Of a stretch of 64,000 nt of DNA, positions 1 through 64,000 are shown piece after piece. This DNA is from an uncultured Gemmatimonadales bacterium (GTDB lineage Bacteria; Gemmatimonadota; Gemmatimonadetes; Longimicrobiales; RSA9). Numbering within the stretch: position 1 is the stretch's first letter; every line of letters starts with the position of its first letter. The notes under the pieces are model-generated. The model did no database searches, was not told where the DNA came from, and saw only the letters and a program-made list of their open reading frames with translations. Made by a program: the position numbers and the translations under genes. The stretch is from assembly GCA_963798085.1 (NCBI GenBank), contig CAWCRS010000001.1, forward strand, positions 420,522-484,521, written 5' to 3'.

Positions 1-1
1 C

Positions 2-1426
2 CGAGCCGTTCGCCCAGATCATCCCCTTCGACAGGTACGTGTGGAACGGATTCAGCCGCTGGGAGCGCTGCGGTCCGAAGTTGCCCGCGTAGGTGTCGCC
101 GATCCACCACATGAACGTCGCCGATGGCTCGGGATAGCCGGCGTCGTACTTCTTCTGCAGCTCCGCCATGACGTCAATGGCGTGGTCGGTGGGAATGTTC
201 GAGTGGATGATGCCGAGGCGCAGACCCTGCCTGTGGTTGGCATCGAGCGCCAGCTTGTAGCTGTCCACCACCCAGTCGATGCCGCGATCGCCGATCGAGT
301 GGATGCTCACGTGCAGCCCGGCATCGGTGAAAAGCCTGATCTGCTGCCGCAGGATGTCCGGATCGGTGGCGGGATAGCCGCGATTGCCGGTGTCCACGGA
401 ATCGCGGTTGCGGTTCCAGTCGTCGTACAGCCACGCGGTGCGCGCGCCGCCGCTGCCGTCGACATACATCTTGATGCCGCCCGAGATCAGGTGGTCATCG
501 CCGGTCGACAGGTACGGCTTCGTGAAGGGCCCCACGCGCTCGAGCAATTGCTGCGCGGCCTCCAGCGTCTTGCCCGCTACCCACAGCACGAAGACACGCA
601 CGTTGAGCGAGTCCTGGCGCAGCACTTCCTGGTAGGTCTCCCATTGCCCCAGGTTGATGGCCGGGTCCTTCACGCCCGTCATGCCCTCGGCGTTGAAAGC
701 GCGCACCAGGTCCTTCATTGCGGTAACACGCTGTTCACGCGTGGCGCCGGGAACCAGCCGCCGCACCAGACCCTGCGCACTCTCTTTCAGCACGCCCGTG
801 GGCCGTCCGTCCGCGGCGCGGTCGATGGTGCCGCGCGCGGGATCCTGCGTAGCCGCACTGATGCCCGCCATGCGCAGCGCCGCACTGTTGGCGACGCCGT
901 AGTGCCCCATGGTCTGACTCAACCACACCGGATTGTCCGGCGCCACCGCATCCAGATCCGCCGCCGTGATGTAGCGGCGTTCGTCCAGCTTGCCCTCGTC
1001 CCAGCCGGCGCCTTCGATCCACTCGCCCGGCTTCGCCCTGCGCACACGCGCGGCAATCGTTTCCTTCACATCACGAATGCTCTTCACACGCGGGTAGCTC
1101 AGGTCGAGCACGTACATGCGGTCCACCGACGCGGCGCTGAAGTGCGCGTGCGCATCGAGCAGCCCGGGCGTCGCGGTGAGCCCGTGCAGGTCGATCCGCC
1201 GGGTCGACGGTCCCGCTAACCGCGTGATATCCGCGGTCGTGCCCACGGCGATAATGCGACCGTCCTTGACCGCGACCGCCTGCGCCACGCGATCGTTCGC
1301 GTCCACCGTGATCACCCGGCCGTTCACGAGGATCAGGTCGGCATCGAGCGGACCCGCGGCGCGCTGCACGGCCGACACGGGCCACAGCGCGAGCAGCGCA
1401 ATCGAGAAGAGAGTGCGTGTCTTCAT
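2..1426 (-). CDS. Amidohydrolase family 3 (YtcJ-like) with signal peptide; 3' end runs off the window
   Basis: Translated by hand from ATG 1426: MKTRTLFSIALLAL...DLILVNGRVITVD...PGLLDAHAH...GEWIEGAGWDE. Confidence 0.85.
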   Translation of the reverse strand, partial: MKTRTLFSIALLALWPVSAVQRAAGPLDADLILVNGRVITVDANDRVAQAVAVKDGRIIAVGTTADITRLAGPSTRRIDLHGLTATPGLLDAHAHFSAASVDRMYVLDLSYPRVKSIRDVKETIAARVRRAKPGEWIEGAGWDEGKLDERRYITAADLDAVAPDNPVWLSQTMGHYGVANSAALRMAGISAATQDPARGTIDRAADGRPTGVLKESAQGLVRRLVPGATREQRVTAMKDLVRAFNAEGMTGVKDPAINLGQWETYQEVLRQDSLNVRVFVLWVAGKTLEAAQQLLERVGPFTKPYLSTGDDHLISGGIKMYVDGSGGARTAWLYDDWNRNRDSVDTGNRGYPATDPDILRQQIRLFTDAGLHVSIHSIGDRGIDWVVDSYKLALDANHRQGLRLGIIHSNIPTDHAIDVMAELQKKYDAGYPEPSATFMWWIGDTYAGNFGPQRSQRLNPFHTYLSKGMIWANGS

Positions 1427-1494
1427 GCCATGTCTCGGCCCCAGACCTTGCTGAGCGATTGAATGAACTGCAACTGCCGGGGGCAGGCGACGAT

Positions 1495-1779
1495 TCACTT
1501 CGCGTTCGCGGCGCGCAGAAACCTCTCTGCCAGCCGCTGCAGGCGGCGCTGGTCCTGCTGGATGGCCTGCTCCAGAATGGCCTGCACGTGTGCGACGAGG
1601 CGAGGATCGCCCCAGGCGTAGCCGGTCGCCAGCTCCGCGCTGCGCGAATCGCCTTCGTCGGCACCCTGCAGCAGCGCCCATGCGGACGCTTCCGCGTAGT
1701 ATGGCGATGCCGGATCGGGCAGCTGGTAGCGCGGCCCGGGCTCATTACCCGCATCGTCCTTGACGAATGCTCTCGACAT
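1495..1779 (-). CDS. Small hypothetical protein (MSRAFVKDD N-terminus)
   Basis: Plausible ATG inside ORF 1495..2064; protein-like composition. Confidence 0.55.
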   Translation of the reverse strand: MSRAFVKDDAGNEPGPRYQLPDPASPYYAEASAWALLQGADEGDSRSAELATGYAWGDPRLVAHVQAILEQAIQQDQRRLQRLAERFLRAANAK

Positions 1780-2145
1780 TTGACTGCTGTTGCTCGTTCG
1801 CAGCTCGGCGCCCGGCGCACCCGGGACGCCTGCCGCAACCTCGCCCGCGCGTGTCGGCGAAGCAAGGCTTCGACCGGTCCTGTCTTGAAGGTCGGATGGG
1901 TGCCTGCCCGGCCGGTGGTTGCAGCCGGTCCGGCCTTGCTGCACCCACGTGCCGGTCATTGTCTGTCCCCTGCATGTGCGCAGGCACACGTGCAGCACGA
2001 TCGCAGGAGGCGCCCGGCTTGACCCGGGTACTGGCGACAACCTGCTGTTACCCGGTCGGCTCACCCTTCGCGACGCGCTGCCAGCGGAACCACCGGCCCG
2101 CGTCGATGCGGCTGTGTCTGACCGCGACGACCTTCGTTGTGGCGA

Positions 2146-2499
2146 CTATGCGGAGGCGAGCCAGTCCTCTGCTTCACGCCGCTCCTCGAACACCCGCAGA
2201 CTCCGACCCTTCCTGGCTTCGAGCAGGAATTCGCGGAACCGCTCACCGTGTGCGGGGGCCGGCGGGATGATCGCGGCGAGGCGAATGTGGTAGTTCTCCA
2301 GCTTCTGCAGGAACTCGCCGGCGAACTGCGTGCGCAGTTCGAAGAACTGCGGTGGCAGCCAGCGCGACTCGATCAGCAGGCGAAGCGACGCGTTCTCTAT
2401 GCACGCCGCCACCAGCGCCAGCGCATCGGCGGGCCTGGCGATGGCTTCCGTGCATTCGACAATGCGCGCGCCCGCGCGCTCGTGCACCGTCACGAGCAT
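2146..2499 (-). CDS. DUF4180 domain protein
   Basis: LPPQFFELRTQFAGEFLQKLENYHIRLAAI matches the family pattern. Confidence 0.8.
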   Translation of the reverse strand: MLVTVHERAGARIVECTEAIARPADALALVAACIENASLRLLIESRWLPPQFFELRTQFAGEFLQKLENYHIRLAAIIPPAPAHGERFREFLLEARKGRSLRVFEERREAEDWLASA

Positions 2500-2502
2500 G
2501 AT

Positions 2503-2843
2503 TCAGCCTCCCGCAGCGGCGCGATCGACCCGTTCGGCCGCTTCATGCAGTGTTGCGCACTGTAATGTCGCGTCAGGATGCTGCCGGCGCACCAGAATGG
2601 CGCGCATCCCGACGCGCTCCGCTCCAACAACGTCGGCCTTCCAGTTGTCGCCGATCATCCAGCCACGCCGGGCTTCAGGATGGTCCTGAATAACGCGTTC
2701 GAACGCCAGCAGATTCGGCTTCTCGATCCCGGTGCACGCCGGGCTGTACACGGCCGCGAAATGCAGGCGCACAAGGTGCTCGTCCATTCGCCCGGACGCA
2801 GCGCCAGCGTTCCATCAGAATCCCAGACCAGGAATCGCTGCAT
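2503..2843 (-). pseudogene. HAD-superfamily hydrolase remnant (internal deletion and frameshift)
   Basis: Motif I WDSDGTL in one frame is joined directly to EKP...MIGDNWKADVVGA (motifs III/IV) in another; cap region absent. Confidence 0.7.
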
Positions 2844-2910
2844 GGCGCCGGCGCCGCGGGGAAGATGGTCGAGTTGGCAGCCCTCGCAGGACCGCGAGGA
2901 CTGTGGAGCG

Positions 2911-4227
2911 TCATTTGCGCGTTTCGAGCGCGACGATGCGGTCGATCTCGTCGGCGCGCGCAGCCGGCAGCACCAGGGTTATGGCCGCGTCGCTCTGTGT
3001 GAATGCCACTGCCCGGCCGCTGTCCAGCATGCGCGCCCGCTGCACGCGGGCGCCGAACGCGGGGATCGACAGCGCCGCGTCGCGCCAGTCCAGCACATGC
3101 ACGAACACCGTGTCGGCCCTGCGGGTCGTCACGCCCCAGGAACGCGGTGTTATCGGGCCGCCACGCGTGCCGTATATGGCGCCGCCATACGTGTCCAGCC
3201 AGTGACCGATCTCGCGCAGCCGCTCGGCCGCTTCGGGTGGAATCGTGCCATCCGGCCGCGGTCCGATGTTGAGCAGCAGATTCGCGTCGTTGCCGGCCGC
3301 GCGCACCAGGGTGCCGATCAGCTCGCGCGTCGACTTGTACGCGTGATCCGTGATGTTGAAGCCCCAGGAGCGATTCATGGTGAGCGACGTCTCCAGCGGC
3401 AGCGCGCCGATCTGCGTGGTGTTGAAGCCCGCCGTGTTGGCGCCCGGCAGATCCTGCTCGAACGTCTGCACATCCTCGCCCGGCAGTGGCGCCTGGTGGT
3501 GGTTGGGCACAATCAGCGCCGCCGGCTGCAGGCGGTGAATCAGCGCGTACGTGCGCGCCAGCTGCCAGTCCGCGTCCGGCTTGTCCCACATGCCGTCGAA
3601 CCAGATGCCACCCAGCGGACCGTAATGCGTGAGCAGCTCCGTCAGCTGCGCGTTCATGAAGTCCAGATAGCGGCTCCATTCGCCGCTCTCGGGTCGCCCC
3701 GTGGCGTGTCCCGTCTGCCCGCGCGGCCAGTAGTCGGGGTGATGCCAGTCGAGCTGCGAATAGTAGAAGAACAGCCGGATGCCCTGCGCGCGACACGCGT
3801 CGGCCAGCTCCTTCAGCGGATCCCGCGCAAAGCGTGTCCAGTGCACGATGTCGTAACGCGTGGCGTCACTCGCGAACATCGAGAAGCCATCGTGATGACG
3901 CGCTGTTATCGTGATGTAGCGCACGCCCGCAGCTTTGGCCACGCTCACCCATGCGCTGGCATCGTACTTGACCGGATCGAACGTGGACGCCAGCCACTCG
4001 TACGTCGGCACCGGGATCTCGCGGTTCTGCATGACCCACTCGCCCTGACCCAGCAGGCTGTAGACGCCCCAGTGGATGAACATCCCGAACTTCGCGTCAC
4101 GGAACCACTGCCGCGCCGCCACCCGCTCCGGCGGGACGGAGTCGGTCGCCTGGCGTGCGCCCGCGGGCCGTACCATGGTGGCGATCAGCAGCATTGCCGA
4201 GAGAGCGCTCCGGAGCCGGCCCGTCAT
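2911..4227 (-). CDS. Alpha-L-fucosidase (GH29), secreted; start uncertain
   Basis: WFRDAKFGMFIHWG, ITARHHDGF, IWFDGMW, LLLNIGP motifs. Confidence 0.92.
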   Translation of the reverse strand: MTGRLRSALSAMLLIATMVRPAGARQATDSVPPERVAARQWFRDAKFGMFIHWGVYSLLGQGEWVMQNREIPVPTYEWLASTFDPVKYDASAWVSVAKAAGVRYITITARHHDGFSMFASDATRYDIVHWTRFARDPLKELADACRAQGIRLFFYYSQLDWHHPDYWPRGQTGHATGRPESGEWSRYLDFMNAQLTELLTHYGPLGGIWFDGMWDKPDADWQLARTYALIHRLQPAALIVPNHHQAPLPGEDVQTFEQDLPGANTAGFNTTQIGALPLETSLTMNRSWGFNITDHAYKSTRELIGTLVRAAGNDANLLLNIGPRPDGTIPPEAAERLREIGHWLDTYGGAIYGTRGGPITPRSWGVTTRRADTVFVHVLDWRDAALSIPAFGARVQRARMLDSGRAVAFTQSDAAITLVLPAARADEIDRIVALETRK

Positions 4228-4512
4228 CACGTGGGTGTGGCACGTCGCGTACATGGTTACGCTCTCCCCGCAGAAGTCGTCGACCTGCCGTCTGCGATCG
4301 ACCGGCCCGCCCGACCGGGCGCAGGCGCCGAGTCCCGTTGTGACCGCGTCACCCATGGCACTGTCCCGGCCACCATGCGCTCATGGGGCACAACGAAAGA
4401 AGTGGCCGCGGCGCGCTGAACGGCGGGTGTTGCCCGTTTCGAGCGGTGCGTGCAAACCCTTGCACGATCGGGTGTTGCCGAAATGGCAAAGGAGGGTGGG
4501 GGCGTCAACGGC

Positions 4513-4699
4513 CCGGACCGTCTTGGCGTTCGTGGCTTGCGACCCATTGTCAAATCCGTGCGGCCCGCACCGCCGTCACTCTGACCTGGAGAATGCCCGC
4601 ATCGTGGGGCTACGGCGCATGTAGACACGCCAAGCAGTCGCTATCCACAGACCGCCATGTTTGAATGGCGCAACTCCCAAGAACGCCAAGACGGTCCGG
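4513..4699. repeat. Hairpin/REPIN- or MITE-like element, copy 1
   Basis: Terminal IR CCGGACCGTCTTGGCGTTCgTGG / CCAAGAACGCCAAGACGGTCCGG (22/23). Confidence 0.75.
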
Positions 4700-4701
4700 A
4701 A

Positions 4702-5630
4702 TCACTGCAACCTCCGCCCATCCAACCCCCACGCCGGGTCGATCCTGATGCCCAGGTGCGCCAGCGCCGTCGCGGCTACGTCCACAATGCCCGGCGCCTC
4801 GGCCGGGCTGCCTCGCCTGGCCGACGGCCCGCTCGCCACGATGAAGATGGTCCGCTCCTCCGGCGAGTCGCCGCCATGGTCGCCGTCCGCCCGCCTGCCG
4901 TGATCGGTGCTCACCAGGATCAGCCAGTCCTCATGCGTGAACGAGGGACGCGTGCGCACCGCCGCCACCAGCTCCCCCACCTGCTGATCGGCCAGCGCGA
5001 TCGCCGCCTGATAGGGCGCGCCAATGGAATGCGTGTCATGGCTGGTCTCGTCCGGATTGCCCAGATACACAAACAGCGCGTCAGGATCGTGCTCGCGCAG
5101 CTCCTGCACGGCTGCCGCCACCATTGCCGAGTCCGCCGCCGGCCAACCCATTCTGATAGCCGTCACGGATGAATTTCCGGTCGGGCAGATTGCCGATCAG
5201 CGGGCCACCGGCGTCGTACGTCACCAGCGGCAGCCAGTCCGCCGCCGCGAACGTCTCCAGTTGCGGCCGCTCCTGCTCGATGCGCGTCAGGAAGTCAGGG
5301 TAGCGCTGGTAATGATTGCCGGCGAACTGATTGCTTGTAACACCGTGTTTGGCGGGCCACACGCCGGTCAGCATGCTGGACCAGCCGGGCCCGCTGCGCG
5401 TGGGCAGCGTGGTCTGCGCCCGGTCGCTGAACAGACCCGCCCCGGCCAGGGAATCGATGTGCGGCGTGGGCACGGCACGGAGCACGTCCACCCGCACACC
5501 GTCAATGCCGATGAGCAGCACGCGCGGTGTGCGTCCCCGCGAGCACGACGCCAGCACACCCAGCAGCGCGAGCGCCGCCGCGCGCGCGACGGTGAGCAGC
5601 GTCGTCGACTGCGATCCGATGCGAAGCTGG
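4702..5630 (-). CDS. Alkaline phosphatase superfamily / type I phosphodiesterase lipoprotein; frameshift near 5150, start uncertain
   Basis: VLLIGIDGVR, TRSGPGWSSMLTG in one frame; NPDETSH, VSTDHG in the next; lipobox LASC. Confidence 0.8.
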
Positions 5631-6473
5631 CGCCCACGTCGCCGCCACGCGCGCCGACCCGGCCTGCGCTGGCACGCCTGGTGACGCCGCTGCGCGGCCG
5701 TTGCATGACGTCTGCCGGCCCCGCGATCACACGCCGTCGGCTCACGCAGCATCGCCTGCTCCTGGCTCCGATTCGCGCCTTCTGCTGCCTGGCGCCGAAG
5801 CGCGTGCAATCCGGCAGGCGGGCGAGTGGCCTGACACGCGCGGCCATGACTTTCCGCCCTTACGTGGCACAGGCGACGCTGTTCGTCCATATTCCGGCGC
5901 TCCGGTGACATCACTGCGACCGCGGATGAATCTGCGTCATGCGCTTCCGTTCAGCCGAATCGCTTTGCTTCACACGCGGTAGACGCAACGTCGCGCGCCG
6001 CAATCCCGGCGTGCCGCCACGCCCAACGAGCGCAGACCGCCACGGCGCGCGTTCGCGCTGCCGCGCGTGTCGTGTTCGACCGCGCCGCTGCAGCCTCGCT
6101 CCCGCCGATTTCGTCCGCGACCACTTCGGTACTGCGCGGTGGATGCACAATGGCGCAGGCGGGTTGAGCCCTGCCACTCCGCCACCCGTCCGCCAGCGCA
6201 TGCTGTGGTATGATGCGCAGACCAGCGCCCAGCGCAAGCCGATCGGCCCATTCTTCGCAACGGCTCGAATCCGCCGGGCGGCGGCGGCGTGCGGAATTCC
6301 CAATGCGGATGCCGGCTGTCGCTTCGGCTGTTCGCATGACGACCCACGCACCGCCCGCTCGCGCTCCACATCGGTGCGGCTGCGCTGCGACCCGTTGATC
6401 GTGGACGCCGGGTCGCGGCGCTCCTGTTTACCCGGTGGCGCGACACAGCACGCGCCCGGCCGGCCCTGAATCC

Positions 6474-7560
6474 ATGGCCGCCGAAGCAACGCCGGTTCTC
6501 GAGCTGCGCGAGCTGAGCCGTCATTTCGGCGCGGTGCGCGCAGTGGATCGGGTCAGCGCTACCATCGCCCCCGGCGAGTACGTCTGCATCCTGGGACCGT
6601 CGGGCTGCGGCAAGACCACGCTGCTTCGCATGATCGGCGGTTTCGAGCAGCCCACGGCCGGCGACATGCTGCTGGACGGCCGCTCGCTCGCGGGCGTGCC
6701 GCCGGAACGGCGCGACGTGAACGTGGTGTTCCAGACGTACGCGCTGTTCCCGCACATGACCGTACTTGATAACATCGCGTTTGGCCCGCGCATGAAGCAC
6801 CGTTCGTCGCGCGAAATCCGCGATCGTTCGCTGGAAGCCCTGCGACTGGTCCGCCTCGAGGAGCTGGCATCCCGACTGCCTCACCAGCTGTCCGGCGGCC
6901 AGCAGCAGCGTGTCGCCCTCGCCCGCGCCATCGTGAATCAGCCGCGACTGCTGCTGCTGGATGAGCCGCTCAGTGCACTGGACCGGCATCTGCGCCAGGC
7001 GATGCAGGAAGAGCTGCGCGCCCTGCAGCGCCGCACCGGCATCACGTTCCTGCACATCACGCACGATCAGACGGAGGCAATGGTGCTGGCCGACCGCCTC
7101 ATCGTGATGCGCGCCGGCCGGTTCCTGCAGAGCGGTCGCCCCGAGGAAGTCTATCGCCGACCGGCCACGCGGTTCGTCGCCGGCTTCGTGGGCACATCGA
7201 ATCTGCTGGAGGGCGCGCCGCTCCCTGACGGTGAGTCAGGAATCATGACGACGGGCGGGCTGCGGCTCACTGCGGCGCAGGCGGTCGCGCCGGGGGCCGG
7301 AACACCCATCGTCGCCTCCATCCGTCCCGAGGCCATTCACATACTGCAGCCCGGTGAGGTCGCGCTCAACAGCTTCAGCGGGTCGTGTGCTGCATGTGGC
7401 GTTCACGGGCGCGCAGGTCGAATGCCTGCTGCAGGTCGGCGCACACCAGCTGGAGGCGCAGCTGCCGGGCCGCACCGGCACTTCGCTGACCGAGGGTCAG
7501 GAACTGCTGCTGGGCGTGCATCCGGCGGACGTCGTCCTGCTGCCTGCGCAGGAGGCGTAG
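6474..7560 (+). CDS. potA: Spermidine/putrescine ABC transporter ATPase; frameshift near 7380 before the TOBE domain
   Basis: GPSGCGKTT, LSGGQQQRVALARA, LLLLDEP; C-terminus continues in ORF 7354..7560. Confidence 0.85.
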
Positions 7561-7564
7561 CGAC

Positions 7565-8512
7565 ATGGCGAGAGGGGACGCGGGCATTCCGGGCGCCGTG
7601 TCGGTGCCACTAACGGCTGATTACAGGCGGCGACCGGTGAGTCCCGGCGCCGGGGAGCCCGGACTGCTGCGCGGGCGAGGCATGCTCGCGCTCACGGTAG
7701 GACCGGGACTGGCGTATCTGCTGCTCTTCTTCAGCGCGCCACTGGCCATCGTGCTGGTGTGGAGCTTCGGCACGACCGGCGCCGCCGGCGGCGTGCGCGC
7801 GGGCTTCACGCTGGCGGCCTACCGGCGTGCGCTCGACCCGCTGTACCTGTCCGTGCTGGCGCGCTCAGTGGCACTCGCGCTGATCACGACACTGCTGTCC
7901 CTCGCCGTCGCCTGGCCGACAGCATGGGCCGTGCGCAACATGAGCCGCGGACGCCAGCTGGCGGTCCTCTCGCTGCTCATCATTCCGTCGTGGATGAATC
8001 TGCTGGTGAAGAACTACGCCTGGATCGTGATGCTGCGGCGCGAGGGTGTCATCAACTCGCTGCTGCAGTCCCTCGGTCTGGCGTCTGCGCCGCTGTCCCT
8101 GCTGTTCAACAACGGCGCCGTGCTGCTGGGACTCGTGCACACGTATCTGCCTTTCATGATTCTGCCGCTCTACGCCGCCCTCGAGCGCATGGACTGGGCG
8201 CTCGTCGAGGCGGCGCGTGATCTGGGCGCGGGTCGCTGGCAGACGTTCCGCCGGGTGGTGCTGCCGCAGACGCTGGCCGGCGCCATGGTGGGCTCCACGC
8301 TGGTCTTCATCCCGGCACTGGGCGCGTTCGTGACGCCTGATCTCCTGGGCGGGCCGCGTTCGCTCATGATCGGCACGCTGATCGAGAATCAGGTGCTGGT
8401 GGCGCGCGACTGGCCCTTCGCCGCCGCACTCTCGGCCTGGCTCATGCTGCTGGTGGCGCTGACACTGCTGTTAGCGCGGCGGCTGGCGCCCGCCGGGCAG
8501 CGGGTGATCTGA
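7565..8512 (+). CDS. potB: Polyamine ABC transporter permease; start uncertain
   Basis: TM helices, EAARDLGA loop, YLPFMILPLY. Confidence 0.85.
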   Translation: MARGDAGIPGAVSVPLTADYRRRPVSPGAGEPGLLRGRGMLALTVGPGLAYLLLFFSAPLAIVLVWSFGTTGAAGGVRAGFTLAAYRRALDPLYLSVLARSVALALITTLLSLAVAWPTAWAVRNMSRGRQLAVLSLLIIPSWMNLLVKNYAWIVMLRREGVINSLLQSLGLASAPLSLLFNNGAVLLGLVHTYLPFMILPLYAALERMDWALVEAARDLGAGRWQTFRRVVLPQTLAGAMVGSTLVFIPALGAFVTPDLLGGPRSLMIGTLIENQVLVARDWPFAAALSAWLMLLVALTLLLARRLAPAGQRVI

Positions 8513-9302
8513 TGGCAAGGCGAGGCCCGTGGATGCTGTCCCGCCCGGTCCTGTGGCTGGTGCTGGCCTTCCTGTACGCACCCGTGCTCATCCTGGTGCT
8601 CTACTCCTTCAACAACGCGCGCTTCAGCGCGCACTGGCAGGGCTTCACACTGGCGTGGTACGCCCGCCTGTTCCACAGTCCCGAGGCGGCGGCGGCGCTG
8701 CGCAACACGCTCATCGTGTCCAGCACGGCCACGGTGATGGCGACGCTCCTCGGTACGCTGCTCGCGCTGGGCCTGCACTTCTTCCGCTTCCGCGGTCGCG
8801 GCCTCGTCGAGCTGCTGCTCTTCTCCCCGTCGTGGCGCCCGACATCGTCATGGGCGTCTCGCTGCTCGCCCTCTACGTAACCGTGCACCTGCCGCTCGGT
8901 CGCGTGTCGATCATCCTCGGCCACGTCGCGTTCCAGATCTCGTTCGTGGCCCTGGTTGTGCGCGCCCGGCTGCATGATTTCCCGCCCGCGCTGCTCGAGG
9001 CGGCGCGCGACCTGGGCGCCAGCGAGCTGCAGGCGCTGCGTCGCGTCGTGCTGCCGCCACTTCTGCCGGGGATCCTTGCGGGCGGCCTCATCGCGCTTGC
9101 ACTCTCCATCGATGACTTCGTCATTACCTACTTCACCGCCGGTGCGGGCGCTTCCACACTGCCCATTCGCATCTACTCCATGGTGAAGCGAGGCGTGACA
9201 CCGGATATCAACGCGCTCTCCACGCTGCTGCTGCTGGCGACACTGCTGGTTATCGCGCTCTCGCTCCGGCTGCAGCGTCGCTCCGGAAAGGAACCGTCGT
9301 GA
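8512..9302 (+). CDS. potC: Polyamine ABC transporter permease; frameshift near 8825
   Basis: FLYAPVLILVLYSFN, then EAARDLGA and LSIDDFVITYF in the second frame. Confidence 0.85.
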
Positions 9303-10717
9303 CCGCCATCGTGCGCCGTTGCCTGCGGGTCGCCGCACCCACCGCGAACCTGTCGCCCGACCTCGTGCTCGCTGCACCCGTGCCGGCGCAGCACGAACGT
9401 TGCGCAGCGACGCGCAGCGCAGCCGGCGCAAGCAGTGTGTCAGGCCGGTCGTCAGGCATGAGACAATCCGTCAGCCGTTCCCGCGCAACCGGCCCGCACC
9501 GGAACAGGCAACACGTCGCCTGCGCTTCGGACAGGCGCCGCTCCAGTAATCGCACCAGGCAGTTCTTCGGGAGAGAGTCTGACGCATCGGCGAGGGCGCC
9601 GCTGCAGGCGAGCCTGTTCCGTCTCGTCCTCCCGGCGATGTTGCTGCTGGGCTGTTCCGGGCGCGCGCCTGACCGCCCCGCTGCCATCACCGCCTACGGC
9701 GTGACACTGGAAAGCGCGCATCTCGGCGATCAGCTGAACCTGTTCACGTGGCCCGACTATCTCGATCCACAGCTGGCAAGGGAGTTCGAGAAGACGTATG
9801 GCGTGAAGGTCCGCATCGACTACTACGACACCAACGAAGCGCTGATCGCGAAATTGCAGGCGGGCGGGCAGGGACAGTACGATGTCGTCATCGCTTCGGA
9901 CTATGCGGTGGAAGTGCTGCGCAAGGCGGGGCAGCTGCAGCCTCTCGATACCGCGCGGATCCCCAACCGCGTGAACCTGGACGCGCGCTTCCGTGATCCG
10001 CCGTACGATCCCGGCGACCGCTACAGCATTACCTATCAGTGGGGCACCAGCGGACTCGGTGTGCGCAGCGATCTGGTGAAGGACACGACGCGCATCATTC
10101 CCAGCTGGCGCCTGGTGTTCGATGCCGCTGCCGCCATCGGTCCCTTCACCATGCTCGACGATCAGCGGGAGACCATCGGTGCGGCGCTGATCTACCTCGG
10201 CTTCTCGCCTAACAGCACGGATTCGACGCAGCTGGCGTCGGCCGAACGACTGCTGCAGGCGCAGCGACCACGCATCCTGACCTACTCGCCGTTCGCCACG
10301 GCGAAGGATCTGCTGGCCAGTGGTGATGCCGTGGTCGCACACAACTACAGCGGCGATGTGCTCATGGTGCAGGAGGACGTGCCCGGTATCCGTTTCGTCA
10401 TTCCGCGCGAGGGCTCGATCGTCTGGACCGATAACATGGCTGTTCCGACAGGCGCGCCGCACGCCCTGCTCGCGACCGCGTTCATCAACTTCATCCTGGA
10501 TGCCGGCGTGGGCGCCCGCCTCTCGAATTTCACGCGCTACGCGTCGCCCAATGCGGCAGCCATGGCGGGCATCGATCCCGCCCTGCGCGCCGACCGCAGC
10601 GTATACCCGGACAGCGCGACCCTGCAGCACCTCGAGTTCCTGCGCGACATCGGCGAGGCGCGCGGCCTGTACGATCGCATGTGGACGAGGCTGCGGGCCG
10701 GTGCCGGAGCGCGCTGA
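9299..10717 (+). CDS. potD: Polyamine ABC substrate-binding lipoprotein; true start probably near 9600
   Basis: LNLFTWPDY, YDTNEALIAKL, YQWGTSG, WTDNMAVP; lipobox LLGC near 9650. Confidence 0.85.
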   Translation: MTAIVRRCLRVAAPTANLSPDLVLAAPVPAQHERCAATRSAAGASSVSGRSSGMRQSVSRSRATGPHRNRQHVACASDRRRSSNRTRQFFGRESDASARAPLQASLFRLVLPAMLLLGCSGRAPDRPAAITAYGVTLESAHLGDQLNLFTWPDYLDPQLAREFEKTYGVKVRIDYYDTNEALIAKLQAGGQGQYDVVIASDYAVEVLRKAGQLQPLDTARIPNRVNLDARFRDPPYDPGDRYSITYQWGTSGLGVRSDLVKDTTRIIPSWRLVFDAAAAIGPFTMLDDQRETIGAALIYLGFSPNSTDSTQLASAERLLQAQRPRILTYSPFATAKDLLASGDAVVAHNYSGDVLMVQEDVPGIRFVIPREGSIVWTDNMAVPTGAPHALLATAFINFILDAGVGARLSNFTRYASPNAAAMAGIDPALRADRSVYPDSATLQHLEFLRDIGEARGLYDRMWTRLRAGAGAR

Positions 10718-11789
10718 GGCTCGCCCGCGCGACCTGGGCGTCCGCTTCGACGGCGAGCCCGGTCCCTGGAACGCGATCACCGACGTCGCCGGTGTCGCCG
10801 TGGGCCACACTACGCTCGTTTCGGGTGAGGGCAAACTCACTGTTGGACAGGGCCCCGTGCGCACCGGCGTCACCGCAATCCTGCCAAGACGCGAAGCGCC
10901 GCGCGACCCGGTGTTTGCCGCGTGGTACGCGCTCAACGGCAATGGCGACCTGACGGGTGCGCTGTGGCTCAGGGAATCGGGGTTCCTCGAGGGGCCGCTG
11001 GCCATCACCAACACGCACAGCGTGGGCGTTGTGCGCAATGCCATCATCGCGTGGCAGGTAGAGCGCGAGGCACTGCTGCAGCCGTGGTCACAGCCCGTCG
11101 TAGCCGAGACCTACGACGGCTGGCTCAACGACGTCAACGGCTTCCATGTGCGCCGCGAGCACGTCTTTGCGGCCCTCGATAACGCCGCGTCAGGGCCGGT
11201 CGTGGAGGGCAATGTGGGCGGTGGGACGGGCATGATGTGTTACGGCTTCAAGGGCGGCATCGGCACTGCCTCCCGCCGGCTCACGTCTGCCGCTGGCGGC
11301 TGGACACTCGGTGTGCTGGCGCAGTGCAACTTCGGCACGCGCGATCAGCTGCGCATTGATGGCGTGCCCATTGGCCGGCTGCTGCAGGGAGATGCGTCGT
11401 CTGACAGCCGCCCGGATGATACGCTCGGTTCCATCGTCGTGGTCGTGGCGACCAATGCGCCGCTGCTGCCGCACCAGCTGGAGCGCATCGCGCGGCGCGT
11501 GCCGCTCGGTATTGCGCGCACGGGCGCCACATCGGCGAACGGCTCCGGCGACATCTTCATCGCCTTCTCCACCGCCAACCCGGGCGCGGGTCTGACCACG
11601 CCGGTCGCGCGTGTCGGCAGCCTGGCGAATCCGCTCATGAACCCGCTTTTTGACGCCACCGTCCAGACCACCGAGGAGGCAATCCTTAACGCGCTGTTTG
11701 CCGCCCGCACCATGGTCGGGCGCGACGACCACCGCGTCGAGGCCATCCCGATTCCCCGCGTTCTGAAGCTGCTGCCCGGGTACGGCTGA
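10701..11789 (+). CDS. dmpA: P1/S58 family peptidase (DmpA-like L-aminopeptidase/D-esterase)
   Basis: RPRDLG, NAITDVAGVAVGH, EGNVGGGTGM, G|SIVVVVATNAPL cleavage site. Confidence 0.9.
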   Translation: MPERAEARPRDLGVRFDGEPGPWNAITDVAGVAVGHTTLVSGEGKLTVGQGPVRTGVTAILPRREAPRDPVFAAWYALNGNGDLTGALWLRESGFLEGPLAITNTHSVGVVRNAIIAWQVEREALLQPWSQPVVAETYDGWLNDVNGFHVRREHVFAALDNAASGPVVEGNVGGGTGMMCYGFKGGIGTASRRLTSAAGGWTLGVLAQCNFGTRDQLRIDGVPIGRLLQGDASSDSRPDDTLGSIVVVVATNAPLLPHQLERIARRVPLGIARTGATSANGSGDIFIAFSTANPGAGLTTPVARVGSLANPLMNPLFDATVQTTEEAILNALFAARTMVGRDDHRVEAIPIPRVLKLLPGYG

Positions 11790-12046
11790 TCGGCAAATGT
11801 TGGCAGGCTGCGGAACCGTCGTTGCGCGTTGAGACTCATCGGCTGCAGCAACTGGGCCGCTTCGGAGTGAACGGAGGCGTGATCGTCGCCTGCAATGAAC
11901 ACTCGAGCAGCGACAGCATGTCGGTAATCAGCGGCAGGCGGTTGCCCCGGCTGTGAACGCCCCCCAGCAGGCCGACCAGGTGCGCATCCAGGCACAACGT
12001 CGCCTGCGCCGGCCCAAGCGCGCAAACGCCTCTCCCGAAGCGTCGC

Positions 12047-13372
12047 CTATCCGCCAGCCTGTTGCAAACGGTACCTGACGACAAACTCGACATCGTTCTC
12101 GTCGCGCAGGATGCCGACGAAGGCGTCGTGGCTGATCCAGCGTGGCGACACACCCGGTGGCATGCGGAGGGTCGCGCGATAGCGGCCATCGCGGTCGAAT
12201 ACATCGTAGTAGAAGGGCGTCTGCGGCGTTCCCGGGATGGTCTCATAGTTCGCAATGTCGAAATGCACGTCCAGCCGCTGCACCCACAGCTCGCCGTCGC
12301 CGGAGATGTCAATGCGGCGCGTGGGCGGAAAGAACGGCGCGCGCGGAGCGTTGGCCTGGTACCTCTTCGCCGTGACCAGCGGATCATACGCGCCGGGGCG
12401 CGAGCGGGGTGCTGCCGCCACGCGGCGGACGTACTCGTCGACGTGCGCTTCCGTCACCGCGACTTCCCTGAACGCGCGCGAAATGACGCGCGTGAGTCGG
12501 CCGTCGAGATCATGGACGTAAATGCGGTAGGGATAACCCGGATTCAGCCAGAAGCGGCCGCTGCCGTCGAGCCCCCACCACACGCCCTGCGCAAACAGCT
12601 CGGGGTATCCCCCCACGCCTTCCGCGGTCTGCGCATACTTGATTGGACCGTTCTCCCACGACAACCGGCCGCGCAGTGCGGCGTCCAGCCGCGCCGGGTC
12701 TGTGTATGCCGTGGCCAGCACGTGCATGTCGACACGACCGACGCGCGTGGTGTCGCGCGTCACGGTTCCGGGTGTTGGCGGCTTGCGCGGGCCGCCGAAC
12801 GGCACGAACCACACGGACCAGCCCTCCTCGCTGCCGCCCAGCGGATAGGCTACGCGATTGTCGGGCAGCGCCAACGGGAATTGCGACAGGAAGTGACCGG
12901 CCGTGTCGAACAACGCGAAGCGCAGGCGCTGTCCATCGGAAACGCCCAGCGTGTCCTTCCAGATCGCGACCGCGTTCACCAATGTGAATTCGCCGGGCCC
13001 GTTGCCTTTGCTCCCAATGTCGCGCAGCCAGTGGCCCTGCGCATCGTATTCACGCACCAATGCGCTGCCGCCATTCGCAACAAGAATGCGGCCGAGATCA
13101 TCAACCGCGATCCCGTTGATGCGGAAGAATTGATACGCCTCGGGCCCGTCCACCTGGCCAATGCGCAGATCCTCAATGGGCTGGATCGCCGCGGTGTCGA
13201 AGCCGGCGTACAGGTTGCGCACCAGCTGCACGCCCGCGCTGTCGACTACCTGCACGCCCGCGCGCCTCGTGCCCTCCGTTCCAGCGCACGCAGCCGCGAC
13301 CGCGAGCACCGCGCACGCGCTTGCACGCGCGTGATGCCTGCCTGTAAGCCGGCCCTGCCGGGCTCCGTCCAT
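12047..13372 (-). CDS. 6-bladed beta-propeller lipoprotein; start uncertain
   Basis: IGSKGNGPGEF repeat, YDVFDRDGRY, lipobox-like AAAC. Confidence 0.7.
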   Translation of the reverse strand: MDGARQGRLTGRHHARASACAVLAVAAACAGTEGTRRAGVQVVDSAGVQLVRNLYAGFDTAAIQPIEDLRIGQVDGPEAYQFFRINGIAVDDLGRILVANGGSALVREYDAQGHWLRDIGSKGNGPGEFTLVNAVAIWKDTLGVSDGQRLRFALFDTAGHFLSQFPLALPDNRVAYPLGGSEEGWSVWFVPFGGPRKPPTPGTVTRDTTRVGRVDMHVLATAYTDPARLDAALRGRLSWENGPIKYAQTAEGVGGYPELFAQGVWWGLDGSGRFWLNPGYPYRIYVHDLDGRLTRVISRAFREVAVTEAHVDEYVRRVAAAPRSRPGAYDPLVTAKRYQANAPRAPFFPPTRRIDISGDGELWVQRLDVHFDIANYETIPGTPQTPFYYDVFDRDGRYRATLRMPPGVSPRWISHDAFVGILRDENDVEFVVRYRLQQAGG

Positions 13373-13600
13373 GCGACGACACATCGTCGACCCGTCGTCG
13401 CCTGCAATCGGTTCCGCTGCTGCACGGTTACGGTCAATGGTGCGCATGGCTGCCAGCCTTCTCTTTTTCGGTGCCGGGGACGAGGGACAACGGAGCGTGG
13501 AGCCAGGCCCACACTAACCCCGCCCCCCACCTGCCCGCCACGATGGCCTCGCCCGGACCGCCTCCGTCACCTAACTTCAGTCACTCACAAGGAGCGAAAC

Positions 13601-14410
13601 ATGGACTGGGGCCTCGCCAACCGACTGGGCCGCATCATCAAGCCGGCCGACGGACGCACTGTCATGCTCGCCGTGGATCACGGCTATTTTCTCGGACCGA
13701 TCCATGGACTGGAGAAACCGGGCGACACGGTGGCACCGCTGATTCCCCATGCCGACGCGCTCATGCTCACACGCGGCGTGCTGCGCAACTGCATCGCTCC
13801 GGGTGAGGACGTGCCCGTCGTGTTGCGCGTATCGGGCGGCTCCAGCATTGTCGGCGAAGACCTCTCTAACGAAGACTTAACGACCTCGGTGCGCGACGCG
13901 GTGCGCCTCAACGCCAGTGCCGTCGCCATGTCCGTGTTCGTCGGCTCGGCCCACGAGCAGCAGACGCTCACCAACCTCGCCCGCCTGGTCAATGAGGCCC
14001 TCGACGTATCCATGCCCGTGCTCGCCGTGACCGCTGTGGGAAAGGAGCTGGAGAAGCGCGACGCACGCTACCTCGGCCTCTGCTGCCGCATTGTCGCGGA
14101 GCTGGGTGCGACATTCGTGAAGACGTACTACTGCGAGGGCTTCGAGCACGTCACCGGTTCGTGCCCGATTCCGGTCGTGATCGCCGGCGGCCCGAAGCTC
14201 AACACCGTTCTCGATGCGCTGGAGCTGGCGCACAGTGCGCTGCAGCAGGGTGCGGTGGGTGTGGACATGGGCCGCAATGTGTGGCAGTCGCCGCACCCGG
14301 TGCCCATGATCCGCGCGCTGCGCGCGATCGTGCACAATGGTGCGAGCGTGGGTGAGGCGCACGAGATGCTGCTCGAGCTGACGCACGGCGGAGCGCCGCA
14401 GCCCGTGTGA
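13601..14410 (+). CDS. lsrF: LsrF-like thiolase / class I aldolase (DeoC/LacD family)
   Basis: MDWGLANRL, MLAVDHGYF, IAGGPK, GVDMGRNVWQ; SD AAGGAG upstream. Confidence 0.88.
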   Translation: MDWGLANRLGRIIKPADGRTVMLAVDHGYFLGPIHGLEKPGDTVAPLIPHADALMLTRGVLRNCIAPGEDVPVVLRVSGGSSIVGEDLSNEDLTTSVRDAVRLNASAVAMSVFVGSAHEQQTLTNLARLVNEALDVSMPVLAVTAVGKELEKRDARYLGLCCRIVAELGATFVKTYYCEGFEHVTGSCPIPVVIAGGPKLNTVLDALELAHSALQQGAVGVDMGRNVWQSPHPVPMIRALRAIVHNGASVGEAHEMLLELTHGGAPQPV

Positions 14411-14414
14411 GTGC

Positions 14415-15470
14415 ATGCCGCTTCCCCGCCTGAACCGGGTCGCGGTCTATCACAACAACCGCGACGTGCGCGTTGAGACACGCCCGATGCCTGCGACAGG
14501 CGACGGCGAACTGCTGATCGAGGTGCTCGCCAGCGGCATCTGCGGCAGCGACCTGCTGGAATGGTATCGTCTGCCGAAAGCACCGCTGATCCTCGGGCAT
14601 GAAGTGGCCGGTCGCGTGGTCGCGCGCGGGCCCGGCGTCGATCGCTTCCCCGAAGGTACCCGCGTCGTCGCCACGCACCACGTGCCCTGCTTCGCGTGCG
14701 CGTATTGCGCCAGTGGTCGCGAGACCATGTGCGAGCTGCTGCGCCACACCAACTGGGACCCGGGCGGTTTCGCCGACTACATCCGTCTGCCCGCGATCAA
14801 CGTGCAGCGCGGCACACTGGCGATTCCCGACCATGTCTCCGACGCTGCGGCCAGCTTCACGGAACCGTTTGGCTGTGCGCTGCGCGGCCAGCGCAAGCTC
14901 GGCGTTAGTGAGGGCGCCAGCGTCCTCATTCTGGGGTGTGGCGTGTCGGGCTGCCTGCACCTGCTCGCGGCCCGGTTGCGCGGCGCGGGCCGCGTCATCA
15001 TGACGGATCCGCAGCCCGCCCGTCGCCGGTTCGCCGAAACACTGGGCGCCGACCTCGTGCTGGATGCGCGTGCGCCGGTGGCGCAGACGGTGCGCGACAC
15101 GCTCGGGCAGGGCGCCGATTACGTGATTGCCACGACGGGTGCCCCCGCCGCCATCGATCAGGCGCTGAACGCAGTCGACCGCGGCGGCAGTGTGCTGTTC
15201 TTCGCGCCCATGGGTCCGGACGTCCGCCTGCCGATCCCGTTCGATACACTCTTCTGGCGCAATGATGTCACGCTGACCAGCACCTACGGCGCTGCGCCGC
15301 GCGATCTCGCGGAAGCACTCGCCGCCATCGCCGGCAACTGCGCAGCATTCCAGCAGATGGTGACGCATACATTGCCGCTGGCCGGGATTCAGCGCGGGTT
15401 CGCGCTGATGCTGGAGGCGCAGCAGTCGCTCAAGATCATCATCGATCCCCGCCTCGACCGGCAGTCGTAA
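14415..15470 (+). CDS. Zinc-dependent alcohol/polyol dehydrogenase
   Basis: GICGSD, GHEVAG, CxxCxxC cluster, GCGVSG Rossmann motif. Confidence 0.9.
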   Translation: MPLPRLNRVAVYHNNRDVRVETRPMPATGDGELLIEVLASGICGSDLLEWYRLPKAPLILGHEVAGRVVARGPGVDRFPEGTRVVATHHVPCFACAYCASGRETMCELLRHTNWDPGGFADYIRLPAINVQRGTLAIPDHVSDAAASFTEPFGCALRGQRKLGVSEGASVLILGCGVSGCLHLLAARLRGAGRVIMTDPQPARRRFAETLGADLVLDARAPVAQTVRDTLGQGADYVIATTGAPAAIDQALNAVDRGGSVLFFAPMGPDVRLPIPFDTLFWRNDVTLTSTYGAAPRDLAEALAAIAGNCAAFQQMVTHTLPLAGIQRGFALMLEAQQSLKIIIDPRLDRQS

Positions 15471-15538
15471 TGGCTCGTACCGCTGCGCAGGCGCGGGTCC
15501 GGACAATGACATCGCTGTAGACATGACCGGGCTCGAGC

Positions 15539-17600
15539 CTACCCGGTGGCGATCTCCAGCACGCGCTCCACCACCACCCGCCGCCCCGTGGCCCGGTCCA
15601 TGACCGTGATGCGGATGCGGTGGGCGCCGGGTGTGAGCGCACTGCCATCGACCACGCGCGTCTGCTGCACGCCGAACACGGGATCCGGCGCACCCGCCTG
15701 CTCGCGGAAGCTGAAGCGCAATGCGTGCTGCCGGCCGAATACGGAGCGCAGCCGGTCGAAGACACCCCCAGCCAGCGGCTCGATCTCCAACTCCGTGTCA
15801 TAGCTGCTGCCCGCCTGCAGGCCGTACAGCTCGTAGTAGAGCGTGAAGCTCTCGCCCGGTCGGTACACCCGCTGCGGCGCCAGTGACAGATGCACATCCC
15901 CGCGTGTGAACGAGCCTGCGCCGTCGCGCGGCGAGATGACGATATCGCTGGCCGTCAGGCTGTCCGGCGGGAAGGTGCGCACATCGATCTGGCCGGCGAC
16001 AATGCGCCCCGCCTCGCGACCGTCGCTTTCCAGGCCGACGCGCAGGGCCACGGCTGCGCCCGCGGGCGCCACTGTCACCGTGTGGAACAATAACAGCGCG
16101 TCAGGAGCCAGCTCGGTGCCCCGGAACTGCTGCGGCGTGCGGGTAGTGCGCACCCAGCCGTCGGTCGTGTCCGCCAGATCGAGCGACACCGTGGCGGCGA
16201 AATTGCCGTGCGCATCACGCAACGCCTCGGCCAATGCCGCCGGCACAGCCACGGCCGCGACCACTTGCGCGAGTCCATCGGCGCCGCGGAACTGCAACGC
16301 TTCCCAGGCCAGCGCCAGAATGCGTGCTGTATGGCGGGTAATACCACTCGCCGCGCAAGGCGCGATTCTGCGCCTGCGCCATGCGCAGCCGCCCGCCCGG
16401 TTCGCGCAGCTGACGCGCGCGGGAGCGACCCTCAGGAGTCTGCATGCAGGCGTCCGGGCTGGGCTGCAGTGCCGGCGGCAGACTGTCGATGCCGGGACCA
16501 CAGTACGTGAGTCGGGCGACACGGTCCGCGTCACCGTCCCGCACGAGCGTCAGCATGCTCATGTCGGCAACGCCCAGTTGGCGCACATCGCCCAGCCCGT
16601 CGCCGGCCGCACGCGCACCCATCATCGGTTTGCCAACCGACGCATCGGCCGCGTCTGCCAGGCGGCGGAAATGCGCACCCAGCCGCTCACGCACGGGCAC
16701 ACCCGCCAGCGCCGCACGCGTGTTCCAGAAGCGACGCAGCCAATCCCTGCGCTGTGTCAGATCGGCAGCTGCCCAGCTCGCCGCCTCGCGCGGCGTGACC
16801 AGAGCACGCAGCGGCTGGTAATAGACTGTTGCGCCCGCCTCGGTAAGAGCATCGATGCCCGCGAAATAGCTGTCCGCGGCCGCCGCGTCATCAATCCCCG
16901 CGTCGAATTGCGCGATGGCCAGCGCATGTCTTGCCTCCGAGGCGTTCGCGCCGTGCGCCAATGCTGCTTCTGCCAGAGCGATGGCAGCATCGTGTTCGCC
17001 CATGCGATTCTGCATTCGGGCCGCCAGCAGCAGCGCCGGACCATTGAGCCGTCGTCGAGGTGTGCCCAGCGCCCGCGCGGCCTCGTGCATGAGCTTCGCG
17101 TCACCGAGATCCAGCGCCAGACTGCCCAGCTCCAGCGCCGCCGCATCGAGCGACGCATCCAGCTCGAGCGCGCGGCGCAGCTCGGGCGCCGCGTCAGCGG
17201 CCGCCCTGCTGTGGGGATCCACGAAGTAGATGGAACGATCGGCATAGGCGCGTACGCGCAGATCGGGCCCCCTCGCCAGCGCCACGCCCAGACCGAAGTG
17301 CGCCCACGCATCCGCAGACGAGGCCGCGACTGCGCGCCGCAGCACCCGCACAGCCTCGTGCGCGTCAGCCGTGTTGTACGTCAAGTCGTAGTGCCGCACG
17401 AGCGCCAATGCCCGTACAACATCGACGTCAATGCCTCTGCGGATCGCTGCGGGCGGATGCACGCGTGCGAGAGCGGCCGGCGTCGTCGCCTGCTGCAGTT
17501 CCCGCCAGTAGCCCGCGAGTTCGTGCTCCTGTCCGTGTGCGGGTCCGGCGACCAGCAGGGCAAGCAGGGCAGCCAGCAGGTTGAGTACCCGACGCGTCAA
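15539..17600 (-). CDS. Secreted TPR / GWxTD-like domain protein; frameshift near 16350
   Basis: Signal peptide, TPR-like helices, RRFW...ERLGAHFRRL segment, C-terminal LYYELYGL Ig-like domain in the second frame. Confidence 0.6.
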
Positions 17601-17732
17601 CTGACACTCCGTTAGAGGAGCTCGGAAATGCGCGGCTCAGTGCCCGTCCGCGGGGTCACGGCGCAATATGGCGGAGTGGCCCTGGCAGACGAATGCTGGT
17701 CCTTCCAGCCGTCGCAATGGTGTCTCCAGCCG

Positions 17733-17964
17733 TCGGACCGTCTTGGCGTTCTTGGCAAAGTACACATTCAGCCATGCCGGACGCTGGACCAGGCGCGGCC
17801 AAAGCACCGCAGCGCATGCGCCTGCTACGACGCGCTATGGCAATGCGGCGCCACGGCGTTAGAATGCGATGCGTATACTTGGGTCCTGTCACGGTCAGGC
17901 CCCGATTCAGACCACCGCTGCATTGCTGAAACGGCCATAACCCAAGAACGCCAAGACGGTCCGA
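17733..17964. repeat. Hairpin/REPIN- or MITE-like element, copy 2
   Basis: Perfect 23-bp IR TCGGACCGTCTTGGCGTTCTTGG / CCAAGAACGCCAAGACGGTCCGA. Confidence 0.8.
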
Positions 17965-17968
17965 AGAC

Positions 17969-18004
17969 AAACCGGCCGGCCGCGAACCCGCGACCGGCCG
18001 TTTT
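17969..18004. terminator. Probable intrinsic terminator downstream of the metalloprotease (possibly bidirectional)
   Basis: GC-rich hairpin AAACCGGCCGGCCGCG-AACC-CGCGACCGGCCGTTTT. Confidence 0.55.
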
Positions 18005-18046
18005 CCTTACTGCCGGCGGCGGGCAGCCAGCCCGCCGGGCCCGGGC

Positions 18047-20686
18047 TCAGCCGCCTTCTTCGCCGCCCTCGTCTGCGGATGCAGCCTTGCCCTTCAACGC
18101 CTCGGCAATGCGGTGCCGCAGATCCTCGAGATGCGCCCGGGTCATGCCGGACGTCTTCGGGATGGCGCCCTTGATGTCGTTGTCCAGCAATGTCAGTTCG
18201 GCGCGCGCCGCCGCATTGATGTCCGACAGCTTGGGATCCAGCTGCGGGCCACCACCACGACCGCCCCGGCCGCCACCACCCGCACGACCGGCGGCTGCCG
18301 CGTTCGCGGGCGGGGGATTCAGCTTCTGATTCAGGTTCTCGATGTAGGCACGCTGCAGCGAACGGCGGTACACGTCGATGTTGCCGCCGCTCTTGAGCTC
18401 ACTGAACAGGCCGCCGCGCACGTCGTGCAACAGCTCTGTTATCGGGTAGTATGCGGCAGTGTTGGACTCGAACTCGCTCATGCGCATCAGCTTCCCGTTC
18501 TGCAGCAGCTGATTCAGGATGCCGGATTGCGCACTTACGATGCGCGCGACTTCGCCGCTCGGCTCAATGCGTCGCAGCACGTCGTCGACCAGGAAGAAGC
18601 CGGGCGTCTGGAAAGCGTTCTCGTTCAGGAAATCCACCGCTGCCTTCTGCTGCGGCTTGCTCACCGGCGAGAACACCACGCCCTGCTGACTGCCGTACTT
18701 GTCCTGTGAGTCGACGCCGCCCACGATGTTCGTGACGTGCGCCAGCTCGGTGCGCCACTGACCGATCAGGCGACCGTACAGGTCACGCAGATCGTCGTAA
18801 TTCTCGGTTGGCTTGGTGGTGGCCGGAATCAGGTACGCCACCTCACGCTTGATGTTCTTGATGCCCCAGCCCGTGGCCTTCACGGCGTCGGCATCACCCA
18901 CAGCCTCGGTCTCTTCGCCCGGGTCGGTGCCCGCCGAGTTGGCCGTCGAGAAGCGCAGGTACGGCTTCGTGTCCTGCTCGCGCGCCCACTGATCGAGCTG
19001 CGTGCGCTCGCTCTCGGGCGTCGCTTCCGGAATCGGCTTGTAACCCCACATTACGGCCCACTTGTCGTACACGCCGATGCCCGGCGTCAGCAGCTCGACG
19101 GGAACGTGATCCTCGGGCTGCACGAGATAGTTGAAACGCGAGTAGTCCATCAGCGTGGGTGTGTGTCCCCACTTTGCCAGGAACGTCGGGCTGCGCAGCG
19201 AGTCGACCGGGTAGTTCGAGCTGGCCACCATGTTGTGCTGGAAGCCCAGCGTGTGACCCACCTCGTGCGCCAGCACGTACTCGAGCAGCCGCCCCATCAG
19301 CGAGTCCGGGTACGGGAACTTCCTGGCCCGCGGATCCACCGCCGACGCCTGCGTGAAGTACCATGCGTTCTGCAGGTTCTCGACGTTCTGGTAGAACTGG
19401 ATGTGCGCTTCGAGGATCTCGCCGGAGCGCGGATCGTGCACGTTCGGGCCCGATGCGTTCTCCGTCGTGGACGGCAGCCAGCGCACCACCGAGTAGCGCG
19501 CATCTTCCGGCGACCAGTCGGGATCAGTCGGCGCATCCTTCGCCACGATCGCATTCTTGAAGCCGGCCGCCTCGAACGCGGGCTGCCAGTCCTCGATCGC
19601 CTTCTTGAGCCACGGCACCCAGCGCTTGGGTGTGGCCGGATCAATGTAGTAGACGATCTGCTTCACCGGCTCCGAAAGTGCCGCGCTCGGATCCTTCTTC
19701 TCCAGGCGATAGCGCGTGATGAAGCAGCGCTCGCGCACGCGGTCACCCGTCTCCGTGTAGTCCGTGTAGGTCTCCTGGAAATAGCCCACGCGATCATCGC
19801 AGAGCCGGGGCTGCATGGGTGTGTCGGGCAGCTTGTGGAAGCTCCAGCTCATAACGACAGTGTTGGACGGATTGTTGTTGGTCGCGCCGCCACGGCCACC
19901 CGCCGGCGCTGCCGCGCCCCGGCCGGCACCACCGCCACCCTGCTGCGCGAACGTCAGCGTTGCGCTGACATTCACGTTATCCGGGAAGGGCACCGCGGCG
20001 TCGATCCAGGAACGCGTGGCATCCACGTTGCCCGGAATGCGTCCGCCCGGGCTCAGCTCGGGCGGCGGCTGCGTGAACAGGCGGGACACGTCGATCACCA
20101 TCGAGCTGTCCGGCCCGAACGACTCGACGTTGAACACCGCAATGATCGGATTCACGTTGGCGTCCTGCACCGCGCGATACTCGGGTGTGCCCGGATCCGC
20201 CATCGCCTCGAACGACACACTGCGCAGGTACACGCGGTTGTCGCGCCGCTCCCAGCGGTAGACGCGATTGCTGATCGCCTGGCCGCCGTAGCCCGAGCCC
20301 AGCACCGTCTTCGCGATCTCCGTCACCAGCAGCTGGTCCCTGTCCAGCTGATCGCGCGGGATCTCGAACAGGAACTTGGTGCCCGAGTGGTGCACCTTGA
20401 ACAGGCCGGAACGCGTCTGCATGTCGCTCGTCACGACACGCGCGTACGGCTGCGGATTCGGCTCCGCCAGCGCACCGCCACCGCCGCCACCCTGTCCACC
20501 ACGCCCGCCTCGCTGCCCGAAATTGCCGGCCGGTGTTTCAGGATTTTCCGACTGCGGTGGAGGTGCTGCCGCCTGCCGCCCCCGACCCGCTGCCTGCGGC
20601 GCCGGAGCCGGGGGAGGCGCCGATTGGTGCGAGCACGCACCAACCGCGAGCAAGGCCGTCGCGGCCCAGATCGAAATAGCTCGCAT
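18047..20686 (-). CDS. Zinc-dependent metalloprotease lipoprotein (EcxA/DUF4953 with DUF5117/5118-like N-terminus)
   Basis: HEVGHTLGFQHN zinc motif, MDY Met-turn, PRLCDDRVGYF, lipobox VGAC. Confidence 0.9.
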   Translation of the reverse strand: MRAISIWAATALLAVGACSHQSAPPPAPAPQAAGRGRQAAAPPPQSENPETPAGNFGQRGGRGGQGGGGGGALAEPNPQPYARVVTSDMQTRSGLFKVHHSGTKFLFEIPRDQLDRDQLLVTEIAKTVLGSGYGGQAISNRVYRWERRDNRVYLRSVSFEAMADPGTPEYRAVQDANVNPIIAVFNVESFGPDSSMVIDVSRLFTQPPPELSPGGRIPGNVDATRSWIDAAVPFPDNVNVSATLTFAQQGGGGAGRGAAAPAGGRGGATNNNPSNTVVMSWSFHKLPDTPMQPRLCDDRVGYFQETYTDYTETGDRVRERCFITRYRLEKKDPSAALSEPVKQIVYYIDPATPKRWVPWLKKAIEDWQPAFEAAGFKNAIVAKDAPTDPDWSPEDARYSVVRWLPSTTENASGPNVHDPRSGEILEAHIQFYQNVENLQNAWYFTQASAVDPRARKFPYPDSLMGRLLEYVLAHEVGHTLGFQHNMVASSNYPVDSLRSPTFLAKWGHTPTLMDYSRFNYLVQPEDHVPVELLTPGIGVYDKWAVMWGYKPIPEATPESERTQLDQWAREQDTKPYLRFSTANSAGTDPGEETEAVGDADAVKATGWGIKNIKREVAYLIPATTKPTENYDDLRDLYGRLIGQWRTELAHVTNIVGGVDSQDKYGSQQGVVFSPVSKPQQKAAVDFLNENAFQTPGFFLVDDVLRRIEPSGEVARIVSAQSGILNQLLQNGKLMRMSEFESNTAAYYPITELLHDVRGGLFSELKSGGNIDVYRRSLQRAYIENLNQKLNPPPANAAAAGRAGGGGRGGRGGGPQLDPKLSDINAAARAELTLLDNDIKGAIPKTSGMTRAHLEDLRHRIAEALKGKAASADEGGEEGG

Positions 20687-21169
20687 AACGAATCCTGATG
20701 GAGGAGGAAGGACGCTGCTGCAACCTAATGCGTGGCAGACCCGCGACCGGCCGCTGCGGCGCGTCACCGGTCCGGCCACATGTTCGCATTGTCTGTCATT
20801 GATTCCGTCATGTCAAGCAAGCGCTTCGCCCCGCCTGCGGCGCGCTTTGCATGCATTGCGTGCTGGAGATGGATTGACGCTCCACCCGCCGATAGCGTTG
20901 GTGCGACGCTCCGTCTATCCCGGCACCCTGCCCGTACCCCCGCTACCTTGCCCGCGGGGGCCAAACCCTGGGGCTCTGACACGCACGGCGTCTCTACAGG
21001 CGGCCCGGTCCCGCCTCGACTTGCGGCCATGTCCTCTCTCGAGCGGTGCCGCAGCGGGTCTGGAGCCATGACGGTGCCCGGAGCCAGGACCCGGCGTCGA
21101 CCCTGCCGGATCCCGGCGGCCTCGAGGCTACGATCTGGCAGCAGGTCCGGGCATTGGCGGGTCGCATGC

Positions 21170-21313
21170 CCGGACCGTCTTGGCGTTCTTTCCTTTCGCT
21201 GCACCCTGGCATGCCTGCGACCCCCACGCGGATCGACTGACCACGTTGCCTGTCCCCTGGCGTCGTACCCATGGCAATCCGGGTCTGAAGGAGAGAATTC
21301 AATGCTGGTCCGA
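21170..21313. repeat. Hairpin element, copy 3 (degenerate right arm)
   Basis: Left arm CCGGACCGTCTTGGCGTTCTTTCCTT; partner at 21288-21313 matches about 18/26. Confidence 0.5.
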
Positions 21314-21489
21314 CAGCCTGGCCTGCAAGAAGGAACACAACGCTGGCTGGCAAAGTCCATCACTTGGGCGATGAGTCGCCCGTCATGGCCATGTCGTCGT
21401 TGGCGAGAATTGTGTGCCGGTGCAACAGCTGCCCATGCGGTGTTGACTTCAGGGCCACGGCGCCCGCAACCGGCCGGAAGGGAGGAGGA

Positions 21490-22980
21490 TCAATGCGGGT
21501 CCGACCCGGCAATGCGTCCTGCGTGTTGCAGGATGGAGCGAAGCGTGCGCAAGGCCGGCGTCATGGCGTCGGGGCGGACGCAGGCAAAGCCGAGCAGCAG
21601 CGCGGGCCCCGGCGCTGCGCGCATGCAGTACGCAGACAGCGGCTGGACCTCAATGCCTCGGGCCAATGCCTGCGCGGCGACCGCACGATCGCTGTTCTTC
21701 TCGCCCGGCAGCCACGCGATCACGTGCATTCCCGCATCGGCCGGCTCGACGACCATCAGGTCCGCTAACTCGGCTTGCGCCGCAGCGAGCAGCGCCTGCT
21801 GACGCTCGCGATAGGCACTGCGCATGCGCCGCAAATGCCGCGTGAAATGCCCCTCTTCAATGAAGTCGGTGAGCACCGCCTGCTCCAGCGTCGGGGCCAG
21901 ACAGTCCAGAGTGCGACGTGCCGCGCCAAAACGGTCGACCAGTTCCGGCGGCACAATGAGGTAACCCAGGCGCAGCGCAGGAAACACGGTCTTGCTGAAC
22001 GTGCCGACATAGATCACACGACCCGCACGATCGAGTCCCTGCAGTGATGCGAACGAGCGGCCAGGATAGCGGAACTCGCTGTCATAGTCGTCTTCAACAA
22101 CCCACGCATTCACACCCGCCGACCACGACAGCAGTGCCAGCCGCCGCTCGAGTGACAGCGCACTGCCCAGAGGGAACTGGTGCGATGGCGCCACGTACAC
22201 AACCTTCGCCAATGGCGCACGCGCGCAACCTTCCCCGATTACCAGACCCTCGCCGTCCACTGGCACCGGGACAATGCGGGCACCGGCGCGCTCGAAGAGG
22301 CGTCGCGCCGCCAGATACCCGGGGTCCTCGTACCAGACTTCGTCGCCCGGCTCGACCAGCTCGCGTGCGATCATGTCCACCGCCTGCTGCGCGCCACGCA
22401 CCAGGATCACCTGCTCCGCTGATGCACGCACGGCGCGGGACGCTGCCGTGTAGTCGGCGATCGCGCGGCGCAACGGCCAGTAGCCGGCGCCGTCACCATA
22501 GGTCAGAAAATCGCGCGCGGACGTGCGCGCCCGTCGCGTGCACAGCCGCGTCCAGAGCTTCACGGGAAACAGATCGAGCGCCGGCTCACCAATGCGGAAT
22601 GGCCGCGGCGCTGGCGCCGCGCCGGTCACCGGCAGCGTGACGGTCGCACCAGCCCGCAAACCGGAGCGCTGGGCCGCCTGCGGCAGCCTCAGTTCGACGA
22701 CGAAAGTGCCCGCCGATCCACGGCCCCGCAGATAGCCCTCCAGCAGCAGCTGTTCGTACGCCTGCACCACCGTCGTGCGCGCCACCCCGAGATCCCGTGC
22801 CAGCACGCGCGTCGGCGGGATGCGCATTCCGCCCGCGAGTCGACCCGACAGAATGGCTTCGCGGATCGCCGCATGAATCTGCCGGACGAGCGACTCGGCT
22901 CCGTCACGTTCCAGCGTGAGCATGAGTGGTGGATTGTTGCGCCGGTAGCGCGGCGACGCGTCACTCCGTTCGATCTGCAC
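21490..22980 (-). CDS. MocR/GabR-family PLP-dependent GntR regulator
   Basis: wHTH IPPTRVLARDLGVARTTV; EDPGY, EDDYDSEFRY, GTFSKTVFPALRLGY. Confidence 0.92.
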   Translation of the reverse strand: MQIERSDASPRYRRNNPPLMLTLERDGAESLVRQIHAAIREAILSGRLAGGMRIPPTRVLARDLGVARTTVVQAYEQLLLEGYLRGRGSAGTFVVELRLPQAAQRSGLRAGATVTLPVTGAAPAPRPFRIGEPALDLFPVKLWTRLCTRRARTSARDFLTYGDGAGYWPLRRAIADYTAASRAVRASAEQVILVRGAQQAVDMIARELVEPGDEVWYEDPGYLAARRLFERAGARIVPVPVDGEGLVIGEGCARAPLAKVVYVAPSHQFPLGSALSLERRLALLSWSAGVNAWVVEDDYDSEFRYPGRSFASLQGLDRAGRVIYVGTFSKTVFPALRLGYLIVPPELVDRFGAARRTLDCLAPTLEQAVLTDFIEEGHFTRHLRRMRSAYRERQQALLAAAQAELADLMVVEPADAGMHVIAWLPGEKNSDRAVAAQALARGIEVQPLSAYCMRAAPGPALLLGFACVRPDAMTPALRTLRSILQHAGRIAGSDPH

Positions 22981-23187
22981 AGTCTGTCTTCCGACGTGGT
23001 CTTCGCGTTGTCACCGGCGCTGCACTGCGTTCACGGCCCGCCACACGACATCCATCACACAGAACACGCGCGCGCGAACGCGACACGCCACTGTTGGGCA
23101 ACACTGCTGTTATCGCCGCGCGTGCTTCGCGGGCGCACTGCTTGGGCCCGGAGTCGCCGGCATTTGGATCACACGCGGGAGCATGCA

Positions 23188-23975
<788 letters not shown>

Positions 23976-24068
23976 TAGAGTCTAAGGGAGTTTTGGACTG
24001 CCTGACAGCACCAAGAACAGCGCGAGGAGCTATACCAACCGCCGCCGTCGGTTGGCGATATGTCGCTC

Positions 24069-24255
24069 CGGACCGTCTTGGCGTTCATGCGTTGTGGCCG
24101 GAACGGAAATGACGAACGTCGGAAGGTCGCGTCGGCTGGGGCGCACGCAGGCTGGCTTCCGTCTCGCTGCGTTATACAGGAACCGCGATAGACGCTGGAT
24201 CCGAGCCGACTGCATGGCAATGTGGCGCACAACGCAAGAACGCAAAGACGGTCCG
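24069..24255. repeat. Hairpin/REPIN- or MITE-like element, copy 4
   Basis: 28-bp IR (26/28) CGGACCGTCTTGGCGTTCATGCGTTGTG / CACAACGCAAGAACGCAAAGACGGTCCG. Confidence 0.8.
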
Positions 24256-24395
24256 AGACGCTTCTGCCGGGCGGATGTCCTCTGTACCGAACGGTCAGGG
24301 CGCCGGAGTAATTGGCCCGTGGGGTTCCGGCGCTCCTGCGGAGCGCCGGGGCGGCAATCCGGTTGGGCTGGACGGCTGGCGCGACCGCGCAGTCG

Positions 24396-25688
24396 TCAGG
24401 CCAGTCCGTGCTTCAGCACGCCCTCCATCGCGAGGGCGAAATCGTCGACTTCTTCGATGCGGGTATAGACGTTGGGCGTGATGCGCAGGCCCTTGAACTC
24501 ACTGTGCACGATCGGTGTGATGAAGATGCGACGGGTCTTCCACAGGTGGTCGGCGATGGCGCCGGGCTCGAGTCCATCGATGCCCACGTTCGCCAGGCCG
24601 CACGACATGGCGGGATCGAAGGAGGTGTAGAGCCTGACACGCGGTTTGCCCTCGAGTCGTCGCATCCATCGGTCTCGCAGGTAGCGCAGCCGAGCCGCCT
24701 TGCGCTCCGCCCCAATGGCTTCGTGGAAGACCAGTGCTTCCGCAATCGCGTTGTGATTCGCCGCCGGGTGCGTGCCGATCTCCTCGAACTTGCGGATGTT
24801 CGTGTCCATGGACGGTGGCGCCGCCATGAGCGGCCAGATGCTGGCGATCTTCTCGCGCCGGACGTACAGGAAGCCCGTGCCGTGAGGAGCGAGCAGCCAT
24901 TTGTGCAGGCTGGTTCCGTAATAGTCGCACTCGAGATCGTCCCGCTGGAACGGGAAGTGTGCGTACGCATGCGCGCCATCCACCACCACTTCGATGTTCC
25001 GGCTCCTCGCCATGCGCACGATGTCCCGGATGGGAAAGATCTGACCCGTCAGGTTCGTGATGTGGCAGCAGTGGATGATCTTCGTGCGCGGCCCGATCGC
25101 TTTCTCGAAGCGGTCGACCAGGTCCTGCATCGACGGCGGCGGCACCGGGAACGAGATCTGGCGGAGGGTGATGCCTTCGCGCCGCGCGCGCTGCTCGTAC
25201 GTCGTGAGCATGCGCCCGTAGTCCTGGTTCGTGGTGAGGATTTCATCGCCTTTCTCGAGGTGTAACCCGAGCTGCACGATCTCGAGCGCCTCGGAGGCGT
25301 TGCGCGTGATCGCCATCTCCTCGGGATCGCAGCCGAAGTTGCGGGCCAGCTGCTGGCGCACGCTCTCGATCTGCGGCTCGACCAGCTGCCACATCGAGTA
25401 GGCGGGCGCTTCATTGGAGATGGCGAGGTAGCGGGCCATGGCTTCCTGGACGACGCGCGGTGAAGGGCTGACCCCGCCGTTATTCAGGTTGTTGATGGTG
25501 CGGTCGACCGTGAACGCGCGCTGGATTTCCTGCCAGTAGTCCTCGTCCTGCGCCACCTCTTCCGGCGACCGTTGATCGACGAAACACGTGGCCTTCTCCA
25601 CGAACGAGAGCCAGTCGTTGCGGAACGCGGGTGGCGTGATGGCGGCGCCGGCGAGCAGCCGGCCGAAGAAATCGCGGCGTGAAGGCAT
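24396..25688 (-). CDS. Class V PLP aminotransferase (isopenicillin-N epimerase-like) with Tat signal
   Basis: SRRDFF Tat motif; NLNNGGVSP, VDGAHA, SLHKWL. Confidence 0.9.
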   Translation of the reverse strand: MPSRRDFFGRLLAGAAITPPAFRNDWLSFVEKATCFVDQRSPEEVAQDEDYWQEIQRAFTVDRTINNLNNGGVSPSPRVVQEAMARYLAISNEAPAYSMWQLVEPQIESVRQQLARNFGCDPEEMAITRNASEALEIVQLGLHLEKGDEILTTNQDYGRMLTTYEQRARREGITLRQISFPVPPPSMQDLVDRFEKAIGPRTKIIHCCHITNLTGQIFPIRDIVRMARSRNIEVVVDGAHAYAHFPFQRDDLECDYYGTSLHKWLLAPHGTGFLYVRREKIASIWPLMAAPPSMDTNIRKFEEIGTHPAANHNAIAEALVFHEAIGAERKAARLRYLRDRWMRRLEGKPRVRLYTSFDPAMSCGLANVGIDGLEPGAIADHLWKTRRIFITPIVHSEFKGLRITPNVYTRIEEVDDFALAMEGVLKHGLA

Positions 25689-25759
25689 TGTCGCCTCCGG
25701 TGTGAGGAGCGGTGGAGAAATGCGTGAACAGGTCACCCGTGGTGACCCCAAACGTGACG

Positions 25760-26338
25760 TTAATCGTCCGGCGTGATGCTCTCGAGCAGTCCGCTCTCGA
25801 TGAACAGAACGATACCCTGGCCGAGCGTGCGCACCCCTGCCACGACGTGGCGCCGCCCGCGGAACTGGGTGACGACCCCCTTCAGCCCGAGGAACGGTCC
25901 GTCCGTCACCCGCACCCAGTCACGCTCGCGAAACGGATGCGGGACCGGCTCCTGGCGCAGCGCGTCGAGCCCCCTCGCCAGCAGCCGGAGATTCTCGATC
26001 TCCGCATCGCGGATGGGCGCCGGCCGTCCCGAGTGGTACACGACCATGGCGACGCCCGGCGTCGTCAGCACGCGGTGGATCTGCTCCGTCGCAAAGCGGC
26101 CAAACACGTAGTCAGGAAAGAGTGGGAACTGTACCACCCTGCGCCGGTCCGCCCACTGTCGTTCGCGCGCAATGCGCGGCAGGTACACCTCAATGCCGCG
26201 TTCCGCGAGCAGATGCTCGACGCGCTTCTCCGCGCGCGGACGCGTGCGGCAGGCGAACCAGCGCGGCGGCTCCGCCGACAGCACTAACGGCTCGTTATTG
26301 AACCCCGCGTGCGACGCCCGGGCTGTCGTTCTGTGCAT
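25760..26338 (-). CDS. UpxY/LoaP-like NusG-paralog transcription antiterminator
   Basis: WFACRTRPRAEKRV, YLP...QWADRRRVVQFPLFPDYVF (NGN domain), VRVTDGPFLGLKG (KOW). Confidence 0.88.
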   Translation of the reverse strand: MHRTTARASHAGFNNEPLVLSAEPPRWFACRTRPRAEKRVEHLLAERGIEVYLPRIARERQWADRRRVVQFPLFPDYVFGRFATEQIHRVLTTPGVAMVVYHSGRPAPIRDAEIENLRLLARGLDALRQEPVPHPFRERDWVRVTDGPFLGLKGVVTQFRGRRHVVAGVRTLGQGIVLFIESGLLESITPDD

Positions 26339-26909
26339 TGCTTCCGTCCACGCGCAGGTTCGTGCACGAGCAGCGTCGTCCCTCGCACGGGAGCGCTGGT
26401 CCGACCCCGCCGCGGCCCCCGGCCGATCTTGCGACCCCCGGCCGGCCACGGCAAGGAGACCCCGCTCACCGACCGGAGTGGCCAAGCGCAGTGGCTGAGC
26501 GCAGTGGCTGAGGGGAGGCGGAGCAGGCTGCGCGCAGGGACTGACCGAGTTGCCGTGCGGAAAATGGCCAAGGGCAGTCGCTGAGGGAGCGCCGGCCGGG
26601 ACCGGACGGCGGGTGGACGGCGAGGCCGGCCGGTGGCGCTTGCCGCTGCCCCGGCTCAAGCGCACATTCGGGTGAACCCCCGGACGCTCGCCGCGTCCAC
26701 CCCAGGATCGACGAACGGGCGTGTCGCTCCATTCCGTCGCGCCGATCCCCCGGGCTCGCTCCCCTCGTGCAGCTGTCGGCGGCGCCCCGGTGCTCCGCGC
26801 GTGGCTGTAATTGACGGAGCCAAGGAGCGTGCGGCCCGTTCACCCATGGTTCTGCCCCGCCGCGTGTGTCACAGTCGCCTGCGTCACCGCGCGTGCCGGG
26901 GGAGTGAGC

Positions 26910-27914
26910 ATGGAAGACGGCCGGGACCTACCGAAGCGCCCAGTCGTCCGTGACGGACCGAAGCTTCTCGAACAGGTCGCGGCTGCGTGCCGCGCGCGGC
27001 AGTTCAGCGACCGCACCGTGGAAGCGTATTCCGGCTGGGTCCGTCGTTTCGTGCTCTTCCACGGGAAGCGTCACCCCCGCGAGCTGGACGGCCCCGCCGT
27101 TTGCGCGTTCCTCACGCACCTCGCCGCCGAGCAGCGCATGAGCGCGTCGACGCAGCGGCAGGCGGCGAGTGCTCTGCTGTTCCTCTACGAGCAGGTGCTC
27201 CGTCTGCCGATCGTTGTGCCCGAAGGCGTGATCCGGCCGCAGCGGCCGTTGCGGTTGCCCATCGTCCTGTCACGCGCCGAAGTGCGTCTGGTACTCGACG
27301 AAGTGCAGGGCCCATCGCGACTGGTGACCCGCCTCCTCTACGGCGCCGGCCTCCGGCTGATGGAAGCGCTCTCGATCCGCGTCAAGGACCTCGCCTTCGA
27401 GCGTGGCGAGATCGCCGTGCGTGGCGGCAAGGGCGGCCACGACCGGATCGCCATCCTCCCGGCCGCCCTCGCCGAGCCTCTGCACAAGCAGACGACCCGC
27501 GTCCGCACGCGTCACGAGCGCGATCTCGCCGGCGGCGGCGGCTGGGTTTCGCTGCCCGGCGCGTTCGCGCGCAAGTCTCCCGGCGCAGCCCGCGACCCCG
27601 GCTGGCAGTACCTGTTTCCCGCCGCGAGGACGTACACCGATCCGGCGACCGGCCAGCAGCACCGCCATCATCTGCACGAGACCGCCGTCCAGCGCGAGGT
27701 CTTGGCCGCTGCGCGGCGGGTGAAGATTGGCAAGCGCGTCACCTGCCACACATTCCGCCACTCCTTCGCCACGCATCTGCTCGAGGATGGCTACGACATT
27801 CGCACGATCCAGGAGTTGCTGGGTCATCGGAACGTTCGTACTACAATGATCTACACTCACGTTCTCAATCGCGGCGCGGGCGGGGTGATCAGTCCGCTGG
27901 ACCGGCTGAAGTAA
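26910..27914 (+). CDS. intI: Integron integrase
   Basis: Tyrosine recombinase motifs YGAGLR, HTFRHSFATHLL, LGH, TTMIYTHV plus the IntI-specific insert HERDLAGGGGWVSLPGAFARKSP...WQYLFPA; SD GGGGAG. Confidence 0.97.
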   Translation: MEDGRDLPKRPVVRDGPKLLEQVAAACRARQFSDRTVEAYSGWVRRFVLFHGKRHPRELDGPAVCAFLTHLAAEQRMSASTQRQAASALLFLYEQVLRLPIVVPEGVIRPQRPLRLPIVLSRAEVRLVLDEVQGPSRLVTRLLYGAGLRLMEALSIRVKDLAFERGEIAVRGGKGGHDRIAILPAALAEPLHKQTTRVRTRHERDLAGGGGWVSLPGAFARKSPGAARDPGWQYLFPAARTYTDPATGQQHRHHLHETAVQREVLAAARRVKIGKRVTCHTFRHSFATHLLEDGYDIRTIQELLGHRNVRTTMIYTHVLNRGAGGVISPLDRLK

Positions 27915-28095
27915 TGGCGCTCAGCACGCAGCATATACCGGATTGCGTCTTGTCGTGTGTCTGGGCCGGTTCGCAGGCTTGCGTTCGCGGGCGTGACGGT
28001 TAGACCGCGGGCGTGGTGGGGTTGCTAGCTTTGGGGGTGAGGTCGAGAGCTTGCGCGCCTCGCAGGAAGCGACTCGATCATTCCGTTCAATCCAT

Positions 28096-28116
28096 GCAGT
28101 ACAGAATGCGTTATGC
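28096..28116 (+). other. Putative attI of array 1 (GCAGTAC-7bp-G|TTATGC)
   Basis: Identity with the duplicate cassette at 37253 begins essentially at this core; no canonical attC hairpin upstream. Confidence 0.65.
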
Positions 28117-28321
28117 TGCGGTTAGACGCACGTCGGCCGTTGCGCGACTACGACCGCGTTCCAACTCGATGGGTGCTTCCGGTGGCAGTAACTCGGAGCC
28201 TGCGTCGGAAACAGCGATCTGGTCCTGGCCCGTTTTCCGACCGCCCCAGATCGAGTCGACATCCAGATTGGGGCTGATTAGCTTGCCTGTGGTGTGATCG
28301 GAAAATGAACGCCGAGGACTC

Positions 28322-28552
28322 ATGCGAAACGAGTTCACCGCCGTATTCGAGCACGACCAGGACTGGGTGGTTGCGTACTGTCCGGAGGTCCCTGGAGCGA
28401 ACGGCCAGGGTCGGACGAAGGACGAGGCACGTTCAAGTCTCATCGACGCCATCGTTCTGATCCTCGAGGACCGGCGCGAGGATGGGCTGCGTGGCGTTCC
28501 TGAGGATGCGGAACGCGAAACGATTACTGTCAACATCCGCGGCGCTGCGTAG
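28322..28552 (+). CDS. hicB: HicB-like antitoxin (cassette A)
   Basis: VAYCPEVPGANGQGRTKDEA. Confidence 0.85.
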   Translation: MRNEFTAVFEHDQDWVVAYCPEVPGANGQGRTKDEARSSLIDAIVLILEDRREDGLRGVPEDAERETITVNIRGAA

Positions 28553-28567
28553 ACAAGGCGTCCGTCC

Positions 28568-28756
28568 GTGAAGCGGAGTGCCCTGCTGAAGCACCTGAGG
28601 CTTCACGGCTGCGTTCTGAAGCGCGAAGGACGATCTCACTCCCTTTGGCTGAATCCCGTCACCGGTGCCGTGGAAGCGGTGCCACGTCACACCGAAATCT
28701 CGAACCTGCTTGCGCGCAAGATCTGCCGAAACCTGTCCATTCCAGAGATCGGCTGA
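28568..28756 (+). CDS. hicA: HicA-family toxin (cassette A)
   Basis: REGRSHSLW...VPRH. Confidence 0.88.
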   Translation: MKRSALLKHLRLHGCVLKREGRSHSLWLNPVTGAVEAVPRHTEISNLLARKICRNLSIPEIG

Positions 28757-28813
28757 GCACTCTTTGGCTTGCCGCAAGGCGGAGCGCGGACGAGAGCGTT
28801 ACTCGGGTCCGCA

Positions 28814-28934
28814 GCATAACAGGCAGGTGAAGCTGTCGCGCAACGGCTGTCGGCGCATCCCGCGATGAAGTGCAAAAGCCAAGCTGGCGAGTAGCGCCTG
28901 CCAGCAGCGCGCAGCTTACCCACGAGCGTTAGAA
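28814..28934 (+). repeat. attC (cassette A)
   Basis: GCATAAC...GGTGAAGC...GCTTACC...GTTAGAA. Confidence 0.92.
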
Positions 28935-28963
28935 CGCCTGAGGCAGGCGCAAACGATCAGGGA

Positions 28964-28993
28964 TTGCGCGTAGCATGACAGTCGGGCTATACT
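28964..28993 (+). promoter_or_regulatory. Sigma70-like promoter for higBA, probably leaderless
   Basis: TTGCGC-18-TATACT, 6 nt before ATG 29000. Confidence 0.6.
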
Positions 28994-28999
28994 GACCCC

Positions 29000-29293
29000 A
29001 TGATCCGGTCGTTCCAAGATGTGGCGACGGAGGACATCTTCAACGGTCGGACCACGCGCGCGGCTCGCCGGACACTTCCGCAGGAATTGTGGCGGGTTGC
29101 GCGGCGCAAGCTGGAAGCGCTCGATTCCGCCGAGACCCTTCAGGACCTCCGCGTGCCGCCTGGAAACCGGCTGGAGCAGCTCAAGGGTCACCGTGCAGGG
29201 CAGCACAGCATTCGCATCAACGATCAGTTCCGGATCTGCTTCCACTGGGCAGAGCCGGGGCCCGAGGACGTCGAGATCGCTGACTACCACTGA
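29000..29293 (+). CDS. higB: HigB toxin (cassette B)
   Basis: MIRSF...PPGNRLEQLKG...HSIRINDQFRICF. Confidence 0.92.
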   Translation: MIRSFQDVATEDIFNGRTTRAARRTLPQELWRVARRKLEALDSAETLQDLRVPPGNRLEQLKGHRAGQHSIRINDQFRICFHWAEPGPEDVEIADYH

Positions 29294-29301
29294 GAATTCC
29301 C

Positions 29302-29628
29302 ATGGTTCGGATCCCCACGCACCGCGCGCCCATTCACCCGGGTGAGATGCTCCTCGAGGAGTTTCTCAAGCCTATGGGGCTAAGCCAGCGCGATCTCGCC
29401 GACGCGATCAATGTACCGTACCAGCGTATCAACGAGATCGTGAATGGACGGCGAGGAATCACGCCCAGCACGGCTGTGCGACTGGGGCATTTCTTCGACA
29501 TGAGCAGCGGCTTCTGGTTGAATCTGCAGACCCGCTGGGATCTCTATCATGCGGAGCGTTCGGAAGCCTCCGTGCTTCGCAACATTCCGAGATACCGTAC
29601 CCGCCGGCCGTCACCGACCCGAAGCTGA
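29302..29628 (+). CDS. higA: HigA antitoxin (HTH)
   Basis: HPGEMLLEEFL...RINEIVNGRRGIT...FWLNLQ. Confidence 0.92.
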   Translation: MVRIPTHRAPIHPGEMLLEEFLKPMGLSQRDLADAINVPYQRINEIVNGRRGITPSTAVRLGHFFDMSSGFWLNLQTRWDLYHAERSEASVLRNIPRYRTRRPSPTRS

Positions 29629-29635
29629 GAAAGCG

Positions 29636-29756
29636 TTCTAACACGCGGGTGAAGCTGCCGCGCGGGTGACCTTTGTCGCTTGGCGCCACTGCCTGTGGTG
29701 CCCGACAGGCAGGTCGCGCCCGGGATGGCGCGCAGCTTACCCACATTGCGTTAGGC
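29636..29756 (+). repeat. attC (cassette B)
   Basis: TTCTAAC...GGGTGAAGC...GCTTACCC...GTTAGGC. Confidence 0.92.
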
Positions 29757-29786
29757 GACTTGTCATCTTCGTCCAGAAGGACATGC

Positions 29787-30779
29787 ATGGGCATTCTTGG
29801 CTCCCTCCGACCGTTCGTGTGGCTAAGCGCTGCGGCGACAGCCGCCGCCGCAAATCAGGCCCAGCGTGTCAATGTAGACGCTATCGCGATAGCGACCCTT
29901 CAACGTGAGGCCCAAGCGCGATCTCCCGCCGGTCGATCAGGCGCCGCTCTCGCCTATGATGCCATGCGTAAGGAGATGGTACTGTTTGGCGGCATCGCAT
30001 CGGATGGTAAGAGCTTCCCAAGCGATCTGTGGGCGTGGAACGGACGCTCGTGGCGTCAGCTGATTCCGTCAGACGGTCTCGCGCCCAGCGGCCGGGCATT
30101 TCACAATTTGGTGTTCAATGCTGCACGCCAGCGCATGGTCATGTTCGGCGGGCGGCGCGACGGCATACTTAGCGACATGTGGGAGTGGGACGGCGTCCGG
30201 TGGCACCAGATAGTCAGCGATACTTTGACGCTGTTGCACGCTGCTGCGACGTACGACCCAGCGCGTCGTCGCGTCGTGGCCTTCGGCGGGCTCAACAATA
30301 GTGGCCCCCGGCGAGACGTGATTGAATGGGACGGTCGCAAATGGAATACCCGGGGTAGCGCTGGACCCGAGGTCGGGCTGGTATTTCCTGCCGTGCTGGC
30401 CGCCTCGCCCACCGGCGATCTCACCATTGTGAACATGCAATCGGGACGATCATCTGATTCCATTCCGGCGTTGACGTGGGAGTTGAACGGAAGCGCCTGG
30501 AGGCGTCGCGAAATTGGCCCCGCACTGACCAGCTTGCAACCCGCCGTGAGCGCGCCTGACGGCACGATATACATCTATCAGAGAGCGGCTGATTGGCTCT
30601 CCACGCCGCTGGTGCACACGCGGAAGCCGGATGGCACCTGGGTCACCGTGTCACCGTCGTTGCGGCCCGAGGGGAATAGTGTTCCTGCCGTTGCGTATGA
30701 TTCCGATCGCCGGCGTTTCGTTCTTTACAGCACTGATCTTTGGGAGTGGAATGGCGCCCGTTGGGCGAAGCGGCCATGA
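29787..30779 (+). CDS. Secreted Kelch-like beta-propeller protein (cassette C)
   Basis: Repeated YD..R...VLFGG...D.WEWDG..W units; signal peptide. Confidence 0.8.
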   Translation: MGILGSLRPFVWLSAAATAAAANQAQRVNVDAIAIATLQREAQARSPAGRSGAALAYDAMRKEMVLFGGIASDGKSFPSDLWAWNGRSWRQLIPSDGLAPSGRAFHNLVFNAARQRMVMFGGRRDGILSDMWEWDGVRWHQIVSDTLTLLHAAATYDPARRRVVAFGGLNNSGPRRDVIEWDGRKWNTRGSAGPEVGLVFPAVLAASPTGDLTIVNMQSGRSSDSIPALTWELNGSAWRRREIGPALTSLQPAVSAPDGTIYIYQRAADWLSTPLVHTRKPDGTWVTVSPSLRPEGNSVPAVAYDSDRRRFVLYSTDLWEWNGARWAKRP

Positions 30780-30814
30780 TGGCTGGGAAGAGGAATCGGC
30801 TGCGCAGTATCGTC

Positions 30815-30923
30815 GCCTAACCAGCGCTTGCTGCTGCCAGTTCGCGGCGGCCGGCCGAAGGAGTACCCTTGAATAGGGAAGCGGGGCCGCCGCGCCCCGC
30901 AGCAGAAGCGCGCTCAGTTATGC
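30815..30923 (+). repeat. attC (cassette C)
   Basis: GCCTAAC...CTTGCTGCTG...GCAGCAGAAG...GTTATGC. Confidence 0.9.
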
Positions 30924-31037
30924 ATCCTCGCTCGTCGCCGGGATTTCAGCCGACGCTGGGGCCTTTACCGAATCTCCCACGCCGGCACCCAACGTGGACC
31001 GGTGGGTAGGAGAGGGCACCTGTCGCAGGAGAATAGC

Positions 31038-31262
31038 ATGCCGTCAACAGCAAACGTTGTCCATAGCGACCCCGAGATCCTTGGTGGGACACCGGTCTTC
31101 GTCGGCACGCGCGTACCCGTTCAATCGCTCTTCGACTACCTGGAGGGCGGCGAGACTCTGGATGAGTTTCTCCGCCAATTTCCATCCGTGAGGCGCGAAC
31201 AGGCGTTGATCGCCCTCGAACTCGCACGCGATTCGCTCTTGGGCCTTGCGCGTACTGCTTGA
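31038..31262 (+). CDS. DUF433 antitoxin (cassette D)
   Basis: DPEILGGTPVFVGTRVPV; SD AGGAG. Confidence 0.9.
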   Translation: MPSTANVVHSDPEILGGTPVFVGTRVPVQSLFDYLEGGETLDEFLRQFPSVRREQALIALELARDSLLGLARTA

Positions 31263-31566
31263 CGAAAACATGCCCGTCGGTCTCGCGGCCGAGTTCTCGG
31301 GCCACGCTGTTGAGTCGGTGCTTGGCTTGGGTTGGGCAGGCATCAGGAACGGCGAGCTTCTTCGCCGTGCAACAGGCCGCTTTGACGCGCTGGTCACCAT
31401 GGACCGGAATCTGGAGTTCCAACAGCCGGTCGCCCGTCAACCGTTCGGTGTCGTGGTTGTTCACGCTCCATCGAATCGATTGCTGCATTTGTTGCCGCTC
31501 GTCTCGGAAATCAACCGAGCTCTCGTCGGGATCGGCCCGGGCGAGCTTCGACATGTGGGTGGGTGA
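31246..31566 (+). CDS. DUF5615 PIN-like toxin (cassette D)
   Basis: RVLLDENMP...GWAGIRNGELL...LVTMDRNL. Confidence 0.85.
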   Translation: MRVLLDENMPVGLAAEFSGHAVESVLGLGWAGIRNGELLRRATGRFDALVTMDRNLEFQQPVARQPFGVVVVHAPSNRLLHLLPLVSEINRALVGIGPGELRHVGG

Positions 31567-31609
31567 GCACCGCGGCGCTGCACGATTGCCGGCCAGCCAT
31601 TTTCCGGAT

Positions 31610-31731
31610 GCATAACAGGCGGCTGAAGCTGACGCGCTGGCATGTTCAGCCGACACGCTCTCCGCGTCAGAATGCCGCCCCGAAGCGGACCGCGCCTTCA
31701 GGGCGCGCAGCTTACCCAAATCGCGTTAGCT
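31610..31731 (+). repeat. attC (cassette D)
   Basis: GCATAAC...GCTGAAGCTG...CAGCTTACC...GTTAGCT. Confidence 0.9.
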
Positions 31732-31755
31732 GGCAAACAAGCATTGTACCAAATC

Positions 31756-32487
31756 GTGAGCGCATCCCGGCTTCCACTCGACGAGCACCCGCTCTTCCGT
31801 CGCCTCTCCGGCCTCATCGCGGATCACATTCGCGAGACAACCGACGTGTCGCGCCCCTTCGTACCTACGCGGCAAGACCGACCCGAGGAGACCTACCTAC
31901 GCCACTGCTTCATGGCATCCGCCGAGGTAGTACAACTCCTGCACCAGATGTCGTTCACGCCGGCGTTTCTGAGCAGCTTCCGAGCTACCCCAAGGCTCCG
32001 CGCCGCAGGGGTCACGCGCTTTGAGTTTCTCGTCTACCAGTTGGAGAACTGGTTCATCCGTTGCACGGCGCTGTCTGATCGGGCTTTGATCCTCGTGAAT
32101 ACTGTATGCCGACTAGGATTCAGACCACAGGACTGCAAGTTGAACTTGGTCACGACGAACTCTCGGGTGGCAGGTAGCGCGATCAGCGCCGCAGTCAAGG
32201 CACTGGACAAGCATGTCAACACTGTGCGACCAATGCGGAACTCCATTGCTCATCAGCATCGGCTACGGCAGGAAGGATGGGGCGACCTGGAGGGCCTCGC
32301 GCTCGTTATGCAATCCGACCCCAGCATCGTGTCCCCTCATTACCTAAAGCGAGAGCTAGATCGGGCCGTTGCCGAGCGTCGAGCGGAAATCGAAACTTTC
32401 CTAGCGACGGCAATATCTAAGACGGGTCATCTCCTCGCGGCGCTCGCGACACGATTCGAAGCCGAGTACAAGGCGCTTGCCATCTAA
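31756..32487 (+). CDS. HEPN-domain protein, Cthe_2314-like (cassette E)
   Basis: YQLENWFIR...DR...LVN..RLG and RNSIAH (RxxxxH); stop codon lies in the attC R'' box. Confidence 0.7.
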   Translation: MSASRLPLDEHPLFRRLSGLIADHIRETTDVSRPFVPTRQDRPEETYLRHCFMASAEVVQLLHQMSFTPAFLSSFRATPRLRAAGVTRFEFLVYQLENWFIRCTALSDRALILVNTVCRLGFRPQDCKLNLVTTNSRVAGSAISAAVKALDKHVNTVRPMRNSIAHQHRLRQEGWGDLEGLALVMQSDPSIVSPHYLKRELDRAVAERRAEIETFLATAISKTGHLLAALATRFEAEYKALAI

Positions 32488-32578
32488 CGAATCGTTGCAG
32501 CTGACGGAGGCGCGCGGGCGACCTCGCGGCAGCCTAGCTCCAGCCGCGCGCCTCCGCAGCTGAACTTGAGCGTTAGAC
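32482..32578 (+). repeat. attC (cassette E)
   Basis: ATCTAAC...GTTGCAGCTGACGGAGG...CCTCCGCAGCTGAAC...GTTAGAC. Confidence 0.92.
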
Positions 32579-32659
32579 ATCTCGCAGCTCTTGACGCACG
32601 CCGCTTGCCGGTGATTGGCCGTGTTCGTTAACAGTCCCCGCACTCAATGTCGGCAACCC

Positions 32660-33174
32660 ATGCTTACTCGAGTCACGGCCGGCTTTGCTCCAGTCTGCCT
32701 CGCGCTCGTCGCCCTTTCCGGAGGCGGGTCCGCCACACGCCTTCAGGCGCAGGCCACACCGCAAATATCTGGCGCCGATACGGCGCTCGCCACGGCATCG
32801 GCGCGGAACTCCAGGCCATGCTGGTCTCACGGTTCGGCCTCGTGGCGCGCGCTGAGGGCCTCGCCGCCGTTGAGAACGCATACTGGTGGGGCACGAGATT
32901 CGACTTCCTGTCGAATCCAGACACCAAGGCGTATCTGGACGTGCTCGTCGGGGATCACCGGTGCTATCCAAGTACACTTAGCGGCACCGGTAGTGGTTGC
33001 CCCTACAACGGTACCAAGTGGAAGGCCGGCGCCACCGTCCTGGCAGGCTTTGAGTTGGGAAAGCTGAATTCGCGGTGGTCGGTCGGGGCAGAAGGCGGCC
33101 GCCGTTTCGTAAGCGCCGGAACTCGACCCAGGTGGACATTCGCCGCCACCATTCGGTATCTGATAATCCCGTAA
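32660..33174 (+). pseudogene. Secreted/outer-membrane hypothetical protein (cassette F copy 1); 1-bp deletion near 32778
   Basis: GCCGATACG here versus GCCGTATACG in the intact copy at 34367. Confidence 0.65.
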
Positions 33175-33267
33175 ACGACCGCTCCCCTGACGGACGCTGC
33201 CAGAACTGTCGGACCACGTCCGGTATCAGCGTTCCGGTCAATGCTGCAGCGATTTCCGGCACCCAAT

Positions 33268-33358
33268 GTCTAACGAACCCGGTGAAGCTGACGGGGGTTG
33301 GCGGGTAGATAAATGCCTCGGCGCCTAGACCCCGCAGCTTACCTCTGTAGCGTTAGGC
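33268..33358 (+). repeat. attC (cassette F)
   Basis: GTCTAAC...GGTGAAGC...GCTTACC...GTTAGGC. Confidence 0.9.
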
Positions 33359-33625
33359 CGGACAAGCCGCGGGTAGCGCTCCGCCTGCTACCGGGTTGGG
33401 ATTGTTCCGCTGGCCGGCCGTGGAGGCGTCAACGTCAGGATGAGTCGTGAGTTGGCGCATGATAGCGATCCGCTTCTGACAGACTGGCGATGACAAGCGC
33501 CGAGCCCAAGGCTGGCAGCGATCGCGCGCAGGCACCGCCCGGCCAGCGGCAGTCGCGAATGCTCCTGCCACGGAACGGGCCGGCCCGTACTCACTCCGGC
33601 CCTCTCGGCTCGATTGGCGCAAGCT

Positions 33626-33654
33626 TTGTCCCCTCCCGGTCAAGCGAGTAGATT
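33626..33654 (+). promoter_or_regulatory. Sigma70-like promoter for brnTA, probably leaderless
   Basis: TTGTCC-17-TAGATT, 6 nt before GTG 33661. Confidence 0.5.
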
Positions 33655-33660
33655 GCCGGT

Positions 33661-33945
33661 GTGAGCTACGAGTTCGAGTGGGACTCCGCGAAAGCCGAAA
33701 GCAACCTGAAGCAGCACAGCGTCTCGTTCGAAGAGGCTGTGACCGTCTTCGCCGACCCGCTCTCGCTCAACATGCCGGACCCGGCACACTCTGCGGATGA
33801 GCAGCGCTTCCTCGTTCTCGGGATGTCGTCGAGGCACCGGCTTCTGGTAGTCGCCTACGCGGAACGACCGCCGCGAACACGCATCATCAGCGCACGCGAA
33901 GCCACTCGGCGCGAACGACATGACTACGAAGAAAACGAAGAGTAG
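33661..33945 (+). CDS. brnT: BrnT-family toxin (cassette G)
   Basis: FEWDSAKAESN...HSVSFEEA..VF.DP...RIISAR.AT..ER. Confidence 0.92.
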   Translation: MSYEFEWDSAKAESNLKQHSVSFEEAVTVFADPLSLNMPDPAHSADEQRFLVLGMSSRHRLLVVAYAERPPRTRIISAREATRRERHDYEENEE

Positions 33946-34171
33946 AGAGCGACAGGATCCGGACCGCGATTCGCTCCAGCCGGACTATGACTTCTCCAAG
34001 GCGGTCCGCGGAACCACCGCCACAAGATATGCGGAGGGAACGAACGTCGTCGTTCTCGACCCTGAGCTTCGCGAACTCTTTCCCACCTCGGAAGCGGTCA
34101 ATGAGGCCCTTCGAGAGCTCGCGGCGATCGCCAAACGTGCCAGCCGCCTCAAACGGCGGCGTTCGGCCTAA
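33920..34171 (+). CDS. BrnA-like antitoxin
   Basis: YDFSKAVRG...VVLDP...FPTSEAVNEALR; overlaps brnT. Confidence 0.75.
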   Translation: MTTKKTKSRERQDPDRDSLQPDYDFSKAVRGTTATRYAEGTNVVVLDPELRELFPTSEAVNEALRELAAIAKRASRLKRRRSA

Positions 34172-34285
34172 CAGCTGGGTGAAGCTGTCGCGCGCGCCGG
34201 TCTGGAGTGACGCGCCGGGATTGACCAGGATTGACCAGCGCATCGCACCCGGCAAAGCGCGCAGCTTACCCACATCGCGTTAGAC
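34166..34285 (+). repeat. attC (cassette G)
   Basis: GCCTAAC...GGGTGAAGC...GCTTACCC...GTTAGAC. Confidence 0.92.
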
Positions 34286-34366
34286 ATCTCGCAGCTCTTG
34301 ACGCACGCCGCTTGCCGGTGATTGGCCGTGTTCGTTAACAGTCCCCGCACTCAATGTCGGCAACCC

Positions 34367-34882
34367 ATGCTTACTCGAGTCACGGCCGGCTTTGCTCCAG
34401 TCTGCCTCGCGCTCGTCGCCCTTTCCGGAGGCGGGTCCGCCACACGCCTTCAGGCGCAGGCCACACCGCAAATATCTGGCGCCGTATACGGCGCTCGCCA
34501 CGGCATCGGCGCGGAACTCCAGGCCATGCTGGTCTCACGGTTCGGCCTCGTGGCGCGCGCTGAGGGCCTCGCCGCCGTTGAGAACGCATACTGGTGGGGC
34601 ACGAGATTCGACTTCCTGTCGAATCCAGACACCAAGGCGTATCTGGACGTGCTCGTCGGGGATCACCGGTGCTATCCAAGTACACTTAGCGGCACCGGTA
34701 GTGGTTGCCCCTACAACGGTACCAAGTGGAAGGCCGGCGCCACCGTCCTGGCAGGCTTTGAGTTGGGAAAGCTGAATTCGCGGTGGTCGGTCGGGGCAGA
34801 AGGCGGCCGCCGTTTCGTAAGCGCCGGAACTCGACCCAGGTGGACATTCGCCGCCACCATTCGGTATCTGATAATCCCGTAA
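34367..34882 (+). CDS. Secreted/outer-membrane hypothetical protein (cassette F copy 2, intact)
   Basis: Signal peptide, alternating beta-strand pattern, aromatic residues near the C-terminus. Confidence 0.65.
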   Translation: MLTRVTAGFAPVCLALVALSGGGSATRLQAQATPQISGAVYGARHGIGAELQAMLVSRFGLVARAEGLAAVENAYWWGTRFDFLSNPDTKAYLDVLVGDHRCYPSTLSGTGSGCPYNGTKWKAGATVLAGFELGKLNSRWSVGAEGGRRFVSAGTRPRWTFAATIRYLIIP

Positions 34883-34975
34883 ACGACCGCTCCCCTGACG
34901 GACGCTGCCAGAACTGTCGGACCACGTCCGGTATCAGCGTTCCGGTAGATGCTGCAGCGATTTCCGGCACCCAAT

Positions 34976-35066
34976 GTCTAACGAACCCGGTGAAGCTGAC
35001 GGGGGTTGGCGGGTAGATAAATGCCTCGGCGCCTAGACCCCGCAGCTTACCTCTGTAGCGTTATGC
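34976..35066 (+). repeat. attC (cassette F copy 2)
   Basis: Same hairpin as 33268; R' GTTATGC. Confidence 0.9.
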
Positions 35067-35182
35067 ATCCTCGCTCGTCGCCGGGATTTCTCAGCCGACG
35101 CTGGGGCCTTTACCGAATCTCCCACGCCGGCACCCAACGTGGACCGGTGGGTAGGAGAGGGCACCTGTCGCAGGAGAATAGC

Positions 35183-35407
35183 ATGCCGTCAACAGCAAAC
35201 GTTGTCCATAGCGACCCCGAGATCCTTGGTGGGACACCGGTCTTCGTCGGCACGCGCGTACCCGTTCAATCGCTCTTCGACTACCTGGAGGGCGGCGAGA
35301 CTCTGGATGAGTTTCTCCGCCAATTTCCATCCGTGAGGCGCGAACAGGCGTTGATCGCCCTCGAACTCGCACGCGATTCGCTCTTGGGCCTTGCGCGTAC
35401 TGCTTGA
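35183..35407 (+). CDS. DUF433 antitoxin (cassette D copy 2)
   Basis: Same protein as 31038. Confidence 0.9.
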   Translation: MPSTANVVHSDPEILGGTPVFVGTRVPVQSLFDYLEGGETLDEFLRQFPSVRREQALIALELARDSLLGLARTA

Positions 35408-35711
35408 CGAAAACATGCCCGTCGGTCTCGCGGCCGAGTTCTCGGGCCACGCTGTTGAGTCGGTGGTTGGCTTGGGTTGGGCGGGCATCAGGAACGGCGA
35501 GCTTCTTCGCCGTGCAACAGGCCGCTTTGACGCGCTGGTCACCATGGACCGGAATCTGGAGTTCCAACAGCCGGTCGCCCGTCAACCGTTCGGTGTCGTG
35601 GTTGTTCACGCTCCATCGAATCGATTGCTGCATTTGTTGCCGCTCGTCTCGGAAATCAACCGAGCTCTCGTCGGGATCGGCCCGGGCGCGCTTCGACATG
35701 TGGGTGGGTGA
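35391..35711 (+). CDS. DUF5615 PIN-like toxin (cassette D copy 2)
   Basis: Two amino-acid differences from copy 1. Confidence 0.85.
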   Translation: MRVLLDENMPVGLAAEFSGHAVESVVGLGWAGIRNGELLRRATGRFDALVTMDRNLEFQQPVARQPFGVVVVHAPSNRLLHLLPLVSEINRALVGIGPGALRHVGG

Positions 35712-35754
35712 GCACCGCGGCGCCGCACGATTGCCGGCCAGCCATTTTCCGGAT

Positions 35755-35876
35755 GCATAACAGGCGGCTGAAGCTGACGCGCTGGCATGTTCAGCCGACA
35801 CGCTCTCCGCGTCAGAATGCCGCCCCGAAGCGGACCGCGCCTTCAGGGCGCGCAGCTTACCTAAATCGCGTTAGCC
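35755..35876 (+). repeat. attC (cassette D copy 2)
   Basis: GCATAAC...GTTAGCC. Confidence 0.9.
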
Positions 35877-35942
35877 AGCAATTCAGCCACGTCGGTGCAG
35901 TACAGTCGCGCCGCATTCCCATTCATCCTGAGATCAACGAGG

Positions 35943-37130
35943 ATGCGCTACCACCACACGCGGGCCACGCTCCGGTATCGCCATGTCCGCGCCCTGACAG
36001 TCCTCGTCACTGCGACGCTTATCGGTCTCTCAGCCGTGGCGCGCGCCCAGCAATCCCGGCCTGCGTTCCCGCCCGGAATCATCGTCCGAATTGACAGTCT
36101 CGCGCAGGCGCAACTCGCCCTCGATGGCGTCGGCGGCATGACCATCGGCATCGTGACGGAGGCGGGCCTCGCCTGGACAAACAGCTATGGGTACGCCGAC
36201 ATGGCCCGGCACACGCCCGCGTCGCGTGAGACGGTGTATCGTATCGGCTCAATCACGAAGCAGTTTACCGCGATCATGCTGCGGCAACTGGTTTCACGGC
36301 ACGTCGTTCGGATGTCGGATGCTGCCGACCGATACCTGCCGGCGCTCGACTCATTGCCGGACGCAGGAATTCGCGCGCATCGCATTACGCTCCTCCAACT
36401 CGCGACGATGACGTCTGGTCTGGCGCAAGAGCCGGACGATGAGGAGCGCTATACGCAGGGCCGGCTCGACCGCTGGGAGCAGAGCGTTGTGGCCGCGCTA
36501 CGGCATACGAAGCTCGACGCCGAGCCAGGCGCAGCTTGGGATTACTCGAACATCGGCTACGCCGCGCTCGGCTTAGCGCTGGAACGGGCCGCCAGGGTAC
36601 CATACATCGACTACGTGCGCGAGCAGATCCTGATGCCGCTCGGGATGACTCACACAGGATTCGTCCTCGACTCAGCAATGCGCGGTCAATTGGCAACGGG
36701 ATACGCGATGGGTCACGGCATCGTTGACACGACGCAGCCTCGCCGCGAGCTCACCGGGCGTGGCTACAAGGTACCCAACGGCGGACTGTTTTCAACCGTC
36801 GATGACTTGGCGGCATTCGTTCGCTTCGAGATGGGGTATGGTCCGGATCGCGTCCTGCCACGGGCTGAGGTTGCGCGACACTTTGCAGCGCTGACCTACG
36901 CTACGCCCGACCTGTCGTCCGGATATGGCGTCGGGCTTCACGCCATTCGCCATGGGTCGATCGTGGCGCTCGGCCATCCCGGCTCGGTTGCGGGATATCT
37001 CTCGGCCGCGTACTTCGACCCGGCGACGCACACCGGTGCCATTGTGCTGCGCAACGTCGATGATCCACACTTCGATGTGCTCGGGCTCTGTCTCCAGGTC
37101 TTGGAGCTCGTGTCTGCCGCACGGAAGTGA
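35943..37130 (+). CDS. Serine hydrolase, beta-lactamase/AmpC-like family, secreted (cassette H)
   Basis: GSITKQF (SxxK), YSNIGY (YxN), GHPGS; signal peptide. Confidence 0.88.
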   Translation: MRYHHTRATLRYRHVRALTVLVTATLIGLSAVARAQQSRPAFPPGIIVRIDSLAQAQLALDGVGGMTIGIVTEAGLAWTNSYGYADMARHTPASRETVYRIGSITKQFTAIMLRQLVSRHVVRMSDAADRYLPALDSLPDAGIRAHRITLLQLATMTSGLAQEPDDEERYTQGRLDRWEQSVVAALRHTKLDAEPGAAWDYSNIGYAALGLALERAARVPYIDYVREQILMPLGMTHTGFVLDSAMRGQLATGYAMGHGIVDTTQPRRELTGRGYKVPNGGLFSTVDDLAAFVRFEMGYGPDRVLPRAEVARHFAALTYATPDLSSGYGVGLHAIRHGSIVALGHPGSVAGYLSAAYFDPATHTGAIVLRNVDDPHFDVLGLCLQVLELVSAARK

Positions 37131-37160
37131 GCAGCACGTTCCTGGCGCCTTCGCGCTGCT

Positions 37161-37258
37161 GGCTAACGAACGCTGCACCTGACAAGCGAGCTATGGAAGC
37201 AACGCCTGCGGCGTTGCATTTTATGGGATTCGCTTGCAAGTGAACTTGGGCGTTATGC
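37161..37258 (+). repeat. attC (cassette H)
   Basis: GGCTAAC...GCTGCACCTGACAAGCG...CGCTTGCAAGTGAAC...GTTATGC. Confidence 0.9.
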
Positions 37259-37463
37259 TGCGGTTAGACGCACGTCGGCCGTTGCGCGACTACGACCGCG
37301 TTCCAACTCGATGGGTGCTTCCGGTGGCAGTAACTCGGAGCCTGCGTCGGAAACAGCGATCTGGTCCTGGCCCGTTTTCCGACCGCCCCAGATCGAGTCG
37401 ACATCCAGATTGGGGCTGATTAGCTTGCCTGTGGTGTGATCGGAAAATGAACGCCGAGGACTC

Positions 37464-37694
37464 ATGCGAAACGAGTTCACCGCCGTATTCGAGCACGACC
37501 AGGACTGGGTGGTTGCGTACTGTCCGGAGGTCCCTGGAGCGAACGGCCAGGGTCGGACGAAGGACGAGGCACGTTCAAGTCTCATCGACGCCATCGTTCT
37601 GATCCTCGAGGACCGGCGCGAGGATGGGCTGCGTGGCGTTCCTGAGGATGCGGAACGCGAAACGATTACTGTCAACATCCGCGGCGCTGCGTAG
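37464..37694 (+). CDS. hicB: HicB-like antitoxin (cassette A copy 2)
   Basis: Same protein as 28322. Confidence 0.85.
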   Translation: MRNEFTAVFEHDQDWVVAYCPEVPGANGQGRTKDEARSSLIDAIVLILEDRREDGLRGVPEDAERETITVNIRGAA

Positions 37695-37709
37695 ACAAGG
37701 CGTCCGTCC

Positions 37710-37898
37710 GTGAAGCGGAGTGCCCTGCTGAAGCACCTGAGGCTTCACGGCTGCGTTCTGAAGCGCGAAGGACGATCTCACTCCCTTTGGCTGAATCCCG
37801 TCACCGGTGCCGTGGAAGCGGTGCCACGTCACACCGAAATCTCGAACCTGCTTGCGCGCAAGATCTGCCCAAACCTGTCCATTCCAGAGATCGGCTGA
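37710..37898 (+). CDS. hicA: HicA toxin (cassette A copy 2)
   Basis: R-to-P change near the C-terminus versus copy 1. Confidence 0.88.
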   Translation: MKRSALLKHLRLHGCVLKREGRSHSLWLNPVTGAVEAVPRHTEISNLLARKICPNLSIPEIG

Positions 37899-37955
37899 GC
37901 ACTCTTTGGCTTGCCGCAAGGCGGAGCGCGGACGAGAGCGTTACTCGGGTCCGCA

Positions 37956-38077
37956 GCATAACAGGCGGGTGAAGCTGTCGCGCAACGGCTGTCGGCGCAT
38001 CCCGCAATGAAGTGCAAAAGCCAAGCTGGCGAGTAGCGCCTGCCAGCAGCGCGCAGCTTACCCACATCGCGTTATGC
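37956..38077 (+). repeat. attC (cassette A copy 2)
   Basis: GCATAAC...GTTATGC. Confidence 0.92.
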
Positions 38078-38140
38078 CGCGTACCAACATCGAAATCATG
38101 GCACTCATGTTCGACGCAACCATTCCGTATCCCGTGCGCC

Positions 38141-38659
38141 GTGAGATACGATTCTAAGATTGCTTTGCTCGCGGATATCGAGCGCGAATTCGCTGCCCTG
38201 AACGCGGTCCTCGATCAGATCCCGTTTGAGCAATACCTCCAATCCGGGGTTTGGGGAGATAACTGGAACGTTCGAGACCTGGTCGCACACCTCTTCGAAT
38301 GGCAGCAACTATTCCTGGGCTGGTTCGATGCCGGAGCTCGAGGTCTCACTCCCGAAATACCCGCGGCGGGATTTCGGTATCGTGAGATACCACAACTGAA
38401 TCGGAATATCCAGCTGCGATACGCCAGTTGTGAGCCGCGCCAGATTCGGCAAATGTTGGAATCCTCGCACCAACAGCTCTTGGCATTGGCCGCGTCTCTG
38501 ACTCAAGAACAGCTGCTGCAACCAGGAGCCTTCGCGTGGACGAAGCGAAATGCCCTGGTGACGTACTTGGGGCCGAATACGTCGAGTCATTACCGATTCG
38601 CGCTCAAGGTGTTGAAGCGCTGGTTGCGCAGGCGTTCGGCCCCCGAACCCGCAGCATAA
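38141..38659 (+). CDS. ClbS/DfsB-family (DUF1706) protein (cassette I)
   Basis: WNVRDLVAHLFEWQQLFLGW...NTSSHY; stop codon in attC. Confidence 0.8.
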   Translation: MRYDSKIALLADIEREFAALNAVLDQIPFEQYLQSGVWGDNWNVRDLVAHLFEWQQLFLGWFDAGARGLTPEIPAAGFRYREIPQLNRNIQLRYASCEPRQIRQMLESSHQQLLALAASLTQEQLLQPGAFAWTKRNALVTYLGPNTSSHYRFALKVLKRWLRRRSAPEPAA

Positions 38660-38745
38660 CCTTCGCTGAAGCTGACGCGGCATGAAAAACACTCGTGCAT
38701 TCAACCACTGCGTGATGCCGCGTAGCTTGGCTTCATACGTTATGC
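38654..38745 (+). repeat. attC (cassette I)
   Basis: GCATAAC...GCTGAAGCTGACGCGGCAT...ATGCCGCGTAGCTTGGC...GTTATGC. Confidence 0.88.
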
Positions 38746-38759
38746 AACACGCGGATCGT

Positions 38760-39221
38760 TCAGGGCCGAGAGTTGGGCGACCTCTTGGGCTTGCGCACCG
38801 ATTTCGCGGTGCGTGGTCTGCCGCCCTTCAAACCATTGAGGCGAGCGGCACGCGCCTTGGCGGGGCTGCTAGCCCGCCCCATAACGCGGGGAGCCCATTC
38901 CCGAAGGTTGAGTGCATCGGCCACGAGCCCGGTGAGGGAAGCGTCGACGCCGAGATCATCCCAGTGAAGTCCGTCGCCGCTGGGTGAAACGCGCACTGCA
39001 GAGAGCTGCTCCGCGCTGCTTCCCTTCAGGCCCGGTACCCGGTCCGGCGGGAGCCCGAAGAGGAACCCACTTCGCAACTGCACGAGGAGAATGCCCATTC
39101 GCCGATCATAGCGAACTGCGCGTGCACGCGGCTCGATCCGGTCGGCCTCACGCGCTTCTCGAACGGCAGTCTTGTTCTGCCGCTCGAATCCGGCTTCGCT
39201 GATCCGGACGGGCTTAGCCAT
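38760..39221 (-). CDS. DUF2442 protein (cassette J, reverse-oriented)
   Basis: VRVSPSGDGLHWDDLGVD...SPAKARAARLNGLKGGRPR. Confidence 0.85.
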   Translation of the reverse strand: MAKPVRISEAGFERQNKTAVREAREADRIEPRARAVRYDRRMGILLVQLRSGFLFGLPPDRVPGLKGSSAEQLSAVRVSPSGDGLHWDDLGVDASLTGLVADALNLREWAPRVMGRASSPAKARAARLNGLKGGRPRTAKSVRKPKRSPNSRP

Positions 39222-39464
39222 GGAGCTTCCTCCATTCTGCAAGAAATCGCTGCTGATGCACTTCCACAATGCGAAGCGCTTCACGAGCGTCGGCCGCGCT
39301 CATGTGATGATTCAACCAGAGCGACGGCGGCGTCTCCGGGTCACCGATACGCACCACGACTTCACCACCGCGTGTACATTCGACATGACTTGCGGCGGCT
39401 GGTGCTCGCGCGGCGGAGCGCAGATAAAGACGCGCAACGCACCCTCCTCGTGAATCGTGATCAT
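39214..39464 (-). pseudogene. DUF4160 protein, frameshifted (cassette J)
   Basis: MITIHEEGALRVFI...EHQPP, then HVE...FLAEWRKLHG in another frame. Confidence 0.7.
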
Positions 39465-39527
39465 TGGGAACGGTAAACCCACCGCTAGGTTCTGGCAAGC
39501 CGCAACCGTTCGCGCCGATCGAGTGTT

Positions 39528-39650
39528 GCATAACAGCACGGTGAAGCTGCCAGGCAGATCGTTCCCAGCGGCAGGGGCCGGGTTGGTATCTCGCGGCGTC
39601 GTGCGTTTGGTGCTTGGATGGGCCTGCAGCTTACCGCAAATGCGTTATGC
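39528..39650 (+). repeat. attC (cassette J)
   Basis: GCATAAC...GGTGAAGC...GCTTACC...GTTATGC. Confidence 0.9.
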
Positions 39651-39764
39651 ATCCTCGCTCGTCGCCGGGATTTCAGCCGACGCTGGGGCCTTTACCGAAT
39701 CTCCCACGCCGGCACCCAACGTGGACCGGTGGGTAGGAGAGGGCACCTGTCGCAGGAGAATAGC

Positions 39765-39989
39765 ATGCCGTCAACAGCAAACGTTGTCCATAGCGACCCC
39801 GAGATCCTTGGTGGGACACCGGTCTTCGTCGGCACGCGCGTACCCGTTCAATCGCTCTTCGACTACCTGGAGGGCGGCGAGACTCTGGATGAGTTTCTCC
39901 GCCAATTTCCATCCGTGAGGCGCGAACAGGCGTTGATCGCCCTCGAACTCGCACGCGATTCGCTCTTGGGCCTTGCGCGTACTGCTTGA
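39765..39989 (+). CDS. DUF433 antitoxin (cassette D copy 3)
   Basis: Same protein as 31038. Confidence 0.9.
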   Translation: MPSTANVVHSDPEILGGTPVFVGTRVPVQSLFDYLEGGETLDEFLRQFPSVRREQALIALELARDSLLGLARTA

Positions 39990-40293
39990 CGAAAACATGC
40001 CCGTCGGTCTCGCGGCCGAGTTCTCGGGCCACGCTGTTGAGTCGGTGGTTGGCTTGGGTTGGGCAGGCATCAGGAACGGCGAGCTTCTTCGCCGTGCAAC
40101 AGGCCGCTTTGACGCGCTGGTCACCATGGACCGGAATCTGGAGTTCCAACAGCCGGTCGCCCGTCAACCGTTCGGTGTCGTGGTTGTTCACGCTCCATCG
40201 AATCGATTGCTGCATTTGTTGCCGCTCGTCTCGGAAATCAACCGAGCTCTCGTCGGGATCGGCCCGGGCGAGCTTCGACATGTGGGTGGGTGA
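39973..40293 (+). CDS. DUF5615 PIN-like toxin (cassette D copy 3)
   Basis: Near-identical to copies 1 and 2. Confidence 0.85.
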   Translation: MRVLLDENMPVGLAAEFSGHAVESVVGLGWAGIRNGELLRRATGRFDALVTMDRNLEFQQPVARQPFGVVVVHAPSNRLLHLLPLVSEINRALVGIGPGELRHVGG

Positions 40294-40336
40294 GCACCGC
40301 GGCGCTGCACGATTGCCGGCCAGCCATTTTCCGGAT

Positions 40337-40458
40337 GCGTAACAGGCGGCTGAAGCTGACGCGCTGGCATGTTCAGCCGACACGCTCTCCGCGTCAGAAT
40401 GCCGCCCCGAAGCGGACCGCGCCTTCAGGGCGCGCAGCTTACCCAAATCGCGTTAGGC
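40337..40458 (+). repeat. attC (cassette D copy 3)
   Basis: GCGTAAC variant R''...GTTAGGC. Confidence 0.88.
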
Positions 40459-40760
40459 CGGACAAGCCGCGGGTAGCGCTCCGCCTGCTACCGGGTTGGG
40501 ATTGTTCCGCTGGCCGGCCGTGGAGGCGTCAACGTCAGGATGAGTCGTGAGTTGGCGCATGATAGCGATCCGCTTCTGACAGACTGGCAATGACAAGCGC
40601 CGAGCCCAAGGCTGGCAGCGATCGCGCGCATGCACCGCCCGGCCAGCGGCAGTCGCGAATGCTCCTGCCACGGAACGGGCCGGCCCGTACTCACTCCGGC
40701 CCTCTCGGCTCGATCGGCGCAAGCTTTGTCCCCTCCCGGTCAAGCGAGTAGATTGCCGGT

Positions 40761-41045
40761 GTGAGCTACGAGTTCGAGTGGGACTCCGCGAAAGCCGAAA
40801 GCAATCTGAAGAAGCACAGCGTCTCGTTCGAAGAGGCTGTGACCGTCTTCGCCGACCCGCTCTCGCTCAACATGCCGGACCCGGCACACTCTGCGGATGA
40901 GCAGCGCTTCCTCGTTCTCGGGATGTCGTCGAGGCACCGGCTTCTGGTAGTCGCCTACGCGGAACGACCGCCGCGAACACGCATCATCAGCGCACGCGAA
41001 GCCACTCGGCGCGAACGACATGACTACGAAGAAAACGAAGAGTAG
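40761..41045 (+). CDS. brnT: BrnT toxin (cassette G copy 2)
   Basis: One amino-acid difference from 33661. Confidence 0.92.
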   Translation: MSYEFEWDSAKAESNLKKHSVSFEEAVTVFADPLSLNMPDPAHSADEQRFLVLGMSSRHRLLVVAYAERPPRTRIISAREATRRERHDYEENEE

Positions 41046-41271
41046 AGAGCGACAGGATCCGGACCGCGATTCGCTCCAGCCGGACTACGACTTCTCCAAG
41101 GCGGTCCGCGGAACCACCGCCACAAGATATGCGGAGGGAACGAACGTCGTCGTTCTCGACCCTGAGCTTCGCGAACTCTTTCCCACCTCGGAAGCGGTCA
41201 ATGAGGCCCTTCGAGAGCTCGCGGCGATCGCCAAGCGTGCCAGCCGCCTCAAACGGCGGCGTTCGGCCTAA
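41020..41271 (+). CDS. BrnA-like antitoxin (cassette G copy 2)
   Basis: Same protein as 33920. Confidence 0.75.
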   Translation: MTTKKTKSRERQDPDRDSLQPDYDFSKAVRGTTATRYAEGTNVVVLDPELRELFPTSEAVNEALRELAAIAKRASRLKRRRSA

Positions 41272-41383
41272 CAGCTGGGTGAAGCTGTCGCGCGCGCCGG
41301 TCTGGAGTGACGCGCCGGGATTGACCAGGATTGACCAGCGCATCGCACCCGGCAAAGCGCCGCTTACCCACATCGCGTTAGGC
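41266..41383 (+). repeat. attC (cassette G copy 2); 2-bp deletion next to L'
   Basis: GCGCCGCTTACC versus GCGCGCAGCTTACC in copy 1. Confidence 0.85.
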
Positions 41384-41413
41384 GACTTGTCATCTTCGTC
41401 CAGAAGGACATGC

Positions 41414-42406
41414 ATGGGAATTCTTGGCTCCCTCCGACCGTTCGTGTGGCTAAGCGCTGCGGCGACAGCCGCCGCCGCAAATCAGGCCCAGCGTGTCGAT
41501 GTAGACGCTATCGCGATAGCGACCCTTCAACGTGAGGCCCAAGCGCGATCTCCCGCCGGTCGATCAGGCGCCGCTCTCGCCTATGATGCCATGCGTAAGG
41601 AGATGGTACTGTTTGGCGGCATCGCATCGGATGGTAAGAGCTTCCCAAGCGATCTGTGGGCGTGGAACGGACGCTCGTGGCGTCAGCTGATTCCGTCAGA
41701 CGGTCTCGCGCCCAGCGGCCGGGCATTTCACAATTTGGTGTTCGATGCTGCACGCCAGCGCATGGTCATGTTCGGCGGGCGGCGCGACGGCATACTTAGC
41801 GACATGTGGGAGTGGGACGGCGTCCGGTGGCACCAGATAGTCAGCGATACTTTGACGCTGTTGCACGCTGCTGCGACGTACGACCCAGCGCGTCGTCGCG
41901 TCGTGGCCTTCGGCGGGCTCAACAATAGTGGCCCCCGGCGAGACGTGATTGAATGGGACGGTCGCAAATGGAATACCCGGGGTAGCGCTGGACCCGAGGT
42001 CGGGCTGGTATTTCCTGCCGTGCTGGCCGCCTCGCCCACCGGCGATCTCACCATTGTGAACATGCAATCGGGACGATCATCTGATTCCATTCCGGCGTTG
42101 ACGTGGGAGTTGAACGGAAGCGCCTGGAGGCGTCGCGAAATTGGCCCCGCACTGACCAGCTTGCAACCCGCCGTGAGCGCGCCTGACGGCACGATATACA
42201 TCTATCAGAGAGCGGCTGTTTGGCTCTCCACGCCGCTGGTGCACACGCGGAAGCCGGATGGCACCTGGGTCACCGTGTCACCGTCGTTGCGGCCCGAGGG
42301 GAATAGTGTTCCTGCCGTTGCGTATGATTCCGATCGCCGGCGTTTCGTTCTTTACAGCACTGATCTTTGGGAGTGGAATGGCGCCCGTTGGGCGAAGCGG
42401 CCATGA
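41414..42406 (+). CDS. Kelch-like beta-propeller protein (cassette C copy 2)
   Basis: Three amino-acid differences from 29787. Confidence 0.8.
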   Translation: MGILGSLRPFVWLSAAATAAAANQAQRVDVDAIAIATLQREAQARSPAGRSGAALAYDAMRKEMVLFGGIASDGKSFPSDLWAWNGRSWRQLIPSDGLAPSGRAFHNLVFDAARQRMVMFGGRRDGILSDMWEWDGVRWHQIVSDTLTLLHAAATYDPARRRVVAFGGLNNSGPRRDVIEWDGRKWNTRGSAGPEVGLVFPAVLAASPTGDLTIVNMQSGRSSDSIPALTWELNGSAWRRREIGPALTSLQPAVSAPDGTIYIYQRAAVWLSTPLVHTRKPDGTWVTVSPSLRPEGNSVPAVAYDSDRRRFVLYSTDLWEWNGARWAKRP

Positions 42407-42441
42407 TGGCTGGGAAGAGGAATCGGCTGCGCAGTATCGTC

Positions 42442-42550
42442 GCCTAACCAGCGCTTGCTGCTGCCAGTTCGCGGCGGCCGGCCGAAGGAGTACCCTTGAA
42501 TAGGGAAGCGGGGCCGCCGCGCCCCGCAGCAGAAGCGCGCTCAGTTAGAC
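42442..42550 (+). repeat. attC (cassette C copy 2)
   Basis: GCCTAAC...GTTAGAC. Confidence 0.9.
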
Positions 42551-42789
42551 CACCAAGCCCGTTCACGGCGGTGGCCTTTGTTCGGGCAGCAGCAATCACC
42601 CGATGGCTCTGCGGCGAACGCTCGGGGAACAACACTGGATTTGTCGGCGGCTGCAGCGTCACGCCGGGAGGCGATACGCTGATTCCCGGCCATCAACGAT
42701 CATCGACGGCAGTCGTTTGGCGCAGCTGCTGAGCGATGGCGCGCCAATGGATACGCCAACTCGCCCAGAGGCTGTCGCAGTGGCGCTGA

Positions 42790-43039
42790 ATGCCTGAGAT
42801 CTCGCGCTTCTTGGGTATCGTACTCCTTCGATCACGATCCGCCACACTTCCATGCGCACTACGCCGGCGCTGAAGCTCAATTCCGCATTCAGCCTCCTGG
42901 CGTGCTCGACGGCGATCTTCCACCGCGTGCCTTGGCGCTGGTGATCGAGTGGGCTAGACTTCACGAAGCAGAGCTATTCGAGAACTGGCGTCGCCTTCAT
43001 TCGGATCAACCGCCACGGCGGATTGCACCGTTGGAGTAG
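42790..43039 (+). pseudogene. DUF4160 protein, frameshifted (cassette K)
   Basis: MPEISRFLGIV, then DHDPPHFHAHY...VIEWARLHEAELFENW...IAPLE in a shifted frame. Confidence 0.8.
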
Positions 43040-43041
43040 GT

Positions 43042-43335
43042 ATGAATCCCAGAGTTGCAGACGTGCGGGTGGAGCGTGGCTACGTCGTGCGGCTGGCGTT
43101 CACGGATGGATCGGAAGGCACGCTGGATCTCAGCCCCTGGATCCAGGGGCGCACCGGCGTGTTCGCGGCACTCCACGAACCCGGCTTCTTCGCCCAGGTC
43201 GCAGTGGATCAGGATGCCGGCACGATTGTCTGGCCCAACGGAGCGGATCTCGATCCGGATGTGCTCTACGATGCCACACACGGCACCGGCGTAACGCCTT
43301 CAAGCATTGAGCGCGGTGGTCTAACAGGCGGGTGA
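43042..43335 (+). CDS. DUF2442 protein (cassette K)
   Basis: LAFTDGSEG.LDL...GTIVWPNGADLDPDVLY. Confidence 0.85.
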   Translation: MNPRVADVRVERGYVVRLAFTDGSEGTLDLSPWIQGRTGVFAALHEPGFFAQVAVDQDAGTIVWPNGADLDPDVLYDATHGTGVTPSSIERGGLTGG

Positions 43336-43440
43336 AGCTGTCGCGCGGGCGCCCTGCACGTGCTCGCGCCACCAGGAGCGAAGATCCACGGCCTCAAGCG
43401 CGCTTGGAAAGGCGCGCAGCGTACCCACGGAGCGTTAGAC
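43319..43440 (+). repeat. attC (cassette K)
   Basis: GTCTAAC...GGGTGAAGC...GCGTACCC...GTTAGAC. Confidence 0.9.
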
Positions 43441-43454
43441 GTCGACGACCGTTG

Positions 43455-43984
43455 ATGATGAACAGAGATCAATTGGCTGCCATCAGCGCATCTGTGGCCA
43501 CGCTTCGCGGCCAGTCTACACTTCGATCGGGCGCGATGGCGACGGCGTACTCCGACAAGTACCAGTTTGAATCCGACCCGACGCTGCTGCGGACCATTGC
43601 GGCGGAGCTCGCGTCGCTGGTGCCTGCCGAAACTGAACTGCTTGCCGGCCTCGAGTTGGGCGGCGTACCTATCGCAACTGCACTCGCCTTGCATACGGGC
43701 CTTCCACTGGCGTTCGTCCGAAAGCACGGCAAGGACGACGGAACGTGTCGGCGTGCCGAAGGGGCTGACGTGGCCGGGCGGGCGTTACCTGCTAATGGTC
43801 GAGGATGTCATCACATCAGGCGGTCAAGTTGTCGGTCTCGACCGCGGCCCTTCGTGAACTGGGCGCTGTCGTGAGCGATGCGGTCTGTGTGATTGACCGC
43901 GAAGCAGGAGGAGCCGCCGCGCTTGCAGCAGAAGGAACCATGTTGCGGAGTCTCTTTGCCAAGTCGGAGCTGATTGGTGCCTGA
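43455..43984 (+). pseudogene. pyrE: Orotate phosphoribosyltransferase-like gene in cassette L; two frameshifts
   Basis: TLRSG...DKY, AGLELGGVP, FVRK, VEDVITSGG (PRPP motif), VCVIDR. Confidence 0.8.
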
Positions 43985-44020
43985 GTGCCCCGCCTGGATA
44001 TCAAGGGCGCACCACCCGAC

Positions 44021-44130
44021 GTCTAACGAGGCGCTGCTGCTCGCGGGCGTGGGTAGGGAAGCGGCCGCTCGCTGCGCTCGCGGGCCGCAATTATGATAGG
44101 ACGCCGCAGCAGAGCGCCGCGGCGTCAGGC
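44021..44130 (+). repeat. attC (cassette L) with non-canonical R' GTCAGGC
   Basis: GTCTAAC...GCTGCTGCTCGCGG...CCGCAGCAGAGC...GTCAGGC. Confidence 0.8.
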
Positions 44131-44159
44131 GGGGACCGAAAACAAACGAGACACACAGA

Positions 44160-44621
44160 ATGACCAAAGTGACACCTTTCCTGATGTTCAACGACCAGCT
44201 CGAACCTGCCATGGCGTTCTACACCGCCACATTCCCGGACTCTGAGATCAGGAACGTCGCTCGCACTGGCAAGGACGGCCCGATCACTTCCGCCGAATTC
44301 GTCATCGGTGGTCAGTTCTTCATGGGCTACAATGGCGGCCCGTACTTCAAATTCTCCGAAGGCTTCTCGCTCTTTGTCGACTGCAAAGACCAGGAAGAAG
44401 TTGACGAGTACTGGAACAAACTCATCAGCGCCGGCGCAACCCCATCGCAGTGTGGCTGGATCACGGATCCGTTCGGCATCACCTGGCAGATCGTCCCGAG
44501 ACGTTTCATGGAGCTCATCAGCGACAAGAACCAAACGAAGGTAAAGGCGGTGATGGAAGCGATGATGAAGATGGTCAAGCTTGACGTGGCGACCCTGGAA
44601 AGAGCGTACAATGACGCATAG
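44160..44621 (+). CDS. VOC/PhnB-like (3-dmu-9 3-MT family) protein
   Basis: KVTPFLMF...NGGPYFKFSEGFS...CGWITDPFGITWQIVP. Confidence 0.9.
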   Translation: MTKVTPFLMFNDQLEPAMAFYTATFPDSEIRNVARTGKDGPITSAEFVIGGQFFMGYNGGPYFKFSEGFSLFVDCKDQEEVDEYWNKLISAGATPSQCGWITDPFGITWQIVPRRFMELISDKNQTKVKAVMEAMMKMVKLDVATLERAYNDA

Positions 44622-44805
44622 CAGACCAGGGCTGCGCTTGCCGGCTGCTGCGGTGAGGCCGCGCGTCAGCCGTTGCGCGATTACGACCGCGTTCCCACTC
44701 GATGGTTCGCTTCGGGTCTGTCTTCCTCGCCGGTACCCGCCCGATAGCCCCGGCCGGTGTGAGCCGGGACTATCGGACGACTCGACCGCGAGATCCACGG
44801 CTCTG

Positions 44806-45323
44806 TTACTGTCCCGAGCTCTCACCCAGGGCGACGAGAAGCTCGTCCAGCTGATCAAACGTCTCGACCATTGCATCGGCTGCTCCGGTGCCGGCAGCGT
44901 CGAGCGCTTCCTTCGAAGGATAGCTCTCGCGCAGGACCACCAGCGTCTTGCCGCCCTTTTCCTCGAAGGTCACCGTGGTGACAGGCCCGCCCTCGCCACC
45001 TTCCTCATTGGTCCACGCGAGGCGCGAATACGGCTTCACTTCGACATAGGTGCCGAAAAACGCGGCAGGCTCGGGGTCAGCGTGTCGAATACCAACCGGT
45101 ACTTGCCTCCGACACGAGCATCCACTTCGCAGGACAGCAGGGTCATTCCCATCGACCTGGGCACCCACCAGCGCCTGAGCAGCTCGGCCCTGGTAAATGC
45201 CTCGAACACGATGCGCGCCGGGCCGTTGATGGTCCGCGTGACAACCACCTCGCGGTCCGACGTCCGTTCCACCGTGGTGCGGTTCTTCACGGGGCCGGGC
45301 TTACTTTCGATTCTTGCGTCCAT
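44806..45323 (-). CDS. SRPBCC/AHSA1-like protein; frameshift near 45085
   Basis: EVVVTRTINGPARIVFEAFT...DARVGGKYR, continuing GTYVEVKP...TTVTFEE. Confidence 0.8.
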
Positions 45324-45665
45324 CGCTCTTCTCCTTTCGTGTGAGTTCCTCGACAACCTTGTCCAACTCGTCGAAGCGTTCGTCCCAGCGCTGGCGGTAC
45401 CTTTCGAGCCACGCCGTCTCTTCCTTCAGTCGACGCGGACCCAGCCGGCACGTCCGCACGCGCCCGATCTTCTTCGTGGTGACGAGCCCCGCCTGCTCCA
45501 GAACGCCGACGTGCTTCTTCATGCCCGTGAGCGTCATGTGGAACTTCTCGGCAAGGTCCGTGATCGAGGCGTCGGCTCGTCCGAGCTGCTCCAGCACGCC
45601 TCGCCGCGTCGCGTCGGATAGCGCGCCGAACGAAGTATCGAGTCGGTCGCCAAATACTGAACCAT
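45301..45665 (-). CDS. ArsR-family regulator; frameshift just after the start
   Basis: MVQY...DTSFGALSDATRR...KHVGVLEQAGLV...GRVR. Confidence 0.85.
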
Positions 45666-45701
45666 ATGGTTCAGTTTAACGCCGGCGTTCGCGGCATGCA
45701 A
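45656..45701 (-). promoter_or_regulatory. ArsR operator palindrome overlapping the promoter and start codon
   Basis: Perfect 20-bp palindrome ACTGAACCATATGGTTCAGT (45656-45675); TTGCAT-17-TAAACT on the minus strand. Confidence 0.75.
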
Positions 45702-45777
45702 GAGGGCCGCGGAGAACAATGCGTGCGGCGCTCTCTCAGCAGCGCGCGCGCAAGGAACCGATCAAAGGCTGCAAGCT

Positions 45778-48240
45778 CTAGTCGACAGAGAGCGCCGAGA
45801 GGATGCCGACGCGTGAGGCGCGTCTCGCCGGAACGTACCCGGCGAGCAGCGCGACCGTGATGATCAACGCGGCGCCGAGTGCGATCGTCAGCGGGTCGCC
45901 CGGGCGCACCCCGTAGAGCGACGCGGACAGCAGGCGAGTCAGGGCCAGCGCGGCGAGGACTCCAGCGGCCGCTCCCGGAAGCACCAGCCGGCCCGTGCGC
46001 CAGAGGACCATGCGGATGACGTCCTGCGACTGCGCTCCCAGCGCCAGGTGCACCGCGAGTTCGCGCGAGCGCTCGGCGACGTCCCAGGCAAGGACGCCGT
46101 AGGTGCCGATCGCGGCCAGCAGGACCGCGATGGCGGCGAAGACGCCGAGCAGCCGCGTCTGGAAGAGCGGTTCCGAGACTGCGTCGAGCAGGGCCTGGTC
46201 CATCGTCTCCATGCGCTCGGCGGGCAGGGTGCGATCCATGTCGCGCAGCGCGGCCCGCATCGCCGGCGCGATGTTGACATCCGCATCGGTCCGCACCACG
46301 TAGGTCATGTGATTCATCATCCACGCAAACGTGCTCTGCTGGTACGGGAAATACATTGTGGAATGCGGCGCCAGGGACCCATCCTGCGCGACATCCCTGA
46401 CCACACCGACGACCGTCATCCAGCTCGCGTAGGGATCTCGCTCCTTGACGCGCCGTCCCAGCGGATCCATGCCGGGCCAGACCTGACGGGCGAGGCGCTC
46501 GCTCACGATCACCGTGGGCAGCGCGCCCGGCGCGTCCGCCTCGGAGAAGTCGCGGCCCGCCACAATGCGTATGCCCATCGCGGCGAAATAGCCGGGTGAC
46601 ACCAGCGTCTTGTCCACGCTGTAGCCGTTGGGCAGCGGCGCCTGCCCCTCGACCATGAAATCCCCCATCATGTCCACACCGCTCATCGGCTTGAACGACA
46701 CGGCGGCCGCTTTCCGCACGCCGGGCAGCGCGGCGAGTTCAGCGACCAGTCGTGCATGAAAGGCACGCTGTCGCGCCAGGTCCGGATAGGTTGCCGCCGG
46801 AAGCGCGACGTTCATCGTGACGATGTGGTGGCCGTCGTATCCCTTGTCGGCCCCGCGAATGCGCAGGAAGCTGTTGATGAGCAGGCCGGCGCCCGAGAGC
46901 AGCACCAGCGCGAGCGCGGTCTCGGCGGTGACCAGCGCGCCGCGCAGCCTCGCCCGGCCGCCTACGGTGCGCGCGCCATGACCCATGCTTTCCGCGGGAA
47001 CGCTCCGGGCGGCGTCGATGGCCGGCGCCAGGCCGAACAGGACACTGGCAGTCAGTGCGACGCCGACGGTGAAGGCCATCACGAGGCCGTCGACGTGTAC
47101 GTCGCCGGTCCGTGGAATGCGGCCGCTCGGCGCAATAGCGAGCAACGCGCGCACGCCGGCGGCGGCGACCGCTATGCCGAGGCCGGCGCCGGCGAGCCCG
47201 ATGAGCGCGCTCTCGGTAAGCGCCTGCCGCGCCAGTCGCAGCCGGCCCGCGCCGAGCGCGACGCGGACCGCCATCTCGCGCCCGCGCGAGGCCGCGCGGA
47301 TCAGCAGGAGGTTGGCGATGTTGGCGCACGCGATCAGCAGCACGAACCCGACTGCGCCGGCAAGCAGCAGCAGCGCGGGCGTGATGTCGCCCGTGATCGC
47401 GTCCTTCAGTGGCAGCACGGCGGCAACCGGCCGGTGCTCTCCGAAGCCGTTGCCGTCGCCCGGCATCGACTGCATGATCGCCGCCAGCTCGGAGCGCGCG
47501 TCGTCGGCCGACACACCGCCCGCCAGCCGCCCGATCACCGACGGAATGAACGAGTTGTGCGCGTCCAGGCGAATGGTGAGCGGCATCCAGAACGCCGAGG
47601 CATCCGGAAACTCGAAGGCCCGCGGCATGACGCCAATGACGACCCATGGCTCGCCATTGAGCGTGATGGTCCGGCCGGTCACGGCCGGGTCGGCGCCGAA
47701 CCGCGCGCGCCACAGCCGGTCGCTGAGGATGACCACGTGGTTGTCGTCGCGCTCGTCGGCCGCGAAGGTGCGGCCGATCTCCGGCGGGACGCCCATCACG
47801 TCGAAGAACGCCGGTTCGACCCTTGCGCCTGTGATCCGCGTGGCATCACCCACCCCGGTGAGCGTCGCCTCGTGCCGGCCATAGGTCGCGACGTGCGCAA
47901 AACCGTGCTGCCGGTCGCGGTACTCGAGCCATTGGCGGTCCACCATGCCGGGCGACACCTTGAACGGCAGGTCGGTCGGCAGATACGAAACGAGAAACAA
48001 TCGCTCCGGCGAGGGAAAGGCGAGCGGCCGCAGCAGGACGCCGCGCACGACGCTGAAGACCGCGCTGTTCGCGCCGATCGCCAGCGCCAGCGTCAGCAGC
48101 GCGGTGACACTGAACGCGGGCGTGCGGCGCAGCGAGCGGATGCCGTAGCGCACATCCTGGACAAGCCGGTCGAACCACGCTCCGGCGCGCGGCTCGCGCG
48201 CGACTTCCGTGACGTGCGTGACCTTGCCGAACTCGCTCAT
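45778..48240 (-). CDS. ADOP-type duplicated ABC permease (MacB/FtsX domains)
   Basis: QDVRYGIRSLRRTPAF, LALAIGANSAVFS, LLIACANIANLLL, YVPARRAS. Confidence 0.9.
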   Translation of the reverse strand: MSEFGKVTHVTEVAREPRAGAWFDRLVQDVRYGIRSLRRTPAFSVTALLTLALAIGANSAVFSVVRGVLLRPLAFPSPERLFLVSYLPTDLPFKVSPGMVDRQWLEYRDRQHGFAHVATYGRHEATLTGVGDATRITGARVEPAFFDVMGVPPEIGRTFAADERDDNHVVILSDRLWRARFGADPAVTGRTITLNGEPWVVIGVMPRAFEFPDASAFWMPLTIRLDAHNSFIPSVIGRLAGGVSADDARSELAAIMQSMPGDGNGFGEHRPVAAVLPLKDAITGDITPALLLLAGAVGFVLLIACANIANLLLIRAASRGREMAVRVALGAGRLRLARQALTESALIGLAGAGLGIAVAAAGVRALLAIAPSGRIPRTGDVHVDGLVMAFTVGVALTASVLFGLAPAIDAARSVPAESMGHGARTVGGRARLRGALVTAETALALVLLSGAGLLINSFLRIRGADKGYDGHHIVTMNVALPAATYPDLARQRAFHARLVAELAALPGVRKAAAVSFKPMSGVDMMGDFMVEGQAPLPNGYSVDKTLVSPGYFAAMGIRIVAGRDFSEADAPGALPTVIVSERLARQVWPGMDPLGRRVKERDPYASWMTVVGVVRDVAQDGSLAPHSTMYFPYQQSTFAWMMNHMTYVVRTDADVNIAPAMRAALRDMDRTLPAERMETMDQALLDAVSEPLFQTRLLGVFAAIAVLLAAIGTYGVLAWDVAERSRELAVHLALGAQSQDVIRMVLWRTGRLVLPGAAAGVLAALALTRLLSASLYGVRPGDPLTIALGAALIITVALLAGYVPARRASRVGILSALSVD

Positions 48241-48425
48241 GCGCCAGCCTCCTCCGCATTCGTGACGATCGCACCCCCGGGCAGGAACAGGATGGAGATG
48301 ACTACGCCCTGGTTGCAATGCATGGGGCCCTCTTGCGAGCGCGACCACGATCCGGTTCGCCTGGAGCGCTGGCCGCTGCGGTGCGCCACAAGGAGACAGG
48401 GATGGCTCGGTATCCTCGCGCGTCT

Positions 48426-48521
48426 GCCTGACAAGCGGCTGGAGCCGATGCCGCACGTCGTAGTAGAATTGCTTGTGAACAACACCGCATGGCGGCCCGG
48501 CTCAGCCGCTTCTCGTCAGGT
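48426..48521 (+). repeat. Degenerate attC with GAC/GTC cores
   Basis: GCCTGAC-AAGCG-GCTGGAGCCG...CGGCTCAGC-CGCTTCTC-GTCAGGT. Confidence 0.7.
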
Positions 48522-48539
48522 GGCCTGCAGGAGTAATTG

Positions 48540-48983
48540 ATGATCCGGTACAGTATCGAAATCGATCGACCACCCAGCGACGTGTTCGGCTACGTCGAGC
48601 AACTCGACCGTCATGGCGAGTGGCAGAACGCGATTGTCAGCGCCCGAAAGGATCCGGCCGGACCCACTCGCATTGGGACGCGCAACGTCGAGCTACGCCG
48701 AATTCCAGGAGGACCGCGCGAGTTTGTTTCCGAAATCGTCGAATACGCTCCTCCGCATCGAATTGCGGCGCGGACCCTGAATGGACCGGTGCGCCCCACG
48801 ATCACGATCACAATTGAGCCGCTCGAAAACGGACGCCGCTCCCGATTCACGCTCGATCTGGAGCTCAAGGGGCACGGCATCGGGAAATTGTTCGCGTTCT
48901 TCGCCAGGCGTGCCGCGCGGAAACAGGTGCCGATCGATCAAGGCCGCCTCAAGAACATTCTCGAGTCCAGCGCTTCCTCTTAA
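48540..48983 (+). CDS. SRPBCC/polyketide cyclase family protein
   Basis: SIEIDRPPSDVFGYV...EW...IVEYAPP...LKNILES. Confidence 0.8.
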   Translation: MIRYSIEIDRPPSDVFGYVEQLDRHGEWQNAIVSARKDPAGPTRIGTRNVELRRIPGGPREFVSEIVEYAPPHRIAARTLNGPVRPTITITIEPLENGRRSRFTLDLELKGHGIGKLFAFFARRAARKQVPIDQGRLKNILESSASS

Positions 48984-49091
48984 TGACCTGGTGCGCCGAA
49001 AACGGCAGGCGCGTGCTGCCTGGCAGGAGCAAGGTCGCGCTGAGTGGCGAGTCTCTTCAGAGCAGCGCGAACGTCAAGCACCGGAGCCCGA

Positions 49092-49554
49092 ATGAGCGAA
49101 TGTATCTTCTGCCGCATCCTCGACGGCCAGCTTCCGGCGAGTTTCGTCTATCACGACCGGTGCGCCGCGTTCATGGACATCCAGCCCGTGAATCCGGGGC
49201 ATCTGCTGGTGGTGCCGGTTCGCCATGCTGCTTCTCTCGCCGACCTCGACGCCAAATGCGGCCGCCGATCTCATGCGCATCGGACACGCCGCGGCGGCGG
49301 CGCTCTGCGCCAGCGACGTGTTGTGTGAGGGCGTGAACTTGCTTCTCGCTGCTGGCGAGGCCGCGATGCAGGAGGTCTTTCATATCCATCTGCATGTCAT
49401 TCCACGATTCCGTGGTGAGCCGTTGCTCCGCCTCGTCGACGGGTGCGCGGTCTGGTCATCAGTATCGTGCTCAACGCCGTTGTACGTTGAGCCCGACGAA
49501 CGTCCTGAGGTTTCGCGCTTCGCTCGCTTCTTGTTCGATTCATTCGCCTTCTAA
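49092..49554 (+). pseudogene. HIT-family hydrolase, frameshifted with a divergent 3' end
   Basis: CIFCRI...FMDIQPVNPGHLLVVP, then QEVFHIHLHVIPRF. Confidence 0.8.
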
Positions 49555-49568
49555 CTCGCGCGTTAGCC
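49486..49568 (+). repeat. Partial/degenerate attC (R'' unclear)
   Basis: CGTTGAGCCCGACGAA...TTCGCCTTCTAAC-TCGCGC-GTTAGCC. Confidence 0.5.
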
Positions 49569-49610
49569 GGCTTCCTTGATGCAGGAACCCGGGAATGGGA
49601 GAGCAACCCG

Positions 49611-50195
49611 TTGCTGGCTTATGTGTTCTGGCATTGGAAACGACCGGAAGTCCCCACGATGGATTACGAGGACCGTCAACAGGGCTTCCACGCCGCGCTC
49701 GGTGCCTCGCCACCGGCAGGTTTCTTCGGCTCCTTCAGCCTTGGCGTCTCGAGCGCGCCCTGGGCGGCTGACATTGAGGCGTACGAGGACTGGTACCTCG
49801 TGCAGGACTTTGGTGCGCTCGGTCTGTTGAATGAGGCCGCGGTCTCCAGCTCTCGTGCGCACCCGCACGACATCGCGGCCTCGGTCGCCGCGGGTGGCGC
49901 GGGCGGTGTGTACGGTTTGAAGATCGGCACCGCGCTGCGCGCGCCCCGATACGCGCACTGGTTCGGAAAGCCGGAGGGGATGCCCTATCGCGAGCTGTTC
50001 GCTCGACTCACTCGCGTGACAGATCGCGTGGACGGCGCCTTGTGGATGCGCCAGATGGTGCTCGGGCCGGCCAGAGAATTCTGTTTGCACGCCGCAGCGC
50101 CCATTTCCTTGCCCGCGAGCCTGGAAGCCCTGGTCATTCGCCTTCGGCAGGTGTGGCCGAAACGGACCGACAAGAGCGCGGAGCCGACGCGCTGA
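49611..50195 (+). CDS. Hypothetical protein (probable old cassette)
   Basis: 194-aa ORF between two degenerate attC sites; YEDWYLV, LWMRQMVLGP. Confidence 0.6.
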   Translation: MLAYVFWHWKRPEVPTMDYEDRQQGFHAALGASPPAGFFGSFSLGVSSAPWAADIEAYEDWYLVQDFGALGLLNEAAVSSSRAHPHDIAASVAAGGAGGVYGLKIGTALRAPRYAHWFGKPEGMPYRELFARLTRVTDRVDGALWMRQMVLGPAREFCLHAAAPISLPASLEALVIRLRQVWPKRTDKSAEPTR

Positions 50196-50223
50196 AGCGC
50201 GCGGCCCATTCCCGGCATCAGGC
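50165..50223 (+). repeat. Degenerate 59-bp attC
   Basis: GACCGAC-AAGAGC-GCGGAGCCGACGCGC-TGAA-GCGCGCGGC...ATCAGGC; resembles the classic short 59-be stem. Confidence 0.6.
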
Positions 50224-50230
50224 GGCATCC

Positions 50231-50754
50231 ATGAATTACGACGAAGCCCTGCTGACGTACACAGAGGTCGCGGTAGTGTTCGCAGGCTTTCTGCGTTGGT
50301 CACGGCAATCCGCGATCGCGGAGTCGAGACCGACCCTCATCGTTGGGTGCGACTGCGGGGCATGGTCGAACTCGCGCTCCTGGTCGCGGCTTCCTCCGTG
50401 GGCGCCAACTCGATTCGAGCGTTCGGTGTGCCTGACCAAACCGCCTTGCGCGTCTGCAGTGGTTTGCTTGCGGTTGCAGGGCTGCGCCGTTTGTCTTCGT
50501 GGTGGTGCGACGCAGCGGATGCATCGAGCCGGCTCTTCATTCGGCTCTCGGCCTTATCTGCTGCTCCCTCCCCTCGATCACTTTCATTTCCACGGCGAGT
50601 CTCGTAACGAATGCGATGGGGTTGCTGGAGCGGCTCCTGGTCGATCTTCATCAGCAGTGCAGCACAGCGAAAGGCGCGTGCGCGGTCCGCCGGCGTCAGC
50701 TGGGACGAAGCCCCAGGCATCGTGCAACGGCGGTTGCGCGTGGTCGCGCGCTGA
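50231..50754 (+). pseudogene. Membrane protein remnant with several frameshifts
   Basis: MNYDEALLTYTEVAVVFAGF; hydrophobic segments continue in other frames. Confidence 0.45.
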
Positions 50755-50806
50755 CTGCAATTTCGCGATACGCCCTCCGCGATAGCCGAAGTACGGAGGT
50801 TGAACA

Positions 50807-51789
50807 ATGAGAAAGAAGTGTTTCAGAGCCCCTGTTAGAGTCCGAAGTCTGCATCGGAGCAACGAACTGAGGCTTGTTTTGCTCCTGCTGGGCCTGTTCC
50901 TGGCTGCGGTTCCGCTGGCACCCTCGAGCGTGCACGGTCTGCAACGCGCGCTTGGGAACACCGGGCCCGGGAGCATCCGCAACCAGACGGGGATTGAGAT
51001 GGTCTGGATTCCGGCCGGAAGCTTCGCCATGGGTTCGACGGATTCAGAATTGCAAGCAGCATTTGAGAATGCGAAAGAAGCCAATCCGAATGCGAAGTTG
51101 GACGGGTTCTCGGGAGAGGTGCCCAGGCACCGGGTCACCATTCGGAAGGGCTTCTACATGGGAAAGTATGAAGTCACTCAAGGGCAGTGGCAGGCGGTGA
51201 TGGGGACCACGGTGGAGCAACAACGTGCGAGAGCCGGTCCAACGTGGAGCCTGACCGGAGCGGGTGACGATTATCCGATGGACTTCGTCAATTGGAATGA
51301 GGCGCAGGAGTTCATCGAGAAGCTGAACGCGATGAATGATGGCTACCGGTATCGCTTGCCGACCGAGGCGGAATGGGAGTATGCCGCCCGAGCGGGAACG
51401 ACGACTTCATTTGCATTTGGGGACTCCCTCAGTTCAGACCAGGCGAACTTTGATGGCAACTATCCTTACGGTGGCGCGCGCAAGGGCGTTTACCGGCACG
51501 GGACCGTGCGGCAGGAAGTTTTCAACCGAACGCCTGGGGCCTGTTCGACATGCATGGCAACGTCTACGAATGGTGCGAGGATGACTATCACGACAATTAC
51601 AGCGGAGCGCCGACTGACGGGAGCGCGTGGCTGGGTGGCGGTGACCGCAGGGTGTTGCGCGGCGGTTCGTATGGCAGCAACGCTGCCAATCTGCGCTCCG
51701 CCGTGCGCCACGGGTTCACACCGGGTACTCGCAGCGGCAGTCTCGGCTTTCGTGTGGTCGCGGTCGCGCGGACTCCACAGCCGCGATGA
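50807..51789 (+). CDS. Formylglycine-generating enzyme (SUMF1) family protein; frameshift near 51510
   Basis: [49 protein letters not shown]. Confidence 0.9.
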
Positions 51790-51946
51790 AAGACCACATT
51801 GCGCGACTGGAAGCGCAGCGGATTGAGCCAATCGATGACTGAACCCGGACCGGTCGACGGGTGCGAAATCGGGTCGCCGGACTTGCAGTTGAGGCTGACC
51901 CGCGGCTGATGCCCGCGCCCAAACCGTGTGTTGTCCCGGGAGGATC

Positions 51947-52876
51947 ATGAAAGCAGAACGAGTTCTACGATTCGGTGCACCTGACGTGATCACCAGCGAT
52001 GACCTGCCTCGGCCCGCACCCGCCGCTGGACAACTTCTGGTTCGCGTCAAGGCGGCAGGAGTGGGCAAATGGGACGCGCTCACCCGTGAGGGCAGGATTC
52101 GACTCCAGCCGCTGCCACTCATTCTCGGCGCGGAGCTATCCGGAATCGTCGAAGCGATCGGTGCGGAAGTCCTGGGCTTCAAGCCTGGTGACGAAGTCTA
52201 CGGCGCAACGAACCGGCAATTTACTGGGGCATACGCAGAATTGGCGCTGGCGTCGGCCGGCATGATGGCGCAAAAGCCGAAGACGTTGAGCTTCATCGCG
52301 GCGGCCTCCGCTCCCATCGTAGCGGTCACGGCCTGGCAGATGCTTTTCGAGCATGCCCGCGCAAGCGCTGGGCAGACCGTGCTCGTCCACGGGGCAGCCG
52401 GCAACGTTGGCGCATACGCTGTCCAACTGGCCAGCCAGGCCGGCCTTCATGTCGTCGCGACCGCCGCCTCCGCCGATCTGGACTACGTCCGAGGTCTGGG
52501 CGCTGAAAGAGTTCTGGACTACAGAACGCAGCGATTCGAGGAATCGTTGACTGGTGTGGATGTGGTCCTCGATACGGTTGGGGGAGAGACGCAGCAGCGG
52601 TCACTTCTGGTCCTGAAGCCGGGGGGAATTCTCGTTTCCAGCGTGTCAGCCGTTCCCGAGGCAGCACTGACACGTTATGGCGTCCGAGCGGCCTATTTTG
52701 TTGTAGAGGTGACGTCGGCGCGATTGAACGAGCTCGCGGAACTGTTCGATGGAGGAAGACTGGTTACGGACGTAGGAACTGTGCTTCCGCTGGAAGAAGC
52801 TCCCATCGCACACGCAATGCTGGGAGGCGCCCCGCACAAGCGCGGCAAGATCGTGCTTACCACCTCGGCCTGTTGA
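51947..52876 (+). CDS. NADPH:quinone reductase-like MDR oxidoreductase
   Basis: VLVHGAAGNVGAYAVQLA, GKIVL. Confidence 0.9.
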   Translation: MKAERVLRFGAPDVITSDDLPRPAPAAGQLLVRVKAAGVGKWDALTREGRIRLQPLPLILGAELSGIVEAIGAEVLGFKPGDEVYGATNRQFTGAYAELALASAGMMAQKPKTLSFIAAASAPIVAVTAWQMLFEHARASAGQTVLVHGAAGNVGAYAVQLASQAGLHVVATAASADLDYVRGLGAERVLDYRTQRFEESLTGVDVVLDTVGGETQQRSLLVLKPGGILVSSVSAVPEAALTRYGVRAAYFVVEVTSARLNELAELFDGGRLVTDVGTVLPLEEAPIAHAMLGGAPHKRGKIVLTTSAC

Positions 52877-52941
52877 TGTGCACTTCACGAGAGATCGCTC
52901 GCTTTGTTCCATTCGCTCGCAAGTGAACTCCGGCGTTGGGC
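52868..52941 (+). repeat. Degenerate attC (R'' lost), related to the attC of cassette H
   Basis: TGCACTTCACGAG...TCGCTCGCAAGTGAAC-TCCGGC-GTTGGGC. Confidence 0.65.
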
Positions 52942-52978
52942 GTCTTGCATGGAGCGTACCTGTCAGGGGAGAATCTGA

Positions 52979-53284
52979 ATGCCGAAGGGATACTGGATGG
53001 TTCGCCTCGATATCATTGATCAGGAGCAGTTCAACAAGTATGTCGTCGCGAATGCCGACGCACTCAGGAAATACGGCGCGCGGTTCCTTGCCAGAGCGGG
53101 TCTGTACAGCGTACCGGAAGGAGCCACCAGAACACGGAACACCATTCTGGAGTTTCCGTCCTACCAGGCGGCTCTCGATTGCTGGCACTCGCCCGAGTAT
53201 CAATCGGCACTCGCGTTCAGGTTGTCGGCTGCGGCTATCGATCTTGTAATCGTTGAGGGCTATGATGGCCCGCAGCCGTCATGA
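52979..53284 (+). CDS. DUF1330 protein
   Basis: MPKGYW...YGARFLAR.G...EFPSYQAALDCWHSPEYQ. Confidence 0.9.
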   Translation: MPKGYWMVRLDIIDQEQFNKYVVANADALRKYGARFLARAGLYSVPEGATRTRNTILEFPSYQAALDCWHSPEYQSALAFRLSAAAIDLVIVEGYDGPQPS

Positions 53285-53449
53285 GCTGTCACGCAACGGC
53301 TATCGGCAGATCGCGCGATGAAGTGGGGCGGCCGCCCTGCGCGGGCTGCGACTGCCGGGGCGCCACGGTATACCCACGGGTTCCAGGTTGAGTCGTACGG
53401 CGCAGTGGTCGTATTCAGAGATCCACATCGCGACTTCGGGCGCCTGGGC

Positions 53450-53880
53450 TGAAGTGAGCTGAGGCGGTACCCCTCAGACCTGCGCTCCACATGGAGCGAA
53501 CCTTTCGCGACGCCCATGGGCAGTGACGGTCAGTCCACGGCTGCGACGGTCGCGAACGACCCATTTCCGCCGCAGCGCACAGTCCAGCAGGGCCGCGCCG
53601 AGCGCTCCGCCGAGATCAGGCCGCCGCTCACTCCAATCGAGACACAGGCGAACCGGCGGCGACGGGCGCGCAGATCTTCGACGTCGATTCCCAATGCCGC
53701 CATCGCTTTCACTCCGCTCGTCGTCAGATCGCCATCCCCCCCGGCGCTGTGAGCCGCTGGCGGCGAACCAGCCCGGCGCGACGAAGCGATCGTACAGCGT
53801 GACGCCGAGAACCCCGGCGAATCGTTCACTTCAGGAGTGTGCCCGGGATGGTCGAGCGAAGTCGCACGATCGAGCATCTC
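53450..53880 (-). pseudogene. C-terminal remnant of an ArsR/wHTH regulator (YdfF-like)
   Basis: Across frames: LGVTLYDR...LT..G...ALGID...RRRFAC..DWSERRPDLGGALGAALL. Confidence 0.6.
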
Positions 53881-53884
53881 GAGC

Positions 53885-54463
53885 ATCCGGGCGAACGGCG
53901 CGTCGTTCCATGTGGCGTGCGCCGGGAACGGGCCGATGCTGCTCCTGCTGAACGGGTGGCCGGAGTTCTGGCTGGCCTGGGAACCGGTGATGGAGCGGCT
54001 CGCCCATCGCTACACCCTTGTCGCACCCGATCTCGCCCGCTACCGCAGGATCGAGCGCCCGCGCTACGGCTACTACCTCGACCACCTGACCGATGCCTGG
54101 TCCACGGTGGCGATCGGCCTGGGCCTCGGCCTCTCCCCTTACATGCTGTTATCCGTCGGCCTCGCCATTGTCATCGCCTATCTCGTGCTCAGCATCAACG
54201 TGTACCTCGAGACCCACGTGTTCGGCGAGTTCGGCCTCGGCTACGGCAAGCTGGGCCCCAGCGAGGCGAGGATCCTGCTGTTCCTGCTCAACCTGCTGGC
54301 CCTGTTCCGGGGACCGCTGCGGTTCCGCCTGTTCGGCGTGGGCATGACCGTGTTCGACATTGGCGGCATGGCCGCGGCCCTCGGCATGTTCGGGTTATTG
54401 GCCGCTCGGGCGGTTCGCAATCTCCGCGGTCTCGCGCAGCTGGAGCCGGCGAGGCGGGGATAG
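53885..54463 (+). pseudogene. Chimera: alpha/beta-hydrolase N-terminus fused near 54030 to a CDP-alcohol phosphatidyltransferase C-terminus
   Basis: GPMLLLLNGWPEFW...LVAPDL joined to ARYRRIERPRYGYYLDHLTD...GPSEARI. Confidence 0.7.
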
Positions 54464-54665
54464 GGGCGGGTTACTGCGGGACAACGGCGGGTCATGGGCG
54501 GGGGCGGGGAATTGGGCGGGCGAGGGCGGTCAATACCTCTTGTCGGGTGGGTTACGGAGAGGTTGCAGGGAACGGCGGTGCTGTGGCATGTTGGCGAGGA
54601 TCTACGCGAGAACGGATTCAATGCTGTTGGGCGAGGGCGGGCGGTGATCGGCGGCGTGCTCGCTG

Positions 54666-54696
54666 GTTGACGACGTTCACAGATTTGGTGTTATCT
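54666..54696 (+). other. Putative attI-like entry site of array 2
   Basis: GTTGACGACGTTCAC-9bp-G|TTATCT; no attC body upstream; the core pairs with the end of cassette N. Confidence 0.5.
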
Positions 54697-54835
54697 GAAA
54701 TACCGCGATCACATTGAGCGCGCAGCGGCTGGGGCACATAGAGCGCCACTAGTCAGTCTTGCTTTGAGCATGTTATGCTATCAGCCCGCCATTCGCATTG
54801 TAAGGCTGGCGAACCCCCGGTAGGTGAGGTGATCC

Positions 54836-55567
54836 GTGCCATTATACGCGATCCTTCTGCTCACGGCAGCGATGTTTATTGGCACCGGTCTGGTTTTCGG
54901 GCTGGGACTGCGGAAGCTCTACAAGCGGGAGGGGGCGCGCCTTCGCGCGCTGGCACAAACGGTTGCTCTTGCCGGGACTTGGATTGTTGATCCCGGTGGT
55001 CGGCGTTTATTCCGCAATCGTTGCCGGCATGAGCTTGCAGGCTGGTGAGCTTTTCCTGATCGGCGCCATGCTGACCGGGGAGGCGATCTGCGTCGTGAAA
55101 CGGCTCCGCGGAAAAGCGCGACGCGGTTCCCCACTGCAGATTGGTCGGATTCCGGAGCGCAAAGCCGATCGGGTTGGCCCGGTTGTTGGAGTCCTTGCGG
55201 CTGGCCTGTATGTCATGGCCATGGTCGTAGACAAGTCCGTCAGTGTGGTAGGAATCGCGCGTTTGATGGCTATCGTCGGGACCGAGCGGCCGCGGTGCTC
55301 ACCGGACCGATCAGGCACTAGCTCGACGAGGGCGGCGTTCAGCAGTTCGCGGGGCTCGTGCCATGGGACCGCTTCGAGTCCTTCCGCTACATTGCTTTCG
55401 AGAGAACCGCCGTATTCTCGTTGCAACTCCGCAGGCCCGGGTGGTTCCGCAAAGCGGTGACCGTGGCAGTGCCGCGCGAAGAAGTGGCCGAGGTGAGTGG
55501 CTGGTTGTCGGAGAGGTTGCCCTGTCTGGAAGTGCAGGATAAGCACATGCTATCCAGTACGACATGA
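54836..55567 (+). pseudogene. Membrane protein, frameshifted (cassette N)
   Basis: TM segments across three frames; C-terminal GLVPWDRFESFRY. Confidence 0.5.
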
Positions 55568-55779
55568 ACGTGGTTCGAGGCAACGCGCAACCCAGGTACA
55601 TCGTCACGAACCTGCCACGCTGCCACGCGTTGTACCGTGGCTCGGGCTTCAGGCGCCTCTTGCGGGCGCCGAAGAAGAGAATCGCAAGATCGGTGTCGAT
55701 ACATTGTGCGGCAGGAAGTGACGGCGCACTACCGAAGCCGCAGGAACGCTGATGCCAAGGCTGCGGCGCGCGGCACTTC

Positions 55780-55925
55780 AGATAACACGTCATTTCACGC
55801 TCGGCGGCCTGGGCGGCCGCCGGCCGCGCAGCGGCCGAGGCGGGCAGCTGGGAAGGGCGCGGACATGCCTGTGCCGCCCTGACGGTCGGCTCCGGCACGT
55901 CGTGAACCACTCAGAAACGTTATGT
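55780..55925 (+). repeat. Atypical attC-like site (family 2)
   Basis: AGATAAC-6-TTTCACGC...GTCGTGAAC-11-GTTATGT. Confidence 0.8.
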
Positions 55926-55976
55926 GCAATAGGTCTCACCGATCCCCATTTTGGAGCGGAAGCGCTCGAACGCTGA

Positions 55977-56877
55977 ATGGTCGCGGTGTATGCAGCGCAT
56001 GAAGGCAACGTGGAGGAGCCTTTGATCACAGTGGATTCCCCAAGCGGCTCACCGCGCTTTCTGTTCATGGACGAATCGTATAGCTCAACGACGACGATCT
56101 CAGCCCTCACCGGCCTTCTGGTGCCGATTCACGTGTATCCCGCTGTGCGCGAACGCTTCTTTGACGTGCTGCATTGGTCGATACGTCCGGCGGACAACGT
56201 GATCGCTCACCCGCCCGAACTACACGCGAAGACGTTTCTCGCCGGGGAGCCCGATGATCGAAAGTTGCATGTCCTTCGACAGATTGCGGATCTAGTCATT
56301 GCGTCGGGAATCGGCATATACCGCGTGGGCTACTACATTACGACGGAGATCAGACAGCGGTTTCCCCTCGATCAAAACATGGAAGGGGCGTGCTGGCTCA
56401 GCATGCTTTTCATGCTTGAAGCTGTCTTGGCACACTCGCCTGTGATTCCGGTCATGGACGGCTTCAATACCGACCGTGTCAGACGGTTCTCTGGTCCCGT
56501 CAAGAGCATGGATGTCATGCGTGCAGCCGGCGCCGAGCAAATGATCAGCGTTCCAAATGCGCAGAACCTGATCGGTGAGGTGTTTTACGCCGATAGCCAA
56601 TACGCGATTCTTACACAGGTGGCGGAATGTTGTAGCCTATCTCCGGTCGACCAAGGACTACGCTGACGATGGGAAACCATTGACCGACTATAGACGACAG
56701 GTTCTGGATGTAGCGCGGACACTTGAGCCTGCGATCGTTCAGGAAGAGGTCATCGCATTCTCCCTCGACGGTCGAGTTCAGGGTCCGCCTCACCGTGAGA
56801 AGAGGTCAACCGGGGGTGCGCTGCGCGGTGCAAGCACAGTCGAGCCTGAAGACCCGCCACACGTTGGCGACGCATGA
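55977..56877 (+). CDS. DUF3800-like protein; frameshift near 56625 (cassette O)
   Basis: FLFMDES, ELHA, DS...LTQVA.VVAY. Confidence 0.6.
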
Positions 56878-56973
56878 AGGATCAGGGCTCAACCAACCAC
56901 ACCTGCGAGGCGGTTGTGACACGCTCTGGAGCGAATCAGCGGCACGGTTAGGCAACCAGGTGAGACCTACTGC

Positions 56974-57136
56974 ACATAACAGTGACATTTCACGCTTCGC
57001 AGCGCCTGGCGGCGCTGCTTGCCATGGCGCGAGCAGGCGCATCATGATACTACAGAGCGTGGCGTCGCGCCATGGACACTTCGCCTGGTCGGCTGTCGCC
57101 GCCCGGCTCGCGTCGTGAACGCACGGAACGTTAGCT
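56974..57136 (+). repeat. Atypical attC-like site (family 2)
   Basis: ACATAAC-7-TTTCACGC...GTCGTGAAC-9-GTTAGCT. Confidence 0.8.
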
Positions 57137-57430
57137 GAAACAACCGGTCCCAACGGCGGCCGGGTACGGCGGCCGATCAACATCGCATCACCGGAACGAC
57201 CCCATTCGCCGGCGCTCTCAAGGTTTTGGGGTATGAGCCTTGCCGCAGCGTGCCGCTGAGTCCAACATTCTGTAGGAGCGCGACTTTGGGCGAGCCCGCA
57301 CCGGTTAGCTTTGCCGGTTACACAAGCTCGGACTCTCGGGGGATTGTCACGTTGACTCGGCTTCTCAGAGTTGGCCCGAAATCACCCAAGAACCTCAAGG
57401 AAGCCAATTGCGTCAAGGAAAGGCAAGCCG

Positions 57431-58584
57431 ATGAACCGAAATCTGGGCGCCGCGAAGGCGGCGAAGAAGGACGAGTTCTACACACAGTACGTCGACATCC
57501 AGAAAGAGGTCGAGGCCTACCTTGAGTTCGATCCCGACACGTTCCGGGGCAAGGTTGTGTACTGCAACTGTGACGATCCGTTCGAGAGCAACTTCTTCAA
57601 GTACTTCGCCGCCAACTTCAACAAGCTTGGCCTGAAGAAGCTCATCACCACCAGCTACGACGGATCTCCCATCGCCGGCCAGGGCACCCTGTTCCCGGAA
57701 TACAACGAGGGGAATGGCAATCGCCAGAAGCCCAAGGCGCTTGCCGTTATCCTCGACCGTGTGAAGGACGAGGACGGAGACGGCGCTGCGAACGTCACCG
57801 ACGTCGAGCTATTCCTCAAGCGAAACAAGGCCGCCCGGAACGCGTTGAGAGGTAACGACAGGTACGCTGGAGGGGATTTCCGCAGCCCCGAGTGCATTGC
57901 GCTCCAGAAAGAGGCCGACATCGTGGTCACCAATCCACCCTTCTCGCTCTTCCGCCAGTACGTCGCCCAATTGATGAAGCAAAAGAAGCGGTTACTCATC
58001 ATCGGCAATCTCAACGCGATTAAATACAAAGTGGTCTTTCCGCACTTTCAGGGCAACAGGCTATGGCTTGGTCCAAGCATAACGGGCGGCGATCGCGAAT
58101 TTCGCGTGCCTGACACCTACCCGCTTAATGCCGCAGGGTGGCGAGTGGATGAGGACGGGACCAAGTTCATCAGAGTCAAAGGCGTCAGGTGGTTCACCAA
58201 CTTGGACCATGGGCGTCGCCACCAGCCCTTGAACCTTATGACCATGGCGGATAATCTCAAATTCAACAAGAAGCTTGCGGGGAGGTCGGCTTACAACCGG
58301 TTCGATAACTACACCGCCATCGAAGTACCATTCACCGATGCCATACCTAGCGACTACGACGGCGTAATGGGCGTCCCGATTAGCTTCCTCGACAAATACT
58401 CGCCGGAACAGTTTGAGATCATCTGGCAGGCAAGCGGCAATACTCGCGCGTCCACCCCAGCAGTGGTCTTGGATCAGATGGGGTATTCGTCCCGATCCTG
58501 ATGATCGCGGCGGCTGTGCGATGTCTAGATGGAAGAAGGATGTACGACAGAATCTTCATTAGACATCGAGCGGCGGCGCAATGA
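57431..58584 (+). CDS. Adenine-specific DNA methyltransferase, EcoRI family; frameshifts near the 3' end (cassette P)
   Basis: [41 protein letters not shown]. Confidence 0.9.
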
Positions 58585-59746
58585 AAACCACCCTAAGAAC
58601 CGACATCACCGTAGCGCGCATTTGCGAAGGGTTTGTGTACAACCAATTGGAGGGGAAAGGATTGTTCGGGCTCGCCGGAAAGCTCACCATCCAGCCGGAG
58701 TACCAGCGCAACTACATCTATGCGGATGGCGGTGGCAAGAAGGAGCAGGCGGTCATCGAATCCCTTCTCAAGGGATATCCGCTTGGATTGATCTATTTCA
58801 ACAAAGTCGCGAAGGATAAGTTCGAAGTGCTGGACGGCCAGCAACGGATCACCAGTATCGGACGATTCATTACGAACAAGTTCGCGATTATGGACAACGG
58901 CAATCCGCAAAATTTCGACAGCCTGCCCGCCGACCAGCAGGAGAAGGTTCGGGACTCGAAGTTGTTGATCTATGAGTGCGAGGGTACGGAAACTGAGATA
59001 AAACAGTGGTTTGAGACCATAAACATCGCAGGTGTGCCGCTCAACGACCAGGAGCTCCTGAACGCAATCTACTCCGGACCATTTGTGACTCTTGCGAAGG
59101 CTGAGTTCAGCAATAGCCAGAACGCGAACGTCCAGAAGTGGAGCGCGTACATCAGAGGCAGTGCGAACCGGCAGAGCTTCCTGGAGCGGGCTCTTGACTG
59201 GGTGAGCAAGGGCGATATCGGCAGCTACATGAGCGCTCATCGTAACAATGGCAACATCAATGAGCTGAGAACCTACTTCAACAGCGTGATCGACTGGGTA
59301 TCGAGCGTCTTCAGGGACGTTGAGAAGGAGATGCAAGGATTGGAGTGGGGCGGCTCTACGAGCAATACCATTCCACGTCCTATGATCCGGCCAACGTATC
59401 CGCGGAGGTCAAGCGCCTTTACGCCGATCCGTACCTCAAGAGCCGTCGGGGCGTCTTCGAATATATTCTCGGTGGCCTTCAGGATACGAAGCTATTGGAT
59501 GTGCGGGTGTTCGACGAAGCGACCAAGCGGTCCGTCTACGCCAAGCAGACCAAGGCTGCAGAAGCCAGCGGCAAGTCCAATTGCCCGCTCTGCGCAGTTG
59601 GCCCTGATGCCAACAAGAGCAGGACATGGAAGTTTAGCGAAATGGACGCGGACCATGTTGCCGCATGGAGCAAGGATGGTGGAAGTTCGGCCAAGAACTG
59701 CCAAATGCTCTGCGTCACCCACAATCGGGCCAAGGGCAATCGGTAA
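58581..59746 (+). CDS. DUF262 (GmrS-like) + HNH endonuclease; frameshift near 59345
   Basis: [24 protein letters not shown]-terminal CPLC...MDADHV..WSKDG....NCQMLC..HNRAKGN. Confidence 0.88.
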
Positions 59747-59874
59747 TCTGGGCGTGCCACAGCCCCGGCAATGGAGAACAAGCCGAAATCGGAGCCGCCG
59801 ATATCACACTCTCTGCAAGGTTGACGATCGCAAACCGCTGCACAAGGGCAGCGCAGCCAGGGCCCGGTTGCATC

Positions 59875-60034
59875 AGCTAACACGCTATCTAACGCGGCGC
59901 GTCGCCTGCGGCGCCGCTGGCCATGGCCCGAGCGGGCGGGTAATTTCGTACGGAGCGCGGTGCTCGGGCCATGGACACTTCGCCTGGTCGGCTACGCCGC
60001 CCGGCTCGCGTCGTTAGCAGCAGAAACGTTAGCC
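59875..60034 (+). repeat. Atypical attC-like site (family 2)
   Basis: AGCTAAC-6-TCTAACGC...GTCGTTAGC-9-GTTAGCC. Confidence 0.8.
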
Positions 60035-60724
60035 GCAATCATTGGAACCGATCGCGCAGCCAAAGCGCGGCGCCCGCTTACAGGACACCATCGCCAGTCC
60101 CTCACGCAGGTAGGCGCGCCCGTATCCGATACCCAGGCGTGTAGCGATCAGGTTTGACTTGCGGCTCCTTGCGGGATCCCGGCCGAGCTCGACGCTCGGC
60201 GCAGGCGGGTTGGGGCGCACCGCGCCCAGGCGCTCGAGGCGGATGCCCCACGGCAACGCGAATCCAACTGCAGGCGGCCCCGTGGTCTCATGCCGACCCA
60301 CCATCGGCGCGCCGGGCCATGGACCCGCCATTTCGAAATCGTAGAGTGTGTGAGAGACCGCCGCCGCTCAATGACGCTCGCGAGCGGCGCCCCTCCCGGC
60401 GGCGGTCTCTCGGACACAACTCTGCTCGATTTCGTCGCATTTCCGCCGCCCACCCGTCGTTGGTAGCTTCATGAGCCAGGCGTGTGGGCGGCTGCATCTG
60501 GTCTCGCGGAGCCCGGGCACCCATCCTTGGCGCGTGGGGCGGTGCGGCGCGACGCGCCTTGCTGGCGTGGCAGCCGCCCGAACAATCACGCAGGTGGTCG
60601 CAAGTCAAACCGGCTCGGTAGCGTGCGCCGCGTATCGGATGCGGGCGCGCGGGGCGAGAGCGGCCCTGGCGTGGTAGGCTTCTGAGCAGGCGCGTGGGCA
60701 GTGCAGGCGGGTTCCAATGACAGC

Positions 60725-60867
60725 GGCTAACACGTCATTTCACGCAGCGCGGCGCTCCGCGCCGCTTGCCGCGCGGGTCGTGAAGGGGCAGATTGGGCCG
60801 GGCGCGGACATCCTGCGCCGTGCTTCGCCCGGCTCCGGAGGCTTCGTGAACAACCGAGACGTTATCT
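60725..60867 (+). repeat. Atypical attC-like site (family 2)
   Basis: GGCTAAC-6-TTTCACGC...TTCGTGAAC-9-GTTATCT. Confidence 0.8.
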
Positions 60868-60993
60868 GAAATGCTTTGCCGTTCGGCGTTGCCTTGGGGC
60901 CTGGCGTGTGACGGGCAGGCTAGTCATGAGTTGCAGCCGAGGCGGTCGCTACGGTACATTTTCAAGGAACGCAACTGGCCACTGGACGCCCGC

Positions 60994-61203
60994 ATGAAGC
61001 CCGAGCCGAACCGTGCCCTCTACATCGAGATTCTGCGCCGGCAGACGCCGGAGCAGCGGCTCAGCAAAGCCCTCGAGCTTGAGCAACTGGTTCGAGAGCT
61101 GTCTCGAGCAGGCGTCAAGAGTCGCAACCCAGGGATGGCGGCCGCGGAGGTGGATCGCGTCGCCGTTGAGCAGATTCTGCGGTGGCGCAGAAAGATCTCC
61201 TGA
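60994..61203 (+). CDS. Small putative antitoxin (Rv0078B/MenA1-like) (cassette R)
   Basis: TPEQRLSKALEL...RAGVKSRNP...EV; overlaps the NTase gene. Confidence 0.6.
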   Translation: MKPEPNRALYIEILRRQTPEQRLSKALELEQLVRELSRAGVKSRNPGMAAAEVDRVAVEQILRWRRKIS

Positions 61204-61748
61204 TCCATACGGTCGAGACCCTCAATACAGCCGGTATCGCCTACATGGTGACCGGGTCCATGGTGACGAGTCTCCAGGGCGAGCCGCGGTCGACGCATGA
61301 CATCGACGTGGTCGTGTCGATCACGGCGCAGGATGTTCCGCAATTGTTATCGGCATTTGAGCGTCCCCGGTTCTACGTGGATGAGGGTGCCGTGCGGGAG
61401 GCGATCCGGTGCGGCGGCATGTTCAACGTGATCGAAGCGGAAGAGGGTGACAAGGTCGATTTCTGGATGCTGCATGATGATCCGTTCGACCAGTCGCGGT
61501 TCCAACGTCGGTACGTGGAGCATGTGTTCGGAATCAACATGGTGGTCTCAAGACCGGAAGACACGATTCTGGCGAAATTACGCTGGGCGAAACTCTCCGG
61601 TGGCAGTGGGCGCCACATTCAGGACGTCGTGGGCGTGTATGAAGTGCAGGGACCGCGACTGGATCATAGCTACTTGGAGGGCTGGGCCGTACGCCTCGGC
61701 GTAACCGAGCTTCTGGCGAAGGTGAAGGAGCAGGCGGGAAGCGAATAG
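61182..61748 (+). CDS. Nucleotidyltransferase, putative toxin (MenT1/DUF6036-like)
   Basis: YMVTGS...GEPRSTHDIDVVV, PEDTILAKL, RHIQDV. Confidence 0.75.
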   Translation: MAQKDLLIHTVETLNTAGIAYMVTGSMVTSLQGEPRSTHDIDVVVSITAQDVPQLLSAFERPRFYVDEGAVREAIRCGGMFNVIEAEEGDKVDFWMLHDDPFDQSRFQRRYVEHVFGINMVVSRPEDTILAKLRWAKLSGGSGRHIQDVVGVYEVQGPRLDHSYLEGWAVRLGVTELLAKVKEQAGSE

Positions 61749-61819
61749 ACGGTCATTGCTTCCCGGGCGTGCGGCTGTATTCGGCAACATGGGTTGGTCC
61801 GGCAACGGCAAAGCACTTC

Positions 61820-61960
61820 AGATAACACGCTAGTTGCCGCAGGCCGCGCTGGCGCGCGGCCGCCGCCGCAGCTGGCCTAAGCGGACACGCAAGGAAGGGC
61901 GGCGGACATGCCTGCGCCGCAAGCGGCTTCGGCACGTCGGCAACCGCCATCACGTTAAAT
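61820..61960 (+). repeat. Atypical attC-like site (family 2)
   Basis: AGATAAC-6-GTTGCCGC...GTCGGCAAC-9-GTTAAAT. Confidence 0.8.
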
Positions 61961-62149
61961 GACATTGAATTTGGCGCATGCGCCTGCCTGGCTTCCTTGT
62001 CACATGGGCGCGACGTTGGCCAGCACAACCCGGGCATCGAGCAGTCCAGAAGCCAACTTCGTTGCCCAGGCGCCACCCTTGCGGTGACGGGAACCAGGGT
62101 TTACTATGCTTAGGAATCTGAGGCTGCGGCCGTCCCACTACCCTCGGAG

Positions 62150-62962
62150 GTGGACATGCGGCCAAGGGCGTTCGCTCTAGCACTGCTATTACTGCTGAAT
62201 GGATTCGTACCGCTTTCATCTCAAGAGGTTCGAGGCCGAGTTGTAGACGAGGCAACGCGTAGCGGGATCGCGTCTGCCAAAGTCGTACTGATATCGATCG
62301 CAGGCGATACGCTCCGGCAGACGTCAACAGGGCCCGAGGGTTTCTTCACAATGAAGATACCGGCCGCGGGCGATTATATCGTTCATGTCCAGTACGTCGG
62401 TTACGGTGATGGCGAGAACCACATCCATGTCGGCACGGCAAACGTAACACTGCCCGCCTTCGTATTGCGCGTAACAGTCATCAAGCTCGACTCGCTTAGA
62501 GTCAGCGCGAATCAAAACAACCGGTCGGCCACGGTAGGATTCGCGCACGCTACATACGTCGTCAGTGGAAGCCGCATGGCGTTTCTGGAGCGCCAGGGCG
62601 CTCGGCCACTCACGGTTGTGCGTGAGCTACCAAATGTACGTATGCGTAATATCCCTCGCTACACCGTTGCCGGAGGCGGCGTTATCCTCAACTACACTTG
62701 CATTGAATCCGTCCGCAAATTCATTGACTTCCGGACCTCTGGTTGTGATCCCGTGGTCATGATAGTCGACGGGATTGTGGTTGGTGACCCATACGACAAC
62801 TTGCGGAGCCTAAGCCTTGCTGACATCGAGAGCCTTGAGCTGTTGAATCCCGTAGAGGCGGGCTTCCAATATGGTCCAAATGCGGCTGCTGTAGGGGCGC
62901 TTGTTATCTGGACTCGGGGTCGTGGCCCGCACGAGAGCCAAGCGAGAGACGGTAGGAGCTAA
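62150..62962 (+). CDS. Secreted protein: carboxypeptidase-regulatory-like domain plus TonB plug-like C-terminus (cassette S)
   Basis: VRGRVVDEAT...GFF...YVGY; IVDGIVV...DIESLELL...YG. Confidence 0.7.
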   Translation: MDMRPRAFALALLLLLNGFVPLSSQEVRGRVVDEATRSGIASAKVVLISIAGDTLRQTSTGPEGFFTMKIPAAGDYIVHVQYVGYGDGENHIHVGTANVTLPAFVLRVTVIKLDSLRVSANQNNRSATVGFAHATYVVSGSRMAFLERQGARPLTVVRELPNVRMRNIPRYTVAGGGVILNYTCIESVRKFIDFRTSGCDPVVMIVDGIVVGDPYDNLRSLSLADIESLELLNPVEAGFQYGPNAAAVGALVIWTRGRGPHESQARDGRS

Positions 62963-63223
62963 CCCCGCGACAATCTACTCTGCTGCCGCTGCAATTACTT
63001 GACCCGTTTGGGCAAATGGCGTTCCTTTCATTCAAGGTTGGCCCATGGACAACCCTGCAACTATCCTGCCCGAGAAATGACACCTCAAAGGAACGGCACC
63101 AGTGTCCCAATAGATCCCGAAGCCTGTCCCAGAGGCATCAGCCTTCAATCGGCGACAGGCTGCAGCGGCCGCCCCGCTTGGACTGCACGTCGGCTCTTTT
63201 CGGCGAGGCGGGTCGCGGCGAGC

Positions 63224-64000
63224 TTGAGCGTCTGTCTTCGGGCGGTCCTGTTGCCTGGCGCGACTGCTTGCTCATTCGACTCCTCTACTGTGACCGATTC
63301 TTCGACATTGCCGGTGCAACAGCTTGCGGCTGGTCGCGTTCTCACACCGAATCCTCAAGAGACCATACCGGTCTACACGCTCACCGCTCGACGTGTCATT
63401 GGAGATTCACTTACATTCTCAGAAATCTTGGCGATCCGCATACTATCAACCAACATTGTTGTGCTGGATCGCCTCGATGATCCGCACGTCAGCGTGTTCA
63501 ACCGACAAGATGGCCTTCTGCGTGCGCGTTTCGGTCGACACGGTCAAGGCCCGGGAGAATTGGTTGAGCCCGCTTGGGCCGTCCCCGATGAGAGCGCTGA
63601 CGATGCAATTTGGCTGTTCGATTTTCGCACACGCCGCTTTCTGCGCTATGCCGGCATCACCCAGTCGCACGCTAAAGTCACCAAAGAAATCTCGATCCGC
63701 ACTCCGTTCTCGCCAACCGCTGTGTTTTGGAGCGGTCAGTCGCTAACCGCCGCGGGCCTCTACCCCGAATATGCTGCCGTCCGATTGGATTCCACTGGCC
63801 GATCCCATTCGGCATTCCTAGCATACCCTCCAGTATATCCAAAAGAAACTCAGTTCGCCGCCCGAATCAGGCTAAATCATACCCATCTGCGATTCAACCA
63901 TCTACCGGTTCCTTCGCCCTCGTGTATCAGTCCGTCAACCGAATCGACATCTTTGAAGCAAATGGGCAATATAGGGCACGCTCTTTCTGGCCCTGTCAAG
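63224..64000 (+). CDS. 6-bladed beta-propeller lipoprotein, runs off the window; start uncertain
   Basis: Hand translation: ATAC lipobox, VVLDR, FGRHGQGPGEL, IWLFD. Confidence 0.55.
   Translation, partial: MSVCLRAVLLPGATACSFDSSTVTDSSTLPVQQLAAGRVLTPNPQETIPVYTLTARRVIGDSLTFSEILAIRILSTNIVVLDRLDDPHVSVFNRQDGLLRARFGRHGQGPGELVEPAWAVPDESADDAIWLFDFRTRRFLRYAGITQSHAKVTKEISIRTPFSPTAVFWSGQSLTAAGLYPEYAAVRLDSTGRSHSAFLAYPPVYPKETQFAARIRLNHTHLRFNHLPVPSPSCISPSTESTSLKQMGNIGHALSGPVK

Follow-up and report, generated by a model that had tools for sequence, protein, structure and literature searches.

A satellite cassette array with long private end stems, probably belonging to a second, integron-like system in a Gemmatimonadota genome

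Canonical integrons (IntI, attI, attC; sedentary chromosomal integrons, CALINs) are built of co-oriented arrays with a GTT/AAC core and L and R boxes, and their bottom strand folds better than the top; they have duplicated cassettes, enzyme-less satellite arrays, and defence and toxin-antitoxin cargo. All these traits recur in the array presented in this work, and its likely recombinase groups with IntI. According to the accessible text of PMC7790495, it is I2 and the extrahelical bases that are taken to let integrases recombine folded single strands safely; the same text describes Xer-exploiting elements (CTXphi and other IMEXs), in which, as proposed here, a folded single strand is recombined by an enzyme without I2. 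As judged by its description in the preprint text (Ross et al., bioRxiv 10.1101/471110), rAID-1 of gut Bacteroidales comes nearest among published systems. It likewise has a XerD-family recombinase, co-directional genes and repeated intergenic sequences 'reminiscent of' integrons, and a XerD-like recombinase over 44% identical to BF9343_RS08045 is required for membership.

Here we analyse array 2 of a window, i.e. the whole 64,000-nucleotide stretch of DNA studied, from an uncultured Gemmatimonadales bacterium; array 1 of the same window served as a control (Table 1). Comparison of sites and recombinases suggests that array 2 is probably a satellite array of a second, integron-like cassette system, which would be worked by an IntI-related tyrosine recombinase without I2, encoded on contig C12 of the same genome (G000).

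Table 1. Features of the two arrays, their cargo and the recombinases (window positions unless a contig is given)
Feature	Position	Strand	Remarks
Canonical IntI heading array 1	26811..27914	+	TIGR02249 410 bits, over cut-off; within-genome control
Array 1 (control)	28110..44027	+	canonical attC, bulged L box, short end pairing, no fixed wobble
Leader before cassette N	54443..54689	+	putatively attI-like; no recombinase gene adjoining
Cassette N 5' arm	54690..54707	+	A at 54700; 16/18 paired
Cassette N 3' arm	55769..55786	+	C at 55776
Inner att site after N	55787..55918	+	132 nt; L box unbulged, top branched
Cassette O 5' arm	55919..55940	+	A at 55929; 21/22 paired
Cassette O 3' arm	56959..56980	+	C at 56970
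Inner att site after O	56981..57129	+	149 nt; L-box register ambiguous by score
Cassette P 5' arm	57130..57151	+	A at 57140; 19/22 paired
Cargo of P	57371..59746	+	type II adenine methyltransferase and GmrSD/HNH restriction-enzyme gene in two frames
Cassette P 3' arm	59860..59881	+	C at 59871
Inner att site after P	59882..60027	+	146 nt
Cassette Q 5' arm	60028..60049	+	A at 60038; 20/22 paired
Cassette Q 3' arm	60710..60731	+	C at 60721
Inner att site after Q	60732..60860	+	129 nt
Cassette R 5' arm	60861..60883	+	A at 60871; 22/23 paired
Cargo of R	60961..61748	+	probable antitoxin and nucleotidyltransferase pair; weak matches below cut-off
Cassette R 3' arm	61804..61826	+	C at 61816
Inner att site after R	61827..61953	+	127 nt
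Cassette S 5' arm	61954..61975	+	A at 61964; 3' end beyond contig end
Likely enzyme of array 2 (tyrosine recombinase)	G000:C12 ~9120-7885	minus	TIGR02249 partial match

Anatomy, covariation and folding of the cassette ends

The preliminary description of array 2 reported long inverted repeats at the cassette ends, and its five pairing counts were reproduced exactly. In 5/5 cassettes position 11 of the 5' end is A; the C opposite it lies eleven bases from the 3' end, and the pair reads T.G on the bottom strand. The 3' end of cassette S lies past the end of contig C1 (window position 64000), and no match to its predicted sequence was found in the assembly or, by exact pattern, in metagenome contigs. 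Genome-wide the family comprises 51 distinct cassettes in 54 spans, a few of which join ends of different cassettes (a site having been missed) and were kept. A/G occupies position 11 in 49/51 of them. Positions 1-4, 8 and 11 are fixed in sequence across the family arms, and position 10 is mismatched in 23/51 cassettes. Extra bottom-strand wobbles elsewhere in the stem were too few for any bias to show.

Identity between a cassette's own ends is 0.80-0.88 at positions 12-18, compared with 0.25-0.38 when the end of another cassette is taken, and it is down to background by position 23 (51 cassettes). The pattern is beyond chance: own partners match in 365/459 cells at positions 12-20, whereas the mean over 20,000 permutations was 143 and the highest value 185. 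These positions covary although the cassettes differ, with about 1 bit on the diagonal up to position 18 and 0.04-0.33 off it. Site anatomy and covariation are direct observations, and specificity of the long stem for the cassette's own ends is supported. It had been proposed earlier that stem sequences vary among cassettes around a constant position 11; this stands for the outer stem and has to be refined for position 11, since the A is conserved on its side and the C on the other, and the wobble forms with a neighbour's arm as well. Position 11 is a motif, and what is private to a cassette is the outer stem alone. A stem of about 22 bp is particular to this lineage: stems end at a median position of 21 in this genome, of 16 in relatives and of 12 where IntI heads the array.

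Homologous cassettes with alike bodies carry compensatory double changes inside the arm, position 11 being unchanged. This bears on a different origin of the outer stem, namely as a footprint of cassette birth in which one end was copied from the other (template switch or hairpin fill-in) on capture into the att frame, the pairing being a by-product or secondarily selected. Among 41 well-paired cassettes, mismatches fill only 3 of the 205 cells at positions 12-16 (1 wobble), a figure that is partly circular because the selection used these positions; positions 5-9 have 12/205 mismatches and position 10 has 19/41, and the 8-mers at positions 12-19 are nearly all distinct (39 kinds in 41). These counts fit that origin, yet the compensatory changes would demand ongoing selection or repeated copying, imperfect outer pairs are far commoner in relatives (30/210), and unrelated cassettes do share short motifs just past the stem, if weakly (7/41, versus up to 5 for body 6-mers). 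We regard this account of the outer stem as improbable. Cargo genes were also considered as the source of the 3' arm; a long frame ends in the core in only 4/54 spans, where a kinase tail lies beyond its Pfam domain, which makes this comparison uninformative.

The same variable positions speak against a reading in which the arms are double-stranded symmetric binding sites of a Xer-like enzyme with no hairpin involved, the difference at position 11 being a left-right sequence preference. The sequence-fixed positions 1-4, 8 and 11 suit it, and so do the closest solved folds of the C12 enzyme, archaeal XerA (Z 22.7) and IntI (Z 20.0). Covariation at positions 12-20 would not be demanded by a sequence-reading protein, however, and the inner att site keeps its structure and not its sequence across genomes. 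We rate this reading as quite unlikely.

Folding was modelled for circle and array forms. On the bottom strand the crossover box pairs with a median probability of 0.95 in the circle form as against 0.08 in the array context (48 cassettes); in the circle form the top strand reaches 0.71, a modest strand bias, and the zero given to A.C on the top strand comes from the energy model itself. The bottom strand folded better than the top in 44/51 circle forms, and the circle better than the array form in 49/51. Circles of IntI array 1 also fold better than their array form (0.97 versus 0.76). For cassette R the whole bottom strand folds with a 23-bp terminal clamp. The earlier proposal of structure-based recognition of a circle's outer stem gains partial support from own-end specificity, the modelled circle pairing, the compensatory changes and the presence of the wobble across phyla but hardly ever in IntI arrays; under it, circles would form and a protein would read the distortion.

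Whole-cassette ends can also pair across 900 bases, so the stem might act in RNA and close cassette transcripts for processing or stability. The wobble strand is opposite to most cargo genes, though, and the mRNA would carry A.C; moreover, the stem starts exactly at the DNA crossover and Rfam gave no match, which leaves a role in RNA with very little probability. In a survey of sequencing runs no RNA run was listed as carrying the sequence, and one soil run held a small share of it.

L boxes and recombinases of the two systems

The L boxes of the family are flat, i.e. without an extrahelical base, in 46/54 sites of this genome and in 60/63 sites of relatives; 8/54 are bulged by score, among them window site O, and several of these score low. 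In array 1 all 16/16 sites found have a bulged L box, as do 52/56 sites beside IntI in relatives. End pairing in array 1 had been described as short, and over 12 distinct cassettes it is, at about 9-13 bases with no fixed mismatch; A/G stands at position 11 in 1/11 cassettes there. Array 2 is set apart from IntI substrates by its L boxes, mostly without an extrahelical base, and by the recombinase without the IntI insertion on C12, and from these comparisons it appears not to be an ordinary integron array, nor its sites to be substrates of the window's IntI type.

In the opposite case the canonical IntI heading array 1 would act in trans on array 2, whose sites would be ordinary attC with a long R stem, and the C12 enzyme would be a bystander. 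This deserves consideration, as the core motifs and the bottom-strand fold are attC-like, IntI lies about 27 kb upstream of array 2, and the text of Bouvier (2009, PMC2727003) has IntI1 recombination surviving removal of the extrahelical bases. Against it, neither a family site in array 1 nor cassette DNA common to both systems was found, the split of wobble and bulge is near-complete in 14 genome-array sets, and genome G379 (assembly 90% or better) has a family array and no IntI match, in a tally that also takes in the unpublished genomes G096 and G409. It therefore seems to us quite unlikely.

A search with TIGR02249 found no recombinase adjoining array 2 or the family arrays on contig C3. 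The C12 enzyme is encoded on another contig, and hence its tie to array 2 is drawn from shared att sequence: family sites lie downstream of the gene, co-oriented, and the first cassette starts about 350 bp past its stop. This protein matches TIGR02249 at positions 2-179 and 235-313 only, 180-234 being absent, and scores 220 bits, below the cut-off of 265. It keeps the catalytic residues R, K, H, R, H and Y, each conserved to 90% or more across 72 aligned proteins, and the R-to-H spacing is 88-95 in the homologues compared with 129-130 in IntI. In the tree the C12 recombinase groups with IntI and with Gemmatimonadota loci, not with the other recombinases of the genome. Support for the place of IntI, inside the short enzymes of Gemmatimonadota, is weak (83/89) and base-composition bias was flagged, so no order of descent between them is claimed.

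The enzyme has an extra N-terminal domain, predicted to be compact at residues 1-64. Pfam HARP matched 23/72 family members weakly (best E 4e-4) and the C12 protein not at all; similarity to the UvsW N-terminus is Z 4.0 only (rank 21), and the evidence that this domain may be a HARP is weak. A single-sequence model (pLDDT 61) gave no clear fold match (best Z 5.4), and all scores against the Atlas were under 0.9; neither result counts as evidence of absence.

It had been predicted that such ends would be uncommon in ordinary integron cassettes, and a survey of phylum relatives bore this out: the wobble marks 63/68 cassettes beside the short enzyme (6 genomes) versus 1/78 beside IntI (8 genomes), and bulged L boxes number 3/63 beside the short enzyme. 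Two genomes carry both systems, with the wobble in 21/21 versus 0/12 cassettes (G355) and in 3/5 versus 0/5 (G301). The joint occurrence of wobble, flat L box and short recombinase is thus observed directly, and sequence comparison supports the view that the wobble is conserved across phyla and nearly confined to short-enzyme arrays. Wobble-marked cassettes lie downstream of homologues at 13/80 loci in five named phyla. A matching cassette start was found within 350 bp of the stop at 25/73 homologue loci (about 3 expected) and at 48/73 there was none; countable cassettes were present in only 6/17 fetched short-recombinase loci. In 5/17 fetched loci an IS91-family transposase follows the recombinase; IS91-linked homologues form a separate group in the tree, and the C12 enzyme is followed by cassettes instead.

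Cassette movement and the proposed mechanism

A copy of the leader before cassette N, 82% alike over 250 bp, stands at G000:C3 700777-700534, where a family cassette likewise starts right after it; in 300 other genomes of the order (unpublished G096 and G409 included) there was no full-length match, only short ones at chance level. The C12 leader differs from it; folding of the leaders is weak, with no structured one seen, and they are not conserved from one taxon to another. Window cargo consists of restriction-modification genes, a probable toxin-antitoxin pair and genes of unknown function. Within the genome, cassettes are duplicated with different neighbours. In soil contigs neighbours change at the crossover, and a soil-metagenome contig joins the start of Q to an R-type att end at that point; such joints fit a two-cassette circle and another cassette order equally, and several other att ends are 86-98% alike to that of R. 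One unannotated match occurred in a phage collection. On plasmid pHH1107, a unit of 1,210 bp that contains tet(X3) bears the end marks of the family, with mismatches at positions 5-7, and lies directly after a homologous recombinase (TnpF); the system may be a route of resistance-gene capture, tet(X3) conferring tigecycline resistance.

We propose that recombination would act on the folded bottom strand. In order, this site has an L box of 6-8 bp with no bulge, a spacer left unpaired, the G|TT crossover, an arm of 11 conserved bases closed by the G.T wobble, and an outer stem of about 10 bp whose sequence is free. On the top strand the wobble becomes an A.C mismatch, whereas on the bottom it pairs; it may thereby help to set strand and orientation, a task that in IntI systems falls to the extrahelical base read by I2. 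The private outer stem would form only when a cassette's own ends meet, in an excised circle or a looped-out single strand; circles would then be good substrates and array sites poor ones, favouring storage and re-insertion. The outer stem or its fork may be the binding site of the N-terminal domain. The proposal does not account for the way in which the system, lacking I2, escapes a lethal second strand exchange.

A broader joint reading is offered tentatively: hairpin-based cassette capture can do without the I2 helix, and widespread short IntI relatives run large arrays by a G.T wobble together with an outer stem and an accessory domain that binds the fork, instead of extrahelical bases, perhaps representing the state from which IntI arose. 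Such a system would coexist with IntI in one genome without sharing cassettes; tet(X3) would have been among its cassettes, and the private stems would be a record of cassette making.

Comparison with described systems

In the openly accessible literature, no description was found of a site with a long stem and fixed wobble; subscription journals and the motif figure and supplements of rAID-1, the latter of possible bearing, fell outside this search. Both I2 and the extrahelical base are missing together here and another fixed asymmetry is in their place, and the presence of both designs in one genome offers a ready paired comparison for strand choice and IntI evolution. Judging from the accessible text of PMC4889954, searches that require the IntI domain would miss the short enzymes and call their arrays orphan; A/G at position 11 together with a flat L box is a simple signature for detecting them.

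The C12 array shares with rAID-1 at least two co-directional genes downstream with repeated intergenic sequence, and homologues of its enzyme occur in Bacteroidota. As far as the preprint text describes it, rAID-1 differs in array GC (41% or lower, against 57-68% or, at the widest, 54-68% here) and in its immunity-gene cargo, absent from the window, while our enzyme groups with Gemmatimonadota and not Bacteroidales; for rAID-1 that text reports neither a site structure nor a crossover, stem or wobble. For the 'Integron-like' tyrosine recombinase subgroup (Smyshlyaev 2021, PMC8138268), the portion of text examined calls the insertion essential for integron function and links no arrays to short members. 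IMEXs, as presented in PMC7790495, hijack host XerCD at dif, whereas in the present system arrays of dozens of cassettes are headed by an enzyme of their own. Unlike canonical integrons, the present system has a short enzyme without I2 and with an extra N-terminal domain, L boxes mostly without an extrahelical base and a fixed G.T at position 11, and its ends pair over 15-22 bases, compared with 9-11 for IntI in the text of PMC2727003 and 12-13 measured here, which exceeds the 7 to about 11 bases that define a canonical cassette end.

Pairing between the ends of array-2 cassettes

Cassettes N to R of array 2 pair over their ends as claimed in the preliminary description, at 16/18 (N), 21/22 (O), 19/22 (P), 20/22 (Q) and 22/23 (R) positions, and in all five an A at arm position 11 faces C on the other arm (A/G as identities, T·G on the bottom strand; here called the wobble). 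Array 1, the canonical integron array used as control, bore out the short pairing ascribed to it, which stops near 10–12, with A/G at position 11 in 1 of 11 cassettes. For cassette S, no match to the predicted 3' end was found elsewhere in the genome assembly or in metagenome contigs, and contig C1 stops at the window end.

Searching the genome with an att-site profile gave 66 matches on contigs C1, C2, C3, C7, C10 and C12, from which 54 spans with 51 distinct cassette starts were obtained (family 2); a few spans combine ends of different cassettes, the site between them having been missed, and were not removed before counting. Of the 51 distinct cassettes, 49 have A/G at position 11; the other two are one shifted arm and one doubtful start. 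Over positions 12–18 the identity of an end with its own other end is 0.80–0.88, against 0.25–0.38 with the ends of other cassettes, and it reaches background at position 23 (51 cassettes). At positions 12–20, 365 of 459 cells are paired with the own end (permutation mean 143, maximum 185). According to Bouvier 2009 (PMC2727003), cassettes usually pair over 9–11 bases at their ends, and the strand is selected mainly by the first extrahelical base. The end pairing of array 2 is real, well above chance and not ordinary for integrons.

Arm positions 12–21 are private to the cassette (39 different 8-mers in 41 well-paired cassettes). Positions 1–11 follow a family motif in which 1–4, 8 and 11 are fixed and mismatches at 10 are frequent. 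At position 11 both the A and the C show conservation on their own side, so the wobble forms with a neighbour's arm too.

Inner sites and recombinases of the genome

The family-2 inner site between cassettes takes 121–149 bases; its L box is short, its spacer asymmetric and its top branched. By score the L box is unbulged in 46 of 54 sites and bulged in 8, including window site O, whose L-box register is ambiguous; the classical bulge is present in 16/16 detected array-1 sites. A third array on contig C2 has bulged attC sites of another family, cassettes of 175–434 bp and end pairing of 8–9 bases, with no integrase match on that contig. No cassette DNA common to family 2 and arrays 1 or 3 was found. 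The array-2 leader (250 bp) is 82% alike to one preceding another satellite array on C3; it could not be aligned to the recombinase-side leader and had no match in 300 related genomes.

Locations of the features (window coordinates unless a contig or locus is named)
Feature	Location	Remark
IntI	26811-27914	only full copy in the genome; heads array 1, co-oriented with its cassettes
Array 1	28110-44027	many cassettes duplicated, in two to three near-identical copies
Decayed array-1-type attC fragment and partial cassette copy	53284-53325 and 44660-44705	outside array 1
Array-2 leader	54443-54691
Similar leader	C3 700777-700534
Restriction-modification pair, type II	57371-59746	in cassette P
Third array (L011)	C2 2225-5120
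Cassettes of 196-252 bp without long reading frame	C12 7530-6917; C2 426677	the former at array head
Spans sharing a repeat	C2 442854; C2 401343	at least 2 kb, 99% alike, in two different cassettes
APH(6)-like aminoglycoside/hydroxyurea kinase	L010:261-1184, minus strand	family-2 cassette; frame terminates in TAA of core site
tet(X3) unit, plasmid pHH1107	L165:6880-8089	1,210 bp; same gene order in L166

Several duplicated array-1 cassettes are probably toxin-antitoxin pairs, and the C2 repeat is probably an insertion element. The frame-less cassettes, present ten or more times in locus L125 of genome G269 as well, are possibly promoter cassettes or empty frames. The restriction gene of cassette P is split over two frames, possibly by sequencing error.

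No recombinase lies beside array 2 in the window. Contig C12 carries a tyrosine recombinase (the short enzyme) that precedes the first family-2 cassette on the same strand by about 350 bp. It aligns to the IntI profile only at positions 2–179 and 235–313, scores below the IntI cut-off and keeps the catalytic residues; it clusters with Gemmatimonadota loci, which suggests a host of that phylum. The catalytic domain of its homologues is about 40 residues shorter than that of IntI. A compact N-terminal domain is predicted, for which a fold search gave no clear match; Pfam HARP matched weakly in 23 of 72 family members and not in the C12 protein.

Site type and recombinase in relatives

Of 401 genomes from the phylum, 33 have a strong match to the C12 enzyme, and of 301 from the order, 61 have IntI. 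On long contigs 17 short-enzyme and 20 IntI loci were fetched, with countable cassettes in 6 and 8; five of the 17 stand before IS91-family transposases instead of heading an array. In extended regions of these genomes, which are kin and not independent, the wobble is present in 63/68 distinct cassettes beside the short enzyme versus 1/78 beside IntI, and L boxes are bulged in 3/63 versus 52/56 sites. Two genomes with both systems repeat the difference (21/21 versus 0/12 in G355; 3/5 versus 0/5 in G301). Stems of the relatives are shorter than those in our genome, the median stem end being 16 in relatives, 21 in our genome and 12 in IntI arrays.

Wobble-marked cassette pairs follow the gene in 13 of 80 named loci (Gemmatimonadota, Spirochaetota, Bacillota, Bacteroidota, Bipolaricaulota), many contigs stopping a few hundred bases past it. 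After removal of 4 IS91-linked and 3 short loci, a matching cassette start lies within 350 bp of the gene in 25 of 73 (about 3 expected) and is absent in 48.

The tet(X3) unit directly follows TnpF, a homologue of the short enzyme; its ends carry the position-11 mark and pair at 8–10 and 12–16, with mismatches at 5–7, and the following att site is truncated. On a Chryseobacterium plasmid (L167) wobble-marked cassettes follow a short recombinase, and an IS110 transposase and a group II intron break up the array. Shorter homologues (~285–350 aa) stand directly before IS91-family transposases in L133, L137–L140, L168, L060, L090, L091 and L093; G223 has six near-identical copies of such a homologue, one upstream of canonical bulged attC sites.

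Folding, putative mechanism and known systems

In the modelled excised-circle site the bottom strand folds better than the top in 44/51 cassettes, and the circle form better than the array form in 49/51. In the circle form, the median pairing probability of the crossover box in 48 family-2 cassettes is 0.95 for the bottom strand and 0.71 for the top, and in the array form it is 0.08 and 0.03; the corresponding values for 12 array-1 cassettes are 0.97, 0.96, 0.76 and 0.34. The entire bottom strand of cassette R folds in the model, with a 23-bp terminal clamp. In contigs of one soil metagenome an R-type site is joined at the crossover either to cassette Q or to a different one, which shows different neighbours and not a circle.

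The Xer binding arm is 11 bp, and the wobble, at the outer end of this 11-base arm, would help to mark the strand; the outer stem would favour free or looped-out cassettes as substrates. According to PMC7790495, the IntI insertion I2 docks extrahelical bases and blocks a second exchange. We infer both roles from the joint absence of I2 and the extrahelical base, and consider this candidate mechanism fairly probable. Among homologous cassettes, double changes that keep pairing occur at positions 5–7, 9 and 12, position 11 being unchanged, and uncompensated single changes are seen as well. The main rival, in which copying at cassette birth produces the private stem, seems to us improbable; it and the strand-mark mechanism are not mutually exclusive.

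A search of the literature, with subscription journals mostly outside it, found no description of a long-stem, fixed-wobble site, nor do the portions available of Cury 2016 (PMC4889954) and Tansirichaiya 2016 (PMC4909258) mention a long stem. Closest among published systems, from what is accessible of its description, is rAID-1 (10.1101/471110), in which gene arrays containing integron-like repeats lie downstream of an XerD-like recombinase; our case departs from its GC and host criteria. The array-2 system works like an integron but differs in three defining features: I2, the extrahelical base and stem length. It is an integron-like variant with a putative mechanism, in which loss of the L-box bulge accompanies that of I2; its host is high in GC and has both systems in its genome, and two more genomes provide a paired control.
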